Source: an uncultured Bacteroidales bacterium (GTDB taxonomy: Bacteria; Bacteroidota; Bacteroidia; Bacteroidales; SZUA-534). Taken from it: a DNA stretch of 44,693 nt. Both the position numbers and the translations under genes were made by a program. The DNA lies in NCBI GenBank assembly GCA_964419235.1, contig CAYQPP010000002.1, positions 1 to 44,693 on the forward strand. The letters are read 5' to 3'. The notes under the pieces are model-generated. The model saw nothing but the letters and a program-made list of their open reading frames with translations. It did no database searches and was not told the DNA's origin. Numbering within the stretch: the stretch's first letter is position 1; each line of letters begins with the position of its first letter. Positions 1 through 44,693 of this stretch are shown piece after piece.

Positions 1-278
1 TGAAAGTCTCACATTTTATTATTATAAATATTTTTAAATCAACAACTCACACCGTGACTTGCGGATTTAAGAATTTATTGTAATTAAGCAATTTACAAAT
101 TGATGTATTTAATAGTAACTGAATAGTATTTGCAAAACTTTATAAACTTAACACAATTTAGTAATTACCACGCTAACTATTGAGGGGTTATTATTTACAG
201 TTTGTTCCTCCACACCTACTTGTCGATAGTAGGAAAGGATATGATTGAATATCAATTACTTAACTAATATTTAAACAG

Positions 279-1391
279 ATGGAAATAAAACCGAGTAATA
301 CAACAAACTCCACAATATTAGACATGGGTGTCAGGTTGCAAAAGGCTATAAACAAAACGGGCAATGAATACCTTATGCTAAACCGCGGCATAAACTCGGT
401 GGTAAATATAAACCTAAGCCATGTGGTTAAACATATCAACTTTAATTCAAACGACATACAGGTTTACCCGGGAGGCAAAGGTAAAATTGAGCTGCGCAAT
501 GCCATTAACAATGAGTATTTTGCCAACAAAACCAACATCAACAATATTATTGTAACAGGTGGTGGAATCTCGGGCTTAGATATATGCATTCAAAATCTTG
601 ATATTAATGAAATTTTATTGCCCCCGTTTTATTGGGGCACTTATGCTCAGTTGTGCAATTTAAGGAAGCTGCCTTTTTCGAGTTATAAAAATTATCAGCA
701 ATTAAAAACGGCAGCCCCAAAACTCAAGGGCAAAGCCGTAATAATTTGCGACCCCGGCAACCCTTTGGGCGAAAAATACCCCGACAACCAACTTATCGAC
801 TTAATTAATACCCTTAACACAAATGGCGTTACAACTATTTTTGATAGCCCATACAGGCGCCTGTTTTTTGACAGCTCCGACACATTTTATAAAAAGCTGT
901 TGCAGTTTGAAAATGTAATAATTGTTGAGAGTTTTAGCAAATCGTTGGGTTTAAGCGGACAGCGTATTGGTTTTATCCACAGCACTAATAATAATTTTAT
1001 TGGCGAGGCGGCACTACGTATTTTGTATGCTACCAACGGCGTAAATGGTTTTGCGCAAACCTTAATTACAAAATTATTAACCACAAACGAAGGTAAACAG
1101 GCAGTCTCAGATTTTAAACAGAAAACAACTGCTGATATCAGCAAAAACATTGATTTTTTATACCAAAACGGGATATTGGCCAACAACTTTTATAAAGAAT
1201 CGAAGCCTTTGGGTATTTTTTCGGTTGTTAAGTATTCAACCGAACAGCTGTTCAGGCAACGTATAGGGAGTGTAGGATTAGACTATTTTGTAAAAGAGCC
1301 CTTTGAGGGAATAAACAATTATTCGAGGGTTTTAGTATCATATCCAAATAAAAAGTTTGTATCTTTCTTCCAAACTTTATTGAATAAATAA
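279..1391 (+). CDS. PLP-dependent aminotransferase (class I/II fold)
   Basis: 370-aa ORF with ATG start. Pyridoxal-lysine motif SFSKSLGLSGQRIGF (S-x-S-K...G-x-R-x-G). First gene of a co-directional polysaccharide-type gene run. Confidence 0.75.
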   Translation: MEIKPSNTTNSTILDMGVRLQKAINKTGNEYLMLNRGINSVVNINLSHVVKHINFNSNDIQVYPGGKGKIELRNAINNEYFANKTNINNIIVTGGGISGLDICIQNLDINEILLPPFYWGTYAQLCNLRKLPFSSYKNYQQLKTAAPKLKGKAVIICDPGNPLGEKYPDNQLIDLINTLNTNGVTTIFDSPYRRLFFDSSDTFYKKLLQFENVIIVESFSKSLGLSGQRIGFIHSTNNNFIGEAALRILYATNGVNGFAQTLITKLLTTNEGKQAVSDFKQKTTADISKNIDFLYQNGILANNFYKESKPLGIFSVVKYSTEQLFRQRIGSVGLDYFVKEPFEGINNYSRVLVSYPNKKFVSFFQTLLNK

Positions 1392-1405
1392 TAAACTATA
1401 TAACA

Positions 1406-3292
1406 ATGTGTGGCATTACCGGTGTTTATGCTTTTACTAAAAAGGGTGAAACTTATTTTAAAAATGTTGCCAGCTCGGTTAAAACTTTAAAACAGCGAGG
1501 CCCCGATAAGTCGGCTGTTGTAACAAAAGGCAAGGCGTGCCTTGGACATACACGCCTCTCTATTATTGACCTAACCGATGCCGCATCGCAACCTTTTTTT
1601 GATATAACCGGACGATATACCATTATTTTTAACGGCGAAATATACAATTATAAAGAGCTTCGCGAATATTTAATAAAAAAAGGGCTGCCATTAAAAACAA
1701 ATTCCGATACCGAAGTATTATTATATCTGTATATCATTGAAGGTCCCGATTGCTTGAAAAAGCTCAATGGCTTTTTTTCATTTGCCATTCACGATAACCG
1801 CGAAGACACGCTTTTTATTGCCCGCGACAGAATTGGTATAAAGCCCCTGCTTTTTTATATCGATAGAGACAAAATAATGTTTGCTTCAGAAATGAAAGCA
1901 TTGATAGAGTTGGGAATACCAAAAAATTTAGACAAAACATCAATAAGCCAGTATCTGCAATTTAATTTTATTCCGTCGCCAAATACAATTTTTAATAAAG
2001 TAAAAAAAATCAACCCGGGGCATTCGCTATTTATAAAAAACAATCAGGTTAACAACGAGCAGTATTATAAAATAAGCTACAACCGCAGTAAAACAAGTGG
2101 CTTAAGCTATAACGATGCACAAAATAAATTTAAGGAAATACTGCAAGAGTCAATAAAACTCAGGATGGTTGCCGATGTACCGCTCGGTGCCTTTTTAAGC
2201 GGGGGTGTTGACTCATCGGTTATTGTTGCCGAAGCATCAAAGCTAACCGATAAGCTTAACACATTTTCAATTGGATATAAAGATGAGCCTTTTTTTGACG
2301 AAACAAATTATGCCGAACTGGTTGCAAAAAAATATAAAACCAACCATCAGGTTTTTAAGCTTACAAACGACGAGCTTTACGATAACCTGCACAAAGTTTT
2401 AGATTATATTGACGAGCCTTTTGCCGACTCATCGGCGTTGGCAGTGCATATTTTAAGCATGCACACCCGCAAACACGTTACCGTTGCACTATCGGGCGAT
2501 GGCGCCGACGAGCTTTTGTCGGGATACAATAAACATAAAGCGCACTATCAAGCTATACATGGAGGGTTAAGGTCATCGTTAATAAAAATGGGATACCCGT
2601 TATGGAGGGCTATGCCAAAATCGAGAAACGGCAAGGCATCAAATATAATAAGGCAGCTTGAAAAATACGCATCGGGCTTACGTTTAGATGTTAAAGAGAG
2701 GTATTGGAAATGGGCAACATTGCTTTCTGAAGAGCATGCCAATAATTTATTAAATACCCAAACGCTACTCAACAAGCTCAAAATCAGAAAAACCGAAATA
2801 CTAAAGCATATGCTTCGCACACAATCAATAAGCGATGTTTTATATACCGATATGCAATTGGTTTTGGTAAGCGATATGCTGCACAAGGTTGACTCTATGA
2901 GCATGGCAAACAGCCTTGAGATACGCACCCCTTTTTTAGACCATAATTTAGTCGATTTTAGTTTTTCGCTGCACGATTCTTATAAAATAAATTCAAAAAT
3001 GCGAAAGCGTATTTTACAAGATGCATATCGTAACGAGCTTCCGCCTGAAATATACCAACGCCCAAAACATGGTTTTGAGGTACCTCTTATAAAATGGTTT
3101 CAAACCGAGCTAAAAGACGAATTATTTAACAACTATTTGAATGATGATTTTATTCAACACCAAGGTATATTTAACCCAATTGAGATAAAAAAACTGAAAG
3201 AGAGGTTGTTTTCAAAAAACCAGGGCGATATTCAAGCTCATTTATGGGCATTGCTTGTTTTTCAGCATTGGTGGAGAAAATACATTGATTAA
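1406..3292 (+). CDS. asnB: Asparagine synthase (glutamine-hydrolysing) family amidotransferase
   Basis: 628 aa. N-terminal MCGI (Cys2 Ntn-glutaminase nucleophile), PP-loop SGGVDSS, LSGDGADELLSGY segment. Starts 14 nt after the aminotransferase. Confidence 0.9.
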   Translation: MCGITGVYAFTKKGETYFKNVASSVKTLKQRGPDKSAVVTKGKACLGHTRLSIIDLTDAASQPFFDITGRYTIIFNGEIYNYKELREYLIKKGLPLKTNSDTEVLLYLYIIEGPDCLKKLNGFFSFAIHDNREDTLFIARDRIGIKPLLFYIDRDKIMFASEMKALIELGIPKNLDKTSISQYLQFNFIPSPNTIFNKVKKINPGHSLFIKNNQVNNEQYYKISYNRSKTSGLSYNDAQNKFKEILQESIKLRMVADVPLGAFLSGGVDSSVIVAEASKLTDKLNTFSIGYKDEPFFDETNYAELVAKKYKTNHQVFKLTNDELYDNLHKVLDYIDEPFADSSALAVHILSMHTRKHVTVALSGDGADELLSGYNKHKAHYQAIHGGLRSSLIKMGYPLWRAMPKSRNGKASNIIRQLEKYASGLRLDVKERYWKWATLLSEEHANNLLNTQTLLNKLKIRKTEILKHMLRTQSISDVLYTDMQLVLVSDMLHKVDSMSMANSLEIRTPFLDHNLVDFSFSLHDSYKINSKMRKRILQDAYRNELPPEIYQRPKHGFEVPLIKWFQTELKDELFNNYLNDDFIQHQGIFNPIEIKKLKERLFSKNQGDIQAHLWALLVFQHWWRKYID

Positions 3293-3450
3293 TCAATTGA
3301 CCTGCCATACTTGTATAATTAATCTAACATAAATACTTAAATTGCCATATAATTGAATGTTTAATCAAAAGTATTCCTCAAGGCTTTGCCTCGGGGATAG
3401 TCAATTTTAAGAATTTTCTTTATTAGCCCATTTGTAGTATTTATTATAAC

Positions 3451-4647
3451 ATGCCAAAAGTTTTAAGAATTATAAACAGGTTTAATTTAGGTGGTCCTAC
3501 TTACAATGCAGCCTACTTAACAAAATACCTTTCGAGCAATTTTGAGACCATGTTGGTAGGCGGCGTTAAGGAAGGGGCAGAGGGCAGCTCAGAGTATATA
3601 GTTAGGGCACTTGGCATTGACCCTGTTATTATTCCCGAGATGCGCAGGTCGCTTAACCCCACAAATGATTTAATTGCATACCGAAAAATAAGCAGGCTAA
3701 TAAAAAAATTTAAGCCCGATATTGTTCACACCCATGCATCAAAAGCAGGTACTATTGGCCGACTTGCAGCAATACGAAATAAAGTACCAATTATAATCCA
3801 CACATTTCATGGTCATGTTTTTCATTCATATTTTGGTTCATCAAAAACAAATTTCTTCATTAATATCGAACAAGGTTTGGCCAACCAATGCTCAAAAATA
3901 ATTGCCATTAGCGAAAAACAAAAAGAAGAACTCTCGGAGACATATAAAATTGCTGAACCCGAAAAGTTTGAAGTAATTCCATTGGGTTTTGATTTACAGC
4001 GCTTTCAAGATGATGCAAAATTGCGTCGTGATAAATTCAGGAAAGCATACCAAATTGATGATAATGAAGTAGCTATTGGAATTGTAGGGCGTTTAGCACC
4101 TGTAAAAAACCATGAGCTTTTTTTAAAGGCAATAAAAACGGCACAAAATAGCACGCAAAAAAAAATCAGGGCTTTTGTTATAGGCGATGGCGAGTTGATG
4201 GACAGTTTAAAAAACACATGCGAAAATCTCAATCTCGACTTTTTTGCGGCAAATAATGAGCACACAAAAAAAGCCACCGTTACATTTACATCGTGGATAA
4301 AAAATATTGAATCGGCCTACCCGGGATTAGACATTGTTGCTATGACATCGTTAAATGAAGGCACGCCTGTAAGCTTGATTGAGGCGCAGGCTGCAAATAA
4401 ATCTATTATAAGCACAAATGTAGGGGGTATTGAAAATATTGTAATACCGGGAAAAACGGCCACCTTAACAAAAAACAACTGTGTAAATGATTTTTCAGAA
4501 AAACTTACCGAACTAATAAACAACGAGCAGTTAAGGCAACTGTATGAATCAAACGGGTGGGAGCACGTAAAGGATAAGTTTCATTATATGCGACTTGCAA
4601 GCGATATGGAGAATTTATATAATAAGTTATTAAGCGGTAATAAGTAG
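3451..4647 (+). CDS. Glycosyltransferase, GT4-like (GT-B fold)
   Basis: 398 aa. N-terminal RFNLGGPTYNAAYL and HTHASKAG. C-terminal SLNEGTPVSLIEAQAANKSIISTNVGGIENIV (E-x7-E-like region of retaining GT4 enzymes). Confidence 0.75.
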   Translation: MPKVLRIINRFNLGGPTYNAAYLTKYLSSNFETMLVGGVKEGAEGSSEYIVRALGIDPVIIPEMRRSLNPTNDLIAYRKISRLIKKFKPDIVHTHASKAGTIGRLAAIRNKVPIIIHTFHGHVFHSYFGSSKTNFFINIEQGLANQCSKIIAISEKQKEELSETYKIAEPEKFEVIPLGFDLQRFQDDAKLRRDKFRKAYQIDDNEVAIGIVGRLAPVKNHELFLKAIKTAQNSTQKKIRAFVIGDGELMDSLKNTCENLNLDFFAANNEHTKKATVTFTSWIKNIESAYPGLDIVAMTSLNEGTPVSLIEAQAANKSIISTNVGGIENIVIPGKTATLTKNNCVNDFSEKLTELINNEQLRQLYESNGWEHVKDKFHYMRLASDMENLYNKLLSGNK

Positions 4648-4741
4648 GTAGCAATAAAGCTAAAAAAAGAGGTTTGTTATAAATTTTTGACACTTACATC
4701 ATAATTAACAACAAATTAGGCTAATGCTTGTGGAAAATTTA

Positions 4742-4749
4742 TATTTTTG
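4742..4749 (+). promoter_or_regulatory. Candidate Bacteroidota -7 box (TATTTTTG) upstream of the Wza-like gene
   Basis: Matches TAnnTTTG, 14 nt upstream of the ATG at 4763. Motif match only, in AT-rich DNA. Confidence 0.3.
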
Positions 4750-4762
4750 ATAAAAAATAAAC

Positions 4763-5536
4763 ATGCCGATGAGAATTAAACAGCTTATAAGAACAATATC
4801 ATTTTTTATTGTATTGGTTTTAGCCATTACCGGTTGCAAGGTGTTAAATCCGAGCGTAATGTTCAAAACCGATTCGGATTACAAATTTACCGATTTTGAA
4901 AAAGAGGAGAATGAATACATAATAAAACCTTTTGACAAATTAGATGTAAGGATATACACAAATGACGGATATCAATTAATTGATATGGAAAGCTCGGTAA
5001 GGGGCGGGGGTAATAACAACCGTAGCATTAACCCATACTTAGTTGAATACGACGGCTTGGTAAAAGTGCCTACAATTGGCAGGATAAAAGTTTCGGGGCT
5101 AACAATAAAAAAAACCGAAGAGCTGTTTGAGGAAAAATACAGCCAGTATTACCAAAAACCTTTTGTATTGGTAAAAGTTACCAACCGCAGAGTAATCGTA
5201 TTCTCTGCCGGTAGCACAAACGGGACTGTATTAAGCATTGAAAACGAAAAGTTTACACTTATTGAAGCCTTGGCAAAAGCCGGTGGCATCGACGATTTTA
5301 GCAAATCATACAAAATAAAACTATTGCGCGGCAATTTAGAAAACCCCGAAGTTTACATGTATAACATCAGGAGTATCGAGGAGATGAAAAAAACAAATGT
5401 GATACTTCAGGCAAACGATATAATTTATGTTGAAAAAAGGCCGAGATATACCGCCCGTGTTTTAAACGAATTAATGCCGTATATAACACTATTTAACACT
5501 TTTGTTTTACTCTATATTACTGTTCAAGCCTTATAA
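4763..5536 (+). CDS. Polysaccharide export protein (Wza/Poly_export + SLBB-like), lipoprotein
   Basis: 257 aa. Lipobox ITGC. YIIKPFDKLDVRIY and VEYDGLVKVPTIGRIKVSGLTIKKTEELFEEKY match Poly_export signature segments. Sits directly upstream of the Wzc-like gene. Confidence 0.85.
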   Translation: MPMRIKQLIRTISFFIVLVLAITGCKVLNPSVMFKTDSDYKFTDFEKEENEYIIKPFDKLDVRIYTNDGYQLIDMESSVRGGGNNNRSINPYLVEYDGLVKVPTIGRIKVSGLTIKKTEELFEEKYSQYYQKPFVLVKVTNRRVIVFSAGSTNGTVLSIENEKFTLIEALAKAGGIDDFSKSYKIKLLRGNLENPEVYMYNIRSIEEMKKTNVILQANDIIYVEKRPRYTARVLNELMPYITLFNTFVLLYITVQAL

Positions 5537-5539
5537 TTA

Positions 5540-7960
5540 TTGTTTATGCAACAAACAAAAATACCTTTAATAAACGATAAGTTTGATATAGCAATCTTTA
5601 TTCAGATACTTAAAAAGAATTACTGGATTGCTTTAGTCCTAATCCTATTCTCAATTATTGGGGCATTCCTGTATTTACGCTACACACAACCTATTTATAA
5701 TGCCATGAGCATTATACAAATTAACGAAACCAACCGAACTACACGGGTTTTAGACATTGAGGATGTTTATCATAATGATGATATATCGAAAGTAATAGAG
5801 CTTTTGCGTTCAAAGGAATTTATAAAAAGGGCACTAAACAAGCTTAACTTAGATGTTTCGTATTTTGTTGAAGGCACCTTTCTGGCAACAGAACTTTATG
5901 ACCATAGCCCGTTTATTATTGAATGGCAGGCAAACAGCTCGGCAATATATGACAAACCTTATTATATTGAATTTAAAGATATTGAAAATGCAAAAATAAC
6001 AGTATATAGCGGAGATAATGAATTAGAGATAGAGCTTAAAACCAATGAGTGGACAGATATTTCTGGTGGCTCAATACGCTGTCAGCTTACCGACTATAAC
6101 TCAATAGCTTACCAAAAAGAGAACTATAAAGGAAATCGATACTATTTTATTATAAATAATCCGCTAAACATTGTAAACAAACACATTAACAACTTACAGA
6201 TATCGCTGCTTAACAGGTCGGCTCAAACAATTCAGATTATGTATTCGGGGTACAATGCCGAAAAATCGACAAACATAACCAACACTATTGCCGAGGAGTA
6301 CATGAAATACGATGTTGAGGTTAAGAAAGAGAGCGCCGAGAATATCTTAGCTTTTATTGAAGATAGGTTAAAAGTAGTTTACCAAAATCTTGATGAAACA
6401 GAAAGAAAATTACACACCTTTAAAAAGAAGAATAAAATAGACCTTGACCAGTATAGAAATACGGGGTCGCCATTTCCTATTTTTACAACAAAAATTAATG
6501 AATTTGAAGATGAGCTCATAAATCTTGAGTTTGAGCTAACGGCACTTGAGCGCATCAATAAACAAATATCAAATAACGACAACCTGAATATTTATGAACT
6601 GATTGCATCACTTTACGGCACAAAATCAGAGGCCATTGTTGTAAATGTTTTAAATAACTTACAGCAGCTAATGAACGAAAAGGAACAACTATTAAACGAT
6701 ATTACCCCCGACAACCTTAAGATAAAAATACTCGAAAAGCAGATTGAAAACCAAAAGCAGTTGCTTAAAGATTTTATAAGTACTACCATTACAAGGCTAC
6801 AGAATAAAAAGAACGATTACGATAAAAAAATTACAGAATACGAAAAGAAACTATTTGACGATAAAAGCTTTAACGAGTTAGAGTATAGTAAATTAGAACG
6901 GCTCTATACTATTAATGAAGGTTTTTACCATAAGTTGATTGAAAAAAAGGCTGAATACCTTATTTCACAAGCCGGATACGTATCTCAAAATACAATATTA
7001 GAAAAGGCTATGATTCCGCACAGTCCGGTTTCTCCGATTAAAAAAACAACATATCCGGTATTTATACTCGTGGGCTTTTTATTGGGTGCCGGCTATATTT
7101 TGTTTCGATATCTGCTGTACGACGAAATACCATCAATCAATGTAATACAAAACTACACCGATGCCCCCATACTTGGCACTGTCCCCATTTTTAAAAAGGA
7201 TATTCCGGTATCGCAACTGCTGGTTGATAAAAGGCCCAACTCAATTTTTTCAGAAGCATTCAGAACCATTAGGTCAAACTTGCAGTTTATATCGCACGGT
7301 GCCGAGACAAAAATAATTACGGTATCATCAACTATTTCGGGCGAGGGAAAAACATTTGTCGCAATAAACTTGGCAGGCATATTATCAATATCAGGCAAAA
7401 AGGTAATACTGCTCGACCTCGACCTGCGCAAACCCCGAATCCATTTGGGCTTTAACAGTAAAAACGAAAAAGGAATAAGCACCCTGCTGATAGGCAAACA
7501 TACCCTCGATGAATGTATTGAGAAATCTGAACTCCAAAACTTCGATTATATTACTGCCGGGCCAGTTCCGCCTAATCCCGCCGAGTTAGCAGCAGGCAAG
7601 CAAATGGAAAACCTTTTGAATGAGCTTGACGAAATATACGATGTTATTATTATCGACACACCACCGGTTGGCATTGTAACCGATGCACTGTCGAATCTGC
7701 AACGGGCTAATTACCCTATATATGTTATGAAAGCCAACGTTTCAAAACGGCACTATATCGACAATATCAACAACCTTATCGAAAACAAAAAAATGGATAA
7801 CCTCTCAATAGTCTTAAATGGCGTTAATGTGCACAGCCGACGGTACGGTTCGTACGGGTATGGTTATGGTTACGGTTATGGCTCGGGCTATTATACCGAC
7901 GAAGAGGATTCGACCATTGGAAAAAAACTTACTCAAAAACTGCAAAAACTTAAAAAATGA
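5540..7960 (+). CDS. Polysaccharide co-polymerase / tyrosine autokinase (Wzc/GumC-like)
   Basis: 806 aa; the TTG at 5540 or the ATG at 5546 may be the start. N-terminal TM plus a long coiled-coil Wzz-like region and a second TM. Walker A SGEGKTFVAINLA, A' VILLDLDLRKP, Walker B DVIIIDTPP. C-terminal Tyr cluster YGSYGYGYGYGYGSGYY. Confidence 0.85.
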   Translation: MFMQQTKIPLINDKFDIAIFIQILKKNYWIALVLILFSIIGAFLYLRYTQPIYNAMSIIQINETNRTTRVLDIEDVYHNDDISKVIELLRSKEFIKRALNKLNLDVSYFVEGTFLATELYDHSPFIIEWQANSSAIYDKPYYIEFKDIENAKITVYSGDNELEIELKTNEWTDISGGSIRCQLTDYNSIAYQKENYKGNRYYFIINNPLNIVNKHINNLQISLLNRSAQTIQIMYSGYNAEKSTNITNTIAEEYMKYDVEVKKESAENILAFIEDRLKVVYQNLDETERKLHTFKKKNKIDLDQYRNTGSPFPIFTTKINEFEDELINLEFELTALERINKQISNNDNLNIYELIASLYGTKSEAIVVNVLNNLQQLMNEKEQLLNDITPDNLKIKILEKQIENQKQLLKDFISTTITRLQNKKNDYDKKITEYEKKLFDDKSFNELEYSKLERLYTINEGFYHKLIEKKAEYLISQAGYVSQNTILEKAMIPHSPVSPIKKTTYPVFILVGFLLGAGYILFRYLLYDEIPSINVIQNYTDAPILGTVPIFKKDIPVSQLLVDKRPNSIFSEAFRTIRSNLQFISHGAETKIITVSSTISGEGKTFVAINLAGILSISGKKVILLDLDLRKPRIHLGFNSKNEKGISTLLIGKHTLDECIEKSELQNFDYITAGPVPPNPAELAAGKQMENLLNELDEIYDVIIIDTPPVGIVTDALSNLQRANYPIYVMKANVSKRHYIDNINNLIENKKMDNLSIVLNGVNVHSRRYGSYGYGYGYGYGSGYYTDEEDSTIGKKLTQKLQKLKK

Positions 7961-9012
7961 CGCTCGAAATAAAACTGCTTATCTTTTTAATATACACACT
8001 ATTTTTAAGCCTTGCAATGCACAGGTTTTTTGTAATACGTGCCGAGCGCTACAAAATAAAAAAAGCTAACGTTAGTGCCGAGCGGTGGAGCAGCCAAACA
8101 AAGCCCATACTTGGAGGTATTACTTTTTACGGGGCTTTTTTATTTTCGGTTTTAAACTATGTTTTTTTCTTTGACGCAAGCAGCCTGCTTACAAGCCAAG
8201 TGTTTGGGATACTTATTATTATTACCATATCGTTTATGATGGGCTTAGCCGACGATATGCTTAACACCCCTCCGGGTTTTAAATTTATTTTTCAGTTTTT
8301 AAGCGGCATTATATTAATTTATTCAGGTATATATATACAAATATTTGAAGCGCAATGGCTTAACTATTTACTAACACTGTTTTGGGTTGTGGGCATAATG
8401 AATTCGGTTAACATGCTCGATAATATGGATGCAATAACAACATCGGTAAGCTGCACCATTTTGCTTGGTGCCATTGTTGTTCTTTTTGTTACACAACCAT
8501 TTTCGGGCGTATTGTTGGTAATATCGATTGGGGCATTGGCTTCGCTATTAAGTTTTTTGTATTACAACTGGAACCCATCAAAAATGTACATGGGCGATAA
8601 CGGTTCGCAATTTTTAGGGGCACTGTTGGCTATTATTGGCATTCAAGTTTTTTGGAACGGCTCGCAAATGAGTAGTCACCCTGTGTTATACCCTTTTTTA
8701 TTGGCTTTTATGGCTTTTATAATTCCTATTTCAGACACCACAACAGTTACCATAAACAGGCTGCTAAGGGGTAAATCGCCATTTATCGGTGGCCGCGACC
8801 ACACCACACACCACTTATCATATTTAGGATTATCCGATAAAATAGTAGCCCGCATATTTATGCTTATCAATTTACTGTTTGTTGGCTTCTCAACTTATAT
8901 AATACTATTCCCCACAAAAATTGCATTTTCTGTATGGATTCTTGGCATACTGGCACTATTTGTGTTAATTGTACTGTATAGCATTACAAAAATCAGTAAA
9001 CCAAAAGAGTAG
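7957..9012 (+). CDS. Polyprenyl-phosphate sugar-1-phosphate transferase (WecA/MraY, glycosyltransferase family 4)
   Basis: 351 aa polytopic membrane protein. GLADDML, NSVNMLDNMDA and MGDNGSQFLG motifs. ATGA start/stop overlap with the Wzc-like gene. Confidence 0.8.
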   Translation: MTLEIKLLIFLIYTLFLSLAMHRFFVIRAERYKIKKANVSAERWSSQTKPILGGITFYGAFLFSVLNYVFFFDASSLLTSQVFGILIIITISFMMGLADDMLNTPPGFKFIFQFLSGIILIYSGIYIQIFEAQWLNYLLTLFWVVGIMNSVNMLDNMDAITTSVSCTILLGAIVVLFVTQPFSGVLLVISIGALASLLSFLYYNWNPSKMYMGDNGSQFLGALLAIIGIQVFWNGSQMSSHPVLYPFLLAFMAFIIPISDTTTVTINRLLRGKSPFIGGRDHTTHHLSYLGLSDKIVARIFMLINLLFVGFSTYIILFPTKIAFSVWILGILALFVLIVLYSITKISKPKE

Positions 9013-9029
9013 AATGCCATAATGTTTAA

Positions 9030-10001
9030 ATGCAAAATTTTATGAATAGAATAAAAACTGTTATAATTATAGGTGGTGTGGTTGGTGTTTTAAGCTTGCT
9101 ATTTTATGGTTTTTCATCAATTGATAAAGAAACAGAGTTGTCAAAAGATTCAGTTTTATTTAATGAAAAATACTCTATAACACCGGTAAAAATTCCTGAC
9201 AAAGTATATTTTGCGGGAGAAAAAGTGCCAATTGAGAATTTTGACACATACGAAAGCCTCGATAGGGAGATGCTGATTAATACCTATTGGCAATCGCAAA
9301 CACTTATTTTCATAAAAAAGGCACACAGGTATTTTCCTGTAATCGAACCCATTTTAAAAGAAGCCGGCGTACCCGTTGATTTAAAATATATAGCCGTTGC
9401 CGAGAGTGGTTTGGCAAATGTAGTGTCGCCGTCGAATGCGGCCGGTTTTTGGCAGTTTATGAAAGGGGCTGCCCAAGATTATAAGCTTGAGGTAAACGGT
9501 GAGGTTGATGAACGTTACCACCTTGAAAAAGCAACCTTTGCCGCGGCAAATTTTTTAAAAGATTCATATAAAAAATATGGCAGTTGGGCATTGGCGGCTG
9601 CATCATATAATATGGGGCGGCGCAATATATCAAAGCAGATAGAGAAACAAAAATCGAATAATTATTACGACTTGGTATTGGGCGATGAGACAGGCAGGTA
9701 TGTTTTTAGGTTAATTGCCTTAAAGCTTATTTTGGAATCGCCCGAAGAATATGGGTTTACAGTTGGCGAGCATGAAAAATACCCTGAAATACCATTTAGA
9801 ATTGAAATTATTGACTCAACAATTAACAGCATACCCGATTTTGCACATAGCATGGGGATAAACTATAAGGTTTTAAAAGAGCTTAACCCATGGCTGCGCG
9901 AAAACAGGCTTACCAATAAATATAAAAAAACATATCAAATAAAAATTGCCTCAAAAAAATACAGGACAATCCAGCCAAACAAAAACTTTTATGGGGAATA
10001 G
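9030..10001 (+). CDS. Lytic transglycosylase (SLT domain, MltD-like)
   Basis: 323 aa with N-terminal TM anchor. Catalytic-Glu motif AVAESGL, AAGFWQFM, AASYNMG. Confidence 0.8.
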   Translation: MQNFMNRIKTVIIIGGVVGVLSLLFYGFSSIDKETELSKDSVLFNEKYSITPVKIPDKVYFAGEKVPIENFDTYESLDREMLINTYWQSQTLIFIKKAHRYFPVIEPILKEAGVPVDLKYIAVAESGLANVVSPSNAAGFWQFMKGAAQDYKLEVNGEVDERYHLEKATFAAANFLKDSYKKYGSWALAAASYNMGRRNISKQIEKQKSNNYYDLVLGDETGRYVFRLIALKLILESPEEYGFTVGEHEKYPEIPFRIEIIDSTINSIPDFAHSMGINYKVLKELNPWLRENRLTNKYKKTYQIKIASKKYRTIQPNKNFYGE

Positions 10002-10176
10002 TATTATTTTTAGAAATTTAAGCTGGTTTTAATAGCAAGTAAATTTGTTAATTAATTGATTATAAAACAATAACACCATTGCTTTTTGTAAAAATATTTA
10101 CGCCGACACTTTTTAGAGTGGACTAATAATTTACAGTTACGCTTTTTTTATTATTTTTAGAGTTTGTATAATCATT

Positions 10177-10722
10177 TTGCAAATAGTGCTAATGTTAACT
10201 AAATACATAAAATACAAGTCGCCTCATAATATCTTTTGGGACTTTCTTCATAAGCACATAAATGTTAAAATGGGAGTTCTTTCAGGCATTGTAACAGGCT
10301 CCATTGTATTTGCAATAAATATTAACCATGGGTTTTGGCCGGCTTTTGCAAGTTTTTTTAAACAATTTGCTTTTAATGTTTTTATGGCTGGGTATAATAC
10401 CAAATCGTGCGAAAAGCTTGCTAAATATATAAATAATAAAGTATTAGCCTTAATTAGTGCATCGGTAATACCAACTTTACAGGCTTTTGCTGTTTTATAT
10501 GCCATACATTACTTTGGAAAAACCCCCAAGCCAATGGCTTCAACATTATGGCAAGCTATTACAAATCTGTTTTTCTTTCTTTTTATGGCTCTTGTTTACC
10601 GAGAGGTTATTCATATAAAAAGCCCTTCGTTCAATAAAACCATAAAAATGTTTAAGCTTAGCATATTACGGCCTGTCAGAAAATTGCATGGTATTTCTAA
10701 TTCAAAAAAGTGGGCAGGATAG
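10177..10722 (+). CDS. Hypothetical small membrane protein
   Basis: 181-aa ORF (TTG at 10177; ATG alternative at 10192) with about 4 hydrophobic segments. No motif recognised. Confidence 0.4.
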   Translation: MQIVLMLTKYIKYKSPHNIFWDFLHKHINVKMGVLSGIVTGSIVFAININHGFWPAFASFFKQFAFNVFMAGYNTKSCEKLAKYINNKVLALISASVIPTLQAFAVLYAIHYFGKTPKPMASTLWQAITNLFFFLFMALVYREVIHIKSPSFNKTIKMFKLSILRPVRKLHGISNSKKWAG

Positions 10723-10871
10723 CAGACATCTTAAAACAGCTTTAATGGAATTTCTTTTTTTTAATTGAATTGACAAGGGTGATACTTCTGCCTGTATAGC
10801 TATAATCTCTTGAGTAAACAAAATTAAAGCATAATCAATATTCAGCAAGCACTATTTACAAAGGCATTTTG

Positions 10872-13442
10872 CTAATCTTTATATCTTATTCCCATTACCA
10901 GAATATCATCAACCTGCTCATTTTCGCCACGCCATTCATCAAAAGCTTTTTTAATAATATCTTTCTGCTCTTTCATCGATAGCGGGTTTATTTCAAAAAG
11001 TAGTTGCTTAAAACGTTTGGTCAAGAATTTTTTTCCACTCTTACTTCCAAACTGGTCAATAATACCGTCAGAGAAAAGATAAAATACATCTCCTTCGTTA
11101 AACGGGTAGTTGTAATTAGTGTATGATGTAATGCTTGTGCCTGATATACTGCTTGTAATTGGAATTTTATCGCCCTTAATTTCAATAAAATCGCCATTAT
11201 TAAATAGGTAAACTGGCCTAAGTGCGCTTGCAAATTCAACGGTTTTTTCGTTTTTGTCAACAATGGCAATCGAAATGTCCATACCATCGCTTGTTTGTGT
11301 CCTATTATCGGCTTTTAATGCAATTTTAATTTTGCGGTTGAGCTGTTTTAAAATCTCGGCAGCATCGGTTACCCCATTATAAATAATAATAGAGTTTAAC
11401 AAATATGTACCTATAATTGACATAAAAGCTCCGGGCACGCCATGTCCTGTACAGTCAACAGCGGCAATAAAATATTTATCCTGAATACGGTGGTACCAGT
11501 AAAAATCGCCACTCACAATATCTTTTGGCAGAAACAGCACAAAACTGTCGTGAAAATCGCGCTGAATTTGTTTTACCTTGGGCATAATACCGGTCTGTAT
11601 CCTTTTTGCATACCTAATGCTATCGGTAATCTCAATTTGGCGTACCTCAAGCTCATCTTTACTTGTTATTGCCAAATTCTTTTGGAGCTCGGCATCTTTG
11701 CGCTGCTGATTTAATTCATTTTCATATTGTTTGAGCCTTGTAATGTCGGTATCAATTGCAATTAAATAGTTTATATTGTCGCGCTCATCCATAATTGGCG
11801 TAAGGGTGGTATGGTACCATTTTTCCTGTTTATTTTCATTAACCATTTTTGATTCGTATGATACTACTGATTTTTCGCGTAAACAGGTATTTAGTACGTG
11901 CCTGATGTTTTTATTTGAACTAATATCAATAATACTCAATGGCTCTGCCCGATGGTACTCATCAAGGGTCATACCTAAAGTAAGGCTAAACGAATTGTTG
12001 AACCAGTCGAGCTCTCCGTTGGGCAAAAATATATATATTAAGTTATCGGTTTTGCTTGCCACCAACGATAGCTTGCCTAATTCATAATTTTTTAATTCCA
12101 ACAACTCTTTTTGTGCCCTCAGCTCTTCGCGTTGAGTTTGCAGTGTGTCTTTTTGTTGAATAAGCTCCTCATGTTGCGATTTTAGCTCCTCTTTTTGCGA
12201 GTTAAGTTGGTAAGTCCGCTTCTCGACCAACTGTTCTAAATTTTTATTCAAATCAATTACCTCTAAGCGCGAATTCTTAAATTTTGATATAAAAATAAAA
12301 ATCATGATAAAGAAAAACAGCGTAGTGGTAATGGTGGCAATTTGAGTATCGTAAAAACCTATACCAAACGATTCAACAAGAAAAAAGGCCGGCACAATCA
12401 AATTTGCAATAATTATACCTAAGGCAAAACTATATTGTTTAAAGAAAGGGATACCTTTTTTTCGGTTAACGTAAATACCCCAAACGGTAACAGCTGACAA
12501 TATTATTAATAAAAACCGATATCCATAAAAATACATATTATGCGACTTGATAAATAACTGCATAACTGTAAAAACAATTGAATATAACAACCCTAACTTA
12601 ATAAGCTGCACAAGGCGTTTGTTAGCACTCTTTATTCTTAAATAATTAAATTCAAAAAGTAACAAAAAGAACACTAAAACAGGAGTGAGCATTCGCCCCA
12701 CAATATAATTTACTAACGGATAATTTGGCCACACATACTGAAAAAGGTATCCGTCGCGCCAAAGACTTATTAACCCCATTAATACTACAAAACCAAACAA
12801 AAACCAATATGAGCGCTGTTTTTCCGAGTGCCACAAAATGGTAATCATAAAAAGAAAAAAAACAAGAATACAATAAAATACCCCACCGGCAAATGCATTA
12901 ATCCGTAACTTGTTTACCGCAACTTGCTCCGACATTAAAGATATTGGCAAATACTCGGGTTGTAACTGCATATTTACCTTAAAGCATATTGTTCCGCGCT
13001 GCCCAGAATTGACTTTTATTTTAAAGAGGTAGTTTTTAAAAATAACCTGCCTCTGCATAAACGGATAAAAAAAACCGGTATGGTGATATGTTGAATCAAA
13101 TGAGTTGAAAAAGGTAATGTCGGTAATAAGCGGGTTGTTAATTGACAGGGCTATCTGTTGAATTTGGTTTGTGTTGTTTTGTATCTTGATTTTATACCAC
13201 TGGCTTGGCGCATTTCTGTAATATACAAAGGTTGTTTTTTTCGATTGTATAAACTTACTCTCAAATTCGCTGCTCAAAACTTGCTCAAATGAGTATTGAT
13301 TGGAACTGTCAATCAAGTAAAATACATTTCCCGAAAGGTCGAATATTTTATCGCTGCTTGTTTCGTTTATATAAACAACACCCCCGGCAAATATGGTTGA
13401 CCCAAATAATAAGAGATAAAATGTGAAAATTAATTTCCTCAT
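10872..13442 (-). CDS. 7TMR-DISM receptor with PAS and PP2C/SpoIIE-type phosphatase output
   Basis: 856 aa. Signal peptide, an extracellular domain of about 170 aa, 7 TM helices, Q/E-rich coiled coil, PAS-like segment. C-terminal SpoIIE motifs SGDFYWY, AAVDCTGHGVPGAFMS, DGMDISI, SDGIIDQFG, DDILVMG. Confidence 0.85.
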   Translation of the reverse strand: MRKLIFTFYLLLFGSTIFAGGVVYINETSSDKIFDLSGNVFYLIDSSNQYSFEQVLSSEFESKFIQSKKTTFVYYRNAPSQWYKIKIQNNTNQIQQIALSINNPLITDITFFNSFDSTYHHTGFFYPFMQRQVIFKNYLFKIKVNSGQRGTICFKVNMQLQPEYLPISLMSEQVAVNKLRINAFAGGVFYCILVFFLFMITILWHSEKQRSYWFLFGFVVLMGLISLWRDGYLFQYVWPNYPLVNYIVGRMLTPVLVFFLLLFEFNYLRIKSANKRLVQLIKLGLLYSIVFTVMQLFIKSHNMYFYGYRFLLIILSAVTVWGIYVNRKKGIPFFKQYSFALGIIIANLIVPAFFLVESFGIGFYDTQIATITTTLFFFIMIFIFISKFKNSRLEVIDLNKNLEQLVEKRTYQLNSQKEELKSQHEELIQQKDTLQTQREELRAQKELLELKNYELGKLSLVASKTDNLIYIFLPNGELDWFNNSFSLTLGMTLDEYHRAEPLSIIDISSNKNIRHVLNTCLREKSVVSYESKMVNENKQEKWYHTTLTPIMDERDNINYLIAIDTDITRLKQYENELNQQRKDAELQKNLAITSKDELEVRQIEITDSIRYAKRIQTGIMPKVKQIQRDFHDSFVLFLPKDIVSGDFYWYHRIQDKYFIAAVDCTGHGVPGAFMSIIGTYLLNSIIIYNGVTDAAEILKQLNRKIKIALKADNRTQTSDGMDISIAIVDKNEKTVEFASALRPVYLFNNGDFIEIKGDKIPITSSISGTSITSYTNYNYPFNEGDVFYLFSDGIIDQFGSKSGKKFLTKRFKQLLFEINPLSMKEQKDIIKKAFDEWRGENEQVDDILVMGIRYKD

Positions 13443-13530
13443 GCAATTCCCAAATTTTTGATAAAGTATTTTACTATAAAAATATAAACAATTTTTATGA
13501 AAAATAGATAAAATGGACTAAATATTAAAT

Positions 13531-13572
13531 AAAAAAAATGAGATGCGTCAAATTATTATAGACACACCTCAT
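13531..13572 (-). terminator. Intrinsic terminator downstream of dsbD
   Basis: On the minus-strand RNA, AUGAGGUGUGUC/GACGCAUCUCAU forms a 12-bp stem (two G-U pairs) with an 11-nt loop, followed by a U7 tract. Lies 27 nt after the dsbD stop. Confidence 0.55.
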
Positions 13573-13598
13573 TTATTGGTAATTATGCTAAATGATTT

Positions 13599-15626
13599 TT
13601 ACTTTTTATTATTAAAATTTTCAAGCCCTTTGTCAAGAAATTCAATAAAATTGCTCACGTTTAAATCATATGCTTTTGGGTCAACAAGCAACTCTCCGTC
13701 ATTATCTAACAAACAATAGTATGGTTGAGCGTTAATGTTAAATCTTGTAATTTGCATATCGGCATTTAATTTGCCCAATGTTTTTATCATTTTACCATTA
13801 TAAGTCGATTTTATCCAATCTTTTTTGGGGAGCTTAATGACTTTATCATCAACATAAAGGGCAACAACAACATAGTTTGCCCTTAACCTTTTTAAAACCT
13901 CGGGGTCTTTCCAAACTACCGACTCCATTTCGCGGCAATTAACGCAGCCATGTCCTGTAAAATCAACAAAAAGTGGTTTATTTTGGGCTTTGGCACACGC
14001 CAATGCTTGGTTATATTCAAAAAACCCTTTTATACCATGAGGTAAATGAAGGTGATCGGCATATTTAGGTTGTTCGCAAACCTCAGCCTTCGTTGGCGAG
14101 TTGTTTGAAGTGCCTGAACCTCCATACAATTCAAAACCCATTTCAACATTATCGCGTACAATGCGCTCGGTGTCAAAATCAATTGTTGATTGTGGAGGCA
14201 AATATCCGGCCAGCGCTTTTAAAGGGGCGCCCCACATACCCGGAATAAGGTAAATAACAAATGCAAAAACTATAATTGAAAAACCTAAGCGGGGTACCGA
14301 TATGAATTTAACATCGCTGTCGTGTGCAAACTTAATTTTGCCAAGCAGGTAAAAACCAAGCAGGGTAAAAGTTACAATCCAAATTGCAAGGTAAACCTCT
14401 CTGTCTAATATTCCCCAATGGTAAGTTTGGTCGGCAATACTCAAGAATTTTAAACCTAATGCTACCTCAACAAAACCCAATACAACTTTTACCGAGTTTA
14501 GCCATCCACCCGATTTTGGCATTTTGTTTAACCAAGCCGGGAAAAATGCAAATAGTGTAAATGGTAATGCAAATGCTATCGAAAAGGCAAACATTGTAAC
14601 AATAGGCTCCCATATTTCGCCTTGTGTCGATTTTACTATAATGGTTCCAACAATAGGCCCTGTGCACGAAAATGAGACTAATACAAGTGTCATTGCCATA
14701 AAAAATGCACCTAACAAACCACCTTTATCGGCACTTGAATCGGCTTTGTTTACCAGTTTGCTTGGTAAAACAATTTCAAAAGCACCAAAAAACGATGCGG
14801 CAAATATCATAAATATCAAAAAGAAGAGTAGGTTGGGAATCCAATGTGTGCTTATCCAGTTAAAAATATCGGCAGTTACCGATTCGCCTCCCACAAAATA
14901 GGTTATGCCAATTAAAATTGCTATTGGTAATGTATATAGTAAAACAATAGATATGCCGTAAGTTGATGCCATTATTTTACCTTTTGCTTTATTCTCGCTG
15001 CCTTTCATAAAAAAGGAGACTGTCATTGGCACCATTGGGAATACGCAAGGTGTTAAAAGTGCTGCAAAACCCCAAAGTATGGCTTCGATAATAATTGCCC
15101 ATAACGAAACGGAACCTTTGCCCGAATCGCTTGCAGGCTCAGAAGCTACAACTTGTTCTTGTTCACCCTTAATCTTAAATTCAAAATCTTCATCTAATTT
15201 TATACACTGTTCATCGTCGCAGCTCATATAATCAATATAGCCACCAACATATGCAACATCGCCGGTAATTTTAACCTTTTGTGTAAAAACAGCGGTATGC
15301 TCAAACCAGCGGCTTACAGCTCCGGCAAGCTCTTCATAGGCTTCGTGCACCTCTGATAGTTCCATTACCGTGTCAATAAACTCAACACCTACAATACTGT
15401 CAAATTCAAAATAAGTTGGCAACGAAAAATTGCCTGCAGGCAACCACTGTGTATATAAATGCCAATGGTCGTCAATGGTGGCAGTAAATACTAATTCAAC
15501 TTCGTCATCTGATATTTTTTTTGTGTCAATTTGCCAAGTTACGGGCTGGAGCACTTGAGCCATTGTAGCCTGAAAAATAACAGTTAACGCTGCTATTGCC
15601 ACAAAACGCTGAAAAAACCTTTTCAT
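13599..15626 (-). CDS. dsbD: Thiol:disulfide interchange protein DsbD family
   Basis: 675 aa. Signal peptide and N-terminal domain with SCDDEQC. Central CcdA-like TM core with TPCVFPMVP and FSCTGPIVG. C-terminal thioredoxin fold with GHGCVNC (CxxC). Confidence 0.85.
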   Translation of the reverse strand: MKRFFQRFVAIAALTVIFQATMAQVLQPVTWQIDTKKISDDEVELVFTATIDDHWHLYTQWLPAGNFSLPTYFEFDSIVGVEFIDTVMELSEVHEAYEELAGAVSRWFEHTAVFTQKVKITGDVAYVGGYIDYMSCDDEQCIKLDEDFEFKIKGEQEQVVASEPASDSGKGSVSLWAIIIEAILWGFAALLTPCVFPMVPMTVSFFMKGSENKAKGKIMASTYGISIVLLYTLPIAILIGITYFVGGESVTADIFNWISTHWIPNLLFFLIFMIFAASFFGAFEIVLPSKLVNKADSSADKGGLLGAFFMAMTLVLVSFSCTGPIVGTIIVKSTQGEIWEPIVTMFAFSIAFALPFTLFAFFPAWLNKMPKSGGWLNSVKVVLGFVEVALGLKFLSIADQTYHWGILDREVYLAIWIVTFTLLGFYLLGKIKFAHDSDVKFISVPRLGFSIIVFAFVIYLIPGMWGAPLKALAGYLPPQSTIDFDTERIVRDNVEMGFELYGGSGTSNNSPTKAEVCEQPKYADHLHLPHGIKGFFEYNQALACAKAQNKPLFVDFTGHGCVNCREMESVVWKDPEVLKRLRANYVVVALYVDDKVIKLPKKDWIKSTYNGKMIKTLGKLNADMQITRFNINAQPYYCLLDNDGELLVDPKAYDLNVSNFIEFLDKGLENFNNKK

Positions 15627-15798
15627 AATAATAAATATTTTTGTTTTTTAATGCCCAAATAACAGACATTAAAATGTTATTAATTAAGCTGCAAAAGAGT
15701 TAAATATAAATAACTAATTTTCGACTCATCTTATGTTTTTTAGCACTAAAACAGTTTTGTAAACCTATACAATACCAGTACATTTTTGTTTAAAAAAA

Positions 15799-17346
15799 TT
15801 ATAAGAAAACTTTATCTCCCTTGCTATCAATAAAATGATACTCAAGAAACGAATTTGAGTTAGAAGGTTTTATTTTTAACCTACGCAGATATTTTAATCG
15901 CCATTTAAACCCTATTGAAAATATGCCTTTGGTTAAATACGAAGCTATATAAGGGTGCAATTTTAGGGTAATTTTTTTAAATCTGTATTTTTTAAGGCTC
16001 CAACGCACATGGTTTTCAATTTCGTCAACAAAAAGAATGCTTGGCGAAACTTCACCTGAGCCATTACACGATGGACAACGCTCAATAGTTTGTACCGACA
16101 TTTCGGGTCTTACCCTTTGGCGGGTAATTTGCATCAAACCAAATTTGCTAAGTGGCAATATATGATGTTTTGCTCTATCGGAGCTCATATACTCTTTCAT
16201 TTTTTCAAAGAGTTTTTGCCTATTCTCAATATCATGCATATCAATAAAGTCGATAACTATAATTCCTCCCATATCGCGCAAGCGTAACTGGCGGGCTATC
16301 TCTTGGCCTGCTACAATATTAACATCTACCGCATTTTCCTCTTGATTATTATCAGATTGTGTGCGATTTCCGGAATTTACATCAATTACATGAAGGGCCT
16401 CGGTATGTTCAATTACAAGGTAAGCGCCTTTTTTTATAGCAACAGTTTTGCCAAATAGTGCTTTAATCTGTTTTTCAAGACCAAAATACTCAAATATAGG
16501 TTGACTTTTACCGTAATACTTTATTATTTTCTCTTTTTCGGGTGCAACCGATTTAATATAACCGCATATTTCATCATATAGCTTTTTATTATTAATAAAT
16601 ACGCTATTAAACTGACTATTAAGCATATCGCGCAAAATAGCAGTAGTACGGTTCAATTCGCCCAAAATAAGTTTAGGTGGTTTGTTTTTGATATTTACAA
16701 AAGCTCCTTCCCATTTTTGCACCAATTCTCGTAATTCTAAATCTAAATCGGCAACCCGTTTGCTTTCGGCAACGGTTCGTACAATTACCCCATAGTTTTT
16801 GGGTTTAATACTTTGCATAAGTTTACGCAATCTGTCGCGTTCACTTTGATCTTGAATTTTTTGCGAAATCGATACTTTGTCAGAAAAGGGTATCAATACC
16901 AAATTGCGTCCTGCAATTGAAATCTCAGATGCCAATCGTGGACCTTTGGTAGAGATAGGTTCTTTTGCTACCTGAACAATTATTGATTGCCCTTCAGTAA
17001 GTACTTGTTGAATTTTGCCATTTTTATTAATGTCGGGCTCTAATTGAAACTGAGACAAAAAATAATTTTTTTGTCGAGGGTCAAGAGCCATCTTTAAATA
17101 TTTATTCAGAGAACGAAACTGATGCCCTAAATCAAGGTAATGAAGAAAGGCGTCTTTTTCATATCCCACATCAATAAATGCGGCATTTAAACCCGGCATA
17201 ATTTTTTTAATTTTGCCAAGGTAAATATCACCAACCGTAAAATTAGTGCTATTTTTTTCTTTGTTTAATTCTACTAAGTTCTTATCTTCTAAAAGTGCAA
17301 TTACAACTTCCGAAGAAGATGAGTTTATCACAAGTTCCTTACTCAC
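15799..17346 (-). CDS. rng: Ribonuclease G/E family (Rne/Rng)
   Basis: 515 aa. N-terminal S1-like VGDIYLGKIKKIMPGLNAAFIDVG, catalytic region IVIDFIDM, Zn-link-like CPSCNGSG. Confidence 0.85.
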   Translation of the reverse strand: MSKELVINSSSSEVVIALLEDKNLVELNKEKNSTNFTVGDIYLGKIKKIMPGLNAAFIDVGYEKDAFLHYLDLGHQFRSLNKYLKMALDPRQKNYFLSQFQLEPDINKNGKIQQVLTEGQSIIVQVAKEPISTKGPRLASEISIAGRNLVLIPFSDKVSISQKIQDQSERDRLRKLMQSIKPKNYGVIVRTVAESKRVADLDLELRELVQKWEGAFVNIKNKPPKLILGELNRTTAILRDMLNSQFNSVFINNKKLYDEICGYIKSVAPEKEKIIKYYGKSQPIFEYFGLEKQIKALFGKTVAIKKGAYLVIEHTEALHVIDVNSGNRTQSDNNQEENAVDVNIVAGQEIARQLRLRDMGGIIVIDFIDMHDIENRQKLFEKMKEYMSSDRAKHHILPLSKFGLMQITRQRVRPEMSVQTIERCPSCNGSGEVSPSILFVDEIENHVRWSLKKYRFKKITLKLHPYIASYLTKGIFSIGFKWRLKYLRRLKIKPSNSNSFLEYHFIDSKGDKVFL

Positions 17347-17473
17347 AATTTTATCACTTTAATTTTGAAGATACAGAGAAATGAATGTACTTCTGTATAA
17401 GTACTTATAAACAATAAACCTAAAGAACAAAAGTTCTAAAGGTTTATTAAATGAATTTTTTATAAAAAAAAGA

Positions 17474-17566
17474 TTATTTCTTCTTTTTATGTCTGTTTTT
17501 GCGAAGACGTTTTTTACGCTTATGCGTGGCCATCTTATGTCTTTTCCGCTTCTTTCCGCTAGGCAT
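17474..17566 (-). CDS. 30-aa highly basic peptide, probable small ribosomal protein (bS22 / AURKAIP1-COX24-like)
   Basis: Absent from the ORF track because it is shorter than 60 aa. ATG at 17566 to TAA at 17474-17476 encodes MPSGKKRKRHKMATHKRKKRLRKNRHKKKK (about 70% K/R/H). Lies 23 nt downstream of HU on the same strand. Confidence 0.55.
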   Translation of the reverse strand: MPSGKKRKRHKMATHKRKKRLRKNRHKKKK

Positions 17567-17589
17567 AATTCGTAAATTTAATTATTAAT

Positions 17590-17877
17590 TTATTTTTTTA
17601 CTGCACTCTTAACTTTATTCACAAACGTTTTTGCTGGTTTAAACGATGGAATAAAATGTTCAGGTATAATAATTGTAGTATTCTTAGATATATTTCTGGC
17701 GGTTTTTTTAGCTCTTTTTTTCACTATAAAACTACCAAATCCTCTAAGATACACATTATTACCAGTCTCTAATGAAGACTTAATACCATCCATAAAAGCC
17801 TCAACAGTCTTTTGAACAGTCACTTTTTCAATCCCTGTGTTTTTTGAGATTTCGTTAACAATATCTGCTTTTGTCAT
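17590..17877 (-). CDS. HU/IHF family DNA-binding protein
   Basis: MTKADIVNEISKNTGIEKVTVQKTVEAF...LRGFGSF...RNISKNTTIIIPEHFIPSFKP is a typical HU fold sequence. The ATG at 17877 is preferred over the track start at 17928, because a -7 box lies inside that 5' extension. Confidence 0.85.
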   Translation of the reverse strand: MTKADIVNEISKNTGIEKVTVQKTVEAFMDGIKSSLETGNNVYLRGFGSFIVKKRAKKTARNISKNTTIIIPEHFIPSFKPAKTFVNKVKSAVKK

Positions 17878-17925
17878 TTCTAAATATCTTTTATATTCAA
17901 TAAATACTTTTTCTAAAAGTGTGGG

Positions 17926-17933
17926 CAAATATA
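17926..17933 (-). promoter_or_regulatory. Candidate -7 box (TATATTTG on minus strand) for HU
   Basis: Plus-strand CAAATATA equals TAnnTTTG on the minus strand, about 50 nt upstream of the ATG at 17877. A possible TTTG (-33) lies at 17958-17961, but the spacing is slightly long. Confidence 0.4.
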
Positions 17934-18030
17934 AATCAATAATTCTGAATATAAAAACAAATACACTTTTTTTGCATAAAAAATTAAAACCTCTATTATG
18001 CTGCTAATTAAATGAATATTGTTGAATGAA

Positions 18031-18038
18031 TAAATTTG
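18031..18038 (+). promoter_or_regulatory. Candidate -7 box (TAAATTTG) for ssb
   Basis: TAnnTTTG match 59 nt upstream of the ssb ATG, in the divergent HU/ssb intergenic region. Confidence 0.35.
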
Positions 18039-18096
18039 CCTTTATGTGAAAAGTTTGTAATTTTATCACATCATTAATCCATTAAAATAAAAAATT

Positions 18097-18528
18097 ATGG
18101 TTAACAAAGTTATTTTGGTTGGGAATGTGGGCAAAGACCCTGAGGTGAAATATTTAGAGAACGGCACAGCATATGCCCGATTTACCTTGGCAACCAATGA
18201 AACCTATAAAGACAAAACGGGGAACAAAACAACAAAAACCGAGTGGCATAATATTGTTTTATGGCGCGGTTTAGCCGAAGTTGCTGAAAAATATGTAAAA
18301 AAAGGGAATCCTTTATATATTGAGGGTAAAATAACCAACCGCAGTTACGAGCAAGATGGAATAACAAAGTATTTTACGGAAATAGTTGGTAACGAAATGA
18401 AAATGTTAGGTTCAAAAGCTACCAACGAAGGCCCTAGTGCTCCACCTCCGCCACCCGACAATAACAACAAAAGCACAGATACCGCAAGCGAGTCAGAGCC
18501 TCTTGAAACTGACGACCTTCCGTTTTAA
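18097..18528 (+). CDS. ssb: Single-stranded DNA-binding protein
   Basis: 143 aa. OB-fold N-terminus MVNKVILVGNVGKDPEVKY...TEWHNIVLWRGLAE, a Pro/Asn-rich linker, and an acidic tail ending DDLPF. Confidence 0.9.
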   Translation: MVNKVILVGNVGKDPEVKYLENGTAYARFTLATNETYKDKTGNKTTKTEWHNIVLWRGLAEVAEKYVKKGNPLYIEGKITNRSYEQDGITKYFTEIVGNEMKMLGSKATNEGPSAPPPPPDNNNKSTDTASESEPLETDDLPF

Positions 18529-18544
18529 ATAGAAATTAAAAAAC

Positions 18545-18580
18545 TGGCAACCTCAGTAATGTAAAAACATGGGGTTGCCA
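18545..18580 (+). other. Hairpin between ssb and gldE (possible attenuator or terminator)
   Basis: TGGCAACC / GGTTGCCA 8-bp stem with a 20-nt loop containing an inner ATGT/ACAT pairing. There is no downstream T-tract, so it is not a canonical intrinsic terminator. Confidence 0.3.
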
Positions 18581-18594
18581 AATTATAAAACAAA

Positions 18595-19917
18595 TTGGAA
18601 AACGACCCCTTATCCCAATGGGTAATATTTAGCGGCTTTGGCAGTATTACCTATTTATCATTTAGTTTGCCTGCTATTGCAGGAATAGTATTAACTACTA
18701 TTTTGCTCTTCCTTTCGGCACTTATTTCAGGTTCCGAGGTGGCGTTTTTTTCATTAAGCCCTAATGAAATACAAAAAATAAACAGTGGCAAATCAACATC
18801 ATCAAAAACCGCATCAAAATTACTTAACAATTCGCATGAGCTGCTTGCCACAATTTTGGTGTCGAACAATTTTATTAACATTGCCATTGTTATTTTATCT
18901 ACCTATGTTGTAAACTCTATTTTTGATTTTGGTACTGCTTTATTATTCGGATTCTTGATTCAAGTAGTGCTTATTACATTTATTTTGTTGCTGTTTGGCG
19001 AAATAATACCAAAAATTTATGCCAACCGATTTTCGTATAAGTTTGTGCATTTAATGGCTATACCGCTGCAAGTTTTATTAATAATATTTAAGCCTGTAGC
19101 CTTGGCTTTAGTATCGTCAACGCAAATGTTTGATAAATACTTCCGCAAAAAAACAAATTTATCAATTACCGACCTTTCAAGTGCATTGGAGTTAACATCG
19201 GAATCGTTGGCCGAGGAAAAAGGCATTTTAAAAGGCATTATAGAGTTTGGCAACATTGAAGTTTCGGAAATTATGTGCCCCCGCGTTGATGTGCATACAA
19301 TTGAAATTACAACAGGTTTTTCAACGGTACTGCGCGAAATTATAAATGCAGGCTATTCGAGGATTCCGGTTTACACAAAATCGTTCGATAATGTTAAAGG
19401 CATTTTATATATTAAAGATTTATTGCCCCATTTTCATAAAACCGATAATTTTCATTGGCAAACATTGATAAGGTCTCCGTATTTTGTACCCGAAAAAAAG
19501 AAGATTAACGAATTGCTTGAGGAGCTACAAACCGACAAAATACACATGGCCATTGTTGTTGATGAATATGGCGGCACCTCTGGTATAATTACCATGGAGG
19601 ATATTATTGAGGAGATTGTTGGCGATATATCGGACGAATTTGATGATGATGAGGTAAACTTTTCGAAAATAAACAATAACAATTTTTTGTTTGACGGCAA
19701 AACCCTGTTAAATGATTTTTATAAAATACTTGAAGTAAACAACTCGGTTTTTGATGAAATAAAAGGCGATGCCGATACCCTTGCAGGGCTATTGCTTGAA
19801 TTAAAAGGCGATTTTCCCGATTTATATGACAAAATTAAATATAAACAATTTACATTTACCATTGAAGAGTTGGACAAACGCAGGATTGTAAAAATAAAAA
19901 CTACAATTAATCGTTAA
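18595..19917 (+). CDS. gldE: CNNM/DUF21-CBS pair-CorC_HlyC protein, GldE-type
   Basis: 440 aa, TTG start. 4 TM DUF21 region, CBS pair (IMCPRVDV..., GILYIKDLL), C-terminal CorC/HlyC-like domain. The ssb-gldE-gldD order matches the arrangement I recall from Flavobacterium. Confidence 0.65.
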   Translation: MENDPLSQWVIFSGFGSITYLSFSLPAIAGIVLTTILLFLSALISGSEVAFFSLSPNEIQKINSGKSTSSKTASKLLNNSHELLATILVSNNFINIAIVILSTYVVNSIFDFGTALLFGFLIQVVLITFILLLFGEIIPKIYANRFSYKFVHLMAIPLQVLLIIFKPVALALVSSTQMFDKYFRKKTNLSITDLSSALELTSESLAEEKGILKGIIEFGNIEVSEIMCPRVDVHTIEITTGFSTVLREIINAGYSRIPVYTKSFDNVKGILYIKDLLPHFHKTDNFHWQTLIRSPYFVPEKKKINELLEELQTDKIHMAIVVDEYGGTSGIITMEDIIEEIVGDISDEFDDDEVNFSKINNNNFLFDGKTLLNDFYKILEVNNSVFDEIKGDADTLAGLLLELKGDFPDLYDKIKYKQFTFTIEELDKRRIVKIKTTINR

Positions 19918-19937
19918 TAAATTGGTGAACTCATTTA

Positions 19938-20162
19938 GTTCTCAAAATCTTGATTGTATGATTTATATTTGGTACAGATAGGTCAAATATTCAATAAGCA
20001 ACATTCAACAAACAATAATAAAGTAAAAAAACGAACTATGGTGTATTAAATTATATTACCTAATTTATTAAGCATCCGTACGATTATAGTAAATATCAAT
20101 CATTAAAAATAACACTAAAAAATACAGTTTAATGTTGAAAATTGTATATTGAGTATTGAATG
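19938..20162. repeat. Intergenic dispersed repeat, copy A (between gldE and gldD)
   Basis: Aligns in the same orientation to 35707-35886 plus 36094-36148. Shared blocks include CTTGATTG(T/G)ATGATTT, ATTCAATAAGCAAC, AACAAACAATAATAAAGTAAA, GATTATAGT, TCATTAAAAAT and AAAAATACAGTTTAATGTTGAAAATTGTA(T/C)ATTGAGT(A/G)TTGAAT. Roughly 75-85% identity by eye, with small indels. Confidence 0.7.
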
Positions 20163-20238
20163 TCATTTTTATAAATTAAGATGCGATTTAAATTGGGTAA
20201 CCCTAAAAATTAATTTTGTCGAAAAACCGGTAACAATT

Positions 20239-20832
20239 ATGCTAAGAATATTTTTTCTTTTTACCATATCGCTGATTATTGTATCGTGCCAACGCAATTA
20301 CACACCAAAGCCTCGCGGGTACTTTCGTATTGACCTACCCCAAAAAAAATATGTACAAACCCCCGATATTTTGCCATATAGCTTTGAAATTCCTGCCCAA
20401 AGCATGATTGTTAATAACCGTAAGGCAAAGCGCGAACTATACTGGATTAATATTGAATACCCTCAATATAAAGCCACAATATATTTAAGCTACAAAGAGG
20501 TTGATAACAACAATAATCTAAGCAAATATATTAATGATTCGCGCGAATTTGTTTATAAGCATACCATAAAAGCCGATGCTATTATTGAGGATGTTTACGT
20601 AAACAGCGAAAAAAACGTTTATGGTGTTAAATATGATATTAAGGGCGATGCGGCATCGAATACCCAGTTTTTTTTGACCGATAGCACAAAAAATTTTATA
20701 CGCGGGGCACTCTATTTTAATGTTGTACCAAACAAAGACTCGCTTGCTCCCGTTTTATCATATATTAACGATGATATTGTGCACATAATTGAAACTTTTG
20801 AGTGGAAACATCCAAAAACAAAAAAACGATAA
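20239..20832 (+). CDS. gldD: Gliding-motility lipoprotein GldD-like
   Basis: The internal ATG at 20239 gives MLRIFFLFTISLIIVSC (lipobox) followed by QRNYTPKPRGYFRIDLPQKKY, resembling the GldD N-terminus. Size is about 197 aa. Lies downstream of gldE. Confidence 0.6.
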   Translation: MLRIFFLFTISLIIVSCQRNYTPKPRGYFRIDLPQKKYVQTPDILPYSFEIPAQSMIVNNRKAKRELYWINIEYPQYKATIYLSYKEVDNNNNLSKYINDSREFVYKHTIKADAIIEDVYVNSEKNVYGVKYDIKGDAASNTQFFLTDSTKNFIRGALYFNVVPNKDSLAPVLSYINDDIVHIIETFEWKHPKTKKR

Positions 20833-20842
20833 TATTGAATAG

Positions 20843-21478
20843 ATGGCACTATATAGTAAGGAAAACATCTCACTTGGTACACAACTCGGCATTTGGAAAA
20901 AAGAGGAGCCTATAGACCTGCTCGAATCGGTATATTTATTAAATAGTGATGAAGAAAAGGAGTTTGCGCAAATAACAAACCACAACCGAAAAAAAGAGTG
21001 GCTGACAACCCGAATACTGTTGACAGAATTATTGGAAAAGAGGGTAACTATTTTGCACAACAAAAATCGAAAACCGTATTTAAAAAGCCATAACTCGAAC
21101 ATAACAATTTCGCACTCGCGCAATTTTGTTGCAATAATTGTGTCGGCCAACTATTATGCAGGTGTTGATGTGGAGCATATTGCCACGCGTGCAGCTAAGG
21201 TAAAACATAAATTTTTAAATAAAACCGAACTAACTTGGTGTAAAAGCCTTGAGCAGATTACTGCATGTTGGAGTGCCAAGGAGAGTATTTTTAAAATTTA
21301 TGAAAAAGAGCTCGATTTTTATGATATGGAGGTTGCCCCGTTTACCTTAAACACCGATGGCGGCAGTTTTAAAACAAAGGTTATTAAAGCCGGAAAAGAA
21401 GCTGATTACATGGTAAAATACAGGCAAATCGAAGATGATATTTTAACCTATGCGTTGGCAAAATCAGCTATTGGTTAA
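20843..21478 (+). CDS. 4'-phosphopantetheinyl transferase (Sfp/EntD-type)
   Basis: 211 aa. ISISHSRNFVAIIVS...GVDVE and WSAKESIFK match the PPTase G-x-D and W-x-x-K-E-x-x-x-K motifs. Confidence 0.75.
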   Translation: MALYSKENISLGTQLGIWKKEEPIDLLESVYLLNSDEEKEFAQITNHNRKKEWLTTRILLTELLEKRVTILHNKNRKPYLKSHNSNITISHSRNFVAIIVSANYYAGVDVEHIATRAAKVKHKFLNKTELTWCKSLEQITACWSAKESIFKIYEKELDFYDMEVAPFTLNTDGGSFKTKVIKAGKEADYMVKYRQIEDDILTYALAKSAIG

Positions 21479-21496
21479 ATTTTATGCCTGTGGGAT

Positions 21497-22624
21497 TTAA
21501 TTCTCCCTATATAAATCAATAAAAACAGGAAAATGGTCGGAGTAACCAGCGTTATATTTAAAGCCTACAAAAGTTCTGTATGGTTTGCTGCCAAGGTATG
21601 ATTTGTCATTTTCTAAAAGAAAACCGGCATTGAATATTACCGTGCTTTCCGGTGTTGTGTATAAACCATTTTGCCTGTTTAAAAGGTTGCCCGAAACAAT
21701 AATCTGGTCTAAAATACCCCAATTACCATGAAATTTATGCGTTCCGTAGCTTTTGCCGTAATTTGATATATATGTTAGGTTATAAAGCTTGTTTTGTACG
21801 AGTTTGCCTATTTCCGTTTGGGCTTTTAATACTTGCAATATGCTTTTATTTGTGGGTTCGTCATTAAAATCGCCAATAATAACAATATTTGCATTTTTAT
21901 GCACCGATAGTATTGAATCGGTATGGCTTTTTAAAACCGATGCCACATATAGCCTATACCCTTCCGATTCTAACTGGCCTCCCCACCTCGACGGCCAATG
22001 GTTTACAAACAGATGGATGGTATCGCCTTTAGGCAAAACACCTTTTGAGTATAAAATATCGCGTGTGTATTTTTTCGGATTATCAGGAAAGCTAATTGTA
22101 ATAAACGTATTTTTAATTGGTGTGTAGCTTTTTGGGTTGTATAAAAGCGCAACATCAATGCCGCGCCTGTCGGGCGATTCTTTATGTATTATTTTATATT
22201 CAAAAAGGTACAAAGGTGTATTTTTTGTGAGGTCGTGCAATGCCTTCCCACTCTCAATTTCGCATAAGCCAACAAACTCAGGGGGTTGCCATCCACCTAC
22301 GGCAGCTATTACTTTGCAAATATTATTGAGTTTTGTGTAGTATTTATTATTGTTCCAATGGCGCTCCCCATCGGGCAAAAACTCCTCATCGTTTTTAAGT
22401 GTATCATCATAAATATCGAACAGGTTTTCGCAATTATAAAACATTATACGGGCATGTCTCGGTTTTTCAACTATTTGGGTTAACTCTTTTGACAAGTTTT
22501 GGGCAAAAAGCGTATTATAATTGCCTATAATAATAAATATACTTGCTGTCACATAAGTAAATAATGTACGCAATATTTTTTGCTTGTAAGCAGAAAAACA
22601 GATTAAACGGTTAGTTTTTGGCAT
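21497..22624 (-). CDS. Endonuclease/exonuclease/phosphatase (EEP) family protein, secreted or membrane-anchored
   Basis: 375 aa. N-terminal hydrophobic anchor, FYNCENLFD near the N-terminus, IGDFND, C-terminal SDHFPV motif typical of the EEP fold. Confidence 0.75.
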   Translation of the reverse strand: MPKTNRLICFSAYKQKILRTLFTYVTASIFIIIGNYNTLFAQNLSKELTQIVEKPRHARIMFYNCENLFDIYDDTLKNDEEFLPDGERHWNNNKYYTKLNNICKVIAAVGGWQPPEFVGLCEIESGKALHDLTKNTPLYLFEYKIIHKESPDRRGIDVALLYNPKSYTPIKNTFITISFPDNPKKYTRDILYSKGVLPKGDTIHLFVNHWPSRWGGQLESEGYRLYVASVLKSHTDSILSVHKNANIVIIGDFNDEPTNKSILQVLKAQTEIGKLVQNKLYNLTYISNYGKSYGTHKFHGNWGILDQIIVSGNLLNRQNGLYTTPESTVIFNAGFLLENDKSYLGSKPYRTFVGFKYNAGYSDHFPVFIDLYREN

Positions 22625-22639
22625 TAGTATATTTTATTA

Positions 22640-24091
22640 TCATTCTCCTTCAACACGCTCATAGGCTCCAAGATCGGGTTTTCCGTCAAGTATCCGGTCA
22701 ACACCATCTTGATCTTTTGGATAAAAAGAGCTGTAATAAGTTGAGCCTTGATCTTTTGCTGCCGAAAGCGTGTCTAAACGAAAATTACCCTCATGTGTGT
22801 TTACAAAATTTGGCAGCGAACCTTCATGTCTTATTATATTTTTATAGATATCCTCATTACTTGTGTCAAAATCGTCTTCTAATTTCATTAAGCAGTGGTC
22901 GAACAAAAACCCAACCTGTGCTCCGGTTGATGTGTTAAATTCAGTAATAAACTCGTTTTTTTGATCGCCGTAAATTATACAGTTCCCAAATACCGAGCTA
23001 AAATCAAAAGCTTTAATTCCATCATCGGGTTCATAATAATTATTAAATGCAAGCGATTCGGTTTTGCGTGATGAAAATTTATAATAATTACCAATGGTTG
23101 AGTGGTAAAACTCATAATGTCCGCCTAAGTTTAACATAACGGCATAATATCCGCAATTTGCAATTACGGTATTGAAAACAAGCATATTTGATGATTGCGC
23201 CACCAGCCCTATTTCGCCCATTGTTTTTATTATAGAGTTGCTGAGTATTAGTTTAGGTTGTGTGCCTTCGCCTAACGAGTCAACCTGTACTCCCCTAATG
23301 CCATTTTTAATAATAGCGTGGTCGATAATATTGTTTTTACTTTTTGCGAAAAAGTGTATGCCGCCTGTCCTATACATTTTATCATCGACGTGCAATATAC
23401 CATACCATTGCCCGGGCGCATTTTCATACCACTCCTCCAACCTATCGCCTTGAAATGTTACGGGTTTTTCGGCAGTGCCCATAACATTTAACGTTCCTAC
23501 CACCCACATTGCCGACTCGTTATGGAAATGGATTCGTGCCCCGGCTTCAATAGTCAGTGTTGCATCCTCTTTAATAGCAACGTTGTTATAAATAAGGTAT
23601 GGCTTGTCGGCTACCCATGTGGGTATTTCAACATATTCATCATTGTATAAATGCACATCTTGCCCATAGGCTACGAGTTTTACGTTTTGGTTGTTGCCAT
23701 TGGTGTAAAACATTACCGAATCGTCAATAACCATTGGGTTGTTTGAGTTTCGCGGGTCGATTGTTACCTCAACAAAAACATATGCGCTGTCGTTTGCCAG
23801 AATTTCATAATCTTTTATTTCGGTTGCAGGCTGTCCGTCAATATTTAGCCTGTAATATGAGCTTGAGCCTCCTGCTAAAGCTATGGTGGTTTTTACGGCT
23901 TTGTTGTTTGGGTTATAAAACCTGAATTGCAGGGTTGTTGAACCAATTGTTGTAAAGACTGTGTCAAACTGTACGGTGTCGGTTGAAAAAGCCAATAGTG
24001 CCGATGGATCGTCGGTAAATTCTTCGCTTTCGCGACACGAAAAGAGGGTCAGTAGTATAAGTGCTATAATTATTATATATGATATCTTCAT
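22640..24091 (-). CDS. Lipoprotein with right-handed beta-helix-like repeats (choice-of-anchor-Q-like C-terminus)
   Basis: The ATG at 24091 gives MKISYIIIIALILLTLFSC (lipobox). Repetitive N/G-rich beta-helix-like segments. C-terminal DGKPDLGAYE motif. Ends 15 nt upstream of the EEP gene. Confidence 0.55.
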   Translation of the reverse strand: MKISYIIIIALILLTLFSCRESEEFTDDPSALLAFSTDTVQFDTVFTTIGSTTLQFRFYNPNNKAVKTTIALAGGSSSYYRLNIDGQPATEIKDYEILANDSAYVFVEVTIDPRNSNNPMVIDDSVMFYTNGNNQNVKLVAYGQDVHLYNDEYVEIPTWVADKPYLIYNNVAIKEDATLTIEAGARIHFHNESAMWVVGTLNVMGTAEKPVTFQGDRLEEWYENAPGQWYGILHVDDKMYRTGGIHFFAKSKNNIIDHAIIKNGIRGVQVDSLGEGTQPKLILSNSIIKTMGEIGLVAQSSNMLVFNTVIANCGYYAVMLNLGGHYEFYHSTIGNYYKFSSRKTESLAFNNYYEPDDGIKAFDFSSVFGNCIIYGDQKNEFITEFNTSTGAQVGFLFDHCLMKLEDDFDTSNEDIYKNIIRHEGSLPNFVNTHEGNFRLDTLSAAKDQGSTYYSSFYPKDQDGVDRILDGKPDLGAYERVEGE

Positions 24092-24186
24092 TGTTAAAAA
24101 GATTATTTGCAAATTGATATTGTTGTATCAAAAACGTAGCGGTTACAATAAAATTGCAACCGCCACAAAAATATATAATTTACGTA

Positions 24187-26472
24187 TTAAAATAGTTCAA
24201 CCTCGATATTTTGGATAAATGCCGTATATGTATATTCATTTTGAACTTTAGCGCCTGCCAATATCATCAATACAGGGGTTTCGCTTCCATCATTGTTCAA
24301 AATATTGGTCTCTTTTCTTATGCCTATTAATTTACGTTTTTCCGAGTGGGTCAAGGTATATATCATCTCGTCCTCTTTTTCATTTTTAACCTCTTTGAAA
24401 AGTTTTTTGACATTTTGCCCAATCACATCTTTTCTTGAGTATCCCCATAAACTTTCGGCTGCACGGTTAAAGAACTCAACAATGCCGTCGTGGTTTATTG
24501 TAATAATTGCATCGTATGCCCCTTCCAGTGTTTTCTCGTTTCTAACCTTTACTTTTTCAATTTCTTGGAATTGGAGTTTAACTTCTTTTTTAGCCTCTTC
24601 GAGTCGTTTTTGTAACTCTAACTTATTGGCTTTAAGCTCATCTTCCTGCTCTTTGAGCAACTTGTTTTGCTGTTTAGTAAGCAGCTCCATCTCTTTCTGC
24701 TCGGTTATATCGTGTGCAATTGATATTATTTTTGACACTTCGCCATACATATTGAATGCGGCTGTATAAGTAACATCAAACCATTGCGTTTTTCCATTAT
24801 GCCCAATAAGTTTTGATTGTCCTTGGTATGGCTCGCCATTTATTACCTTATCCCATATTTCTTCAAATTCGTTTTGGTCATCTTCGCCAACAAAATTAAA
24901 TACGCTATAAGTTTTTAAGTCTTCGGTGGTATATCCTAAAGTATCAATAAATTTTTGGTTACAATCAATCATTCTTCCACTAGGAGCGTATATTATTTTC
25001 AATCCCGATTGGTTTATGGCTTCAATTTGTCCTTCATAATCGAGGCTTTGTTCTTTTTGTTCAGTAGTATCTATTGCTATGAAAAGGATTTTTTCGACCC
25101 CCTGCATATTATTTCTAACACAAGTGTATGTAGCCATTGTCCAAAGGTCTTTTCCTTTTTTGGTAATATGTTTCATATAACCTTCAAAGTGCTTTCCGCC
25201 CCCTGCTAATTCGTCCCAAATTTCATTAAACCACGATTTATCTTTATCGCCAATAAATATTGATATATGATGCCCCTCCACCTCGGAGTTACTACTATAA
25301 CCCATTTTTTTCAAGAATTTAGTGTTGGCGTAAAGCAAAATGCCGTTAATATCGTACTCTGCTCTAATTAATGTATGGTTTACCGAATTTGTAAAGCTGA
25401 TAAATTCTTCAGCTTGCTTGGCTGCCTCTTCTTGAGTAGCCTGCAGCTCTTCCATATTTTGCCGCATTTCTTCCTCTTGCTGGGTAAGCCTTTCGGCAGC
25501 CTCTCGCGATTCGTTTAATAAATTGGCGGTACGGATATTTATTTTTACGGTTGAATAGGTTGTTGCAATACTCTCAGCCACTTTTTCTACAAACTCAATT
25601 TTATATGGCTCAAAATAATCAAATGCTGTTAACTCAATAACTCCATAAACATCTTCATTAACTTTAAGGGGTACAATTAATAAAACATTTGGATTTGCTT
25701 CGCCTAAGCCGCTTGTTATTTCAACATAATCATCGGGGATTTCATCAATGTAAATGGTATTTTTTTCAAAAGCCGACCTGCCTATCAGCCCTTCTGACAG
25801 TTCAATCCTTTTTTTATTATACTTTTTTCTGTCGTATGCAAAATGAGCAATAAGTTCAAAATACTCATCTTCTTTTAATTCATCGTTAATTACAAATAAT
25901 CCGCCTTGTACAGCTCCTATATATCTGCACAAGTTGCTTATAAGTTCGTAACTCAACACCTCAATGTTATCATTATTATGCCTAAGTATCTCTCCGAATT
26001 TTGCTAATCCTTCAGCAATCCAATTGCGTTGTTCATCTTCTTTTTTACGTTGATTTTCCTCTTCGTAATTATTTTTTAGGCTGTTACGTAAATTAATTAA
26101 AATTTTACCAAGTTGATTTTCTTTGGCAGGTTCGTAGTCAATGTCAAGATTGCCTTTTGTCAGGTTTTCGGCAAATTCAAGCATATCGCCTGTTTTTTTT
26201 GCATTTTCTTTTTCTAAATTATCAAGTTTTGAGGCAATGTTGTAAGTAAAATAACCAACAATGTATGCTGTTATGCCAATAATAATTGGGGCGGTATCAA
26301 AAAGGTAATAATACCACCCTGATGAATGAAGTTTAAAAATGTTTTTAAATGTAAAAACCATATCGTTTGATGATAGGATTCCTATGTAAATAATAGCAAC
26401 CTCTATTATACCTAATAAAAAGCCTATAATTGAAAATTGTAGCTTAAAGTTGGTTATTCTTTTCTTTTCCAT
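24187..26472 (-). CDS. Membrane sensor: 2 TM - HAMP-like - GAF - Q/E-rich coiled coil - PAS x3, with no recognisable output domain
   Basis: 761 aa. Two N-terminal TM helices. HAMP-like LTKGNLDIDYEPAKENQLGKILINLRNSL. GAF core (GGLFVIN...VPLKVNEDVYGVIEL). Coil QQEEEMRQNMEELQATQEEAAKQAEE. Three PAS/PAC-like modules. Ends ...NIEVELF. Confidence 0.8.
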   Translation of the reverse strand: MEKKRITNFKLQFSIIGFLLGIIEVAIIYIGILSSNDMVFTFKNIFKLHSSGWYYYLFDTAPIIIGITAYIVGYFTYNIASKLDNLEKENAKKTGDMLEFAENLTKGNLDIDYEPAKENQLGKILINLRNSLKNNYEEENQRKKEDEQRNWIAEGLAKFGEILRHNNDNIEVLSYELISNLCRYIGAVQGGLFVINDELKEDEYFELIAHFAYDRKKYNKKRIELSEGLIGRSAFEKNTIYIDEIPDDYVEITSGLGEANPNVLLIVPLKVNEDVYGVIELTAFDYFEPYKIEFVEKVAESIATTYSTVKINIRTANLLNESREAAERLTQQEEEMRQNMEELQATQEEAAKQAEEFISFTNSVNHTLIRAEYDINGILLYANTKFLKKMGYSSNSEVEGHHISIFIGDKDKSWFNEIWDELAGGGKHFEGYMKHITKKGKDLWTMATYTCVRNNMQGVEKILFIAIDTTEQKEQSLDYEGQIEAINQSGLKIIYAPSGRMIDCNQKFIDTLGYTTEDLKTYSVFNFVGEDDQNEFEEIWDKVINGEPYQGQSKLIGHNGKTQWFDVTYTAAFNMYGEVSKIISIAHDITEQKEMELLTKQQNKLLKEQEDELKANKLELQKRLEEAKKEVKLQFQEIEKVKVRNEKTLEGAYDAIITINHDGIVEFFNRAAESLWGYSRKDVIGQNVKKLFKEVKNEKEDEMIYTLTHSEKRKLIGIRKETNILNNDGSETPVLMILAGAKVQNEYTYTAFIQNIEVELF

Positions 26473-26633
26473 TTAAATTAAAATGAAGGTGTATTAAAAT
26501 GTTTAAACGTTAATATGCCAAACTGTGAGTTGACTGTCTAAAATTACTAAAATATTTGAGAATTCATTATAAATTATATTAAAACGTTGATTTTACATTT
26601 TCATTAAGCCTTAATGTATAGGGGTAGCGGTAA

Positions 26634-27719
26634 TTAATATTGCAGTTTTAACACTCTGTTTGCAATTTTATCTAATGGCATAATCTCGATGGCTGCTTCC
26701 ATTTTAATTGCCTCTTTAGGCATTCCGAAAACTATACATGTTTTTTCGTCTTGTGCAATGGTATGAGCTCCTGCCTCTTTTAATTCGAGCAATCCTCGGG
26801 CTCCGTCATCGCCCATGCCTGTCATAATTACGCCAATAGCATTTTTGCCTGCATATTTTGCTGTTGAGCGAAAAAGTACGTCAACTGACGGCCTGTGCCT
26901 GTTTACTAACGGGCCGTCATTAATTTCAACAAAATAGCGTGCTCCGCTGCGCTTAAGTATTAAATGGTGGTTGCCGGGCGCTATTAAAGCGCGTCCGCGA
27001 ATTACAGTGTCGTTGTTTGAGGCCTCTTTTACTGTTACCTTGCAAAGGTCGTTTAGCCTATTGGCAAACGAACGCGTAAACTGCTCAGGCATGTGTTGCA
27101 CTATTACTACTCCCGGGCTGTCGGCAGGCAATGTTTCAAGAAACACCCTTAATGCTTCGGTACCTCCGGTTGATGCTCCTACAACTACTACTTTTTCGGT
27201 AGTTTTAAGCATGCTTTTGTTTAAGCTGCCTTTTGATATTATGGCATCGGCACTTAACTTGGGTTTTACCTCGATAGGTACAGCCGGTTTTTTTATATTT
27301 TTTTTGCGCTTTAGCTTTGCGCTTGCAGCAGCTTTAATGGCATCAATAATCCTTGTTTTCGACTCTTCGATAAACTCTTTTGTGCTAAGTTTTGGTTTTG
27401 TTATGATTTCGACAGCCCCGTATTCTAATGCTTTTATTCCGGTTTCGGTTCCGGTTTCGGTTAAGCTTGAAATAATTACTACAGGAATTGGGTGTTGAGT
27501 CATTATTTTGCGCAAAAAAGTTAAGCCGTCCATTCGTGGCATTTCAATATCGAGTGTAATAACATCGGGGACTTCATGTGCTATTTTGTTGGCGGCAAAA
27601 TATGGGTCGGCAGCTACTCCCATTACTTCAATAAGTGGATCATGCATTAATATACTGCTGAGCGTTTGTCGAACTACAGCCGAATCGTCAACTATTAAAA
27701 CTTTTATTTTTTCGTTCAT
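26634..27719 (-). CDS. cheB: Chemotaxis response regulator protein-glutamate methylesterase
   Basis: 361 aa. Receiver (VLIVDDS...[12 protein letters not shown]...) plus methylesterase motifs [33 protein letters not shown]. Confidence 0.92.
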
Positions 27720-27720
27720 T

Positions 27721-28218
27721 TTATTGCCGTTGTTTTTGGATGAGTTTCATTAGTACTACTCCCGTTTCGGTATTAAAACGTATTTTTCGTCCTAAAGTAC
27801 CTCCTACACTTTGTCCTGTTATTTTTATTTTGTTTTCTTTTAGAGCCTTTATTGCTATTTCGATATTTCGTTCGCCAATTTTAAATATATTGGTTTTTGA
27901 TTCAACAATTTCGCCCCCGCCAAATACTTTAGCTTGCAGGTTAGTTGGTTTTGAACCAAAATTTATCATTTTTTCAATAAGTTTTTGGATAGCTATGTTG
28001 CCATATTTTGGCGATGCCAACCCTGTACCGTTCCAAAATGGCAACATATAATGGTTTATTCCTCCTATTTTTTTTACGGGATCGTACAGGCATACGGCCA
28101 CGCATGAGCCCAAAATAGTATCTACCAAAAATGGGGTTTCATCAGCAAACAGGGCTGATGGGTACAAAAAATGTGTATTTATTTGGCTATTAGAAGATTC
28201 CATCCTCATTGTCATCAA
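27721..28218 (-). CDS. cheD: Chemoreceptor glutamine deamidase CheD
   Basis: 165 aa. [48 protein letters not shown]. The start is uncertain (Met at 28218, 28215, 28209 or 28203). Overlaps the upstream kinase-like gene by 14-29 nt. Confidence 0.85.
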
Positions 28219-29089
28219 AAATAAATTCGTTTCCGTCTAAGGCATATCCTTCGGTATCGCTAATTTCTGATTGTGGTATTGATACCGTAAATACTGACCC
28301 TATATTTTGTTTGCTTACTATCTCTATTTTCCCGTCTAATATGTCAATTAGGGCTTTTGTTACCGACAACCCGAGACCGTGCCCCGGGTTTAATGAGTTT
28401 ATTGAGGTGTCGATTCTTTTAAATCGGTCGAAAATAGTGGCAAGGTTTTTTTTGTTTATGCCAATGCCATAATCTTTAACCGATACTTTTAATGTGTCAT
28501 CCTCAACCCAGCCATTAACTTCGATACGGTTTGCGGCATTACTGTATTTAATTCCGTTATTAAGCAGGTTTGATATTATAAGCCTCAATTTTTCGGGGTC
28601 GGTTTTAAAAAAGCAGGCTTCTTTTAATTTTTTATCGAGCTTAAACGAGAAATTTATTTTAAGCTGTTTTTGCTCGGCTTTATATTCATATGCGCTTATT
28701 ACACTACCAATTAATAGGTTAATGTCGGTTTTAATAAATTCGGGGAATGCTTCGCCCGCCTCAATGCGTGCTGCTGTAAATATATTTTTTAACTGAAAAT
28801 CAAGTTCAAAGGCTTCGGAATGTATCAATTCGGCCATGTTTTTAATTTTCTTGATATCAATATCTTTTGCTGCGATTATATTTTTTGACAACCCCAATAT
28901 TGAAGCAAATGGGTTAACTATTTCATTTGTTATGTTTGAAATAAAATGGCTTTTTAGGGCTTCTGATTCAGTTAGTTTTTCGTTTACCAGCTTTAATTCG
29001 TCACGTTGTTTACCTATTGTTTTGTAGCAACCGGCAGCTTCCTTGAGCTTTAATTTAAGTTCTTCAATAAATTCTTTATCTGACAGCAT
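28190..29089 (-). CDS. Soluble HisKA/HATPase_c protein lacking the phospho-acceptor histidine (His->Asn)
   Basis: 299 aa with no TM or sensor domain. DHp H-box reads KSHFISNITNEIVNPF where the other kinases in this window read FLSNMSHEIRTPM and GVAHEINNPI. N-box LLNNGIKYS, G1 DYGIGI, F FDRF and G2 GHGLGLS are intact. Confidence 0.8.
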   Translation of the reverse strand: MLSDKEFIEELKLKLKEAAGCYKTIGKQRDELKLVNEKLTESEALKSHFISNITNEIVNPFASILGLSKNIIAAKDIDIKKIKNMAELIHSEAFELDFQLKNIFTAARIEAGEAFPEFIKTDINLLIGSVISAYEYKAEQKQLKINFSFKLDKKLKEACFFKTDPEKLRLIISNLLNNGIKYSNAANRIEVNGWVEDDTLKVSVKDYGIGINKKNLATIFDRFKRIDTSINSLNPGHGLGLSVTKALIDILDGKIEIVSKQNIGSVFTVSIPQSEISDTEGYALDGNEFIFDDNEDGIF

Positions 29090-29099
29090 AGCGGTTTAT

Positions 29100-29951
29100 T
29101 TATGTTTTTATAAATACTGTTGGTTTTATATTTTTTAAAGGCACTTTCATGTTAGTAATTGATTCGGAGTGCCCTAAAAAGAAATAGCCTTTGGGGTTTA
29201 ATTTGCTACATAATTTATTAATTACCTGCTCTTGGTTTTCTCTTTCGAAATAGATGAGTGCGTTTCGGCAAAATATAATATCAAACATTTCATTAACGTT
29301 ATAATTTGTGTCCATAAAATTTAACCGTTGAAATTTCACTCTATCTCTAAGCACTTTATTAACCCTGACTTTTGGGTCGGTACGGTTTTTTGATTTTTGA
29401 AAATATTTCTTTTTTAAGTTAAGCGGAATAATTTCAATGCGTTCTTCTTTATAAATGGCATTAGCTCCTTGTTGCAGCATTTGGGTAGATATGTCGGTGC
29501 CAATTATCTCAAAATCGAAGCCGAGGTTTTTTTCTTTAAATTCGTTTAAAACAATGGCAAGCGTATAGGGTTCTTCGCCCGATGAACAGCCTGCGCTCCA
29601 AACTTTTACTCTTCTAATTCCTTTATTATTGAACAGATCGGGTAAAATATCATCTGTTAATACCTCAAAGTGTATTGGCTCGCGATAAAAATCGGTTTTG
29701 TTTGTGCTAACTACATCCATCATGTGTATAATCTCGTTTTTGCCCTCTTTGCTAAAAACAAAGTCAACATATGTTTTATAATCGGGCATTTGGAGTTTTC
29801 GCAACCGCTTTTGTAGCCTTCCCTGTAAAACTATTCTTTTTGCAGGGGGCATTTTTATTCCATAGTTTATTTGAATGAATTGGCTTAATTTATTAAATTC
29901 TTTGTCTGATAAAGAGGTGTTATAAATACTATTGCTTAATATGCTATCCAT
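29100..29951 (-). CDS. cheR: Chemotaxis protein methyltransferase CheR
   Basis: 283 aa. N-terminal helical CheR_N-like region. SAM-binding VWSAGCSSGEEPYTLA and IFCRNALIYF. Confidence 0.9.
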   Translation of the reverse strand: MDSILSNSIYNTSLSDKEFNKLSQFIQINYGIKMPPAKRIVLQGRLQKRLRKLQMPDYKTYVDFVFSKEGKNEIIHMMDVVSTNKTDFYREPIHFEVLTDDILPDLFNNKGIRRVKVWSAGCSSGEEPYTLAIVLNEFKEKNLGFDFEIIGTDISTQMLQQGANAIYKEERIEIIPLNLKKKYFQKSKNRTDPKVRVNKVLRDRVKFQRLNFMDTNYNVNEMFDIIFCRNALIYFERENQEQVINKLCSKLNPKGYFFLGHSESITNMKVPLKNIKPTVFIKT

Positions 29952-29977
29952 AAATAGATTAAAATAGATTATTTTAG

Positions 29978-30520
29978 TTATGCATTATTTGTTTCTGCAT
30001 CAATTTTTTCAATATCCTCCTTCTCTAATTTTTCAACATCTTTGGTTATAAGCAACTCGGTTGTGCTAAAAATAAGGTCGATATTTAGGAGCATAATAAA
30101 GCCTTTGTCTAATTTATACATGCCTTGTATAAATTCGGTTTTGTATTTTGTTCCTATGGCCGGCGACTCTTCAATTTCGCTATCTTTTATTTCTAAAACC
30201 CTGTCAACCGTATCAACTAATATACCGAGTTGTATATTCTCTTGGTCGATTATAATATTAAGCACAATAATGCAGGTGTTTTTTGTAAACTCCGTTGCCT
30301 CCATTCCAAATTTAATACGCATATCAATTACCGGTAATACGTTGCCTCGAAGGTTAATAACCCCTCTCATGTAATTGGGCGAATTGGGTACTTTTGTAAT
30401 GGGCTTTAATTCTAAAATAGTTAAAACCTTTGCTACATTAACTGCAAAAAACTCTTTATTCAGTTTAAATGATAAAAAGGTAGATACATTATCTACGGTA
30501 TCTAATATATTCTCATCCAT
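29978..30520 (-). CDS. cheW: Chemotaxis coupling protein CheW
   Basis: 180 aa. FLSFKLNKEFFAVNV...VPNSPNYMRGVINLRGNVLPVIDMRIKFG is a typical CheW domain. Confidence 0.9.
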   Translation of the reverse strand: MDENILDTVDNVSTFLSFKLNKEFFAVNVAKVLTILELKPITKVPNSPNYMRGVINLRGNVLPVIDMRIKFGMEATEFTKNTCIIVLNIIIDQENIQLGILVDTVDRVLEIKDSEIEESPAIGTKYKTEFIQGMYKLDKGFIMLLNIDLIFSTTELLITKDVEKLEKEDIEKIDAETNNA

Positions 30521-30522
30521 AA

Positions 30523-32571
30523 TTAACCTCCAATTTTAATTTCGTTGCTGGCAAAATCCGATATAAGTTTATTTGTATCCATAACAAGCGCAACTGAGCC
30601 GTCGCCTAATATTGTGGCTCCTGATATTGACTGTTGATTTTTGTACATTTTACCAAGAGGTTTTAATACTGCTTGATACTGACCTATTATATTGTCAACC
30701 GACAATCCTATTTTTGTTTCGCCGTATTGCACTACTACAACATGCTCGGTTTCTTGTGCTTCGCCTTCAATTTCAAACAGCTTGCGCATGTTAAGGTGGG
30801 CAATTTCGGTATCTTCTGTCCTTATTAAATGGTTTACGGCATTTTCAAGTACCGAATGTTTAAATTCGTAACATTTATCGACCGACGATAATGGTATCAC
30901 AAATTTGGTGTCGCCTAATTGTACTAGCAATCCATCAATTATTGATAGTGTTAACGGCAATTTTATTGTTATAGTTGTCCCTTTGTTTATTGTTGAGTCA
31001 ATTTCAACCTCGCCCCTAATTTCGGCTATTTTGCGTTTTACCACATCCATGCCTACCCCACGTCCTGAGACTTTTGTTATTTTTTTGGCTGTTGAGAAAC
31101 CGGGTTGAAAGAGCAGGTCGAATATTTCTTTATCTGACAGTTCTGCTTCGGGAGCTATCAACCCTTTTAAAATTGCTTGGGTTTTTATTTTTTCGGGGTC
31201 GATACCTTTGCCGTCGTCGGATATTTGGATTACCACGCTTGTGCCTGAATAAAAAGCTTTTAATAGTATGGTTGCCCGTTTGGGTTTGCCTATGCGTTGG
31301 CGTTCGTCGGCATTTTCGATACCGTGATCCATGCTGTTTCGTACGATATGCATAAGCGGATCGGCCAATATTTCAATAATATTTTTATCGAGCTCGGTTT
31401 CGGTGCCTTCGGTTTTAAACACTACTTCTTTGCCCATCTCTTGCGATAATTCTCTAACCAGCCTGTGAAATCGCGTAAGCATATTTTCGATTGGTATTAG
31501 CCTTATGCTAAAAACATCGTCGCGCAAGCGGCGCGAAATTTTTTCTACCTCTTCAACAATAGGCATCAATTCTGCAGTTTCGGTTTTGGTGGCAAAAAGG
31601 CTCAGGCGTGCTTGTATTGTTATAAGCTCGCTTACCCAATTAATCAGGTTGTCTAACTTGTCTGACGATACTCTAATGCTGCTTATACTTGTTTTTGCTT
31701 TGTTGTCGCCAAATTTTTGTGCTTGTTTTTCTTGTTCTTTCGAAAATACTTTTTCTAACTCTTGTGTTAATAAAAGCAGTTGGTTAACGTCAACCTTTTT
31801 TTGGTTGCTGATGGTTTCTTCTATTATCCCGATAAATGACGGCTCCTCCAAAAGGTTTATTTCGGCAACTTTATGCACGTTTAAATCGCATTGGTCGTCG
31901 GCAAAAATAAAAACCTCGCCAACGGCGTTTATGCCTTGGTTGGTTGCCAAAAATATGTCCCAATACACATAGCATTTTGTAGGGTCCATGCTGTTGCTAT
32001 CGGGCAATTTGTCAAACCTCGGAAATACTTTTATCTCGCCTAATTCATATAGTTCATCAATTAGGTACAATGGGTTTGTTCCAAATTTAAAGATATTATC
32101 GTGTGGAATAAAACTGATGTAATAGGTTGACAAGTTTTTGTTTTTTCGTGCATCAATATGCTGTATGGTAGCGCCAACATCTTGTGCAACAACATTTTCG
32201 TCAATAATGTCTATTATTTTTGTCAATAGCAAATCGTGCTGTACTTGATGGGCAGAATCGGCATCGTCTTCTTCGTGTATCAGGTTGCGCAAATGATCTA
32301 CCGATGCCAAAGTAACATTAAGTATGTCGTCGTTTATGGCAAGTTTCTTGTTTCGGATTAAATCATATATATTCTCGAGGTGGTGTGTAAATTTATCCAT
32401 TTTTTTAAACCCAAACATGGAGCTGCCACCTTTAAGTGAGTGCATAACCCTGAACACCTGTTCTATTATTTCAGGATTCTCCTGATTGCCATCGAGTTCA
32501 AGCAGCGATTTTTCGAGATCGTTGATTAAATCATTGGCTTCCTCTATAAATTTTTCTCTGAATTTATCCAT
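30523..32571 (-). CDS. cheA: Chemotaxis histidine kinase CheA
   Basis: 682 aa. Hpt MHSLKGGSSMFGF, dimerisation IRVSSDKLDNLINWVSELI, HATPase DPLMHIVRNSMDHGIE, DDGKGID, GRGVGMDVV, and a C-terminal CheW-like P5 domain. Confidence 0.93.
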   Translation of the reverse strand: MDKFREKFIEEANDLINDLEKSLLELDGNQENPEIIEQVFRVMHSLKGGSSMFGFKKMDKFTHHLENIYDLIRNKKLAINDDILNVTLASVDHLRNLIHEEDDADSAHQVQHDLLLTKIIDIIDENVVAQDVGATIQHIDARKNKNLSTYYISFIPHDNIFKFGTNPLYLIDELYELGEIKVFPRFDKLPDSNSMDPTKCYVYWDIFLATNQGINAVGEVFIFADDQCDLNVHKVAEINLLEEPSFIGIIEETISNQKKVDVNQLLLLTQELEKVFSKEQEKQAQKFGDNKAKTSISSIRVSSDKLDNLINWVSELITIQARLSLFATKTETAELMPIVEEVEKISRRLRDDVFSIRLIPIENMLTRFHRLVRELSQEMGKEVVFKTEGTETELDKNIIEILADPLMHIVRNSMDHGIENADERQRIGKPKRATILLKAFYSGTSVVIQISDDGKGIDPEKIKTQAILKGLIAPEAELSDKEIFDLLFQPGFSTAKKITKVSGRGVGMDVVKRKIAEIRGEVEIDSTINKGTTITIKLPLTLSIIDGLLVQLGDTKFVIPLSSVDKCYEFKHSVLENAVNHLIRTEDTEIAHLNMRKLFEIEGEAQETEHVVVVQYGETKIGLSVDNIIGQYQAVLKPLGKMYKNQQSISGATILGDGSVALVMDTNKLISDFASNEIKIGG

Positions 32572-32936
32572 TATCGTACAACTTTATTTATTGCTGCTAA
32601 AAGTTTTTCGGGTACAAAAGGCTTTATTATCCAGCCTGTTGCTCCGGCTTCTTTTGCTTCCATTTTTTTTGCCGTTTGCGACTCTGTGGTCAAAAACAGA
32701 ATGGGAACAAATTGATAATCGGCATTTGCCCTTACATTTTTAATAAATTCTATGCCATTCATATTGGGCATGTGCAAGTCGGTAATTATCAAGTCAAACT
32801 TGGTTTTGTCAAGAAATTTTAAGGCGTCTTGTCCGTCAATGCCTTTTGAAACTTCATGTCCTGCATTCTCAAGGGTAAAGCTTACTACCTCACGAATACT
32901 TTCTGAATCGTCAACTATAAGTATTTTCTTTCCCAT
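32571..32936 (-). CDS. cheY: CheY-like single-domain response regulator
   Basis: 121 aa. KILIVDDS, DLIITDLHMPNMNG, LFLTTES, IIKPF. Its stop overlaps the cheA start by 1 nt. Confidence 0.9.
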   Translation of the reverse strand: MGKKILIVDDSESIREVVSFTLENAGHEVSKGIDGQDALKFLDKTKFDLIITDLHMPNMNGIEFIKNVRANADYQFVPILFLTTESQTAKKMEAKEAGATGWIIKPFVPEKLLAAINKVVR

Positions 32937-32954
32937 TTTTAATGGATTTTATAA

Positions 32955-33266
32955 TTAATTAATTGTATTGGCAAATCCTGCTCTTTTAAACAGCTCTAAT
33001 GTTTCGTTATTTATGCCGAGGTCTATTTTTATTTCGATGTTCGACTCTTGGCACATTTGTTTTAATCCTACTAAGTATTGAACCAGCGATAAATCGGCAT
33101 CATCGACCTCGGATATTTTCAGGTTTACTTTTTTGCTGTTTTTAATAGCAGAGCTTAATTCCTTTTTGATTCCCATAATATTGGAAACATTCAAATACCC
33201 TTGCACCTCGATATCAAGCGCCTTGGTTTTTTTGTTTTTTGATGAGTTAATTCGATACTCTTTCAT
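32955..33266 (-). CDS. STAS-domain protein (anti-sigma-factor-antagonist fold)
   Basis: 103 aa. LDIEVQGYLNVSNIMGIKKEL...VNLKISEVDDADLSLVQYLVGLKQ...IEIKIDLGINNETLELFKRAGF fits the STAS beta-alpha pattern. The DSSG-type phospho-Ser motif reads DLSL. Confidence 0.7.
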   Translation of the reverse strand: MKEYRINSSKNKKTKALDIEVQGYLNVSNIMGIKKELSSAIKNSKKVNLKISEVDDADLSLVQYLVGLKQMCQESNIEIKIDLGINNETLELFKRAGFANTIN

Positions 33267-33304
33267 AATTATGCTTGCTTTTTTATGTGTTCCTAAAAAA
33301 ATAT

Positions 33305-35110
33305 TTAAAACAGTTCAATGTCGTTATCATCAATGTTATATGGAATGCTGTCGGACTCGTTTAACAGTTCGTCAACGCTTTTTCCGGTATCCGTAAGTTT
33401 GGCGTGTATATCGCGCTCGCTTTTCATGGTATATAGTTTTTCAATCTCCTTAAGGTACTTTTTGTTATCGCCCAAATTGCTTTTTAATGAATCGTAATTT
33501 ACTATTTTGTTAATTTCGTTTAATAAGGATACAATCTCTTCAACTGTTATCTTAAAATACGTGTAATACTCTATTTTCTTTAATGATAATGTTATTTCAT
33601 CCGATATTTTGGTGCTCAACAAAGCATATTCTTTAGTTTTCTGTTTTATTTGGCCTGTTTTGTCCGAAAGGTTATCTATTGATTTTTTATCAATATAATA
33701 ATTTTCACTTCGAGGTTTAAAGGTATCAAAAATATTTGTTAAAAACTTAATATTTTGAGTAATACTGTTAAGATGTGTTTTTAAAGAGTTTGAATTAACC
33801 TGTAAATCAGAGAATAAGTCTTTTATCCTGCGGGTAAGCTCTTTTCCGAAATTTTTGCCGTTTGCACGCATAAGCGATTCAAAATTATGAACCTCTTTTC
33901 GCAATGCCTTTTCATTCAAAAATATGGTATTATATTCATTTTTCAGGTTGTTGTAATCACTTTTCAGTTGGCTGATTTTAACGGTTGCTTTTTTTCGGTT
34001 TTCAGTAAGTTTTTCAAAATATCCCGAAAAAACACCTTGAGCCGCAACAATTTGGTTTATTGTGTTGCTATCAAATTTGTAGGCATTTTCATGTATTGAG
34101 CTGTATATTGAATGTAATGCCTTCATTTCATTGCCTACCTCGATAAGCTGGTTTGTTATTTTTTCAATTGATGTTTGATAATCTTTATTTGTATATAGGA
34201 GTTGTGCTACTTGTATGTCGGTAATTTCGGGTATTTTTACTATTAACTGCAATTGATCGTCGGTATTTTGCTCCGATTTGTTTATACTCTTTATTTCGTT
34301 TATCAGCTTATTTTGCGATGTTTGTATATGCTCCATTTTTTGCCTTATAATATCGTGGTACTGAATGTTTGTAATAACCTCGCCCATGTAGGCAAAACAC
34401 TTTTGTGTACGGCTGTTTAAGTCTGACACAAAACTTTCGGGCAAATAACTGTCTGATGATATTTTTTTAAATATGTTTATTGCTTTTCTTATTTCGTTGT
34501 TTAGTTTTGAGCTGCTTAAATTCTCGATTAGACAGGTGTTGTTTTTTAAATATGTAATTTGCTTTGACACCGATTCTGTATTCGTGTCGATTTTTTCTAT
34601 CTGATTATATATTTTCTCGATACTGCTTTCAATTGACTCAACACTTTTTTGTAATTCGTTTTTGTTTGACAGCTCAACATAATTAAGATGCAGTTTTAAA
34701 TTGGCAAGTATGTATTTTAAGGTAATGAGGTTTTGTTTAAAATTATTAAAAGGCACAACCAACAAATCAATTGAGGAGTATATTTGGGTAAGCAGGTCAA
34801 TAACGTTATTTATATTAGAGTCGGTTTCGCTTATCAGTTTTACCTGCATTGCGTTTTTATCGTTTATGTCACTTTTTATGACAGGTAAATCGTTATTAAT
34901 AAATACCGATATAACACTATTTGCATCTGAAATTTCTTTAATGTTTTTGTAATACTGCTTTAATAGCTTATTAAAATATAAAAAGTCTTTTGACGAAATG
35001 GTATGTAGCGAACTGATTTTAGTATCAATATCGCTCAGCTTATTAATAATTTCGTTACGTGGAAAATTATTTAAAAAATTATTTAGTATATTGTTGTCGA
35101 CTTTACCCAT
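33305..35110 (-). CDS. 601-aa soluble, predominantly helical/coiled-coil protein of unknown function; first gene of the Che-like operon
   Basis: Long uninterrupted ORF with N/K/I/E/S-rich heptad-like sequence and no TM segment. No MCP tip motif. Contains NIQYHDIIRQKMEHI (D253-x3-Q257). Acidic tail ...VDELLNESDSIPYNIDDNDIELF. Confidence 0.6.
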   Translation of the reverse strand: MGKVDNNILNNFLNNFPRNEIINKLSDIDTKISSLHTISSKDFLYFNKLLKQYYKNIKEISDANSVISVFINNDLPVIKSDINDKNAMQVKLISETDSNINNVIDLLTQIYSSIDLLVVPFNNFKQNLITLKYILANLKLHLNYVELSNKNELQKSVESIESSIEKIYNQIEKIDTNTESVSKQITYLKNNTCLIENLSSSKLNNEIRKAINIFKKISSDSYLPESFVSDLNSRTQKCFAYMGEVITNIQYHDIIRQKMEHIQTSQNKLINEIKSINKSEQNTDDQLQLIVKIPEITDIQVAQLLYTNKDYQTSIEKITNQLIEVGNEMKALHSIYSSIHENAYKFDSNTINQIVAAQGVFSGYFEKLTENRKKATVKISQLKSDYNNLKNEYNTIFLNEKALRKEVHNFESLMRANGKNFGKELTRRIKDLFSDLQVNSNSLKTHLNSITQNIKFLTNIFDTFKPRSENYYIDKKSIDNLSDKTGQIKQKTKEYALLSTKISDEITLSLKKIEYYTYFKITVEEIVSLLNEINKIVNYDSLKSNLGDNKKYLKEIEKLYTMKSERDIHAKLTDTGKSVDELLNESDSIPYNIDDNDIELF

Positions 35111-35256
35111 GAATTGTAGTTTTTTATTATAACCTTTTAAATTGCTTATTTGTTCAATATAACAATAAACTTTTATTTATTGTGATGTTATTTTCATTAT
35201 TTTATTATCTACTTATTAAATTGACAAGAGAACCATTTTTTATTGATAATATTTTA

Positions 35257-35264
35257 TACTTTTG
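35257..35264 (+). promoter_or_regulatory. Candidate -7 box (TACTTTTG) for the divergent response-regulator gene
   Basis: TAnnTTTG match 22 nt upstream of the ATG at 35287. Motif match only. Confidence 0.3.
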
Positions 35265-35286
35265 TTTTACTATTAATTAATATATT

Positions 35287-35679
35287 ATGCCAAAGCCATT
35301 ATTACTAATTGTTGATGATATTTTTGTAAACAGGATACTATTATCTGAGATTGCATCTGAAATAGGCTGCGATTGCAAGGTTGCCAACAATGGCAAAGAG
35401 GCAATTAAGCAACTGGAGGATCAACCGTTTGATATAGTTTTAATGGACATTGAAATGCCTGTTATGAACGGATTGGAAACTACAAAATATATAAGGAGCA
35501 AAATGGATTCATCAGTTTCAAAAATGCCTATAATTGCTTTAACAGCACATAACCCCAACGACTTTTTTGATGAATTTAACACTGCCGGTTTTGACGAGTT
35601 GATAACAAAACCCTATTTAATTAAAAAGATAAAAGAGGTTGTTGATAGGTTTTATGTTAACAAAGAGGCTGCCAAATAA
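35287..35679 (+). CDS. Single-domain response regulator (receiver only)
   Basis: 130 aa. LLIVDD, DIVLMDIEMPVMNG, IALTAH, ITKPY. Confidence 0.85.
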   Translation: MPKPLLLIVDDIFVNRILLSEIASEIGCDCKVANNGKEAIKQLEDQPFDIVLMDIEMPVMNGLETTKYIRSKMDSSVSKMPIIALTAHNPNDFFDEFNTAGFDELITKPYLIKKIKEVVDRFYVNKEAAK

Positions 35680-35886
35680 TTTTATAGGGTTACCCACCTA
35701 TCCTTGGTTCTTAAAGTCTTGATTGGATGATTTTATTTGGTATAGATAGGCCAATGTAATATTCAATAAGCAACGTTTAACAAACAATAATAAAGTAAAC
35801 AACAAAAATATTTAGAACAATGACGTATTAATTATTAATAAGTAGATATGTGATTATAGTTAAATATTATTCATTAAAAATATGTT

Positions 35887-36093
35887 TTAGTCAAATATCG
35901 TGATGCATTAACAATTGTACATTAGATTAGCACCCAAATTTATTTGGGTGTATAAAACAATTACAAAACTCCAAATTCTCAATAAGTTTGCTTTGCAAAC
36001 TTATTGAGAATTTGGAGTACATGAGTAGATTACACCACAATACACCAAGCTAAAGCATGATGTTATTCTCATAATATTACGATATTTGACTAA
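35887..36093. mobile_element. MITE-like non-autonomous element inserted in repeat copy B
   Basis: 15-nt terminal inverted repeats TTAGTCAAATATCGT (35887-35901) / ACGATATTTGACTAA (36079-36093). The outermost TA dinucleotides could instead be a TA target-site duplication. No ORF. Internal hairpins at 35931-35950 and 35968-36018. Absent from the paralogous repeat copy A. Confidence 0.5.
35968..36018. repeat. Perfect 24-bp inverted repeat with 3-nt spacer
   Basis: ACTCCAAATTCTCAATAAGTTTGC ttt GCAAACTTATTGAGAATTTGGAGT. Read directly from the sequence. Confidence 0.9.
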
Positions 36094-36272
36094 AGTGTAA
36101 TTGAAAAATACAGTTTAATGTTGAAAATTGTACATTGAGTGTTGAATTTTATTGAGTTTTGCCTGTGTTTTAATTTACAGTTAATTGGTTTTAAGCAGGG
36201 TTGTCTAAAAAGCTTAACGCCTAAACTGAACCTGCCTGCCTGCAAAATAACAACTTGTTTGTGATGAAGGTT

Positions 36273-37781
36273 TTATGCCAACTTATATGGAACGGTAAAA
36301 TAAAAGGCCGATCCTTTACCTTTTTCAGATTTTACTGATATTGAACCACCCATTAACTCGGTATTTTCTTTTGCAATTGATAAGCCAAGCCCCAAACCCC
36401 CATACTCTTTTGATAAATGTTTTTCGGCTTGCGAAAAGCGTTCAAATATTATTTGTTGTTTCTCAGTGTCAATGCCAATACCCGAATCTTTTACATAAAA
36501 CAGAATGTTTTGGTTATTTTGTAAAGAGTACCCTATTTCAATACAGCCCGAATTAGAGTATCTTAAAGCATTGTCAATTAAGTTGTTAAAAACTTTACGA
36601 AGTTTCGACTCATCAACCATAATAGTTGATTCATTATCGGCTAACCCATAATTTACATTTAAAGGCGTTTTATTTTCTTTAGCTTGTTTTTCATACAAAG
36701 TAAATAGCTCTAACAATAAGCTGTTTAAGTTTAAAGGTTTATTAATAACCTTAACCTGTTTAGTTTCTAACTTTGATATTTCGATAATATCTTCAATTAT
36801 TCGTAAAAGCTGATTGCCGCTATTTTTAATTATACTTATATAAAATTTTTGTTGCTCGGCATCAAGGTTGTTGCTTTCAAGCAAATCGGCAAAACCCATT
36901 ATTCCATTCATGGGGGTTCTAATCTCATGGCTCATATTGGACAAAAACTCCGATTTTAGCAAATCGCTCTCTTCAGCTCTCTTTTTTGCAATTAATAGCT
37001 CCCTGTTTTTTTCTATTAGTGCGTTTTCTGTCTTTTTACGATCGGTTAAATCTCTAAAAATCGATATATAGTATTTGTTCTCTAATAGTGTTGTGTTCAT
37101 TTCAATGGGAATAATACTGCCGTCGTTTCTCAACAACTCCCTTTCAACAATAATAGCTTTTCCCGATAGCACCTTATCGTAACGCAAAGGGTGCTTATTA
37201 AGTGAGTTTTTAGAGAATATATTTTCGATTCGTTTATTTATTACCCCATTACGGTTACACCCTATCATATTTAAAATACGACTGTTAACATCAACCATAT
37301 TGCCTTTTAAATCTCCTATGATTATACCATCGCCTGCATTTTCAAAAAGGGTTTTAAACTTATTTTCTTGTTCGCGTATTAGGTTTTCGGCTTCTATCCT
37401 TTTTGTAATATCGTGAATAATAACAAGCCGTGCATCTTTTCCTTTATACGAAATATTTTTTGCGTTAATCTCAACAGGAAATGTAGTACCGTTTTTGCGC
37501 AACGCCGTAACCCTATAAAAGCCTACATACTTTTGTTTAACCTTCTCTAAAATTATCTTTTTGCTATCGTCAACAAATGCATCAATCGACTGCAAACCAA
37601 CCATCTCCTCATACGGATATCCATACATTTTGCAGCCTACATTATTGGCTTCAATAACATATCCGTTTTCGGTAAGGAAAATCCCTTCGGTAGCTGTTAA
37701 GTCAATTATTTTGCACCAGTTTTTCTCTTTCAACATGGCATTTACTTGGTCAATATCATTTTTGTCAAGCCTGTTATCCAA
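36273..37781 (-). CDS. PAS-PAS sensor histidine kinase (soluble)
   Basis: 502 aa. Two PAS modules. H-box FLSNMSHEIRTPMNGIMGF, N-box NLIDNALRYS, DSGIGI, GGLGLGLSI. Confidence 0.88.
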   Translation of the reverse strand: MDNRLDKNDIDQVNAMLKEKNWCKIIDLTATEGIFLTENGYVIEANNVGCKMYGYPYEEMVGLQSIDAFVDDSKKIILEKVKQKYVGFYRVTALRKNGTTFPVEINAKNISYKGKDARLVIIHDITKRIEAENLIREQENKFKTLFENAGDGIIIGDLKGNMVDVNSRILNMIGCNRNGVINKRIENIFSKNSLNKHPLRYDKVLSGKAIIVERELLRNDGSIIPIEMNTTLLENKYYISIFRDLTDRKKTENALIEKNRELLIAKKRAEESDLLKSEFLSNMSHEIRTPMNGIMGFADLLESNNLDAEQQKFYISIIKNSGNQLLRIIEDIIEISKLETKQVKVINKPLNLNSLLLELFTLYEKQAKENKTPLNVNYGLADNESTIMVDESKLRKVFNNLIDNALRYSNSGCIEIGYSLQNNQNILFYVKDSGIGIDTEKQQIIFERFSQAEKHLSKEYGGLGLGLSIAKENTELMGGSISVKSEKGKGSAFYFTVPYKLA

Positions 37782-37850
37782 TTTAGTATTTTATTATTTA
37801 AAATTTGGCATTTATTATCTTTATAGATTTTATGGTGCTAAAAATAGTAT

Positions 37851-39890
37851 TTATTTTAAACTATCAAGATAAATTTCAACCTGTTTTTTTACATTTTCGG
37901 CAGTATAGCCAAATTTTTCATCGAGCACTTTGTAGTTTGCCGAATAGCCAAAATGGGTTAACCCTATTGATTTTCCTATTGCTCCCACAAGTCCCGACAA
38001 GGTTGATGGCAATCCTGCGGTTAATCCTAATGTTGGAATATCCGATGGCAAAATACTGTTTTGATACTCTTTTGGTTGCTCACGAAACAGTCCTTCGGAA
38101 ATGGCCGACACAATTTTTATTTTAAGGTTGTTTTGTTTTTCAAGCAATTTTGCCCCTGCAATCAGGGTTGCAACCTCCGAACCATTTGCTACCAAAATAA
38201 TATCGGGGTTGTCGCACTCTTGAACAGTATATGCTCCTTTTTGAGCCCTTAACGCGCTATCATATTTAGAAATACCGTTAACTGGTAAATCATTTATATT
38301 TTGACGCGATAAAATAAGTGCTGTTGGTGTGTTTTGGTTCTCCATAGCCATTTTCCATGCAACCGTTGCTTCATTTGCATCGGCAGGGCGAAGTGCCAAA
38401 AGGCTAGGTTTGTCAGAGTGGTTTCTAAGCTGCTCTAACAACCGTATCTGAGCCTCCTGCTCAATTGGTTGGTGCGTTGGCCCGTCTTCGCCAACCCTAA
38501 AAGCATCGTGTGTCCATATGTACTTAACCGGTAACTCCATTAGGGCCGACATGCGGATTGCGGGTTTCATATAGTCGGAAAAAACGAAAAATGTTCCGCA
38601 GGCTGCAAATACCCCACCGTGGCTAACTATGCCGTTGCATACCGTTGCCAATGTAAGCTCGGTAACTCCTGCATGAAGAAATTTGCCTGTAAAATCGCCT
38701 TTTGATAGTGGTTTTGTATGTTTTAAGAATCCATCGGTTTTGTCGGAGTTGGCTAAGTCGGCCGATGCAACTATCATATTATCAATTTGTTTTGCATATT
38801 CACCCAATACTGTTGCCGATGCGGCACGAGTTGCAATATTCTCTTTTTGGGCAATGTGTGCATAATCAATTTCAGGAACTTCATTATTCAGGTAACTGTG
38901 TAGTTTTTTTGCCTTTTCGGGATTCTCATTTTCCCACCGGGCTTGAATTTGACGATGTTTTTTTGTGTAATCGGCTTTTATTTTGTTTGCATCGGCGTAA
39001 GTTTGGTTTGCTTCATCAAAAACAACAAACGGGTTGTTTGAGTCTCCGCCCAAATTTTGGATGGTTTTTTCAAACGATGCCCCTGCTGCCGACAAAGGCT
39101 GGCCATGAGTTGAGCATTTTCGCTCAAAATTTTCGGAGCTTTCGGTAATGCTCCCTTTTCCCATAATTGTTTTTCCAATAATTAGGGTAGGTCTTTGGGT
39201 TTCGGCAATAGCATTGTCTAAAGCTTTGCGTATTTCATCGGCATTGTTACCATCAATGGTAATAACATTCCAATTCCAAGCCTCGTATTTTTTTGCGGTA
39301 TCTTCCGAAGTAACATCATCGGTATCGGTTGATAGTTGAATATCGTTTGAGTCATAAAACATTATTAGGTTTGATAAGCCTAAATGGCCTGCCATTCGGC
39401 CTGCACCTTGCGAAATCTCTTCTTGAATTCCTCCGTCTGATATAAAAGTGTAGGTTTTATGTGCCATCCACTCGCCAAACCTTGCCACCAAAAACCTTTC
39501 GGCAATAGCTGCACCAACAGCCATTGTGTGTCCTTGCCCTAATGGACCCGAGGTGTTCTCGATACCCCGTTTTATATCCCTTTCGGGATGTCCCGGTGTA
39601 ACGCTGCCCCATTGGCGAAAGTTTGACAAATCATCCATACTAAAAGTGCCTGTTAATGCTAATTGCGCATATAGCATTGGCGACATGTGCCCGGGGTCTA
39701 AATAAAACCTGTCTCTAAATGGCCATGTGCGATCGTTGGGGTCGTAGTTTAAATACTCAGAGTAAAGAATATTAATGAAATCGGCTCCGCCCATGGCTCC
39801 CCCGGGATGTCCCGATTTGGCTTTCTCTACCATTGCTGCTGATAAAATACGAATGTTGTCGGCTACTTTGTTGGCTGTGTTGTAACTCAT
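37851..39890 (-). CDS. tkt: Transketolase
   Basis: 679 aa. KSGHPGGAMGGADF, ISDGGIQEEISQGAGRMAGHLGLSNLIMFYDSNDIQLS (ThDP motif), GEDGPTHQPIEQ. Confidence 0.93.
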   Translation of the reverse strand: MSYNTANKVADNIRILSAAMVEKAKSGHPGGAMGGADFINILYSEYLNYDPNDRTWPFRDRFYLDPGHMSPMLYAQLALTGTFSMDDLSNFRQWGSVTPGHPERDIKRGIENTSGPLGQGHTMAVGAAIAERFLVARFGEWMAHKTYTFISDGGIQEEISQGAGRMAGHLGLSNLIMFYDSNDIQLSTDTDDVTSEDTAKKYEAWNWNVITIDGNNADEIRKALDNAIAETQRPTLIIGKTIMGKGSITESSENFERKCSTHGQPLSAAGASFEKTIQNLGGDSNNPFVVFDEANQTYADANKIKADYTKKHRQIQARWENENPEKAKKLHSYLNNEVPEIDYAHIAQKENIATRAASATVLGEYAKQIDNMIVASADLANSDKTDGFLKHTKPLSKGDFTGKFLHAGVTELTLATVCNGIVSHGGVFAACGTFFVFSDYMKPAIRMSALMELPVKYIWTHDAFRVGEDGPTHQPIEQEAQIRLLEQLRNHSDKPSLLALRPADANEATVAWKMAMENQNTPTALILSRQNINDLPVNGISKYDSALRAQKGAYTVQECDNPDIILVANGSEVATLIAGAKLLEKQNNLKIKIVSAISEGLFREQPKEYQNSILPSDIPTLGLTAGLPSTLSGLVGAIGKSIGLTHFGYSANYKVLDEKFGYTAENVKKQVEIYLDSLK

Positions 39891-39942
39891 TTTTAAAAAG
39901 TTTTAGTCAGGTTTAATTCCAGATTTTATTTGAAAATCAGTG

Positions 39943-39950
39943 CAAAAATA
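39943..39950 (-). promoter_or_regulatory. Candidate -7 box (TATTTTTG on minus strand) for tkt
   Basis: Plus-strand CAAAAATA equals TAnnTTTG on the minus strand, 53 nt upstream of the tkt ATG. Confidence 0.3.
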
Positions 39951-40218
39951 TCTTTTATTTAGACAATTTCAATTAATTGAATCATTCATTTTATTCACAT
40001 TTTGTTAATAAAATGCTTTAAAGTTTAAATAGTTTTTGTGCAAACGCTAAATTTATATGTTGTAGTTATTGCAACATAACGTGCTATGTGCATTTAGTGT
40101 TAAGCAGCAAAAAGAAAATTTTATAGAATAATTACGAAATAAACTTGAAAATAGCTATCTTTTGAGGCATTTTAAAATAATTCAAACATTATAACCTAAA
40201 TTGAGCGATTCCAAACTA

Positions 40219-42816
40219 ATGTTTAAGCTTTTTTTTATATTAATATTTTTATTAAGCTTTTGGTTTAATGCTGTATCACAAACCTCCGAATCGAAGGTTA
40301 AAGCAGAGTTGATTTATAGGTTTTCTCAATATATTGAGTGGAAAAACGAACCCTTAATTGATACATTTAGGTTTGGGTTGTTAACTAATGATTCTACACT
40401 TATCAGTGAATTTAAAATTATCACTAAATCAACAAATCTAAGGTCAAAGCCTATAAAAGCTTTTGTTTTTGATGAAATTGCCAATTTTGAAACCATGCAT
40501 TGTATTTTTATTGATTATGGTTTTAGGAGGCATATGGCCGAGGTTGCGAGTTTAACAAAAAGAAAAGGGGTATTGTTAATTACATATAACACGCCCGATT
40601 TATTGCTAACCATGATAAATATTTATAAGTCAAAAAAAGAGATGACTTTAAAATATGTTGTCAATAAACAAAATTTAGATGAAGATAACTTTATTTATAA
40701 ACCAGAGCTATTGCTTTATGGTGGTAGTTTGGTTGATATTAAGGAGCTATACATTTCAACTAATAAAAAATTAAGTACAAAAAACAAAGAGCTTGATTCA
40801 ATTAACCGAAATTTGATTGAATTAAAAGAGAAGAGTGCTGAATACAAAACTCAAATTGAGCAAATGTCGTTACACAAACTCACAATGTTGCAACAGGTTA
40901 ATGAAAAAGAGTTAGAGGTGGCAAGGCTTAACAGCGAAATCAGCATTAAGGATTCAAGCTTGAGTAAAAGGAATATTGAACTTCAAACCCAAAAGGAGTA
41001 TAGAAAATTATTATCGAATAAGATTAAAGATAAAATGGATTCTATAGTATTAAAAGAGAGCAACTTAAAGGAGTTAAGCATACTATTGAGCGAGAAAAGA
41101 GATCTGATTTCTGAAAATCAACTATTAATTGATGAACAGCACTTGAAAATTGAGACTCAACAAAAAGGATTGTTAGTAGCTACTGTCTTTACTTTTACGT
41201 TAATTATAATTGTTCTGTTGGTAGTAATAGCACTTAGAACAAAAAAACGGTTAGCAAAGCGATTGGAATATTTGGTTGACATTAGAACAAAAGAACTTAA
41301 TAAAAGCAAGCAATACTACTTTAGTATTTTTGAGAATTCACCGGTTTCAATTTGTGAATTCGACCTATCGCTATTGGTTGATTATCTTAAAAAAAACAAG
41401 ATAAAATTACAAAACGGTAAGTATGCTTTACCCGACAAGCTGATTTTAAAGGCTGTTAAATTAATAAAAATAACAGATGCCAATTTTAAAACCTTAGAGC
41501 TGTATAATGCCAGCAGCAAACATGAATTTATAAAAAAATACGATCAGCTTTTTAATCAAGAATCAGTTGCAGGGTTAAAAAAACTTTTTGAAAAACTGCT
41601 TAATGAGGAAAAACAGTTTGAATTTGAGATAACAAGGATATCTTTAAAAAAAGAGATTAAACATTTGCTGCAAAGTTTTATCGTTTTGCCCGAAGACGAA
41701 GGAAAATATACAAATGTACTTGTATCGATGCTTGATATAACCGACTTGAAAATGTATGAACATGAAATAATTCGTCATCGCGATCATCTTGAAGAGCTGG
41801 TAAAAGAGCGTACAAAAAAAATTGTTGAATTAAACAGCTACTTGTCAAATGCAAACGACGAGCTGCAAAGCAAAAATGAAGATCTATCGGAAAAAAACAA
41901 CCTGTTAAATAAGCAGCAGGGCGAAATATCGGATCTGAACAGCGAACTGATTGAAACCAATACGCAACTTGAGGAGCAAAAAGAGGAGTTGTTGAACACG
42001 TTGTTGCAATTAAAAGATACGCAAATGCAGCTTGTTGAATCGGAAAAAATGGCTTCGCTTGGTATGCTTACCGCCGGAGTAGCGCATGAAATAAACAATC
42101 CTATTAATTTTATCAGCTCGGGAAACCAAGCCTTAGAGATGCTTTTTGACGACATGTGGGATAAGATTGACAATTTTAGGTTTTTGAACAGCGACTCGGC
42201 TTTAGAGTTGGTTGAAAGGGTAAAAGAGTTCTCGAAAGAGGTTGACAACGAGAATTATAAAATAACCATTAAAGAGATAATAGGAAACATTAAAATGGGC
42301 GTTACCCGAATTACCGAGATTGTCGGCAGCCTCCAAAAATACTCATCGAAATCGGAAATAGACACAACCCCTTTTAGTATTAACGACTGCATTAACGATG
42401 CCTTGGTAATTCTAAAAAATAGATATAAATATAAGGTTGAAATTGTAAGGCTTTTTGGCGATACCCCTTTAATTATCTCATCATTAGGTAAGCTCAATCA
42501 GGTTTTTGTCAATATTTTTTCAAATGCATTTGATGCAATAATTGAAAAAGGGGTTGTAAAGGTAACCACCTCCTATAAAAAAAGCGATAATGTTGTAGAG
42601 GTTATTATAAGCGACAATGGCATAGGGATAAACGAAGATGACCTAAACAAAGTTTTTGACCCGTTTTTTACAACAAAAGAAACCGGAAAAGGTACAGGTT
42701 TGGGAATGTACATCTCTTATGGCATTATTAATCAATTGAAGGGTACTATAAAATTTGAATCAAAAGTTGGCGAGGGGACAAAAGTTATTATTGAATTACC
42801 AATAAAATTGCAGTAA
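40219..42816 (+). CDS. Sensor histidine kinase with periplasmic YfiR/DUF4154-like domain and long periplasmic coiled coil
   Basis: The ATG at 40219 (track start is the TTG at 40201) gives the signal peptide MFKLFFILIFLLSFWFNAVSQ. VKAELIYRFSQYIEWKN resembles the YfiR/DUF4154 signature. A coiled coil of about 140 aa precedes one TM (LLVATVFTFTLIIIVLLVVIAL). Then a PAS-like segment, another coil, H-box GVAHEINNPINF, N-box NIFSNAFDA, DNGIGI, GTGLGMYIS. Confidence 0.8.
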   Translation: MFKLFFILIFLLSFWFNAVSQTSESKVKAELIYRFSQYIEWKNEPLIDTFRFGLLTNDSTLISEFKIITKSTNLRSKPIKAFVFDEIANFETMHCIFIDYGFRRHMAEVASLTKRKGVLLITYNTPDLLLTMINIYKSKKEMTLKYVVNKQNLDEDNFIYKPELLLYGGSLVDIKELYISTNKKLSTKNKELDSINRNLIELKEKSAEYKTQIEQMSLHKLTMLQQVNEKELEVARLNSEISIKDSSLSKRNIELQTQKEYRKLLSNKIKDKMDSIVLKESNLKELSILLSEKRDLISENQLLIDEQHLKIETQQKGLLVATVFTFTLIIIVLLVVIALRTKKRLAKRLEYLVDIRTKELNKSKQYYFSIFENSPVSICEFDLSLLVDYLKKNKIKLQNGKYALPDKLILKAVKLIKITDANFKTLELYNASSKHEFIKKYDQLFNQESVAGLKKLFEKLLNEEKQFEFEITRISLKKEIKHLLQSFIVLPEDEGKYTNVLVSMLDITDLKMYEHEIIRHRDHLEELVKERTKKIVELNSYLSNANDELQSKNEDLSEKNNLLNKQQGEISDLNSELIETNTQLEEQKEELLNTLLQLKDTQMQLVESEKMASLGMLTAGVAHEINNPINFISSGNQALEMLFDDMWDKIDNFRFLNSDSALELVERVKEFSKEVDNENYKITIKEIIGNIKMGVTRITEIVGSLQKYSSKSEIDTTPFSINDCINDALVILKNRYKYKVEIVRLFGDTPLIISSLGKLNQVFVNIFSNAFDAIIEKGVVKVTTSYKKSDNVVEVIISDNGIGINEDDLNKVFDPFFTTKETGKGTGLGMYISYGIINQLKGTIKFESKVGEGTKVIIELPIKLQ

Positions 42817-42840
42817 TAAATTATAATGCAACTGTTTATT

Positions 42841-43209
42841 TTAAAGCGAATTATAAGCCTTGTCCAAAGTTTTTAACAACTCATCCTTTTTCCAAGGTTT
42901 AATTATGTACTCAAATATATCTGCTTCGTTTAGCCCCATACTTATTGCCTCCGACAGATAGTAAGCCGACAACAAAAAACATATTTTTTCAGGGTACTTT
43001 TTTTTTATCTCACTAACGAGCTCAATGCCATCCATCTCAGGCATTTTTAAATCTGATATAATAACAGAAACATCCTCACTCTCAATTATTTCCAAAGCCT
43101 CTTGCCCCGAACTTGCTAAGTAAAGTTCAAAATGTTTTTGAAAATTAAATTTGAATAACTGTAAATTGATAAATTCATCGTCAACATATAAAAGCTTAGG
43201 CATTCCCAT
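42841..43209 (-). CDS. Single-domain response regulator (receiver only)
   Basis: 122 aa. LLYVDDE, VIISDLKMPEMDG, LLSAY, IIKPW. Convergent with the DUF4154 kinase gene. Confidence 0.85.
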   Translation of the reverse strand: MGMPKLLYVDDEFINLQLFKFNFQKHFELYLASSGQEALEIIESEDVSVIISDLKMPEMDGIELVSEIKKKYPEKICFLLSAYYLSEAISMGLNEADIFEYIIKPWKKDELLKTLDKAYNSL

Positions 43210-43360
43210 GGATTTTTTTTATAAAAGTAGAAAAATATTCTTTAAAAAAGAATTATCGAAATTATTAAACACATTAAATATTGTTATTGTTGAAACAAAA
43301 ATTGTATTTTTTTGTATAAACCAGAATAAAATATATTTTTGTTGTCGCAAAATAGGGTAT

Positions 43361-44008
43361 ATGAGTAGTAAGATTATAATTTTTTTCTTAAGTTTTTTAT
43401 TCTTAAACATTGTTCAGTATGCACATGCATCTGATGTTAACAAGGAATCGGGTTCAAGTTGGGAGCTTATTAACGACGATAGCGGGATTCAGGTATTAGA
43501 GCGTTGGGTAATTAACGAAAAAAACCTGAAGGTTAAAGAGCGGAGCGGCAAAATGGTTTTAAACTGTTCGGTTACCGAAGTGCTTAATCTTATATGCGAT
43601 ACCAAACGCACCCATTTATGGATGCGAAATGCAGAGCAGGTAGATAAACTTAAAATAGTTAGCGATAAGGAGTGGTATGTACACACCATTTTAGATACAC
43701 CGTGGCCGTTTAACAAACAAGACATGGTATCAAAATACACTATTGTTGATAATGCTGAATCTGATGTAATTATGGTTGTGATTGTGAAAGAAGACAAACT
43801 TTTGCCTCCACAAAAAGATATTGATCGCCTTGACACATTTAGTGCCGTTTGGACTATCGAAAAGGTTAAAAAAAACAGGGTAAAAGTATCATTTACCACC
43901 AAATCGACAAAACCTCCCAAATATCCATCATGGGTTCAGGATCCTATTGTCCGCAATGTATTTTTCAATAACATGAAAAACTTCAAATATCTTCTAAATA
44001 AAGCATAG
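43361..44008 (+). CDS. Secreted START/SRPBCC-like lipid-binding domain protein
   Basis: The internal ATG at 43361 gives the signal peptide MSSKIIIFFLSFLFLNIVQYAHA. WELINDDSGIQVLERW, THLWMRNAE, TPWPFNKQDMV and YPSWVQD match the START-domain pattern (W..., PWP-x-x-x-RD-x-V, IP-x-W). Confidence 0.65.
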   Translation: MSSKIIIFFLSFLFLNIVQYAHASDVNKESGSSWELINDDSGIQVLERWVINEKNLKVKERSGKMVLNCSVTEVLNLICDTKRTHLWMRNAEQVDKLKIVSDKEWYVHTILDTPWPFNKQDMVSKYTIVDNAESDVIMVVIVKEDKLLPPQKDIDRLDTFSAVWTIEKVKKNRVKVSFTTKSTKPPKYPSWVQDPIVRNVFFNNMKNFKYLLNKA

Positions 44009-44029
44009 CTTAAATTTGTTTATATTTGT

Positions 44030-44052
44030 AAATACCTATATCAGGTATTTTT
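44030..44052 (+). terminator. Possible intrinsic terminator after the START-like gene
   Basis: AAATACCT atatc AGGTATTT forms an 8-bp AT-rich stem followed by TT. Weak stem energy. Confidence 0.4.
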
Positions 44053-44069
44053 AGTAAAAACAAAAAATA

Positions 44070-44588
44070 ATGGCTATGAAAAAAAAGAATATTAGATTAA
44101 AAACACTATTGGCAACATGTATCATGGTTGCTGCTTATACAATTATGACAGGGGCTTTTAATACTGCTAAAGGAATTGAAAGCTTAGGGCTTGCAAATGG
44201 GTTTAACAACAATTACATTTATAATACAGTAAAACTCAGTACTGACTCCCTGATTAACAACAATGCCGAAAATGTGGTTATTGCACAAGACAAAAATTCG
44301 GGAAGGGTTTACTGTATAGCAACAGGGCGGTCAACATTAAGGAGCATAAGCGACTTAAATTCGACACAACACATGACTATGGCATGGAAAAAAGCAAAAC
44401 TCGACGCCAAGGTTAAATTGGTACAGGTTATCCACGGTATTCAGCTTATTTACGAAAACGGCGAGGATGGCACAAAAACAAAGGTTAATAGTGAGGGCAA
44501 CCTTGTAAATGCAATTGAATTAGAGAGGAATATAGTAAACGACTCTATTGCCGAAGTTAAGCTAAAGGTTTATCTCGACCAACAATAA
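44070..44588 (+). CDS. Hypothetical secreted or membrane-anchored protein
   Basis: 172 aa. N-terminal basic plus hydrophobic segment MAMKKKNIRLKTLLATCIMVAAYTIMTGA. No motif recognised. Followed by a strong terminator. Confidence 0.5.
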   Translation: MAMKKKNIRLKTLLATCIMVAAYTIMTGAFNTAKGIESLGLANGFNNNYIYNTVKLSTDSLINNNAENVVIAQDKNSGRVYCIATGRSTLRSISDLNSTQHMTMAWKKAKLDAKVKLVQVIHGIQLIYENGEDGTKTKVNSEGNLVNAIELERNIVNDSIAEVKLKVYLDQQ

Positions 44589-44617
44589 AAGATTATATCG
44601 AGTGGGATAATAAAAAA

Positions 44618-44643
44618 CCCGACTGTTAACAGTCGGGCTTTTT
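44618..44643 (+). terminator. Intrinsic (potentially bidirectional) terminator
   Basis: CCCGACTG ttaa CAGTCGGG forms a GC-rich 8-bp stem followed by CTTTTTA and preceded by AAAAAA. Lies 30 nt after the stop at 44588. Confidence 0.75.
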
Positions 44644-44693
44644 ATAATTTAAATTAAACACAGGGTGTTGCCCTGTACTAATGCTTTAGAGGC

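Follow-up and report, generated by a model that had tools for sequence, protein, structure and literature searches.

Among described chemosensory systems, the F7 clusters offer the nearest comparison in gene order; those considered here are V. cholerae cluster III, P. aeruginosa Che2 and S. oneidensis Che1 (Ortega et al. 2020, PMC7184735). The published ancestral F7 order (stages 1-2) is STAS-cheY-cheA-cheW-mcp-cheR-cheD-cheB, with a serine phosphatase nearby (PMC7184735). F7 clusters lack cheZ and serve functions that are either non-flagellar or still unknown; their receptors are 36H, Aer2-like (PAS-HAMP, soluble) proteins with a C-terminal pentapeptide (McpB GWEEF). In Shewanella, the che1 and che2 loci also carry STAS, and CrsR/CrsA forms a partner switch next to an F7 cluster. 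Receptors of the 34H type that end in a pentapeptide, together with a CheR insertion, are assigned to class F8, of which P. syringae pv. tomato cluster II, with cheD, a 34H pentapeptide receptor and a pentapeptide-type insertion in CheR, is an example (PMC11253619).

The DNA analyzed here, a stretch of 44.7 kb (the window), comes from an uncultured Salinivirgaceae-like Bacteroidales bacterium of the gliding type. Its GldD, CNNM/CBS/CorC (GldE-like) and Wza/Wzc-type genes are present as the first-pass annotation described them, and no flagellar families are matched. The same annotation had reported nine packed, co-directional minus-strand che genes, and their coordinates are exactly as it gave them (Table 1), with spacings of +38, +18, -1, +2, +26, +10, -29, and +1 nt. 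Pfam supplies the domains: the STAS, CheY, CheA, CheW, CheR, HATPase_c, CheD, and CheB proteins are all matched, and the 601-aa protein (X600) is unmatched. CheY, which is 121 aa long in nearly all loci, keeps the equivalents of D12/D13/D57/T87/K109; CheA keeps His48 and its G1/G2 boxes; and CheB has its Ser/His/Asp triad. All catalytic residues are retained in these three proteins.

Table 1. Features of the che locus and its surroundings, in window positions
Feature	Position	Strand	Evidence or remark
che cluster, nine genes	26634-35110	-	ORF list: X600, STAS, CheY, CheA, CheW, CheR, HKL, CheD, CheB
X600, 601 aa	33305..35110	-	all-helical, first gene of the operon; no Pfam or NCBIfam match
X600 residues 251-257, Y-H-D-I-I-R-Q	34340..34360	-	CheZ-type [FY][QH]DxxxQ, within the family's most conserved block
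X600 C-terminal tail, D-I-E-L-F-COOH	33308..33322	-	after a variable acidic linker
STAS-domain protein, 103 aa	32955..33266	-	Pfam STAS E=3e-8, 33.8 bits vs cut-off 22.6
CheY, 121 aa	32571..32936	-	Response_reg E=1.5e-28
CheA, 682 aa	30523..32571	-	Hpt, H-kinase_dim, HATPase_c, CheW domains
CheW, 180 aa	29978..30520	-	Pfam CheW E=1.5e-35
Empty receptor slot, 26-nt cheW-cheR spacer	29952..29977	.	1-2 MCP genes here in relatives
CheR, 283 aa	29100..29951	-	CheR_N plus CheR, E=3.5e-61
HKL pseudo-histidine kinase, 299 aa	28190..29089	-	HATPase_c E=8.5e-24; HisKA below cut-off
HKL residues 55-59, N-E-I-V-N	28913..28927	-	His replaced by Asn (Asn55); E-x-x-N phosphatase residue kept
CheD, 165 aa	27721..28218	-	Pfam CheD E=7.4e-28
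CheB, 361 aa	26634..27719	-	Response_reg plus CheB_methylest; NCBIfam cut-off passed
GAF + three PAS sensor protein, 761 aa	24187..26472	-	Pfam; no output domain; probable tenth gene
Terminator-like hairpin	24135..24167	-	15-bp stem then T run; closes the unit
Single-domain response regulator, 130 aa	35287..35679	+	divergent; Response_reg E=2.8e-24
7TMR-DISM/PAS/SpoIIE (PP2C) serine phosphatase	10872..13442	-	Pfam; outside the operon, possible STAS partner

The short spacer between cheW and cheR is a genuine receptor slot, as had been proposed, filled by MCP genes in relatives and empty here. Twenty relatives have one or two canonical HAMP+MCPsignal genes in the slot, or an MCP right after cheW; in the locus tally, MCP-bearing loci (8 scored B, 7 scored M, and 5 scored C) stand against 30 empty ones. 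On the X600 tree the empty-slot state arises at least three to four times. The receptor gene normally lying between cheW and cheR has been lost in the window's lineage, and slot loss is recurrent. No remnant of it was seen: a six-frame tblastn search of the window and a search with an MCP signaling-domain HMM gave nothing better than E > 1, and Pfam finds MCPsignal in none of the window's ORFs of at least 110 aa, including the 601- and 761-aa proteins that the first-pass annotation had named for this check. From the sequence, the operon is predicted to be an intact and functional chemosensory one whose receptor gene has gone from its slot.

A pathway lacking its slot receptor is probably not receptor-less. 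Receptors probably act in trans, because empty-slot sister species encode CheW-MCP modules a few kilobases away: In the window's own clade (L011, L018, L020, L086, and L087), such modules lie 4-25 kb from the operon. In the closest relatives (L006, L007, and L017) no MCP lies within 10 kb, and none was found in the 44.7 kb covered of the window's own genome.

The MCPs linked to the operons of relatives are membrane-bound, with Cache or 4HB sensors, and end in pentapeptides that tether CheR and CheB, of the form [DE][YF]E[KRN]F or xFEK[MI], after an acidic flexible linker. Fifteen of these operon-linked MCPs have a symmetric deletion of seven residues per arm with respect to E. coli Tar (36H) and look like 34H receptors, one heptad per arm below Tar. 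They thus differ in length, as well as in membrane attachment, from the soluble 36H receptors of F7, a length found in none of them; the window itself has no MCP. The F8 combination of an in-cluster 34H receptor and a pentapeptide is found in relatives and is absent from the window with its empty slot. The window's gene order fits the F7 stage 1/2 order, with X600 inserted first, HKL inserted between cheR and cheD, and mcp missing, and the operon also shares with F7 clusters a nearby serine phosphatase and the lack of cheZ. Taken together, gene order and receptor length, rather than MiST HMMs, point to an F8/F7-type operon, and F8 is favored over Che2/F7 because the linked MCPs are 34H-like with pentapeptide tails. 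The first-pass annotation had named a Che2-type order; the order does match F7, but the linked MCPs point to F8 and not to Che2/F7.

X600, HKL, and the GAF/PAS protein are three lineage-specific accessories on this Che core. They have no counterpart in the F7 clusters, which also differ in phylum and in having an in-cluster MCP, or in the described F8 clusters, whose in-cluster receptor the window operon lacks. It had been suggested that X600, STAS, and HKL were recruited instead of a receptor. However, all three co-occur with in-slot MCPs in relatives, and so they are not receptor substitutes; their neighborhood with the che genes is kept across a family diverging to about 25% identity. Nor is STAS a novel recruit, since it already precedes cheY-cheA-cheW-mcp-cheR-cheD-cheB in ancestral F7 (PMC7184735).

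The GAF/PAS gene appears to belong to the same unit. Strong terminator hairpins on the minus strand flank the cluster (36015-35971 and 24167-24135), the second of them after the GAF/PAS gene, and there is none inside the cluster or between cheB and the GAF/PAS gene. Because no terminator separates these two, the transcription unit probably comprises ten genes, with the 761-aa GAF/PAS gene last.

We give a probability of roughly 55% to the explanation as a whole: an F8/F7-type operon that has lost its in-slot receptor, is served by MCPs in trans, carries X600, HKL, and the GAF/PAS protein as accessories, and has a non-flagellar output. The organism's MCPs, encoded elsewhere, would then assemble with CheW and CheA; CheA would phosphorylate CheY and CheB, and probably also the divergent receiver; and CheR, CheB, and CheD would adapt the trans-encoded MCPs. 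X600 would dock a Che protein by its tail and act on CheY-P as CheZ does, HKL would work as a response-regulator phosphatase or a sensor of phosphorylated response regulator, and the GAF/PAS protein would probably give a cytoplasmic input. STAS and the PP2C phosphatase may relay the output, like the partner switches linked to F7, or the pathway may instead act on gliding or surface functions.

By sequence comparison, X600 is new and the founder of a large uncharacterized Bacteroidales family, with 85 close homologs, a presence in 185 GTDB species, and at least 600 clusters (50% identity, E ≤ 1e-30). Its AF2 model is all-helix (pLDDT 79). All 81 sequences compared carry the motif [FY][QH]DxxxQ at one shared position (17 of them in the exact form [FY]QD), against a background of 1.3% of shuffles and four of 966 other ORFs; the signature of CheZ is a catalytic DxxxQ with [FY]-Q before it (PMC7750401). 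In both proteins the motif, [FY]-Q/H-D-x-x-x-Q, lies on a long helix of a helical hairpin, and both have a flexible acidic linker, a conserved hydrophobic C-terminal peptide ending in Phe, and a gene beside cheY. There are also clear differences: X600 has three times the length of CheZ, its motif sits mid-protein, ~340 residues before the C-terminus and not near the linker, and the residue before the motif Asp is His in most members, unlike in CheZ. An hhalign comparison with E. coli CheZ gives 0.3% with the motif unaligned, Pfam CheZ (PF04344) has no match to X600 at E ≤ 10, and a fold comparison gives no match either. Judged by the short motif and the general architecture, X600 most likely docks a Che protein by its tail and acts on CheY-P in a CheZ-like way.

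The X600 tail, [DN][VIL]E[FL]F in 83 of 84 complete copies, also resembles an MCP pentapeptide, which suggests another partner, CheR or CheB. A less likely alternative is that X600 serves as an adaptor or decoy that docks CheR/CheB, with a tail that is a pentapeptide variant and would concentrate the enzymes near arrays or sequester them from MCPs. Just as in the co-encoded MCPs, an acidic, flexible linker precedes the X600 tail, and Bacteroidetes have an abundance of pentapeptides, which are net acidic (PMC7390727). CheR, in which Arg197 is invariant, has a beta-subdomain loop of the length found in pentapeptide-dependent E. coli CheR, in empty-slot and MCP-bearing operons alike; the glycines of the GXX insertion are not conserved in this alignment, whose reference is the pentapeptide-dependent E. 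coli protein. However, CheR binding centers on aromatic residues at pentapeptide positions 2 and 5 (PMC7390727), whereas X600 has Phe at position 5 and V/I/L at position 2 in nearly all copies. The tail is moreover unchanged in those rumen/gut lineages that have X600 uncoupled from che operons, with the two nearby MCPs lacking pentapeptides, and an adaptor or decoy leaves the invariant DxxxQ block unexplained.

HKL, between cheR and cheD, joins a DHp-like helix to an intact HATPase_c domain and has no sensor domain. It had been described as His-less, and indeed the phospho-accepting His of the H-box is absent in 38 of 38 species, all of which have Asn at that position (Asn55 in the window), Asn at the T/N position, and both the G1 and G2 boxes. 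Several HisKA proteins are known to be kinase-dead or biased toward phosphatase activity: NtrB H139N and EnvZ His mutants keep phosphatase activity, the CheA3 protein of R. sphaeroides dephosphorylates CheY6-P, and Caulobacter DivL has Tyr in place of His. HKL resembles these proteins in missing the His and keeping the DHp fold, the T/N residue, and the ATP-binding domain; it differs in that its His-to-Asn change is natural and fixed across the species, and in the location of its gene. The ExxN/T motif residue has a role in phosphatase function (PMC3510030), and HKL is most likely a kinase-dead, dedicated response-regulator phosphatase or phospho-RR sensor. X600 and HKL may both switch the signal off.

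HKL could alternatively be a serine kinase acting on STAS, with SpoIIE reversing the phosphorylation and STAS freeing an effector, by analogy with Shewanella CrsR/CrsA; we consider such a partner-switch output unlikely. STAS, a His-less GHKL ATPase, and a PP2C gene do co-occur here, in about 64 loci the ORF right after X600 is STAS-like, and about nine loci besides the window's (L004/5, L012-14, L030, L031, L049, and L084) have a SpoIIE gene no more than 10 kb from X600. Similarly, F7 clusters carry STAS and a Ser phosphatase (PMC7184735), and CrsR/CrsA is a partner switch. Against this, the STAS family lacks the canonical D-S-S/T-G phospho-site context. The phosphorylatable Ser of SpoIIAA and RsbV directly follows the conserved Asp in that context; the family motif here, D-[LVI]-[ST]-x-[ILV]-Q, has its Ser/Thr one position off, and this residue is not invariant, being Ala or Gly in some members. 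HKL is of the HisKA/HATPase_c type and not RsbW/SpoIIAB-like (HATPase_c_2 scores 20 bits, below the cut-off), there is no anti-sigma or sigma factor in the cluster, and the window's SpoIIE gene lies 11 kb beyond the unit's end.

The reading of the first-pass annotation, a truly receptor-less pathway in which X600, possibly fed by the GAF/PAS protein, replaces MCPs in organizing and controlling CheA and CheW, is improbable. It accords with the missing MCPs of the window and of the 10-kb surroundings in its closest relatives, and with the placing of the GAF/PAS gene: 18 of 27 empty-slot loci have it within 600 nt after cheB, against one of five comparison loci. X600 is also long and helical like an MCP, with an acidic linker, an x-hydrophobic-E-x-F tail, and a gene in the che operon, and some members are labeled MCP by JGI. 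However, X600 shares its operon with canonical MCPs in the 20 relatives, CheR, CheB, and CheD are retained intact, and empty-slot sister species have MCPs nearby. X600 itself has no homology to the MCP signaling domain: Across 40 members there is no Pfam match to MCPsignal even at E ≤ 10; a conserved hairpin tip is missing; the family profile aligns to 16 MCPs with an hhalign probability of 0.2%; the methylation consensus [ASTG]2-x2-[EQ]2-x2-[ASTG]2 occurs 0.01 times per X600 compared with 3.2 times per linked MCP; conserved adjacent E/Q columns are absent; and Ala/Gly/Ser/Thr make up 20% of X600 and 29% of MCPs. The hhalign value and the scarcity of methylation sites rule X600 out as a cryptic MCP. 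A PDB match of X600 to a Thermotoga MCP is compositional, which also speaks against the receptor-less reading.

The first-pass annotation had expected a non-flagellar output; this is plausible, given that the phylum Bacteroidota generally lacks flagella and that the window has no flagellar families, although the output itself is a prediction. An ordinary housekeeping cluster for flagellar chemotaxis, with MCPs and flagellar genes elsewhere in the genome, is very improbable: the core Che proteins are all intact and relatives encode MCPs in trans, but the host is a Bacteroidales bacterium with gld genes, and neither the window nor the ~1.3 Mb of related loci that were surveyed with Che rather than fli/flg queries shows a flagellar gene.

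The divergent response regulator gene next to X600 is a further recurrent neighbor. Its ortholog adjoins X600 in most loci, with 73% identity in L086, and a TAnnTTTG element precedes the gene by 30 nt.

We found that the nine co-directional ORFs of the che operon are separated by spacings of between −29 and +38 nt and that all catalytic residues are kept in CheY, CheA, and CheB when aligned with the E. coli proteins. None of the window's ORFs of at least 110 aa has a Pfam MCPsignal domain, and a six-frame tblastn search together with an HMM from 16 MCP signaling domains gave no MCP signal in the window (best E > 1). The window also encodes GldD, a CNNM/CBS/CorC (GldE-like) protein, and Wza/Wzc-type genes, and none of its ORFs matches a flagellar family in Pfam. 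The first-pass annotation, which described a nine-gene che operon without a receptor gene in a gld-type setting lacking flagellar genes, is accurate in this respect, since ORFs, Pfam domains, MCP absence, and gld/Wza/Wzc context all agree.

Coordinates and domain content of the che operon and associated features in the window
Feature	Coordinates	Strand	Length	Pfam families or remark
Nine-gene che operon	26634-35110	-		rows X600 to CheB, in order
X600	33305-35110	-	601 aa	no family
STAS gene		-		STAS
CheY		-	121 aa	Response_reg
CheA		-		Hpt/H-kinase_dim/HATPase_c/CheW
CheW		-		CheW
cheW-cheR spacer (receptor slot)	29952-29977		26 nt	
CheR		-		CheR_N+CheR
HKL	28190-29089	-	299 aa	HisKA sub-threshold, HATPase_c strong
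CheD		-		CheD
CheB		-		Response_reg+CheB_methylest
GAF/PAS protein	24187-26472	-	761 aa	GAF and three PAS
Divergent single-domain receiver	35287-35679	+		
X600/receiver intergenic region	35111-35286			G+C 15%
Upstream terminator hairpin	36015-35971	-		strong; after upstream PAS kinase gene
Downstream terminator hairpin	24167-24135	-		strong; immediately after GAF/PAS gene
Probable ten-gene transcription unit	35110 to 24187	-		
X600 residues 515-569	~33404-33568	-		second invariant set
HKL His48	~28946-28948	-		K-S-H-F
7TMR-DISM/PAS/SpoIIE (PP2C) membrane phosphatase	10872-13442			
DUF4154 kinase and convergent receiver	40201-43209	+ / -	871 aa / 122 aa	

The product of the first gene, X600, has 85 close homologs, all of about 600 aa and all from Bacteroidales MAGs, and a profile scan of GTDB representative genomes places relatives in 185 species. 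We fetched 79 loci and searched each with three MCPs and the proteins of the window. Across them, X600-STAS-CheY-CheA-CheW forms a conserved backbone. Counted over 81 distinct X600 genes, cheR follows cheW directly, as in the window, at 30 loci; one or two HAMP+MCPsignal genes lie between them at eight; an MCP follows cheW and the sequence ends downstream at seven; five have a second cheY gene, with Hpt/hybrid-kinase genes after the MCP; 11, from rumen and gut MAGs, have X600 uncoupled from che genes; and 20 are incomplete. Because relatives carry HAMP+MCPsignal genes there, the cheW-cheR position is a genuine receptor slot, as had been proposed. On a neighbor-joining tree of X600, a quick distance tree on which the count is approximate, empty slots turn up in at least three to four separate places: The window's entire clade is empty, and the empty-slot locus L001 nests among the MCP-bearing L033, L078, L051, and L069. 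The in-cluster receptor gene is thus evolutionarily labile.

In a third architecture, X600 and a STAS-like gene precede two cheY genes, cheA, cheW, and an MCP; genes for an Hpt protein and a hybrid kinase of 926 aa then come before cheR (L002, L026, L029, L037, L038, L040, L044, L054, and L076), an arrangement that suggests a phosphorelay branch.

The further proposal, that X600, the STAS gene, and the His-less kinase-like gene HKL were recruited in place of a receptor, is contradicted by the relatives. The three genes are not receptor substitutes, since the same operons also hold in-slot MCPs (L004, L028, L034, L056, L078, and others). Nor is the STAS gene a recruit: The Che2-type gene order given in the first-pass annotation was correct, but STAS proteins are part of this known architecture. 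In the ancestral, stage-1 F7 clusters an anti-sigma-factor antagonist gene comes ahead of cheY-cheA-cheW-mcp-cheR-cheD-cheB, and the clusters contain a serine phosphatase (Ortega et al., PMC7184735). Anti-sigma-factor antagonists are likewise present in Shewanella, at both che1 and che2, with che1 carrying the CrsR/CrsA partner switch. The serine phosphatase is echoed by SpoIIE phosphatases located ≤10 kb from X600 in about nine other loci. We regard the window operon as a Bacteroidales form of the F7/F8 clusters with STAS that are already known. The window's own 7TMR-DISM/PAS/SpoIIE phosphatase has orthologs immediately upstream of the X600 operon in L012-L014 and in its vicinity in other loci, among them L004 and L031.

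CheR, CheB, and CheD are retained intact, and we therefore infer that methyl-accepting substrates exist elsewhere in the window's genome, beyond the 44.7 kb read. MCPs encoded elsewhere would then serve the operon in trans. A satellite module recurs a few kilobases from empty-slot operons of the window's clade and comprises a single-domain receiver (RR), a small ORF of 76-111 aa, CheW, sometimes a beta-carbonic anhydrase (Pro_CA), and an MCP (L086:7951-11683; L087:6658-18774). L011 and L018, both empty-slot loci of this clade, have an RR-CheW-MCP module just upstream. L086, whose X600 is 50% identical to the window's and whose operon reads X600-STAS-CheY-CheA-CheW-CheR-HKL, has an RR, small ORF, CheW, carbonic anhydrase, and MCP (4HB/HAMP/MCPsignal) about 4 kb upstream. 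Four MCPs and two RR-x-CheW modules occur in L087, which shares its 81,767-bp contig with the empty-slot L020. The satellite MCPs end in xFEK[MI] and are of a type very abundant in Bacteroidales (thousands of proteins at E ≤ 1e-60 to 1e-80), encoded also by the cultured Perlabentimonas gracilis and Williamwhitmania taraxaci. We detected no remnant of the module within the 44.7-kb window, no MCP within 10 kb in its closest relatives (L006, L007, and L017), and, among the best 120 MCP matches, no orphan MCP on the 1.45-Mb contig of L001. A labile in-cluster receptor and receptors that probably act in trans largely explain what had been presented as an empty slot with substitutes. It is unusual for a carbonic anhydrase gene to separate cheW from mcp, and the arrangement might hint at CO2/bicarbonate sensing.

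Fifteen operon-linked Bacteroidales MCPs, aligned with E. coli Tar (36H), have one seven-residue deletion per arm of the signaling hairpin, symmetric about the tip; since they are one heptad per arm shorter than Tar, they are 34H-like. Published work places receptors of class 34H in F8 systems, and in Pseudomonas syringae the F8 cluster has a receptor with a C-terminal pentapeptide and a CheR with the pentapeptide-type insertion (PMC11253619). The Bacteroidales receptors resemble it in both length and tail: Slot MCPs end in [DE][YF]E[KRN]F behind an acidic linker, and pentapeptide receptors are reported to be abundant in Bacteroidetes (PMC7390727). With E. coli CheR as the sole reference, the CheR of the window and its relatives aligns gap-free with this pentapeptide-dependent enzyme across the beta-subdomain loop, with Arg197 invariant, a match that is suggestive only. 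Thus the gene order fits the earlier Che2/F7-type assignment, but the linked MCPs of relatives point to literature class F8; from gene order and linked-receptor length in relatives, rather than class models, the system appears F8/F7-like.

X600 is a very large unannotated family and a new element of the pathway. A profile search of 1.84 billion representatives yields at least 600 clusters at E ≤ 1e-30, and each of the best 150 matches is a full-length protein of about 600 aa; none is a domain fusion or bridging relative. Neither Pfam, with the MCPsignal model that the first-pass annotation had put forward as a check, nor NCBIfam yields a match for any of 40 members, even at E ≤ 10. The AF2 model (pLDDT 79) is all-helical; two of its helices (18-115 and 283-415) are very long, and the C-terminal 50 residues are disordered. 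Foldseek against PDB returns generic coiled coils only (SMC, Rad50, and TTYH; TM-scores ≤0.2). A cryptic MCP was rejected on the Pfam result, on hhalign against 16 MCPs (0.2% probability), and on methylation-site counts. The top PDB profile match, to Thermotoga MCP 2ch7 (E = 3e-8), is compositional, since bias scores are high, it ranks beside designed coiled coils, and the tip is aligned to a gap. With 0.01 methylation-consensus sites per X600, versus 3.2 per linked MCP, and no conserved E/Q pairs, X600 is not a canonical substrate of CheR, CheB, or CheD.

Although identity within the family drops to about 22%, two features are nearly invariant. The first is a block, I-T-N-[LI]-Q-[YF]-[HQ]-D-I-I-R-Q-K-M-E-H, in helix 226-277; in the AF2 model it lies about 24 residues ahead of the 278-282 turn and faces the conserved Q300/L304/N308/Q312 of the next helix. 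Its core, [FY][QH]DxxxQ, is at the same position in all 81 X600 sequences (exact [FY]-Q-D in 17); its frequency is 1.3% among shuffled X600 sequences, and four of 966 other ORFs in the loci have it. The second is the extreme C-terminus, where 83 of 84 complete copies end in [DN][VIL]E[FL]F behind a variable acidic linker.

Both features recall CheZ. The CheZ signature is Axx[FY]Q followed immediately by the catalytic DxxxQ (AQDFQDLTGQ in E. coli); a linker leads to a C-terminal CheY-P-binding helix ending in DDLLDSLGF; and in distant CheZ proteins conservation is limited to the active site and C-terminal region (PMC7750401). In HisKA_3 kinases, NarX for example, DxxxQ likewise serves as the phosphatase motif (PMC3510030). 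CheZ homology by profile was rejected (hhalign against E. coli CheZ, 0.3% probability), and the likeness is therefore at motif level only. Our preferred reading, to which we give a probability of about one in three, is that X600 would dock a Che protein through its tail and act on CheY-P as CheZ does. A less probable role for the tail is as a tether for CheR/CheB: It is similar to the pentapeptides of co-encoded MCPs but lacks the aromatic residue at position 2, which is central to CheR binding (PMC7390727). The tether and the CheZ-like role would not be strictly exclusive.

A second invariant set in X600 comprises Y515, Y516, F519, Y560, T561, and H569 (motifs YY..F and YTM.SER.IH), partly in a low-confidence region of the model, and may be a separate binding motif. 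Throughout a host-associated clade of rumen, gut, and faecal MAGs (L041, L042, L045, L046, L064, L074, L079, L080, and L082), X600 stands apart from the che operon and the STAS gene is absent, although X600 keeps the DxxxQ block and a DVEFF tail. The gene order there is DUF4199, GT2, X600, then DnaJ or FtsK; as clues to output, these neighbors are housekeeping genes only.

HKL is a second new accessory, a fixed His-less HisKA protein that retains a phosphatase residue. Its DHp helix reads K-S-H-F-I-S-N-I-T-N-E-I-x-N-P-F. In all 38 species Asn replaces the phospho-acceptor His, the next Glu and the T/N-position Asn are conserved, and both ATP-binding boxes, G1 and G2, are present. Since the His is lost and the T/N-position Asn and ATP boxes are kept, HKL is predicted to be kinase-dead at the canonical site and phosphatase-competent. 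It would be a natural, fixed counterpart of the phosphatase-only His mutants made in the laboratory, NtrB H139N and the EnvZ His243 mutants, in a role comparable to that of Rhodobacter sphaeroides CheA3 or, as a phospho-RR sensor, Caulobacter DivL. That HKL is instead a serine kinase for the operon's STAS protein is possible but weaker, as in this STAS family D-[LVI]-[ST]-x-[ILV]-Q replaces the D-S-S/T-G context of the phospho-site, and the Ser/Thr is not invariant. His48 of HKL, conserved in 37 of 38 HKL sequences, lies seven residues before the lost acceptor position, two helical turns off on the same face, and is a possible alternative phospho-acceptor. In L021, L024, and L025 an extra cheY-like gene between cheR and HKL brings a receiver directly next to the pseudo-kinase.

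The GAF/PAS protein has no output domain. Its gene lies ≤600 nt after cheB in 18 of 27 judgeable empty-slot loci, nearby in five more, and in one of five MCP-bearing loci, an association confounded by phylogeny. What is new overall is a lineage-specific accessory set: X600, HKL, and this output-less sensor.

The Bacteroidetes phylum is generally without flagella, and Williamwhitmaniaceae are described as nonmotile or gliding. Since the window also has gld-type genes, a nonflagellar output is likely. It is a bolder and rather doubtful extension that X600 is a new auxiliary class, a giant CheZ-like CheY-P phosphatase outside Proteobacteria with a convergent or extremely diverged active site and a docking C-terminal peptide, which with a kinase-dead HKL would end signaling in a Bacteroidales-specific pathway for nonflagellar behavior (gliding or surface remodeling). 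We found nothing specific in the literature on chemotaxis in Salinivirgaceae, Perlabentimonas, or Williamwhitmania. To our knowledge, Bacteroidales chemosensory pathways are essentially undescribed, the control of direction or behavior in gliding Bacteroidota is not known, and new auxiliary Che proteins are rarely found. Here an F7/F8-like pathway common to at least 185 Bacteroidales species brings two conserved unannotated accessories, X600 with its CheZ-type motif and HKL. If either is a CheY-P phosphatase, CheZ-like termination of signals would extend outside Proteobacteria, with a handle on the function of ancestral F7/F8 systems; the two cultured species that encode the satellite MCP type make the question open to experiment.

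The transcription unit probably comprises ten genes, since strong terminators bracket the cluster and the GAF/PAS gene, with only weak intragenic matches between. The upstream hairpin is a perfect 20-bp inverted repeat (CCAAATTCTCAATAAGTTTG...CAAACTTATTGAGAATTTGG) 3′ of the PAS histidine kinase gene, far exceeding the usual terminator stem length. A sigma-70 promoter scan is not meaningful for Bacteroidetes; the sole match of a search for the Bacteroidetes-type element TAnnTTTG lies 30 nt upstream of the divergent receiver gene, whose ortholog adjoins X600 in most loci. The region between this gene and X600 is markedly poor in G+C. Another signaling pair lies near the operon, a histidine kinase with an N-terminal DUF4154 (YfiR/HmsC-like) domain and a convergent single-domain receiver.

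Follow-up and report, generated by a model that had tools for sequence, protein, structure and literature searches.

What role is left to a histidine-kinase-like protein inside a chemotaxis operon once its phospho-acceptor histidine has been replaced by asparagine? The question is raised by a gene in a stretch of 44,693 nucleotides (here called the window) from an uncultured Bacteroidales bacterium (GenBank assembly GCA_964419235.1, contig CAYQPP010000002.1), where it lies between cheR and cheD. Judged from alignments, structure models and gene order, the product, hereafter HKL, probably represents an undescribed family of accessory proteins that switch off a chemotaxis signal, rather than a kinase. 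A description of this family was not found in the literature searched.

Domain structure and the phospho-acceptor column

HKL is translated from an ATG codon, and its domains, motifs and neighboring genes are listed in Table 1. The AF2 model (pLDDT 75.7) has a canonical DHp hairpin plus a CA domain; the DHp helices span residues 4-73 and 79-110, the first being a single helix that includes the N-terminal region, in which N36 and L39 are kept by every close relative. No sensor domain was found with Pfam, and there is no transmembrane (TM) segment, the top Kyte-Doolittle hydropathy over 19 residues being 1.05. Pfam recognizes the ATP-binding domain as HATPase_c with an E value of 8.5e-24, whereas HATPase_c_2 (20.4 bits, 5.4e-4) and HisKA (18.7 bits) remain under their cut-offs of 27.4 and 26.9 bits, respectively. 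Homology of the DHp to HisKA was established by profile alignment to HK853, GacS and WalK. The alignment to HK853 is gap-free across the H-box (KSH48FISNITN55EIVNPF) and equates N55 with H260, E56 with E261, N59 with T264 and H48 with E253. HK853 is also the best PDB sequence match (E 1e-36), and HK853-RR468 complexes top the Foldseek results for the model (E about 1e-17). Among curated families, NCBIfam returned only generic kinase models far under their cut-offs (for instance PnpS, 156 versus 400 bits). Two kinases encoded in the same window, used for comparison, have the H-boxes FLSNMSHEIRTPM (36273-37781) and TAGVAHEINNPI (40201-42816).

Table 1. Positions of HKL, its parts and the surrounding genes in the window (residue numbers refer to HKL)
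Feature	Position	Strand	Basis
TM-GAF-3xPAS protein without output domain, ending EVELF	24187..26472	-	Pfam
cheB (receiver domain plus methylesterase)	26634..27719	-	Pfam
cheD (receptor deamidase, catalytic GSC...NH motif)	27721..28218	-	Pfam CheD 7.4e-28
HKL, 299-aa histidine-kinase-like protein (N-terminal coiled coil, DHp, CA, acidic tail; without acceptor His)	28190..29089	-	ORF
Residues 273-299, disordered acidic tail, DGNEFxF then C-terminal [DE][DE]E[IV]F-COOH	28193..28273	-	AF2 + alignment
Residues 119-272, CA (ATP-binding) domain	28274..28735	-	Pfam HATPase_c, residues 164-273
G2 box GHGLGL	28367-28384	-	
G1 box DYGIG	28460-28474	-	
N box SNLLNNGIKYS	28541-28570	-	
Residues 41-112, DHp helical hairpin	28754..28969	-	Conservation + AF2
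E56-I-V-N59, E/D-x-x-T/N phosphatase motif of HisKA kinases	28913..28924	-	Conservation
Asn55 codon AAT, phospho-acceptor column	28925..28927	-	Codon + alignment
His48 codon CAT	28946..28948	-	Codon
Residues 1-40, N-terminal helix running on into DHp helix 1 (signalling-helix-like coiled coil)	28970..29089	-	AF2
cheR, stop codon 10 nt before HKL start	29100..29951	-	Pfam
cheW	29978-30520	-	Pfam
cheA	30523-32571	-	Pfam
cheY	32571-32936	-	Pfam
STAS-domain protein without canonical phosphorylatable Ser	32955..33266	-	Pfam STAS 3e-8
X601, uncharacterised 601-aa all-helical protein at operon head, ending DIELF	33305..35110	-	ORF, AF2

The acceptor column was compared in 330 aligned HKL relatives spanning Bacteroidota, Geobacter/Desulfuromonadales and Nitrospirae, of which 328 carry Asn, one Ser, one Cys and none His. 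Asn is present in all 118 close relatives, in 70/70 members of the Geobacter/Nitrospirae clade and in 142 of the 144 representatives of 50%-identity clusters (one Ser, one Cys, no His), a uniformity well outside what chance would give. The sequence-only reading of this DNA had described HKL by its Asn-bearing H-box, position, ATP-binding boxes, lack of TM and sensor domains and spacing to the neighboring genes, all of which proved correct, and it had made its proposal dependent on conservation of this Asn in orthologues, which the 330 relatives bear out. By the measure of these alignments, the exchange of the acceptor His for Asn is an ancient, selected family trait; because His is absent in 330/330 and Asn is kept in all but two, selection appears to act on Asn itself instead of the column reflecting decay. 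A sequencing error or strain mutation at codon 55 is excluded by the family-wide Asn. Two further candidates for family membership (P0155 and P0269, 2017 and 855 aa) were rejected, being ordinary multi-kinase proteins with a canonical His that had scored via summed domains. Hundreds of HKL proteins bear the name "sensor histidine kinase" or, alternatively, "HAMP domain-containing histidine kinase" from annotation pipelines; such labels are almost certainly wrong, as autophosphorylation on His should be impossible.

Conservation within the family is highest in the DHp: in the 144 representatives, the mean majority-residue frequency is 0.67 in helix 1 and 0.64 in helix 2, compared with 0.46 in the CA domain. 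E56 is kept in 136, N59 in 141 and P60 in all 144, and the three are invariant in the Geobacter clade. The form of E56-I-V-N59 is identical to the ExxN motif of CheC/CheX. S63, G66, L67, L88 and S91, the equivalents of the specificity residues of HK853, are strongly conserved and nearly invariant in close relatives. The positions predicted to face CheY do not vary across the 80 fetched loci, between which the operon CheY is 67-90% identical; a conserved DHp surface would be expected if the protein still docks a conserved partner. The ATP-binding boxes are likewise invariant or nearly so across the family, the Geobacter clade included: among the representatives, N178, G236 and G240 are present in 144/144, N174 and G208 in 143/144, and R222/F223 of the F box (FDRF in HKL) in 142-143/144, while D206 is retained in 127 and replaced by Asn in 16.

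Chemosensory context and Phe-ended tails

The strongest contextual clues on HKL, which the sequence-only reading had not brought out, are a universal link to cheD, a conserved tail and an F7-type cluster. Regarding the first, the gene that directly follows HKL is cheD in all 79 genome loci and all eight distant members, and the pairing is kept even without other che genes nearby, while every other neighbor varies. In the window, the start of cheD (TTG at 28218, or ATG down to 28203) overlaps the end of HKL by 14-29 nt. The cheR gene is found upstream in 74 of 80 Bacteroidota loci and, among the distant members looked up, in P0231 only. In one distant member, the unit is HKL-CheD-EAL/HDOD-hemerythrin and the surrounding 5 kb or so contain no receiver gene, an arrangement that ties HKL to CheD rather than demonstrably to CheY.

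The operon appears to be an F7-like chemosensory cluster, an assignment that rests on gene order, on xVxLF tails and on the best PDB match of its CheY. This match is 4H60 (deposited as "Chemotaxis protein CheY", E 5.8e-37), which is presumably Vibrio cholerae CheY4 of an F7 cluster. The order STAS-cheY-cheA-cheW-...-cheR-cheD-cheB, followed by a downstream protein with an xVxLF tail, corresponds to that of the ancestral (stage 1/2) F7 clusters in Gammaproteobacteria (V. cholerae cluster III, P. aeruginosa Che2 and S. oneidensis Che1), i.e., STAS-cheY-cheA-cheW(-cheW)-[MCP]-cheR-cheD-cheB-[tail-bearing membrane protein]. Unlike the proteobacterial order as described, which has no gene between cheR and cheD (PMC7184735), the operon carries HKL at this place. 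The mcpA position of proteobacterial F7 clusters is occupied here by the TM-GAF-3xPAS gene, the product of which has no MCP signalling domain, and no recognisable MCP was found in the window's operon.

The HKL tail is predicted to be disordered, with pLDDT below 50 for residues 285-299. Phe is nevertheless the terminal residue in 117/118 relatives, 80/80 loci and 228/261 members of the wider family, and the Geobacter clade keeps N287 and F291 without exception. Similar Phe-ended tails are found on two further cluster proteins, X601 (DIELF) and the TM-GAF-3xPAS protein (EVELF), and these C-terminal motifs are identical to the McpA-like motifs EVELF and DIELF of F7 clusters listed in supplementary table 12 of PMC7184735. 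Orthologues of the TM-GAF-3xPAS protein end in Phe in 52/52 cases, the tail reading [ES]V[ED]LF. In addition, the window ORFs scanned gave no Pfam match to CheC, CheX or CheZ, and the precomputed annotation available for nine related loci lists none of the three. The F7 stage 1/2 clusters of proteobacteria likewise lack cheZ (PMC7184735), and cheD genes outnumber cheC in Geobacter genomes (PMC2577667).

A putative phospho-CheY phosphatase and its rivals

The family-wide loss of the acceptor, the conservation pattern, the fold, the cheD linkage and the F7-type context are direct observations, from which we infer the biochemical activity of HKL. HKL is tentatively regarded as derived from a HisKA-type histidine kinase, having lost the acceptor and now serving, with CheD, as an accessory protein of an F7-like pathway. 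With the same reserve, and at a little short of an even chance, it may be a kinase-derived functional analogue of CheC/CheX, a phospho-CheY phosphatase working with CheD. HKL would dimerize via the DHp hairpin, as its homologues suggest, and a phosphorylated receiver, most likely the operon CheY, would dock on the face of DHp helix 1 that is conserved, in the manner of HK853-RR468. Asn59, aided by Glu56 and the invariant Asn55, would position the water that hydrolyzes the aspartyl phosphate, and the acid/amide logic may be the same as in CheX/CheC (ExxN) and CheZ (DxxxQ). With Asn in place of His, the protein could neither autophosphorylate nor take phosphate back from the regulator, and the reaction would run in the direction of hydrolysis only. 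Motif conservation and the published mutagenesis of HisKA kinases would thus make HKL kinase-negative and phosphatase-positive. The weakest step concerns the CA domain, which may be kept as a structural or allosteric nucleotide site holding the phosphatase-competent conformation. The acidic, Phe-ended tail could tether HKL to a docking site that it would share with the two other cluster proteins bearing such tails. Gene adjacency suggests that HKL acts with CheD as CheC and CheX do, coupling the level of phospho-CheY to the availability or activity of CheD.

Several lines of evidence agree with this phosphatase reading. The gene for the CheY-P phosphatase CheC is paired with cheD in Bacillus and Thermotoga. 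Two CheY-P phosphatases, CheC and CheX, are already known to work with CheD, and the lack of any CheC, CheX or CheZ match in the ORFs and loci mentioned above argues in the same direction. CheD binds CheC more strongly when CheY-P is present (PMC3513319), and CheX is enhanced by CheD (PMC5318424). In CrdS, Asn375, the equivalent of N59, is essential for phosphatase activity, whereas the H371A variant is merely slower (CrdA-P half-life 2.6 min, versus 0.7 for the wild type and 53.5 with no enzyme), and the phosphatase activity of EnvZ is also independent of His (PMC3510030). HKL shares with HK853-RR468, EnvZ and CrdS in phosphatase mode the DHp plus CA fold, the E/D-x-x-T/N-P motif, the docking-surface positions and the nucleotide boxes; it differs in the Asn that would make autokinase and phosphotransfer impossible, in having neither sensor nor TM domain, and in its acidic Phe-ended tail and obligate cheD pairing. 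The resemblance to CheC/CheX/FliY would be one of functional analogy only: the ExxN motif on a helix, the position of the gene directly beside cheD as for cheC, and a cluster without another recognized CheY-P phosphatase are shared, whereas HKL has a DHp plus CA fold instead of the CheC alpha/beta fold, possesses an ATP-binding domain and gives no CheC/CheX Pfam match. Among the three options of the sequence-only reading, that of a pseudo-kinase scaffold or phosphatase is best supported, in view of the conserved E56-x-x-N59-P60, the DHp surface and the cheD pairing. Against a phosphatase, there is no obvious need for every conserved ATP-binding box in a pure phosphatase. The Glu equivalent to E56 is dispensable for the phosphatase activity of CrdS (PMC3510030), so the conservation of E56 requires the extra assumption of a CheX-like role. 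Furthermore, replacement of His by Ala strongly lowers phosphatase activity in HK853 and PleC, and the absence of His is therefore not always tolerated.

If the phosphatase reading is true, HKL would supply a missing component of F7-type and other CheC-less, CheD-containing pathways, bearing on how these produce their output and end their signal in Vibrio, Pseudomonas, Shewanella, Geobacter and those Bacteroidota that glide. In HKL, nature would moreover have produced, long ago, a histidine kinase of the "kinase-negative, phosphatase-positive" type, offering a clean test of two long-debated matters, i.e., the need for the acceptor His in transmitter phosphatase chemistry and the part played by the ATP-binding domain.

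A non-catalytic adaptor, in which the DHp binds phospho-CheY (or CheD) and a conformational change, possibly nucleotide-dependent, is passed to CheD, the receptors or CheA, is unlikely though it deserves attention, as DivL shows the same loss of the acceptor beside a conserved DHp and CA, the structural matches of HKL include DivL and RetS, and the invariant cheD link suits a regulatory complex. The repurposed kinase domain of DivL reads the phosphorylation state of a response regulator (PMC4211667). Pseudo-histidine kinases such as DivL (Tyr at the acceptor position), RetS, PsmA and RedE resemble HKL in combining a kinase scaffold and a lost or unused acceptor with regulatory interactions; unlike them, HKL has ATP boxes and a phosphatase motif under strong selection, an invariant Asn and a chemosensory, CheD-linked context. 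N59 and E56 correspond to catalytic residues of HisKA and CheX phosphatases, pure binding would tolerate more variation at these positions, and HKL is far nearer to HK853 than to DivL (4e-22), which is less similar in sequence than ordinary kinases are. A more elaborate version of the phosphatase reading, distinctly improbable, makes HKL a new class of accessory protein replacing CheC: the invariant face S51-N52-x-x-N55-E56-x-x-N59 on DHp helix 1 would both hydrolyze CheY-P and capture CheD as an uncleavable Asn-Glu mimic, with ATP or ADP in the CA domain picking the partner and the shared E-(I/V/L)-F-COOH tail recruiting HKL to the site used by receptor-like proteins in F7 systems. The site mimicked would be the Gln/Glu-Glu deamidation and methylation site of receptors, and adaptation, through CheD availability, would be coupled to the CheY-P level and nucleotide state. 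Receptor deamidation sites alternate between Gln and Glu among orthologues. Deamidation of Asn55 itself to Asp by CheD is unlikely, since no relative encodes Asp at this column.

Readings that keep HKL as a kinase are less probable still. One of them, which may be given at best a slim chance, is an active ATP-dependent kinase that phosphorylates residues other than His, be it Ser/Thr of the STAS protein or a site on CheD or a further partner; the sequence-only reading had raised it in the form of a SpoIIAB/RsbW-like Ser kinase acting on STAS, which the data disfavor. The conservation of all ATP-binding boxes and of the catalytic Glu56, the STAS gene conserved in Bacteroidota clusters, a 7TMR-DISM-PAS-PP2C phosphatase encoded at 10872-13442, and the anti-sigma antagonists and serine phosphatase carried by F7 stage 1 proteobacterial clusters (PMC7184735) are in keeping with it, and RsbW/SpoIIAB likewise combine a GHKL ATP-binding domain with a nearby STAS gene. 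However, the STAS profile aligns gap-free to RsbV, TM1442 and SpoIIAA, and the residue after the invariant Asp, at the phospho-Ser position, is L/I/V/M in 55/55 sequences. The next residue is distributed as T36/S11/G7/V1, and all eight orthologues (8/55) without the neighboring Thr/Ser co-occur with intact HKL ATP boxes, showing no correlated loss of the two. Unlike RsbW/SpoIIAB, HKL has a full DHp and a CA domain of the HATPase_c type (8.5e-24 versus 5.4e-4 for HATPase_c_2). The STAS gene is not co-conserved with HKL family-wide, none lying in the DNA available for five of the eight distant, cheD-bearing loci (two of these contigs being only 2-3 kb). The DHp, not the CA domain, is most conserved in HKL, and it contains no invariant Ser, Thr or Tyr in the 144 representatives. 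A split kinase, in which HKL is the catalytic half and its CA domain phosphorylates a His elsewhere (X601 H252 or H261, a heterodimeric DHp partner, or the P1 domain of CheA), is highly improbable. It would account for a competent-looking CA domain without an acceptor, and X601 lacks a CA domain, contains the invariant His261 within an HDxxxQ-like motif and has the same kind of C-terminal tail; however, X601 is absent from Marinilabiliaceae-type loci and from all distant loci still having HKL-CheD, its H252 is Gln in 12/22 genome-locus orthologues, and it showed no homology to any DHp. Least probable, and hardly worth entertaining, is the view that HKL works as an ordinary kinase in which the acceptor has shifted register to His48. 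This position precedes position 55 by one heptad, and 112/118 close relatives have His there. As a family mechanism, this option of the sequence-only reading is refuted by the representatives, in which position 48 is His in 67/144 (Asn in 36, Gln in 17, others), by the Asn consensus in the Geobacter/Nitrospirae clade and by the lack of any conserved alternative His in the DHp, 31/144 having no DHp His at all. Canonical kinases have Glu at this column (KSEF), which lies away from the ATP lid.

X601 at the operon head

X601 has 88 homologues, nearly all of them unannotated, and no Pfam or NCBIfam match. Its AF2 model consists of long helices and gave no Foldseek match under E 0.001; searching its profile against the PDB yielded nothing beyond coiled-coil noise and a weak match to a Thermotoga MCP. 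A profile comparison with E. coli CheZ was insignificant (probability 0.4%, E 0.15), and X601 was rejected as a CheZ homologue. Q250, D253, Q257, K258 and H261 are invariant, which places an invariant DxxxQ within a long helix of a protein with an HKL-like tail. On the strength of these two features, X601 could itself be the CheY-P phosphatase, a point against assigning that role to HKL.

Acceptor column and conserved features of HKL

The reading frame of HKL, a histidine-kinase-like protein with Asn at the column of the acceptor His, was confirmed together with codons 55 and 48, and the description given by the sequence-only reading held in full. HKL starts 10 nt past cheR, and its overlap with cheD is 14-29 nt, varying with the cheD start chosen. 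A Pfam scan revealed a strong HATPase_c match (8.5e-24), a HisKA match below threshold (18.7 bits, cut-off 26.9 bits) and no further domain, and no hydrophobic segment was detected (maximum KD 1.05), in agreement with the claim that HKL has neither a transmembrane segment nor a sensor domain. The H-boxes of the two adjacent bona fide kinases are FLSNMSHEIRTPM and TAGVAHEINNPI. The HKL family profile aligns with Thermotoga HK853 (E 1.4e-36) without a gap in the H-box, pairing N55 with the acceptor H260, E56 with E261, N59 with T264 and H48 with E253. The AF2 model (pLDDT 75.7) displays a canonical hairpin of the dimerisation domain (DHp) and an ATP-binding domain (CA); its top structural matches are HK853-RR468 complexes, and DivL and RetS, both pseudokinases, are matched as well, though not better than ordinary kinases.

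A protein search with HKL gave 2626 matches, and Asn occupies column 55 in each of the best 118 near-full-length ones, which have about 300 aa and 51-85% identity and come from Salinivirgaceae, Marinilabiliales and other Bacteroidota. When 1.84 billion cluster representatives were searched exhaustively with a profile, about 148 further family members came out on top (E < 1e-76); of the 144 that were aligned (35-53% identity to HKL), 142 have Asn at the column, one has Ser, one has Cys and none has His. In a third set of 70 Geobacter-type sequences, seeded from a distant member and including Geobacter sp. FeAm09, Oryzomonas sagensis, Desulfuromonas and Nitrospirae, N55, E56, N59 and P60 are invariant. 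Since none of the three sets contains His at this column, the possibility that orthologues carry it, which the sequence-only reading had named as counting against itself, falls away. Two long proteins from the hit list, P0155 and P0269, were set aside as ordinary multi-kinase proteins with the canonical His.

His48, proposed earlier as a shifted acceptor, is kept in 112 of the 118 close relatives but in only 67 of the 144 representatives (Asn in 36, Gln in 17, others). Asn is the consensus at position 48 in the Geobacter-type clade, and 31 of the 144 have no His at all between positions 40 and 112, so that a role of His48 as acceptor is barely credible. Nor is any Ser, Thr or Tyr of the DHp invariant in the 144 representatives; in these alignments, the family DHp lacks a conserved phospho-acceptor altogether.

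Nearly all of the 144 keep the motif that follows the acceptor column (E56 in 136, N59 in 141 and P60 in all). Conservation is highest in the DHp, with a mean majority frequency of 0.67 and 0.64 for its two helices versus 0.46 for the CA, and S63, G66, L67, L88 and S91, equivalent to the specificity residues of HK853, are nearly fixed in close relatives. The ATP-binding boxes, described earlier as intact, are preserved throughout the family, with N174, N178, G208, G236, G238 and G240 essentially invariant; the G1 Asp, D206, which contacts adenine, is replaced by Asn in 16 of the 144, and this may weaken nucleotide binding in some lineages. Family members are annotated at source as ordinary sensor kinases, and no curated family model covers HKL. 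Taken separately, there is precedent for pseudo-histidine kinases, for transmitter phosphatase chemistry and for CheC/CheX-CheD pairs; in the literature searched, no account was found of a widespread, ancient, Asn-substituted, sensor-less HisKA family with intact ATP boxes tied to cheD in F7-like clusters.

Coordinates of the features discussed (window positions unless a related locus is named)
Feature	Position	Strand	Remark
SpoIIE/PP2C serine phosphatase	10872-13442	-	
GldD	20149-20832	+	
TM-GAF-PAS protein	24187-26472	-	761 aa
TM-GAF-PAS tail	24190-24204		acidic-(I/V/L)-F-COOH
HKL	28190-29089	-	299 aa, ATG start
HKL tail	28193-28207		acidic-(I/V/L)-F-COOH
HKL D206 codon	28472-28474		
HKL codon 55	28925-28927		AAT
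HKL codon 48	28946-28948		CAT
cheW-cheR junction	29952-29977		
STAS protein	32955-33266	-	
X601	33305-35110	-	601 aa
X601 tail	33308-33322		acidic-(I/V/L)-F-COOH
Single-domain response regulator	35287-35679	+	
Histidine kinase	40201-42816	+	871 aa
Single-domain receiver	42841-43209	-	
Membrane protein, ~567 aa	L005:7238-8941		
Membrane protein, ~567 aa	L027:3318-5024		
HKL-CheD-EAL/HDOD-hemerythrin	L081:3041-6167		9-kb contig
GldH	L089:18336-18803		

Pairing with cheD and the F7-like cluster

The operon reads, on the minus strand, X601 (a helical protein encoded at the operon head), STAS, CheY, CheA, CheW, CheR, HKL, CheD, CheB and a protein with TM, GAF and three PAS domains (TM-GAF-PAS). The order CheR-HKL-CheD-CheB recurs among 80 genome loci from GTDB representatives, nearly all Bacteroidota, including Labilibacter sediminis, Alkaliflexus imshenetskii, Geofilum rubicundum, Plebeiibacterium marinum and Saccharicrinis; CheR lies upstream of HKL in 74 of the 80, and cheD follows directly in all 79 loci with downstream sequence and in 8 of 8 further look-ups. 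In distant members the other neighbours differ but cheD is always directly next, as in CheD-HKL-CheD, CheR-CheB-HKL-CheD, MCP-HKL-CheD, MCP-CheR-HKL-CheD-RR, STAS-CheY-CheA-CheR-MCP-CheW-HKL-CheD-CheR-CheB and HKL-CheD-EAL/HDOD-hemerythrin. Therefore, the conserved unit is the HKL-CheD pair, and the GC content of the distant loci (56-62%, against 35% for the window) implies that it spans unrelated lineages. The last arrangement lies on a contig with no other che gene, suggesting that the pair can connect to c-di-GMP or oxygen sensing where no classical che operon is present.

Among PDB entries, the window CheY is closest to 4H60 (E 5.8e-37; deposited as 'Chemotaxis protein CheY'), which we take to be CheY4 of Vibrio cholerae, the F7-cluster CheY of that species. 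The oldest F7 arrangement consists of an anti-sigma antagonist, cheY, cheA, two cheW, an aer2-like MCP, cheR, cheD, cheB and an mcpA-like receptor (Ortega et al., PMC7184735). The Bacteroidota HKL clusters match this order gene for gene, with two cheW genes in Marinilabiliaceae loci as well, the extra gene being HKL, between cheR and cheD. In many loci the match extends to an MCP bearing an xYxxF pentapeptide, whose gene is placed either in the cheW-cheR gap or before the STAS gene. Related loci encode a membrane protein of about 567 aa that ends in the classical pentapeptide-like EYENF or NYEKF; its gene takes the aer2 position, in the cheW-cheR gap, or lies upstream of STAS. The window operon contains no recognisable MCP, cheW and cheR being adjacent. 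The TM-GAF-PAS gene occupies the mcpA position after cheB and is conserved, tail included, in 52 related loci, and its product has no output domain of the MCP signalling, kinase or GGDEF type.

The C-terminal motif of McpA-like receptors is conserved as EVELF, DIELF, DLELF or EIELF (PMC7184735, supplementary table 12). TM-GAF-PAS ends in EVELF (terminal Phe in 52/52 orthologues) and X601 in DIELF (24/25), both identical to the gammaproteobacterial F7 motif, and the tail of HKL is a variant close to it. This tail, predicted to be disordered (AlphaFold pLDDT < 50, residues 285-299), contains DGNEFxF and, at its end, [DE][DE]E[IV]F-COOH, with the terminal Phe in 117 of 118 relatives, 80 of 80 loci and 228 of 261 sequences overall. 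No other che protein of the loci bears such a tail. As judged from these sequences, the shared tails point to a common docking partner of HKL, X601 and TM-GAF-PAS.

Candidate functions of HKL

[quoted passage not shown] The phosphatases CheX/CheC (ExxN) and CheZ (DxxxQ) use an acid and an amide on a helix. Like CheX/CheC, HKL keeps E56-x-x-N59, and where the His used to be it has another invariant amide. CheD has known partners among CheY-P phosphatases: its binding to CheC tightens when CheY-P is present (PMC3513319), and it enhances CheX according to a passage of PMC5318424 citing Moon 2016. CheC, CheX and CheZ domains were not detected in the window ORFs scanned or in the annotated neighbourhoods of related loci, and proteobacterial F7 stage 1/2 clusters lack cheZ (PMC7184735). 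In Geobacter genomes, cheD genes outnumber cheC, and in their 'E. coli-like Type 2' clusters cheD occurs together with uncharacterised non-che genes (PMC2577667). The most economical reading, whose probability we place a little short of even, is that HKL would be a histidine-kinase-derived functional analogue of CheC/CheX, acting with CheD as a phosphatase of phospho-CheY, or possibly of the CheB receiver. However, a simple phosphatase requires neither intact ATP boxes nor a conserved Glu56, His-to-Ala substitution impairs phosphatase activity in HK853 and PleC, and in one case no receiver gene lies near the HKL-CheD pair. The sequence-only reading had coupled phosphatase with pseudo-kinase scaffold: the retained E56-x-x-N59 and the CheD pairing favour the former as a predicted activity, and the latter persists as a rival, rather doubtful in our estimation, in which HKL would be a non-catalytic, DivL-like adaptor sensing CheY-P and controlling CheD.

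The intact boxes would also suit an ATP-dependent kinase acting on a substrate other than His, which we consider improbable. The STAS protein had been proposed as such a substrate, after SpoIIAB/RsbW. Its gene lies immediately upstream of cheY in about 55 loci, and the family profile aligns ungapped to RsbV, TM1442 and SpoIIAA; the phospho-Ser position after the invariant Asp is, however, hydrophobic (L 30, I 14, V 6, M 5), so canonical Ser phosphorylation is probably not its regulation. The next residue is Thr/Ser in 47, Gly in 7 and Val in 1, and all HKL ATP boxes are intact in the 8 loci with Gly or Val. In contrast to SpoIIAB/RsbW, HKL has a CA of the HATPase_c rather than HATPase_c_2 type and a full DHp, and several distant HKL-CheD pairs have no STAS gene nearby. 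Together, these observations make a SpoIIAB/RsbW-type role unlikely. That HKL is a split kinase phosphorylating His on another protein, for example X601, is very improbable.

X601 and other genes of the window

X601 has 88 homologues, nearly all labelled hypothetical, and no match in Pfam or NCBIfam. Its AF2 model is all-helical with very long helices and the F7 tail, and no significant link to CheZ, any DHp, MCPs or any solved structure was found. One long helix carries the invariant motif Q250-[YF]-[HQ]-D253-I-I-R-Q257-K258-M-E-H261, which resembles DxxxQ of CheZ or HDxxxQ of HisKA_3; Y515, Y516, Y560 and T561 are also invariant, and H569 nearly so. Divergent from the operon lies a single-domain response regulator gene, and a similar receiver gene adjoins X601 in many related loci (for example L002, L004, L005 and L089); the regulator may thus belong to the pathway, and from this gene order it could be an alternative target of HKL.

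No flagellar gene was seen. Genes for the gliding-motility lipoproteins GldD, in the window, and GldH, in L089, lie within a few kb of the che cluster. About 14 kb from the operon, a serine phosphatase combines 7TMR-DISM, PAS and SpoIIE/PP2C domains, an architecture typical of input phosphatases in partner switching. The 871-aa histidine kinase has an N-terminal YfiR/HmsC-like (DUF4154) periplasmic domain, an unusual sensor module, and a single-domain receiver gene comes next after it.

Follow-up and report, generated by a model that had tools for sequence, protein, structure and literature searches.

The open reading frame (ORF) at 33305..35110 (minus strand) of the window, a 44,693-nucleotide stretch of DNA from an uncultured Bacteroidales bacterium, begins with ATG and encodes a protein of 601 aa. 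This protein is probably a very diverged, membrane-free Bacteroidales counterpart of the McpA-like receptor of F7-type clusters, whose layout is McpA-STAS-...-CheY-CheA-CheW-pentapeptide MCP-CheR-CheD-CheB. The original prediction had favored a giant CheZ-analogous phosphatase or scaffold and had named an extremely diverged soluble receptor as the alternative. Profile, fold and tail tests (PF04344, hhalign, Foldseek and the tail motif) gave the phosphatase proposal no support. The receptor alternative was favored because a chain of profile matches, a McpA-like tail, an F7-like gene order and the motif LQFTDIIVQQ of a Vibrio receptor all pointed to it.

The assignment proposes an identity for a large, unannotated family that leads a Che-like operon in many uncultured Bacteroidales. 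It would carry both McpA-like receptors and the ancestral layout of F7-type clusters beyond the Proteobacteria into a phylum that, to our knowledge, lacks flagella, and MCP counts based on PF00015 would overlook receptors of this type.

Operon context and distribution

As originally predicted, the ORF is the first gene of a Che-like operon and its product is nearly all helical and lacks a TM helix (ORF and Pfam analysis, Kyte-Doolittle, AF2). The operon order is ORF-STAS-CheY-CheA-CheW-CheR-HK-CheD-CheB-GAF/PAS, and all features with coordinates given here lie on the minus strand. A STAS-domain protein (32955..33266), recognized as CheS or anti-sigma-antagonist-like from Pfam, the F7 stage-1 order and CheS function in S. 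meliloti, is encoded 38 bp after the ORF. Genes for CheY, CheA with a CheW domain, CheW, CheR, a sensor-less HK of 299 aa, CheD and CheB follow (26634..32936; Pfam and comparison with sister operons), and then a gene for a GAF-PAS-PAS protein without an output domain that ends in ...IQNIEVELF (24187..26472; Pfam and tail pattern scan). A divergent response regulator gene lies on the other side of the ORF, across a 176-bp AT-rich spacer. The cluster had been described as having CheY and as lacking CheC, CheX and CheZ, and within the operon Pfam detected none of these three.

The gene order agrees with that of stage 1 (ancestral) F7 clusters and of Shewanella che1. McpA-like chemoreceptors of F7 clusters include PA0180/CttP of P. 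aeruginosa, VCA1088 of V. cholerae and SO_2117 of S. oneidensis (Ortega et al., 2020, PMC7184735). Like these, the ORF adjoins a STAS gene and lies upstream of cheY-cheA-cheW-(pentapeptide MCP)-cheR-cheD-cheB. The likeness to F7 clusters is one of gene order; the Bacteroidales cluster adds HK and GAF-PAS genes, and the MCP of its CheW-CheR slot is 34H-like and not of the 36H Aer2 type. In the window the slot contains no canonical MCP. CheR, CheD, CheB, CheW and CheA were present with no other receptor-like protein in the slot in 35 of 45 complete operons, and canonical MCPs occurred alongside the ORF in the other 10 and in 12 truncated operons.

A gene of about 105 aa occupied the STAS position in the Che-linked loci examined and was absent from rumen-lineage loci. 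In the rumen lineages the family gene was found beside or near cheW only; these members keep the conserved motif and the tail described below, and the 4-10 kb of downstream flanking DNA that was examined contained no cheY or cheA.

Members of the family, all about 600 aa, were detected in at least 271 Bacteroidota species among the GTDB species genomes, and relatives at E<1e-30 formed 648 clusters at 50% identity. A search with a 106-aa core fragment gave only four candidates. No family in Pfam or NCBIfam matched the ORF, and sequence and profile comparison with the PDB gave nothing or coiled-coil bias only. The top PDB profile match, TM1143, was rejected; its alignment was confined to non-conserved coiled coil. 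Our literature searches found no paper describing the Bacteroidales family.

Architecture and relationship to MCP signaling domains

The highest Kyte-Doolittle mean over 19 residues was 1.49, and the AF2 model was all-helical (pLDDT 79) with residues 583-601 disordered. The ORF, the model and the chain of profile matches together point to the product of 33305..35110 as a soluble, McpA-like member of the MCP superfamily with two hairpins and a degenerate tip. The long antiparallel coiled-coil hairpin expected of that superfamily is present in the AF2 model, where helices 283-415 and 423-537 flank a turn at 416-422 (fragment model pLDDT 89).

Hairpin 1 (residues 18-277; 34280..35059), delimited from AF2, conservation and an internal repeat, comprises an N-arm (18-142), a loop (143-149) and a C-arm (150-277), and contains the conserved stretches SSKDFLxFN (39-47) and VPxxNFxQNLxTLKYLLANLKL (119-140). 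The repeat between the N- and C-halves of the protein (hhalign 83%) placed loop 143-149 opposite loop 416-422. A turn at 116-117 was considered for hairpin 1 and dropped; the internal repeat and the seven-residue AF2 loops fit 143-149 better. Hairpin 2 (residues 283-555; 33446..34264; AF2 and hhalign) comprises an N-arm (283-415), a U-turn (416-422) and a C-arm (423-555). Its start contains the second conserved block of the alignments, IxDIxxxQVAQLxYTNKEYQxAIExIT (residues 293-322; 34145..34234), and it aligns with the MCP signaling hairpin of alphaproteobacterial homologues. The last structured element is YTMKSERDIH (residues 560-569; 33404..33433), which occurs as YTMxxERxxH in both Bacteroidota and alphaproteobacterial homologues. 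The linker that leads to the C-terminus (residues 575-596; 33323..33388) is disordered (pLDDT <50), acidic and variable in sequence.

Homology places the MCP tip at about residues 405-432 (VHNFESLMRANGKNFGKELTRRIKDLF; 33815..33898), aligned to MALNSNLRCSKLGDEGRSVNVVSGELRVFA of the Agrobacterium homologue, and the AF2 turn at 416-422 coincides with it. Few parts of the family are as poorly conserved as this region, and the conserved CheA/CheW-binding tip of the MCP superfamily was not found there; the sequence at 405-432 is degenerate. The original prediction had instead seen a weak tip resemblance at FKQNLITLKYILANLKL, which sits just before the loop of the first hairpin. FKQNLITLKYILANLKL may be what is left of a first tip, a reading without statistical support: an alignment made by eye of NFKQNLITLKYILANLKL with AFQTNLLALNAAIEAAR as such a tip reached just 0.5-3% in hhalign and was rejected.

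The degenerate tip explains why Pfam misses the protein: the MCPsignal profile (PF00015) matched none of 47 family members directly. Direct hhalign comparison of the family with 30 canonical MCPs also gave just 0.4%, so the link to MCPs is transitive only. The family HMM matched a 'chemotaxis protein' of an Agrobacterium leguminum che cluster with 65.8 bits in an alignment that stays colinear for about 430 residues (hmmsearch), and hhalign of the ORF family (84 sequences) against four alphaproteobacterial homologues gave 98.0% (E 2.8e-13, 431 columns). The alphaproteobacterial family in turn aligned with canonical MCPs across the tip (94.9%, E 4.7e-8), and its members had sub-threshold MCPsignal matches and tblastn matches to real MCPs. 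Judged by these sequence comparisons, the ORF family is homologous to the MCP superfamily through intermediate sequences.

The alphaproteobacterial intermediates are che-cluster proteins of about 575 aa (WP_304983968.1 of Agrobacterium leguminum p1, and others in Shinella, Rhizobium, Sphingomonas and Methylosinus) encoded next to STAS-CheY-CheA or after CheB. They carry the annotations 'chemotaxis protein', 'hypothetical protein' or 'type VII secretion target'. Like the ORF product they are soluble, of equal length, and have the motifs LQxxDIxRQ+xEH and YTMxxERxxH as well as an acidic tail that closes with LF. Unlike it, they keep a recognizable MCP tip (ALNxxLxxxxxGxEGRxxxVVxxELR), have Ile-Gly before the Asp and end in D[AG]LF rather than [IV]ELF. 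With canonical MCP signaling domains (PF00015, including the soluble Aer2/McpB) the ORF product shares an antiparallel coiled-coil hairpin, a che operon setting and a disordered linker with a short C-terminal docking peptide, putative in the ORF. It differs from them in that the profiles do not match directly, the tip is not conserved and EE/QE methylation doublets are missing (no adjacent E/Q pair reached a frequency of 50% across 84 family sequences), and position 2 of its terminal peptide is aliphatic.

McpA-like receptors of gammaproteobacteria sit in the membrane and have one hairpin with a canonical tip, whereas the ORF product is soluble, has a degenerate tip and, at about 600 aa, has two tandem hairpins (the Vibrio example has 398 aa and one hairpin). 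Neither the MCPsignal domain nor the TM region by which McpA-like receptors are recognized was found in it, and its host belongs to the Bacteroidota rather than the Proteobacteria. In both, assigning a heptad class is difficult. Comparison of the protein bodies comes down to one sequence and a 10-residue motif, with hhalign of the N-half of the ORF against the single Vibrio McpA-like sequence giving 6% over 35 columns. As a McpA-like receptor, the ORF product is a two-hairpin, tip-degenerate variant.

The D253/Q257 block and the C-terminal tail

The most conserved block of the family is ITNIQYHDIIRQKMEHIQ (residues 246-263; 34322..34375; alignments). It contains the segment that the original prediction had singled out, NIQYHDIIRQKMEHI at 34325-34369, and the positions given for D253 (codon 34352-34354) and Q257 (codon 34340-34342) agree with ours. 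No variation was found at Q250, D253, I254, I255, Q257, K258, M259 or H261 among 47 sequences whose identity falls to 22%. The lineage signature LQ[YF]xDIIxQ lies about 107 residues after the loop of hairpin 1 and reads LQYHDIIRQK here. Alphaproteobacterial homologues keep the block as LQIGDITRQRVEH, and a Vibrio McpA-like receptor has LQFTDIIVQQ 105 residues past its tip, a match expected by chance in 400 aa with a probability of about 1e-6. LQ[FY]xDIIxQ about 105 residues past a hairpin turn is thus common to the ORF and one Vibrio example. Conservation of D253 and Q257, on which the phosphatase proposal depended, extends to the alpha- and gammaproteobacterial relatives, which are receptors.

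CheZ is known in Proteobacteria. The ORF product resembles it in a D-x3-Q that follows an aromatic residue and Q/H on a long coiled-coil helix, and in an acidic, disordered C-terminus ending in Phe. It differs in being three times longer, in having another tail motif and no profile or fold similarity, and its D-x3-Q motif is common to receptors. PF04344 matched none of 47 members at E<=1, and hhalign put E. coli CheZ at 0.2% and a CheZ profile of five sequences at 0.1%; the profile was built from plasmid-borne genes (a search with E. coli CheZ gave only homologues of at least 71% identity). Foldseek against the PDB with the full AF2 model and with a 146-residue fragment (200-345) returned only generic coiled coils, such as SMC, EnvC and colicin-like proteins, and no CheZ, a weak test because helical hairpins carry little fold information. 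The CheZ signature is AXX[FY]Q-DXXXQ with catalytic D and Q (PMC7750401). The family has [YF][HQE]DII[RK]Q with the D and Q invariant and N/K at the Ala position, and alphaproteobacterial homologues lose two signature positions (aromatic to Ile, Q/H to Gly). Four D-x3-Q sites occur in the ORF and one of them has an aromatic residue at -2; since about 0.13 such sites are expected from composition, the motif alone is weak evidence.

The ORF product ends in ...NIDDNDIELF. The terminal DIELF (33308..33322) matches the McpA-like motif [DET][IVL][ED]L[FY] (family pattern scan; PMC7184735, Suppl. Table 12), which was found in 85 of 86 family ORFs and in none of 2251 unrelated ORFs. The xZxxZ pentapeptide is absent from the ORF, as it is from McpA-like receptors, and the two share the terminal [DET][IVL][ED]LF. 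Family tails were DIELF, DVELF, NLELF or DVEFF in 85 of 86 members, summarized as [DN][ILV]E[LF]F; published McpA-like motifs are DIELF, EVELF, EIELF, DVELF, TVELF and DIDLF (PMC7184735). CheZ tails instead have the form QxxVDDLL[ADS]SLG[FI], and the CheZ-like tail of the original prediction therefore proved to match the receptor motif and not the DDLLxSLGF helix. The same ELF ending terminates the operon's GAF-PAS protein, the Vibrio CheD and, as GEVELF, the McpA-like receptor that follows CheB in a Vibrio F7 cluster, which suggests that the ORF product, the GAF-PAS protein and Vibrio CheD carry a shared docking tag for a putative partner. By sequence, then, the CheZ-like D-x3-Q and the Phe-ended tail are probably conserved marks of a receptor lineage and not signs of a CheZ phosphatase.

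A reading of the tail as a variant of the CheR/CheB-tethering pentapeptide was rejected. It had been raised by E and F as the third and fifth residues of the tail and by a CheR beta-subdomain that keeps the equivalents of R187 and R197. The pentapeptide xZxxZ (Z = F/W/Y) has aromatics at positions 2 and 5, counted within the C-terminal five (PMC7390727), and the family tails have Phe at position 5 and I/L/V at position 2 in nearly all members. In P. aeruginosa the McpA tail, which contains Val, does not bind any of the four CheRs (PMC7184735), so CheR is not named here as the partner. The McpA motif has been termed "important yet unclear"; its conservation across phyla, and its presence on a GAF-PAS sensor and a CheD, make the search for its partner a well-defined experiment.

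Alternative explanations and proposed function

Were the protein a CheY~P phosphatase analogous to CheZ, D253 and Q257 would reach into the active site of CheY like D143 and Q147 of CheZ, and the acidic, Phe-ended tail would tether CheY. We consider this improbable, although [YF][HQ]DxxxQ resembles the CheZ signature (PMC7750401), neither D253 nor Q257 varies across three phyla or classes and the heptad register is that of CheZ (aromatic a, D c, hydrophobic d, Q g). The ORF also lies two genes from cheY in an operon without CheC, CheX or CheZ. Against these points stand the PF04344 and Foldseek results, hhalign values of 0.1-0.2% for the ORF family and 1.6% for the alphaproteobacterial family, the Ile-Gly substitution, the occurrence of the motif within a bona fide Vibrio MCP and the McpA-like tail. 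Rumen-lineage members keep both motif and tail, yet have no cheY or cheA in the 4-10 kb of downstream DNA examined, and extra single-domain response regulators and a CheS-like STAS protein offer other routes of signal termination. A variant with similarly poor odds has CheZ-like chemistry evolving within a receptor scaffold that no longer nucleates arrays: the invariant polar stripe Q250-D253-Q257-E260/H261, a descendant of the QQNAxxxEE methylation helix, would dock and dephosphorylate the receiver of CheY or CheB, and [IV]ELF would be a portable tag recruiting the ORF product, the GAF-PAS sensor and Vibrio CheD to one F7 hub.

An unlikely, if better founded, alternative is an ex-receptor that has given up CheA/CheW signaling and now serves as an adaptor or regulator, joining for example the STAS/CheS-like protein, the sensor-less HK or the GAF-PAS sensor through its conserved base region and tail. 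The unconserved tip alongside invariant base blocks and tail, the absence of methylation-type E/Q pairs, the STAS-like neighbor in those Che-linked loci that were examined, the operons with coexisting canonical MCPs and the tail shared with the GAF-PAS protein would all suit this role, and McpA is dispensable for F7 array formation in gammaproteobacteria (PMC7184735). The 35 complete operons with no other receptor-like slot protein argue against it, and the position of the gene beside or near cheW only in rumen lineages hints at a surviving CheW partnership. YHDIIRQ can also be read as the H-D-x-x-x-Q of a HisKA_3-type DHp-like helix, of the kind seen in NarX and DesK, that lacks a catalytic domain and has the 299-aa HK of the operon as partner. 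We rejected this reading for want of a conserved His. Q or E replaces H252 in about 30% of members (Q in about 25 of 86, E in a single one of the 47 aligned sequences), and the position is Gly in alphaproteobacterial homologues and Thr in Vibrio. With no Pfam HisKA_3 match among 47 members and no DHp domain among the Foldseek matches, it is highly improbable.

As a McpA-like receptor, the ORF product would serve the Che pathway as a dimeric, receptor-like input or as a scaffold. Its ELF tail would dock to a pathway component, as might the same tag on the output-less GAF-PAS sensor and on Vibrio CheD. The D-x3-Q block would occupy the site of the QQNAxxxEE methylation-helix segment of canonical MCPs and is probably its derivative; with K258 in the methyl-accepting position, the protein is probably unmethylated there. 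Lacking a conserved tip, the protein may have lost the capacity to nucleate canonical CheA/CheW arrays, and it may operate together with canonical pentapeptide MCPs of the 34H-like kind, whether these are encoded in the slot or at another genomic site. In sister operons the slot MCPs end in [DE][FY]E[KRNQ][FY], which satisfies the xZxxZ rule.

Composition and spread of the ORF600 family

The gene at 33305-35110 (minus strand, ATG start, 601 codons) heads a minus-strand operon whose downstream genes were named by Pfam. A STAS gene (32955-33266, minus strand) follows it directly, and then come genes for CheY, CheA with a C-terminal CheW domain, CheW, CheR, a 299-aa HisKA/HATPase histidine kinase without a sensor domain (28190-29089, minus strand), CheD, CheB and a GAF-PAS-PAS protein. 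An AT-rich spacer of 176 bp separates the leading gene from a divergent response regulator. Its product lacks a transmembrane segment (highest KD19 = 1.49) and is all helix in the AlphaFold2 (AF2) model (pLDDT 79), with disorder at residues 583-601. The sequence observation of the original prediction was confirmed, the coordinates of the D-x3-Q motif being exact. Signalling genes are unusually abundant in the window and include, upstream of the operon, a DUF4154 (YfiR/HmsC-like)-histidine kinase (40201-42816, plus strand) and a further single-domain response regulator (42841-43209, minus strand).

The protein matched nothing in Pfam, NCBIfam or the PDB sequences. Bacteroidales MAGs contain 85 further members of its family, ORF600, which range from close to distant homologues and are about 600 aa long. 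When one genome was scanned for each GTDB species, at least 271 relatives were found, the best 80 of them all from Bacteroidota MAGs. Searching 1.84 billion representatives with a profile recovered 648 clusters at E<1e-30; at E<1e-10 there were 1745. Conservation, in alignments with identities as low as 22%, peaked in the block ITNLQ[YF][HQE]DII[RK]QKMEHIQ, where Q250, D253, I254, I255, Q257, K258, M259 and H261 are invariant. At the C-terminus, 85 of 86 members had an acidic run with [DN][ILV]E[LF]F after it. Conservation of D253, Q257 and the tail had been predicted correctly. In some members a further D[VIL]DLF sits about 18 residues upstream of the tail. In Tenuifilaceae-like members (loci L006, L049, L054, L060, L064, L067, L073, L075 and L082), the second copy (D[VIL]DLF or VELF) lies in the acidic linker about 18 residues ahead of a terminal NLELF.

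Relationship to McpA-like receptors

The window protein heads an F7-like cluster and is related to the McpA-like receptors, the chemoreceptors that accompany F7 chemosensory clusters. It is soluble and has two hairpins and a degenerate tip. An extremely diverged soluble receptor had been the fallback of the original prediction, and it is supported by a profile chain through alphaproteobacterial relatives, by the McpA-like tail and by gene layout. The protein probably serves as a dimeric receptor-like input or scaffold, with function carried by its conserved base region (246-263, 293-322, 515-533 and 560-569) and its tail rather than by the tip. A tblastn search of plasmid records gave one weak match (E 0.1), a 576-aa 'chemotaxis protein' by a che cluster on Agrobacterium leguminum p1, which contains LQIGDITRQRVEHVQ, YTMAQERDVH, an acidic tail ending DLFADALF and an unmistakable MCP tip (MALNSNLRCSKLGDEGRSVNVVSGELRVFA); its matches to MCPsignal and MCP-equivalog were sub-threshold. 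Full-length relatives of this protein (the alpha family) were found in Shinella, Rhizobium, Novosphingobium, Sphingomonas and Methylosinus. In the alpha loci inspected, the Shinella homologue adjoins STAS-CheY-CheA, and those of Sphingomonas and Methylosinus lie directly 3' of CheB. The ORF600 HMM scored the Agrobacterium protein at 65.8 bits in a single colinear domain of about 430 residues, and canonical MCPs at no more than 18 bits, split over scattered segments. Profile-profile comparison linked ORF600 to the alpha family (hhalign 98.0%, E 2.8e-13, 431 columns) and the alpha family to canonical MCPs (94.9%, E 4.7e-8, spanning the tip). The MCP tip aligned onto ORF600 residues 405-432, where the AF2 model, independently of the alignment, places a U-turn (416-422).

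The homologue on Shinella sp. H4-D48 p2 (L094, 5977-7701, plus strand) carries the annotation 'type VII secretion target', which stems from a spurious WXG100/EspC match over the MCP-tip region. It also exceeded the NCBIfam LA_3659 cut-off (37 bits vs. 36) and matched the SpiroCoCo coiled-coil model at a score under the cut-off of that model; these similarities hint that the Leptospira (LA_3659) family may be related to MCP tips.

The ancestral F7 cluster has the order STAS-cheY-cheA-cheW-cheW-aer2-cheR-cheD-cheB-mcpA-like-STAS-Ser phosphatase (Ortega et al., 2020; PMC7184735), and the che1 operon of Shewanella, which spans mcpA (SO_2117) to SO_2126, contains crsA (STAS), crsR, cheY, cheA, cheW, aer2, cheR, cheD and cheB (PMC9855816). 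McpA-like receptors have no xZxxZ tether, and their strikingly conserved C-terminus has no role assigned to it in the literature (PMC7184735). The published tails (DIELF, EVELF, EIELF, DVELF, DLELF, TVELF and DIDLF; Supplementary Table 12 of PMC7184735) are the ones borne by the ORF600 family, DIELF being the tail of the window protein. ORF600 is a large family without annotation, with the F7/McpA layout carried outside the Proteobacteria. The published proteobacterial F7 layout lacks the histidine kinase between CheR and CheD, whereas most Bacteroidales operons complete to that point have it.

An F7 cluster on chromosome 2 of Vibrio sp. THAF191c (filed among the plasmids) has the order STAS-like, CheY, CheA, CheW, CheW, Aer2-like MCP (C-terminus EWEEF), CheR, CheD, CheB and McpA-like receptor. 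The receptor has 398 aa, an N-terminal transmembrane segment, a score of 88 bits against an MCP HMM built here and the C-terminus GEVELF. It holds IRALQFTDIIVQQ, whose Asp lies 105 residues past the tip Glu; D253 of the window protein lies about 107 residues past the loop of its first hairpin (143-149). The chance expectation of LQ[FY]xDIIxQ in 400 aa is about 1e-6. Judged from this one Vibrio sequence, the body of ORF600 would be homologous to gammaproteobacterial McpA.

The invariant block and the CheZ reading

Two tandem antiparallel hairpins (residues 18-142/150-277 and 283-415/423-555) fit both the AF2 secondary structure and an internal repeat, which sets loop 143-149 against loop 416-422; the repeat score (N-half vs. 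C-half, hhalign 83%, 180 columns) may be inflated by coiled-coil composition. YTMKSERDIH (residues 560-569) closes the structured part, and an acidic disordered linker leads from it to DIELF. The invariant block forms the terminal part of the C-arm of hairpin 1, about 102-104 residues past the tip, compared with +94 in 36H Tar. By position and pattern rather than by a statistical result, LQYHDIIRQK of the window protein and LQFTDIIVQQ of the Vibrio receptor would be the counterparts of the methylation-helix segment TQQNAxLVEE of canonical MCPs. Q257 would then open the E/Q doublet, with K258 in the methyl-accepting position, which agrees with the lack of a conserved E/Q doublet across the ORF600 family.

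The original prediction had proposed a CheZ-like phosphatase or scaffold on the strength of D253, Q257 and the Phe-ended acidic tail. The published CheZ signature, AXX[FY]Q-DXXXQ (PMC7750401), does share [FY][QH]DxxxQ with the Bacteroidales motif, but its Ala is not matched and the tails differ (QxxVDDLLxSLGF in CheZ, [IV]ELF in ORF600). A lone aromatic-x-D-x3-Q in the window protein is by itself not remarkable (about 0.13 expected from composition; four D-x3-Q in total). None of 47 ORF600 members matched the CheZ Pfam model at E<=1, and hhalign gave 0.2% for E. coli CheZ against the ORF600 profile, 0.1% for a CheZ profile of five sequences (E. coli, Cupriavidus, Ralstonia, Pantoea and Photobacterium) and 1.6% for the alpha family against CheZ. 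Foldseek searches of the PDB returned only SMC, EnvC and colicin-like coiled coils, both for the full model and for a 146-residue fragment around the motif (pLDDT 89). Profile, structure and tail comparisons do not support the CheZ interpretation, and a role of the invariant D253/Q257 stripe in acting on a receiver is unlikely.

Operon context and the ELF tail

Annotation of 80 related loci with phmmer gave a common order of ORF600, STAS-like (about 105 aa), CheY (sometimes two), CheA, CheW, a variable slot, CheR, histidine kinase, CheD, CheB and GAF/PAS. The slot held nothing canonical in 35 of the 45 operons complete up to CheR and one to three canonical MCPs in the other 10; MCPs also followed CheW in 12 truncated loci. 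Slot MCPs (L003 15349-19297; also L028, L029, L038, L056, L074, L080, L083 and others) end in true xZxxZ pentapeptides (PMC7390727) of the form [DE][FY]E[KRNQ][FY]. EFEKF, EYEKF, DYERF and DFEQY were seen, and the MCPs are 34H-like, each arm being one heptad below E. coli Tar. The same pairing of pentapeptide with 34H-like class has been reported in Geobacter. A 422-aa protein without a Pfam match in the slot of L006 (15438-16706, plus strand) may be a further unrecognised receptor. In L009, an 810-aa CheA (12658-15090, plus strand) with phmmer matches to both proteins absorbs CheW, and no stand-alone CheW gene follows it.

The McpA-type tail ([DET][IVL][ED]L[FY]) also occurs at the end of the GAF-PAS-PAS protein of the window (24187-26472, minus strand; 761 aa, no output domain), which terminates in AFIQNIEVELF. 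Either [IV]EVELF or SVDLF ends the operon-terminal GAF-PAS protein of the window and of 20 related loci; the tail was found on 20 of 37 GAF/PAS-labelled ORFs and on none of 2251 unrelated ORFs of these loci. It is not limited to receptors, because CheD of the Vibrio F7 cluster (L095, 9911-10555, plus strand) ends in HDDDVELF; the window CheD has no such tail. The ELF tail appears from these sequences to be a docking tag, and ORF600 sharpens the question of what binds the conserved [IV]ELF. CheR is an unlikely partner, given that Val at position 2 of the McpA-like C-terminus keeps it from binding any of the four P. aeruginosa CheRs (PMC7184735). In the CheR beta-subdomain here, positions R187 and R197 remain basic and the three glycines are missing; this is the same whether or not an operon has a slot MCP and is therefore non-discriminating.

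The STAS gene resembles CheS and anti-sigma-antagonist genes of alpha- and gammaproteobacterial clusters. Since CheS of S. meliloti binds CheA and raises CheY1~P turnover (PMC12654446), and extra single-domain response regulators are present, signals could be terminated without CheZ via the CheS-like STAS protein and these regulators. By analogy with ancestral F7 clusters, which close with a STAS gene and a serine phosphatase, the 7TMR-DISM-PAS-SpoIIE (PP2C) protein of the window (10872-13442, minus strand) could be the partner-switching phosphatase for the STAS protein of the operon. In L003, a 7TMR-DISM-PAS-SpoIIE-like gene lies at a distance of about 8 kb from the operon.

In a rumen/gut lineage (L031, L033, L042, L043, L046, L047, L050, L068, L069 and L081), ORF600 is present with motif and tail kept, and neither cheA nor cheY was found in the flanking DNA examined. 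cheW adjoins ORF600 in L050 and lies within about 8 kb of it in other loci. In these detached loci from Bacteroidales MAGs, DUF4199 and GT2 glycosyltransferase genes precede ORF600. A CheW-ApbE pair is next to ORF600 in L050 and about 7 kb off elsewhere in the lineage, and L050 also has a TPR-SpoIIE phosphatase as a neighbour of ORF600.
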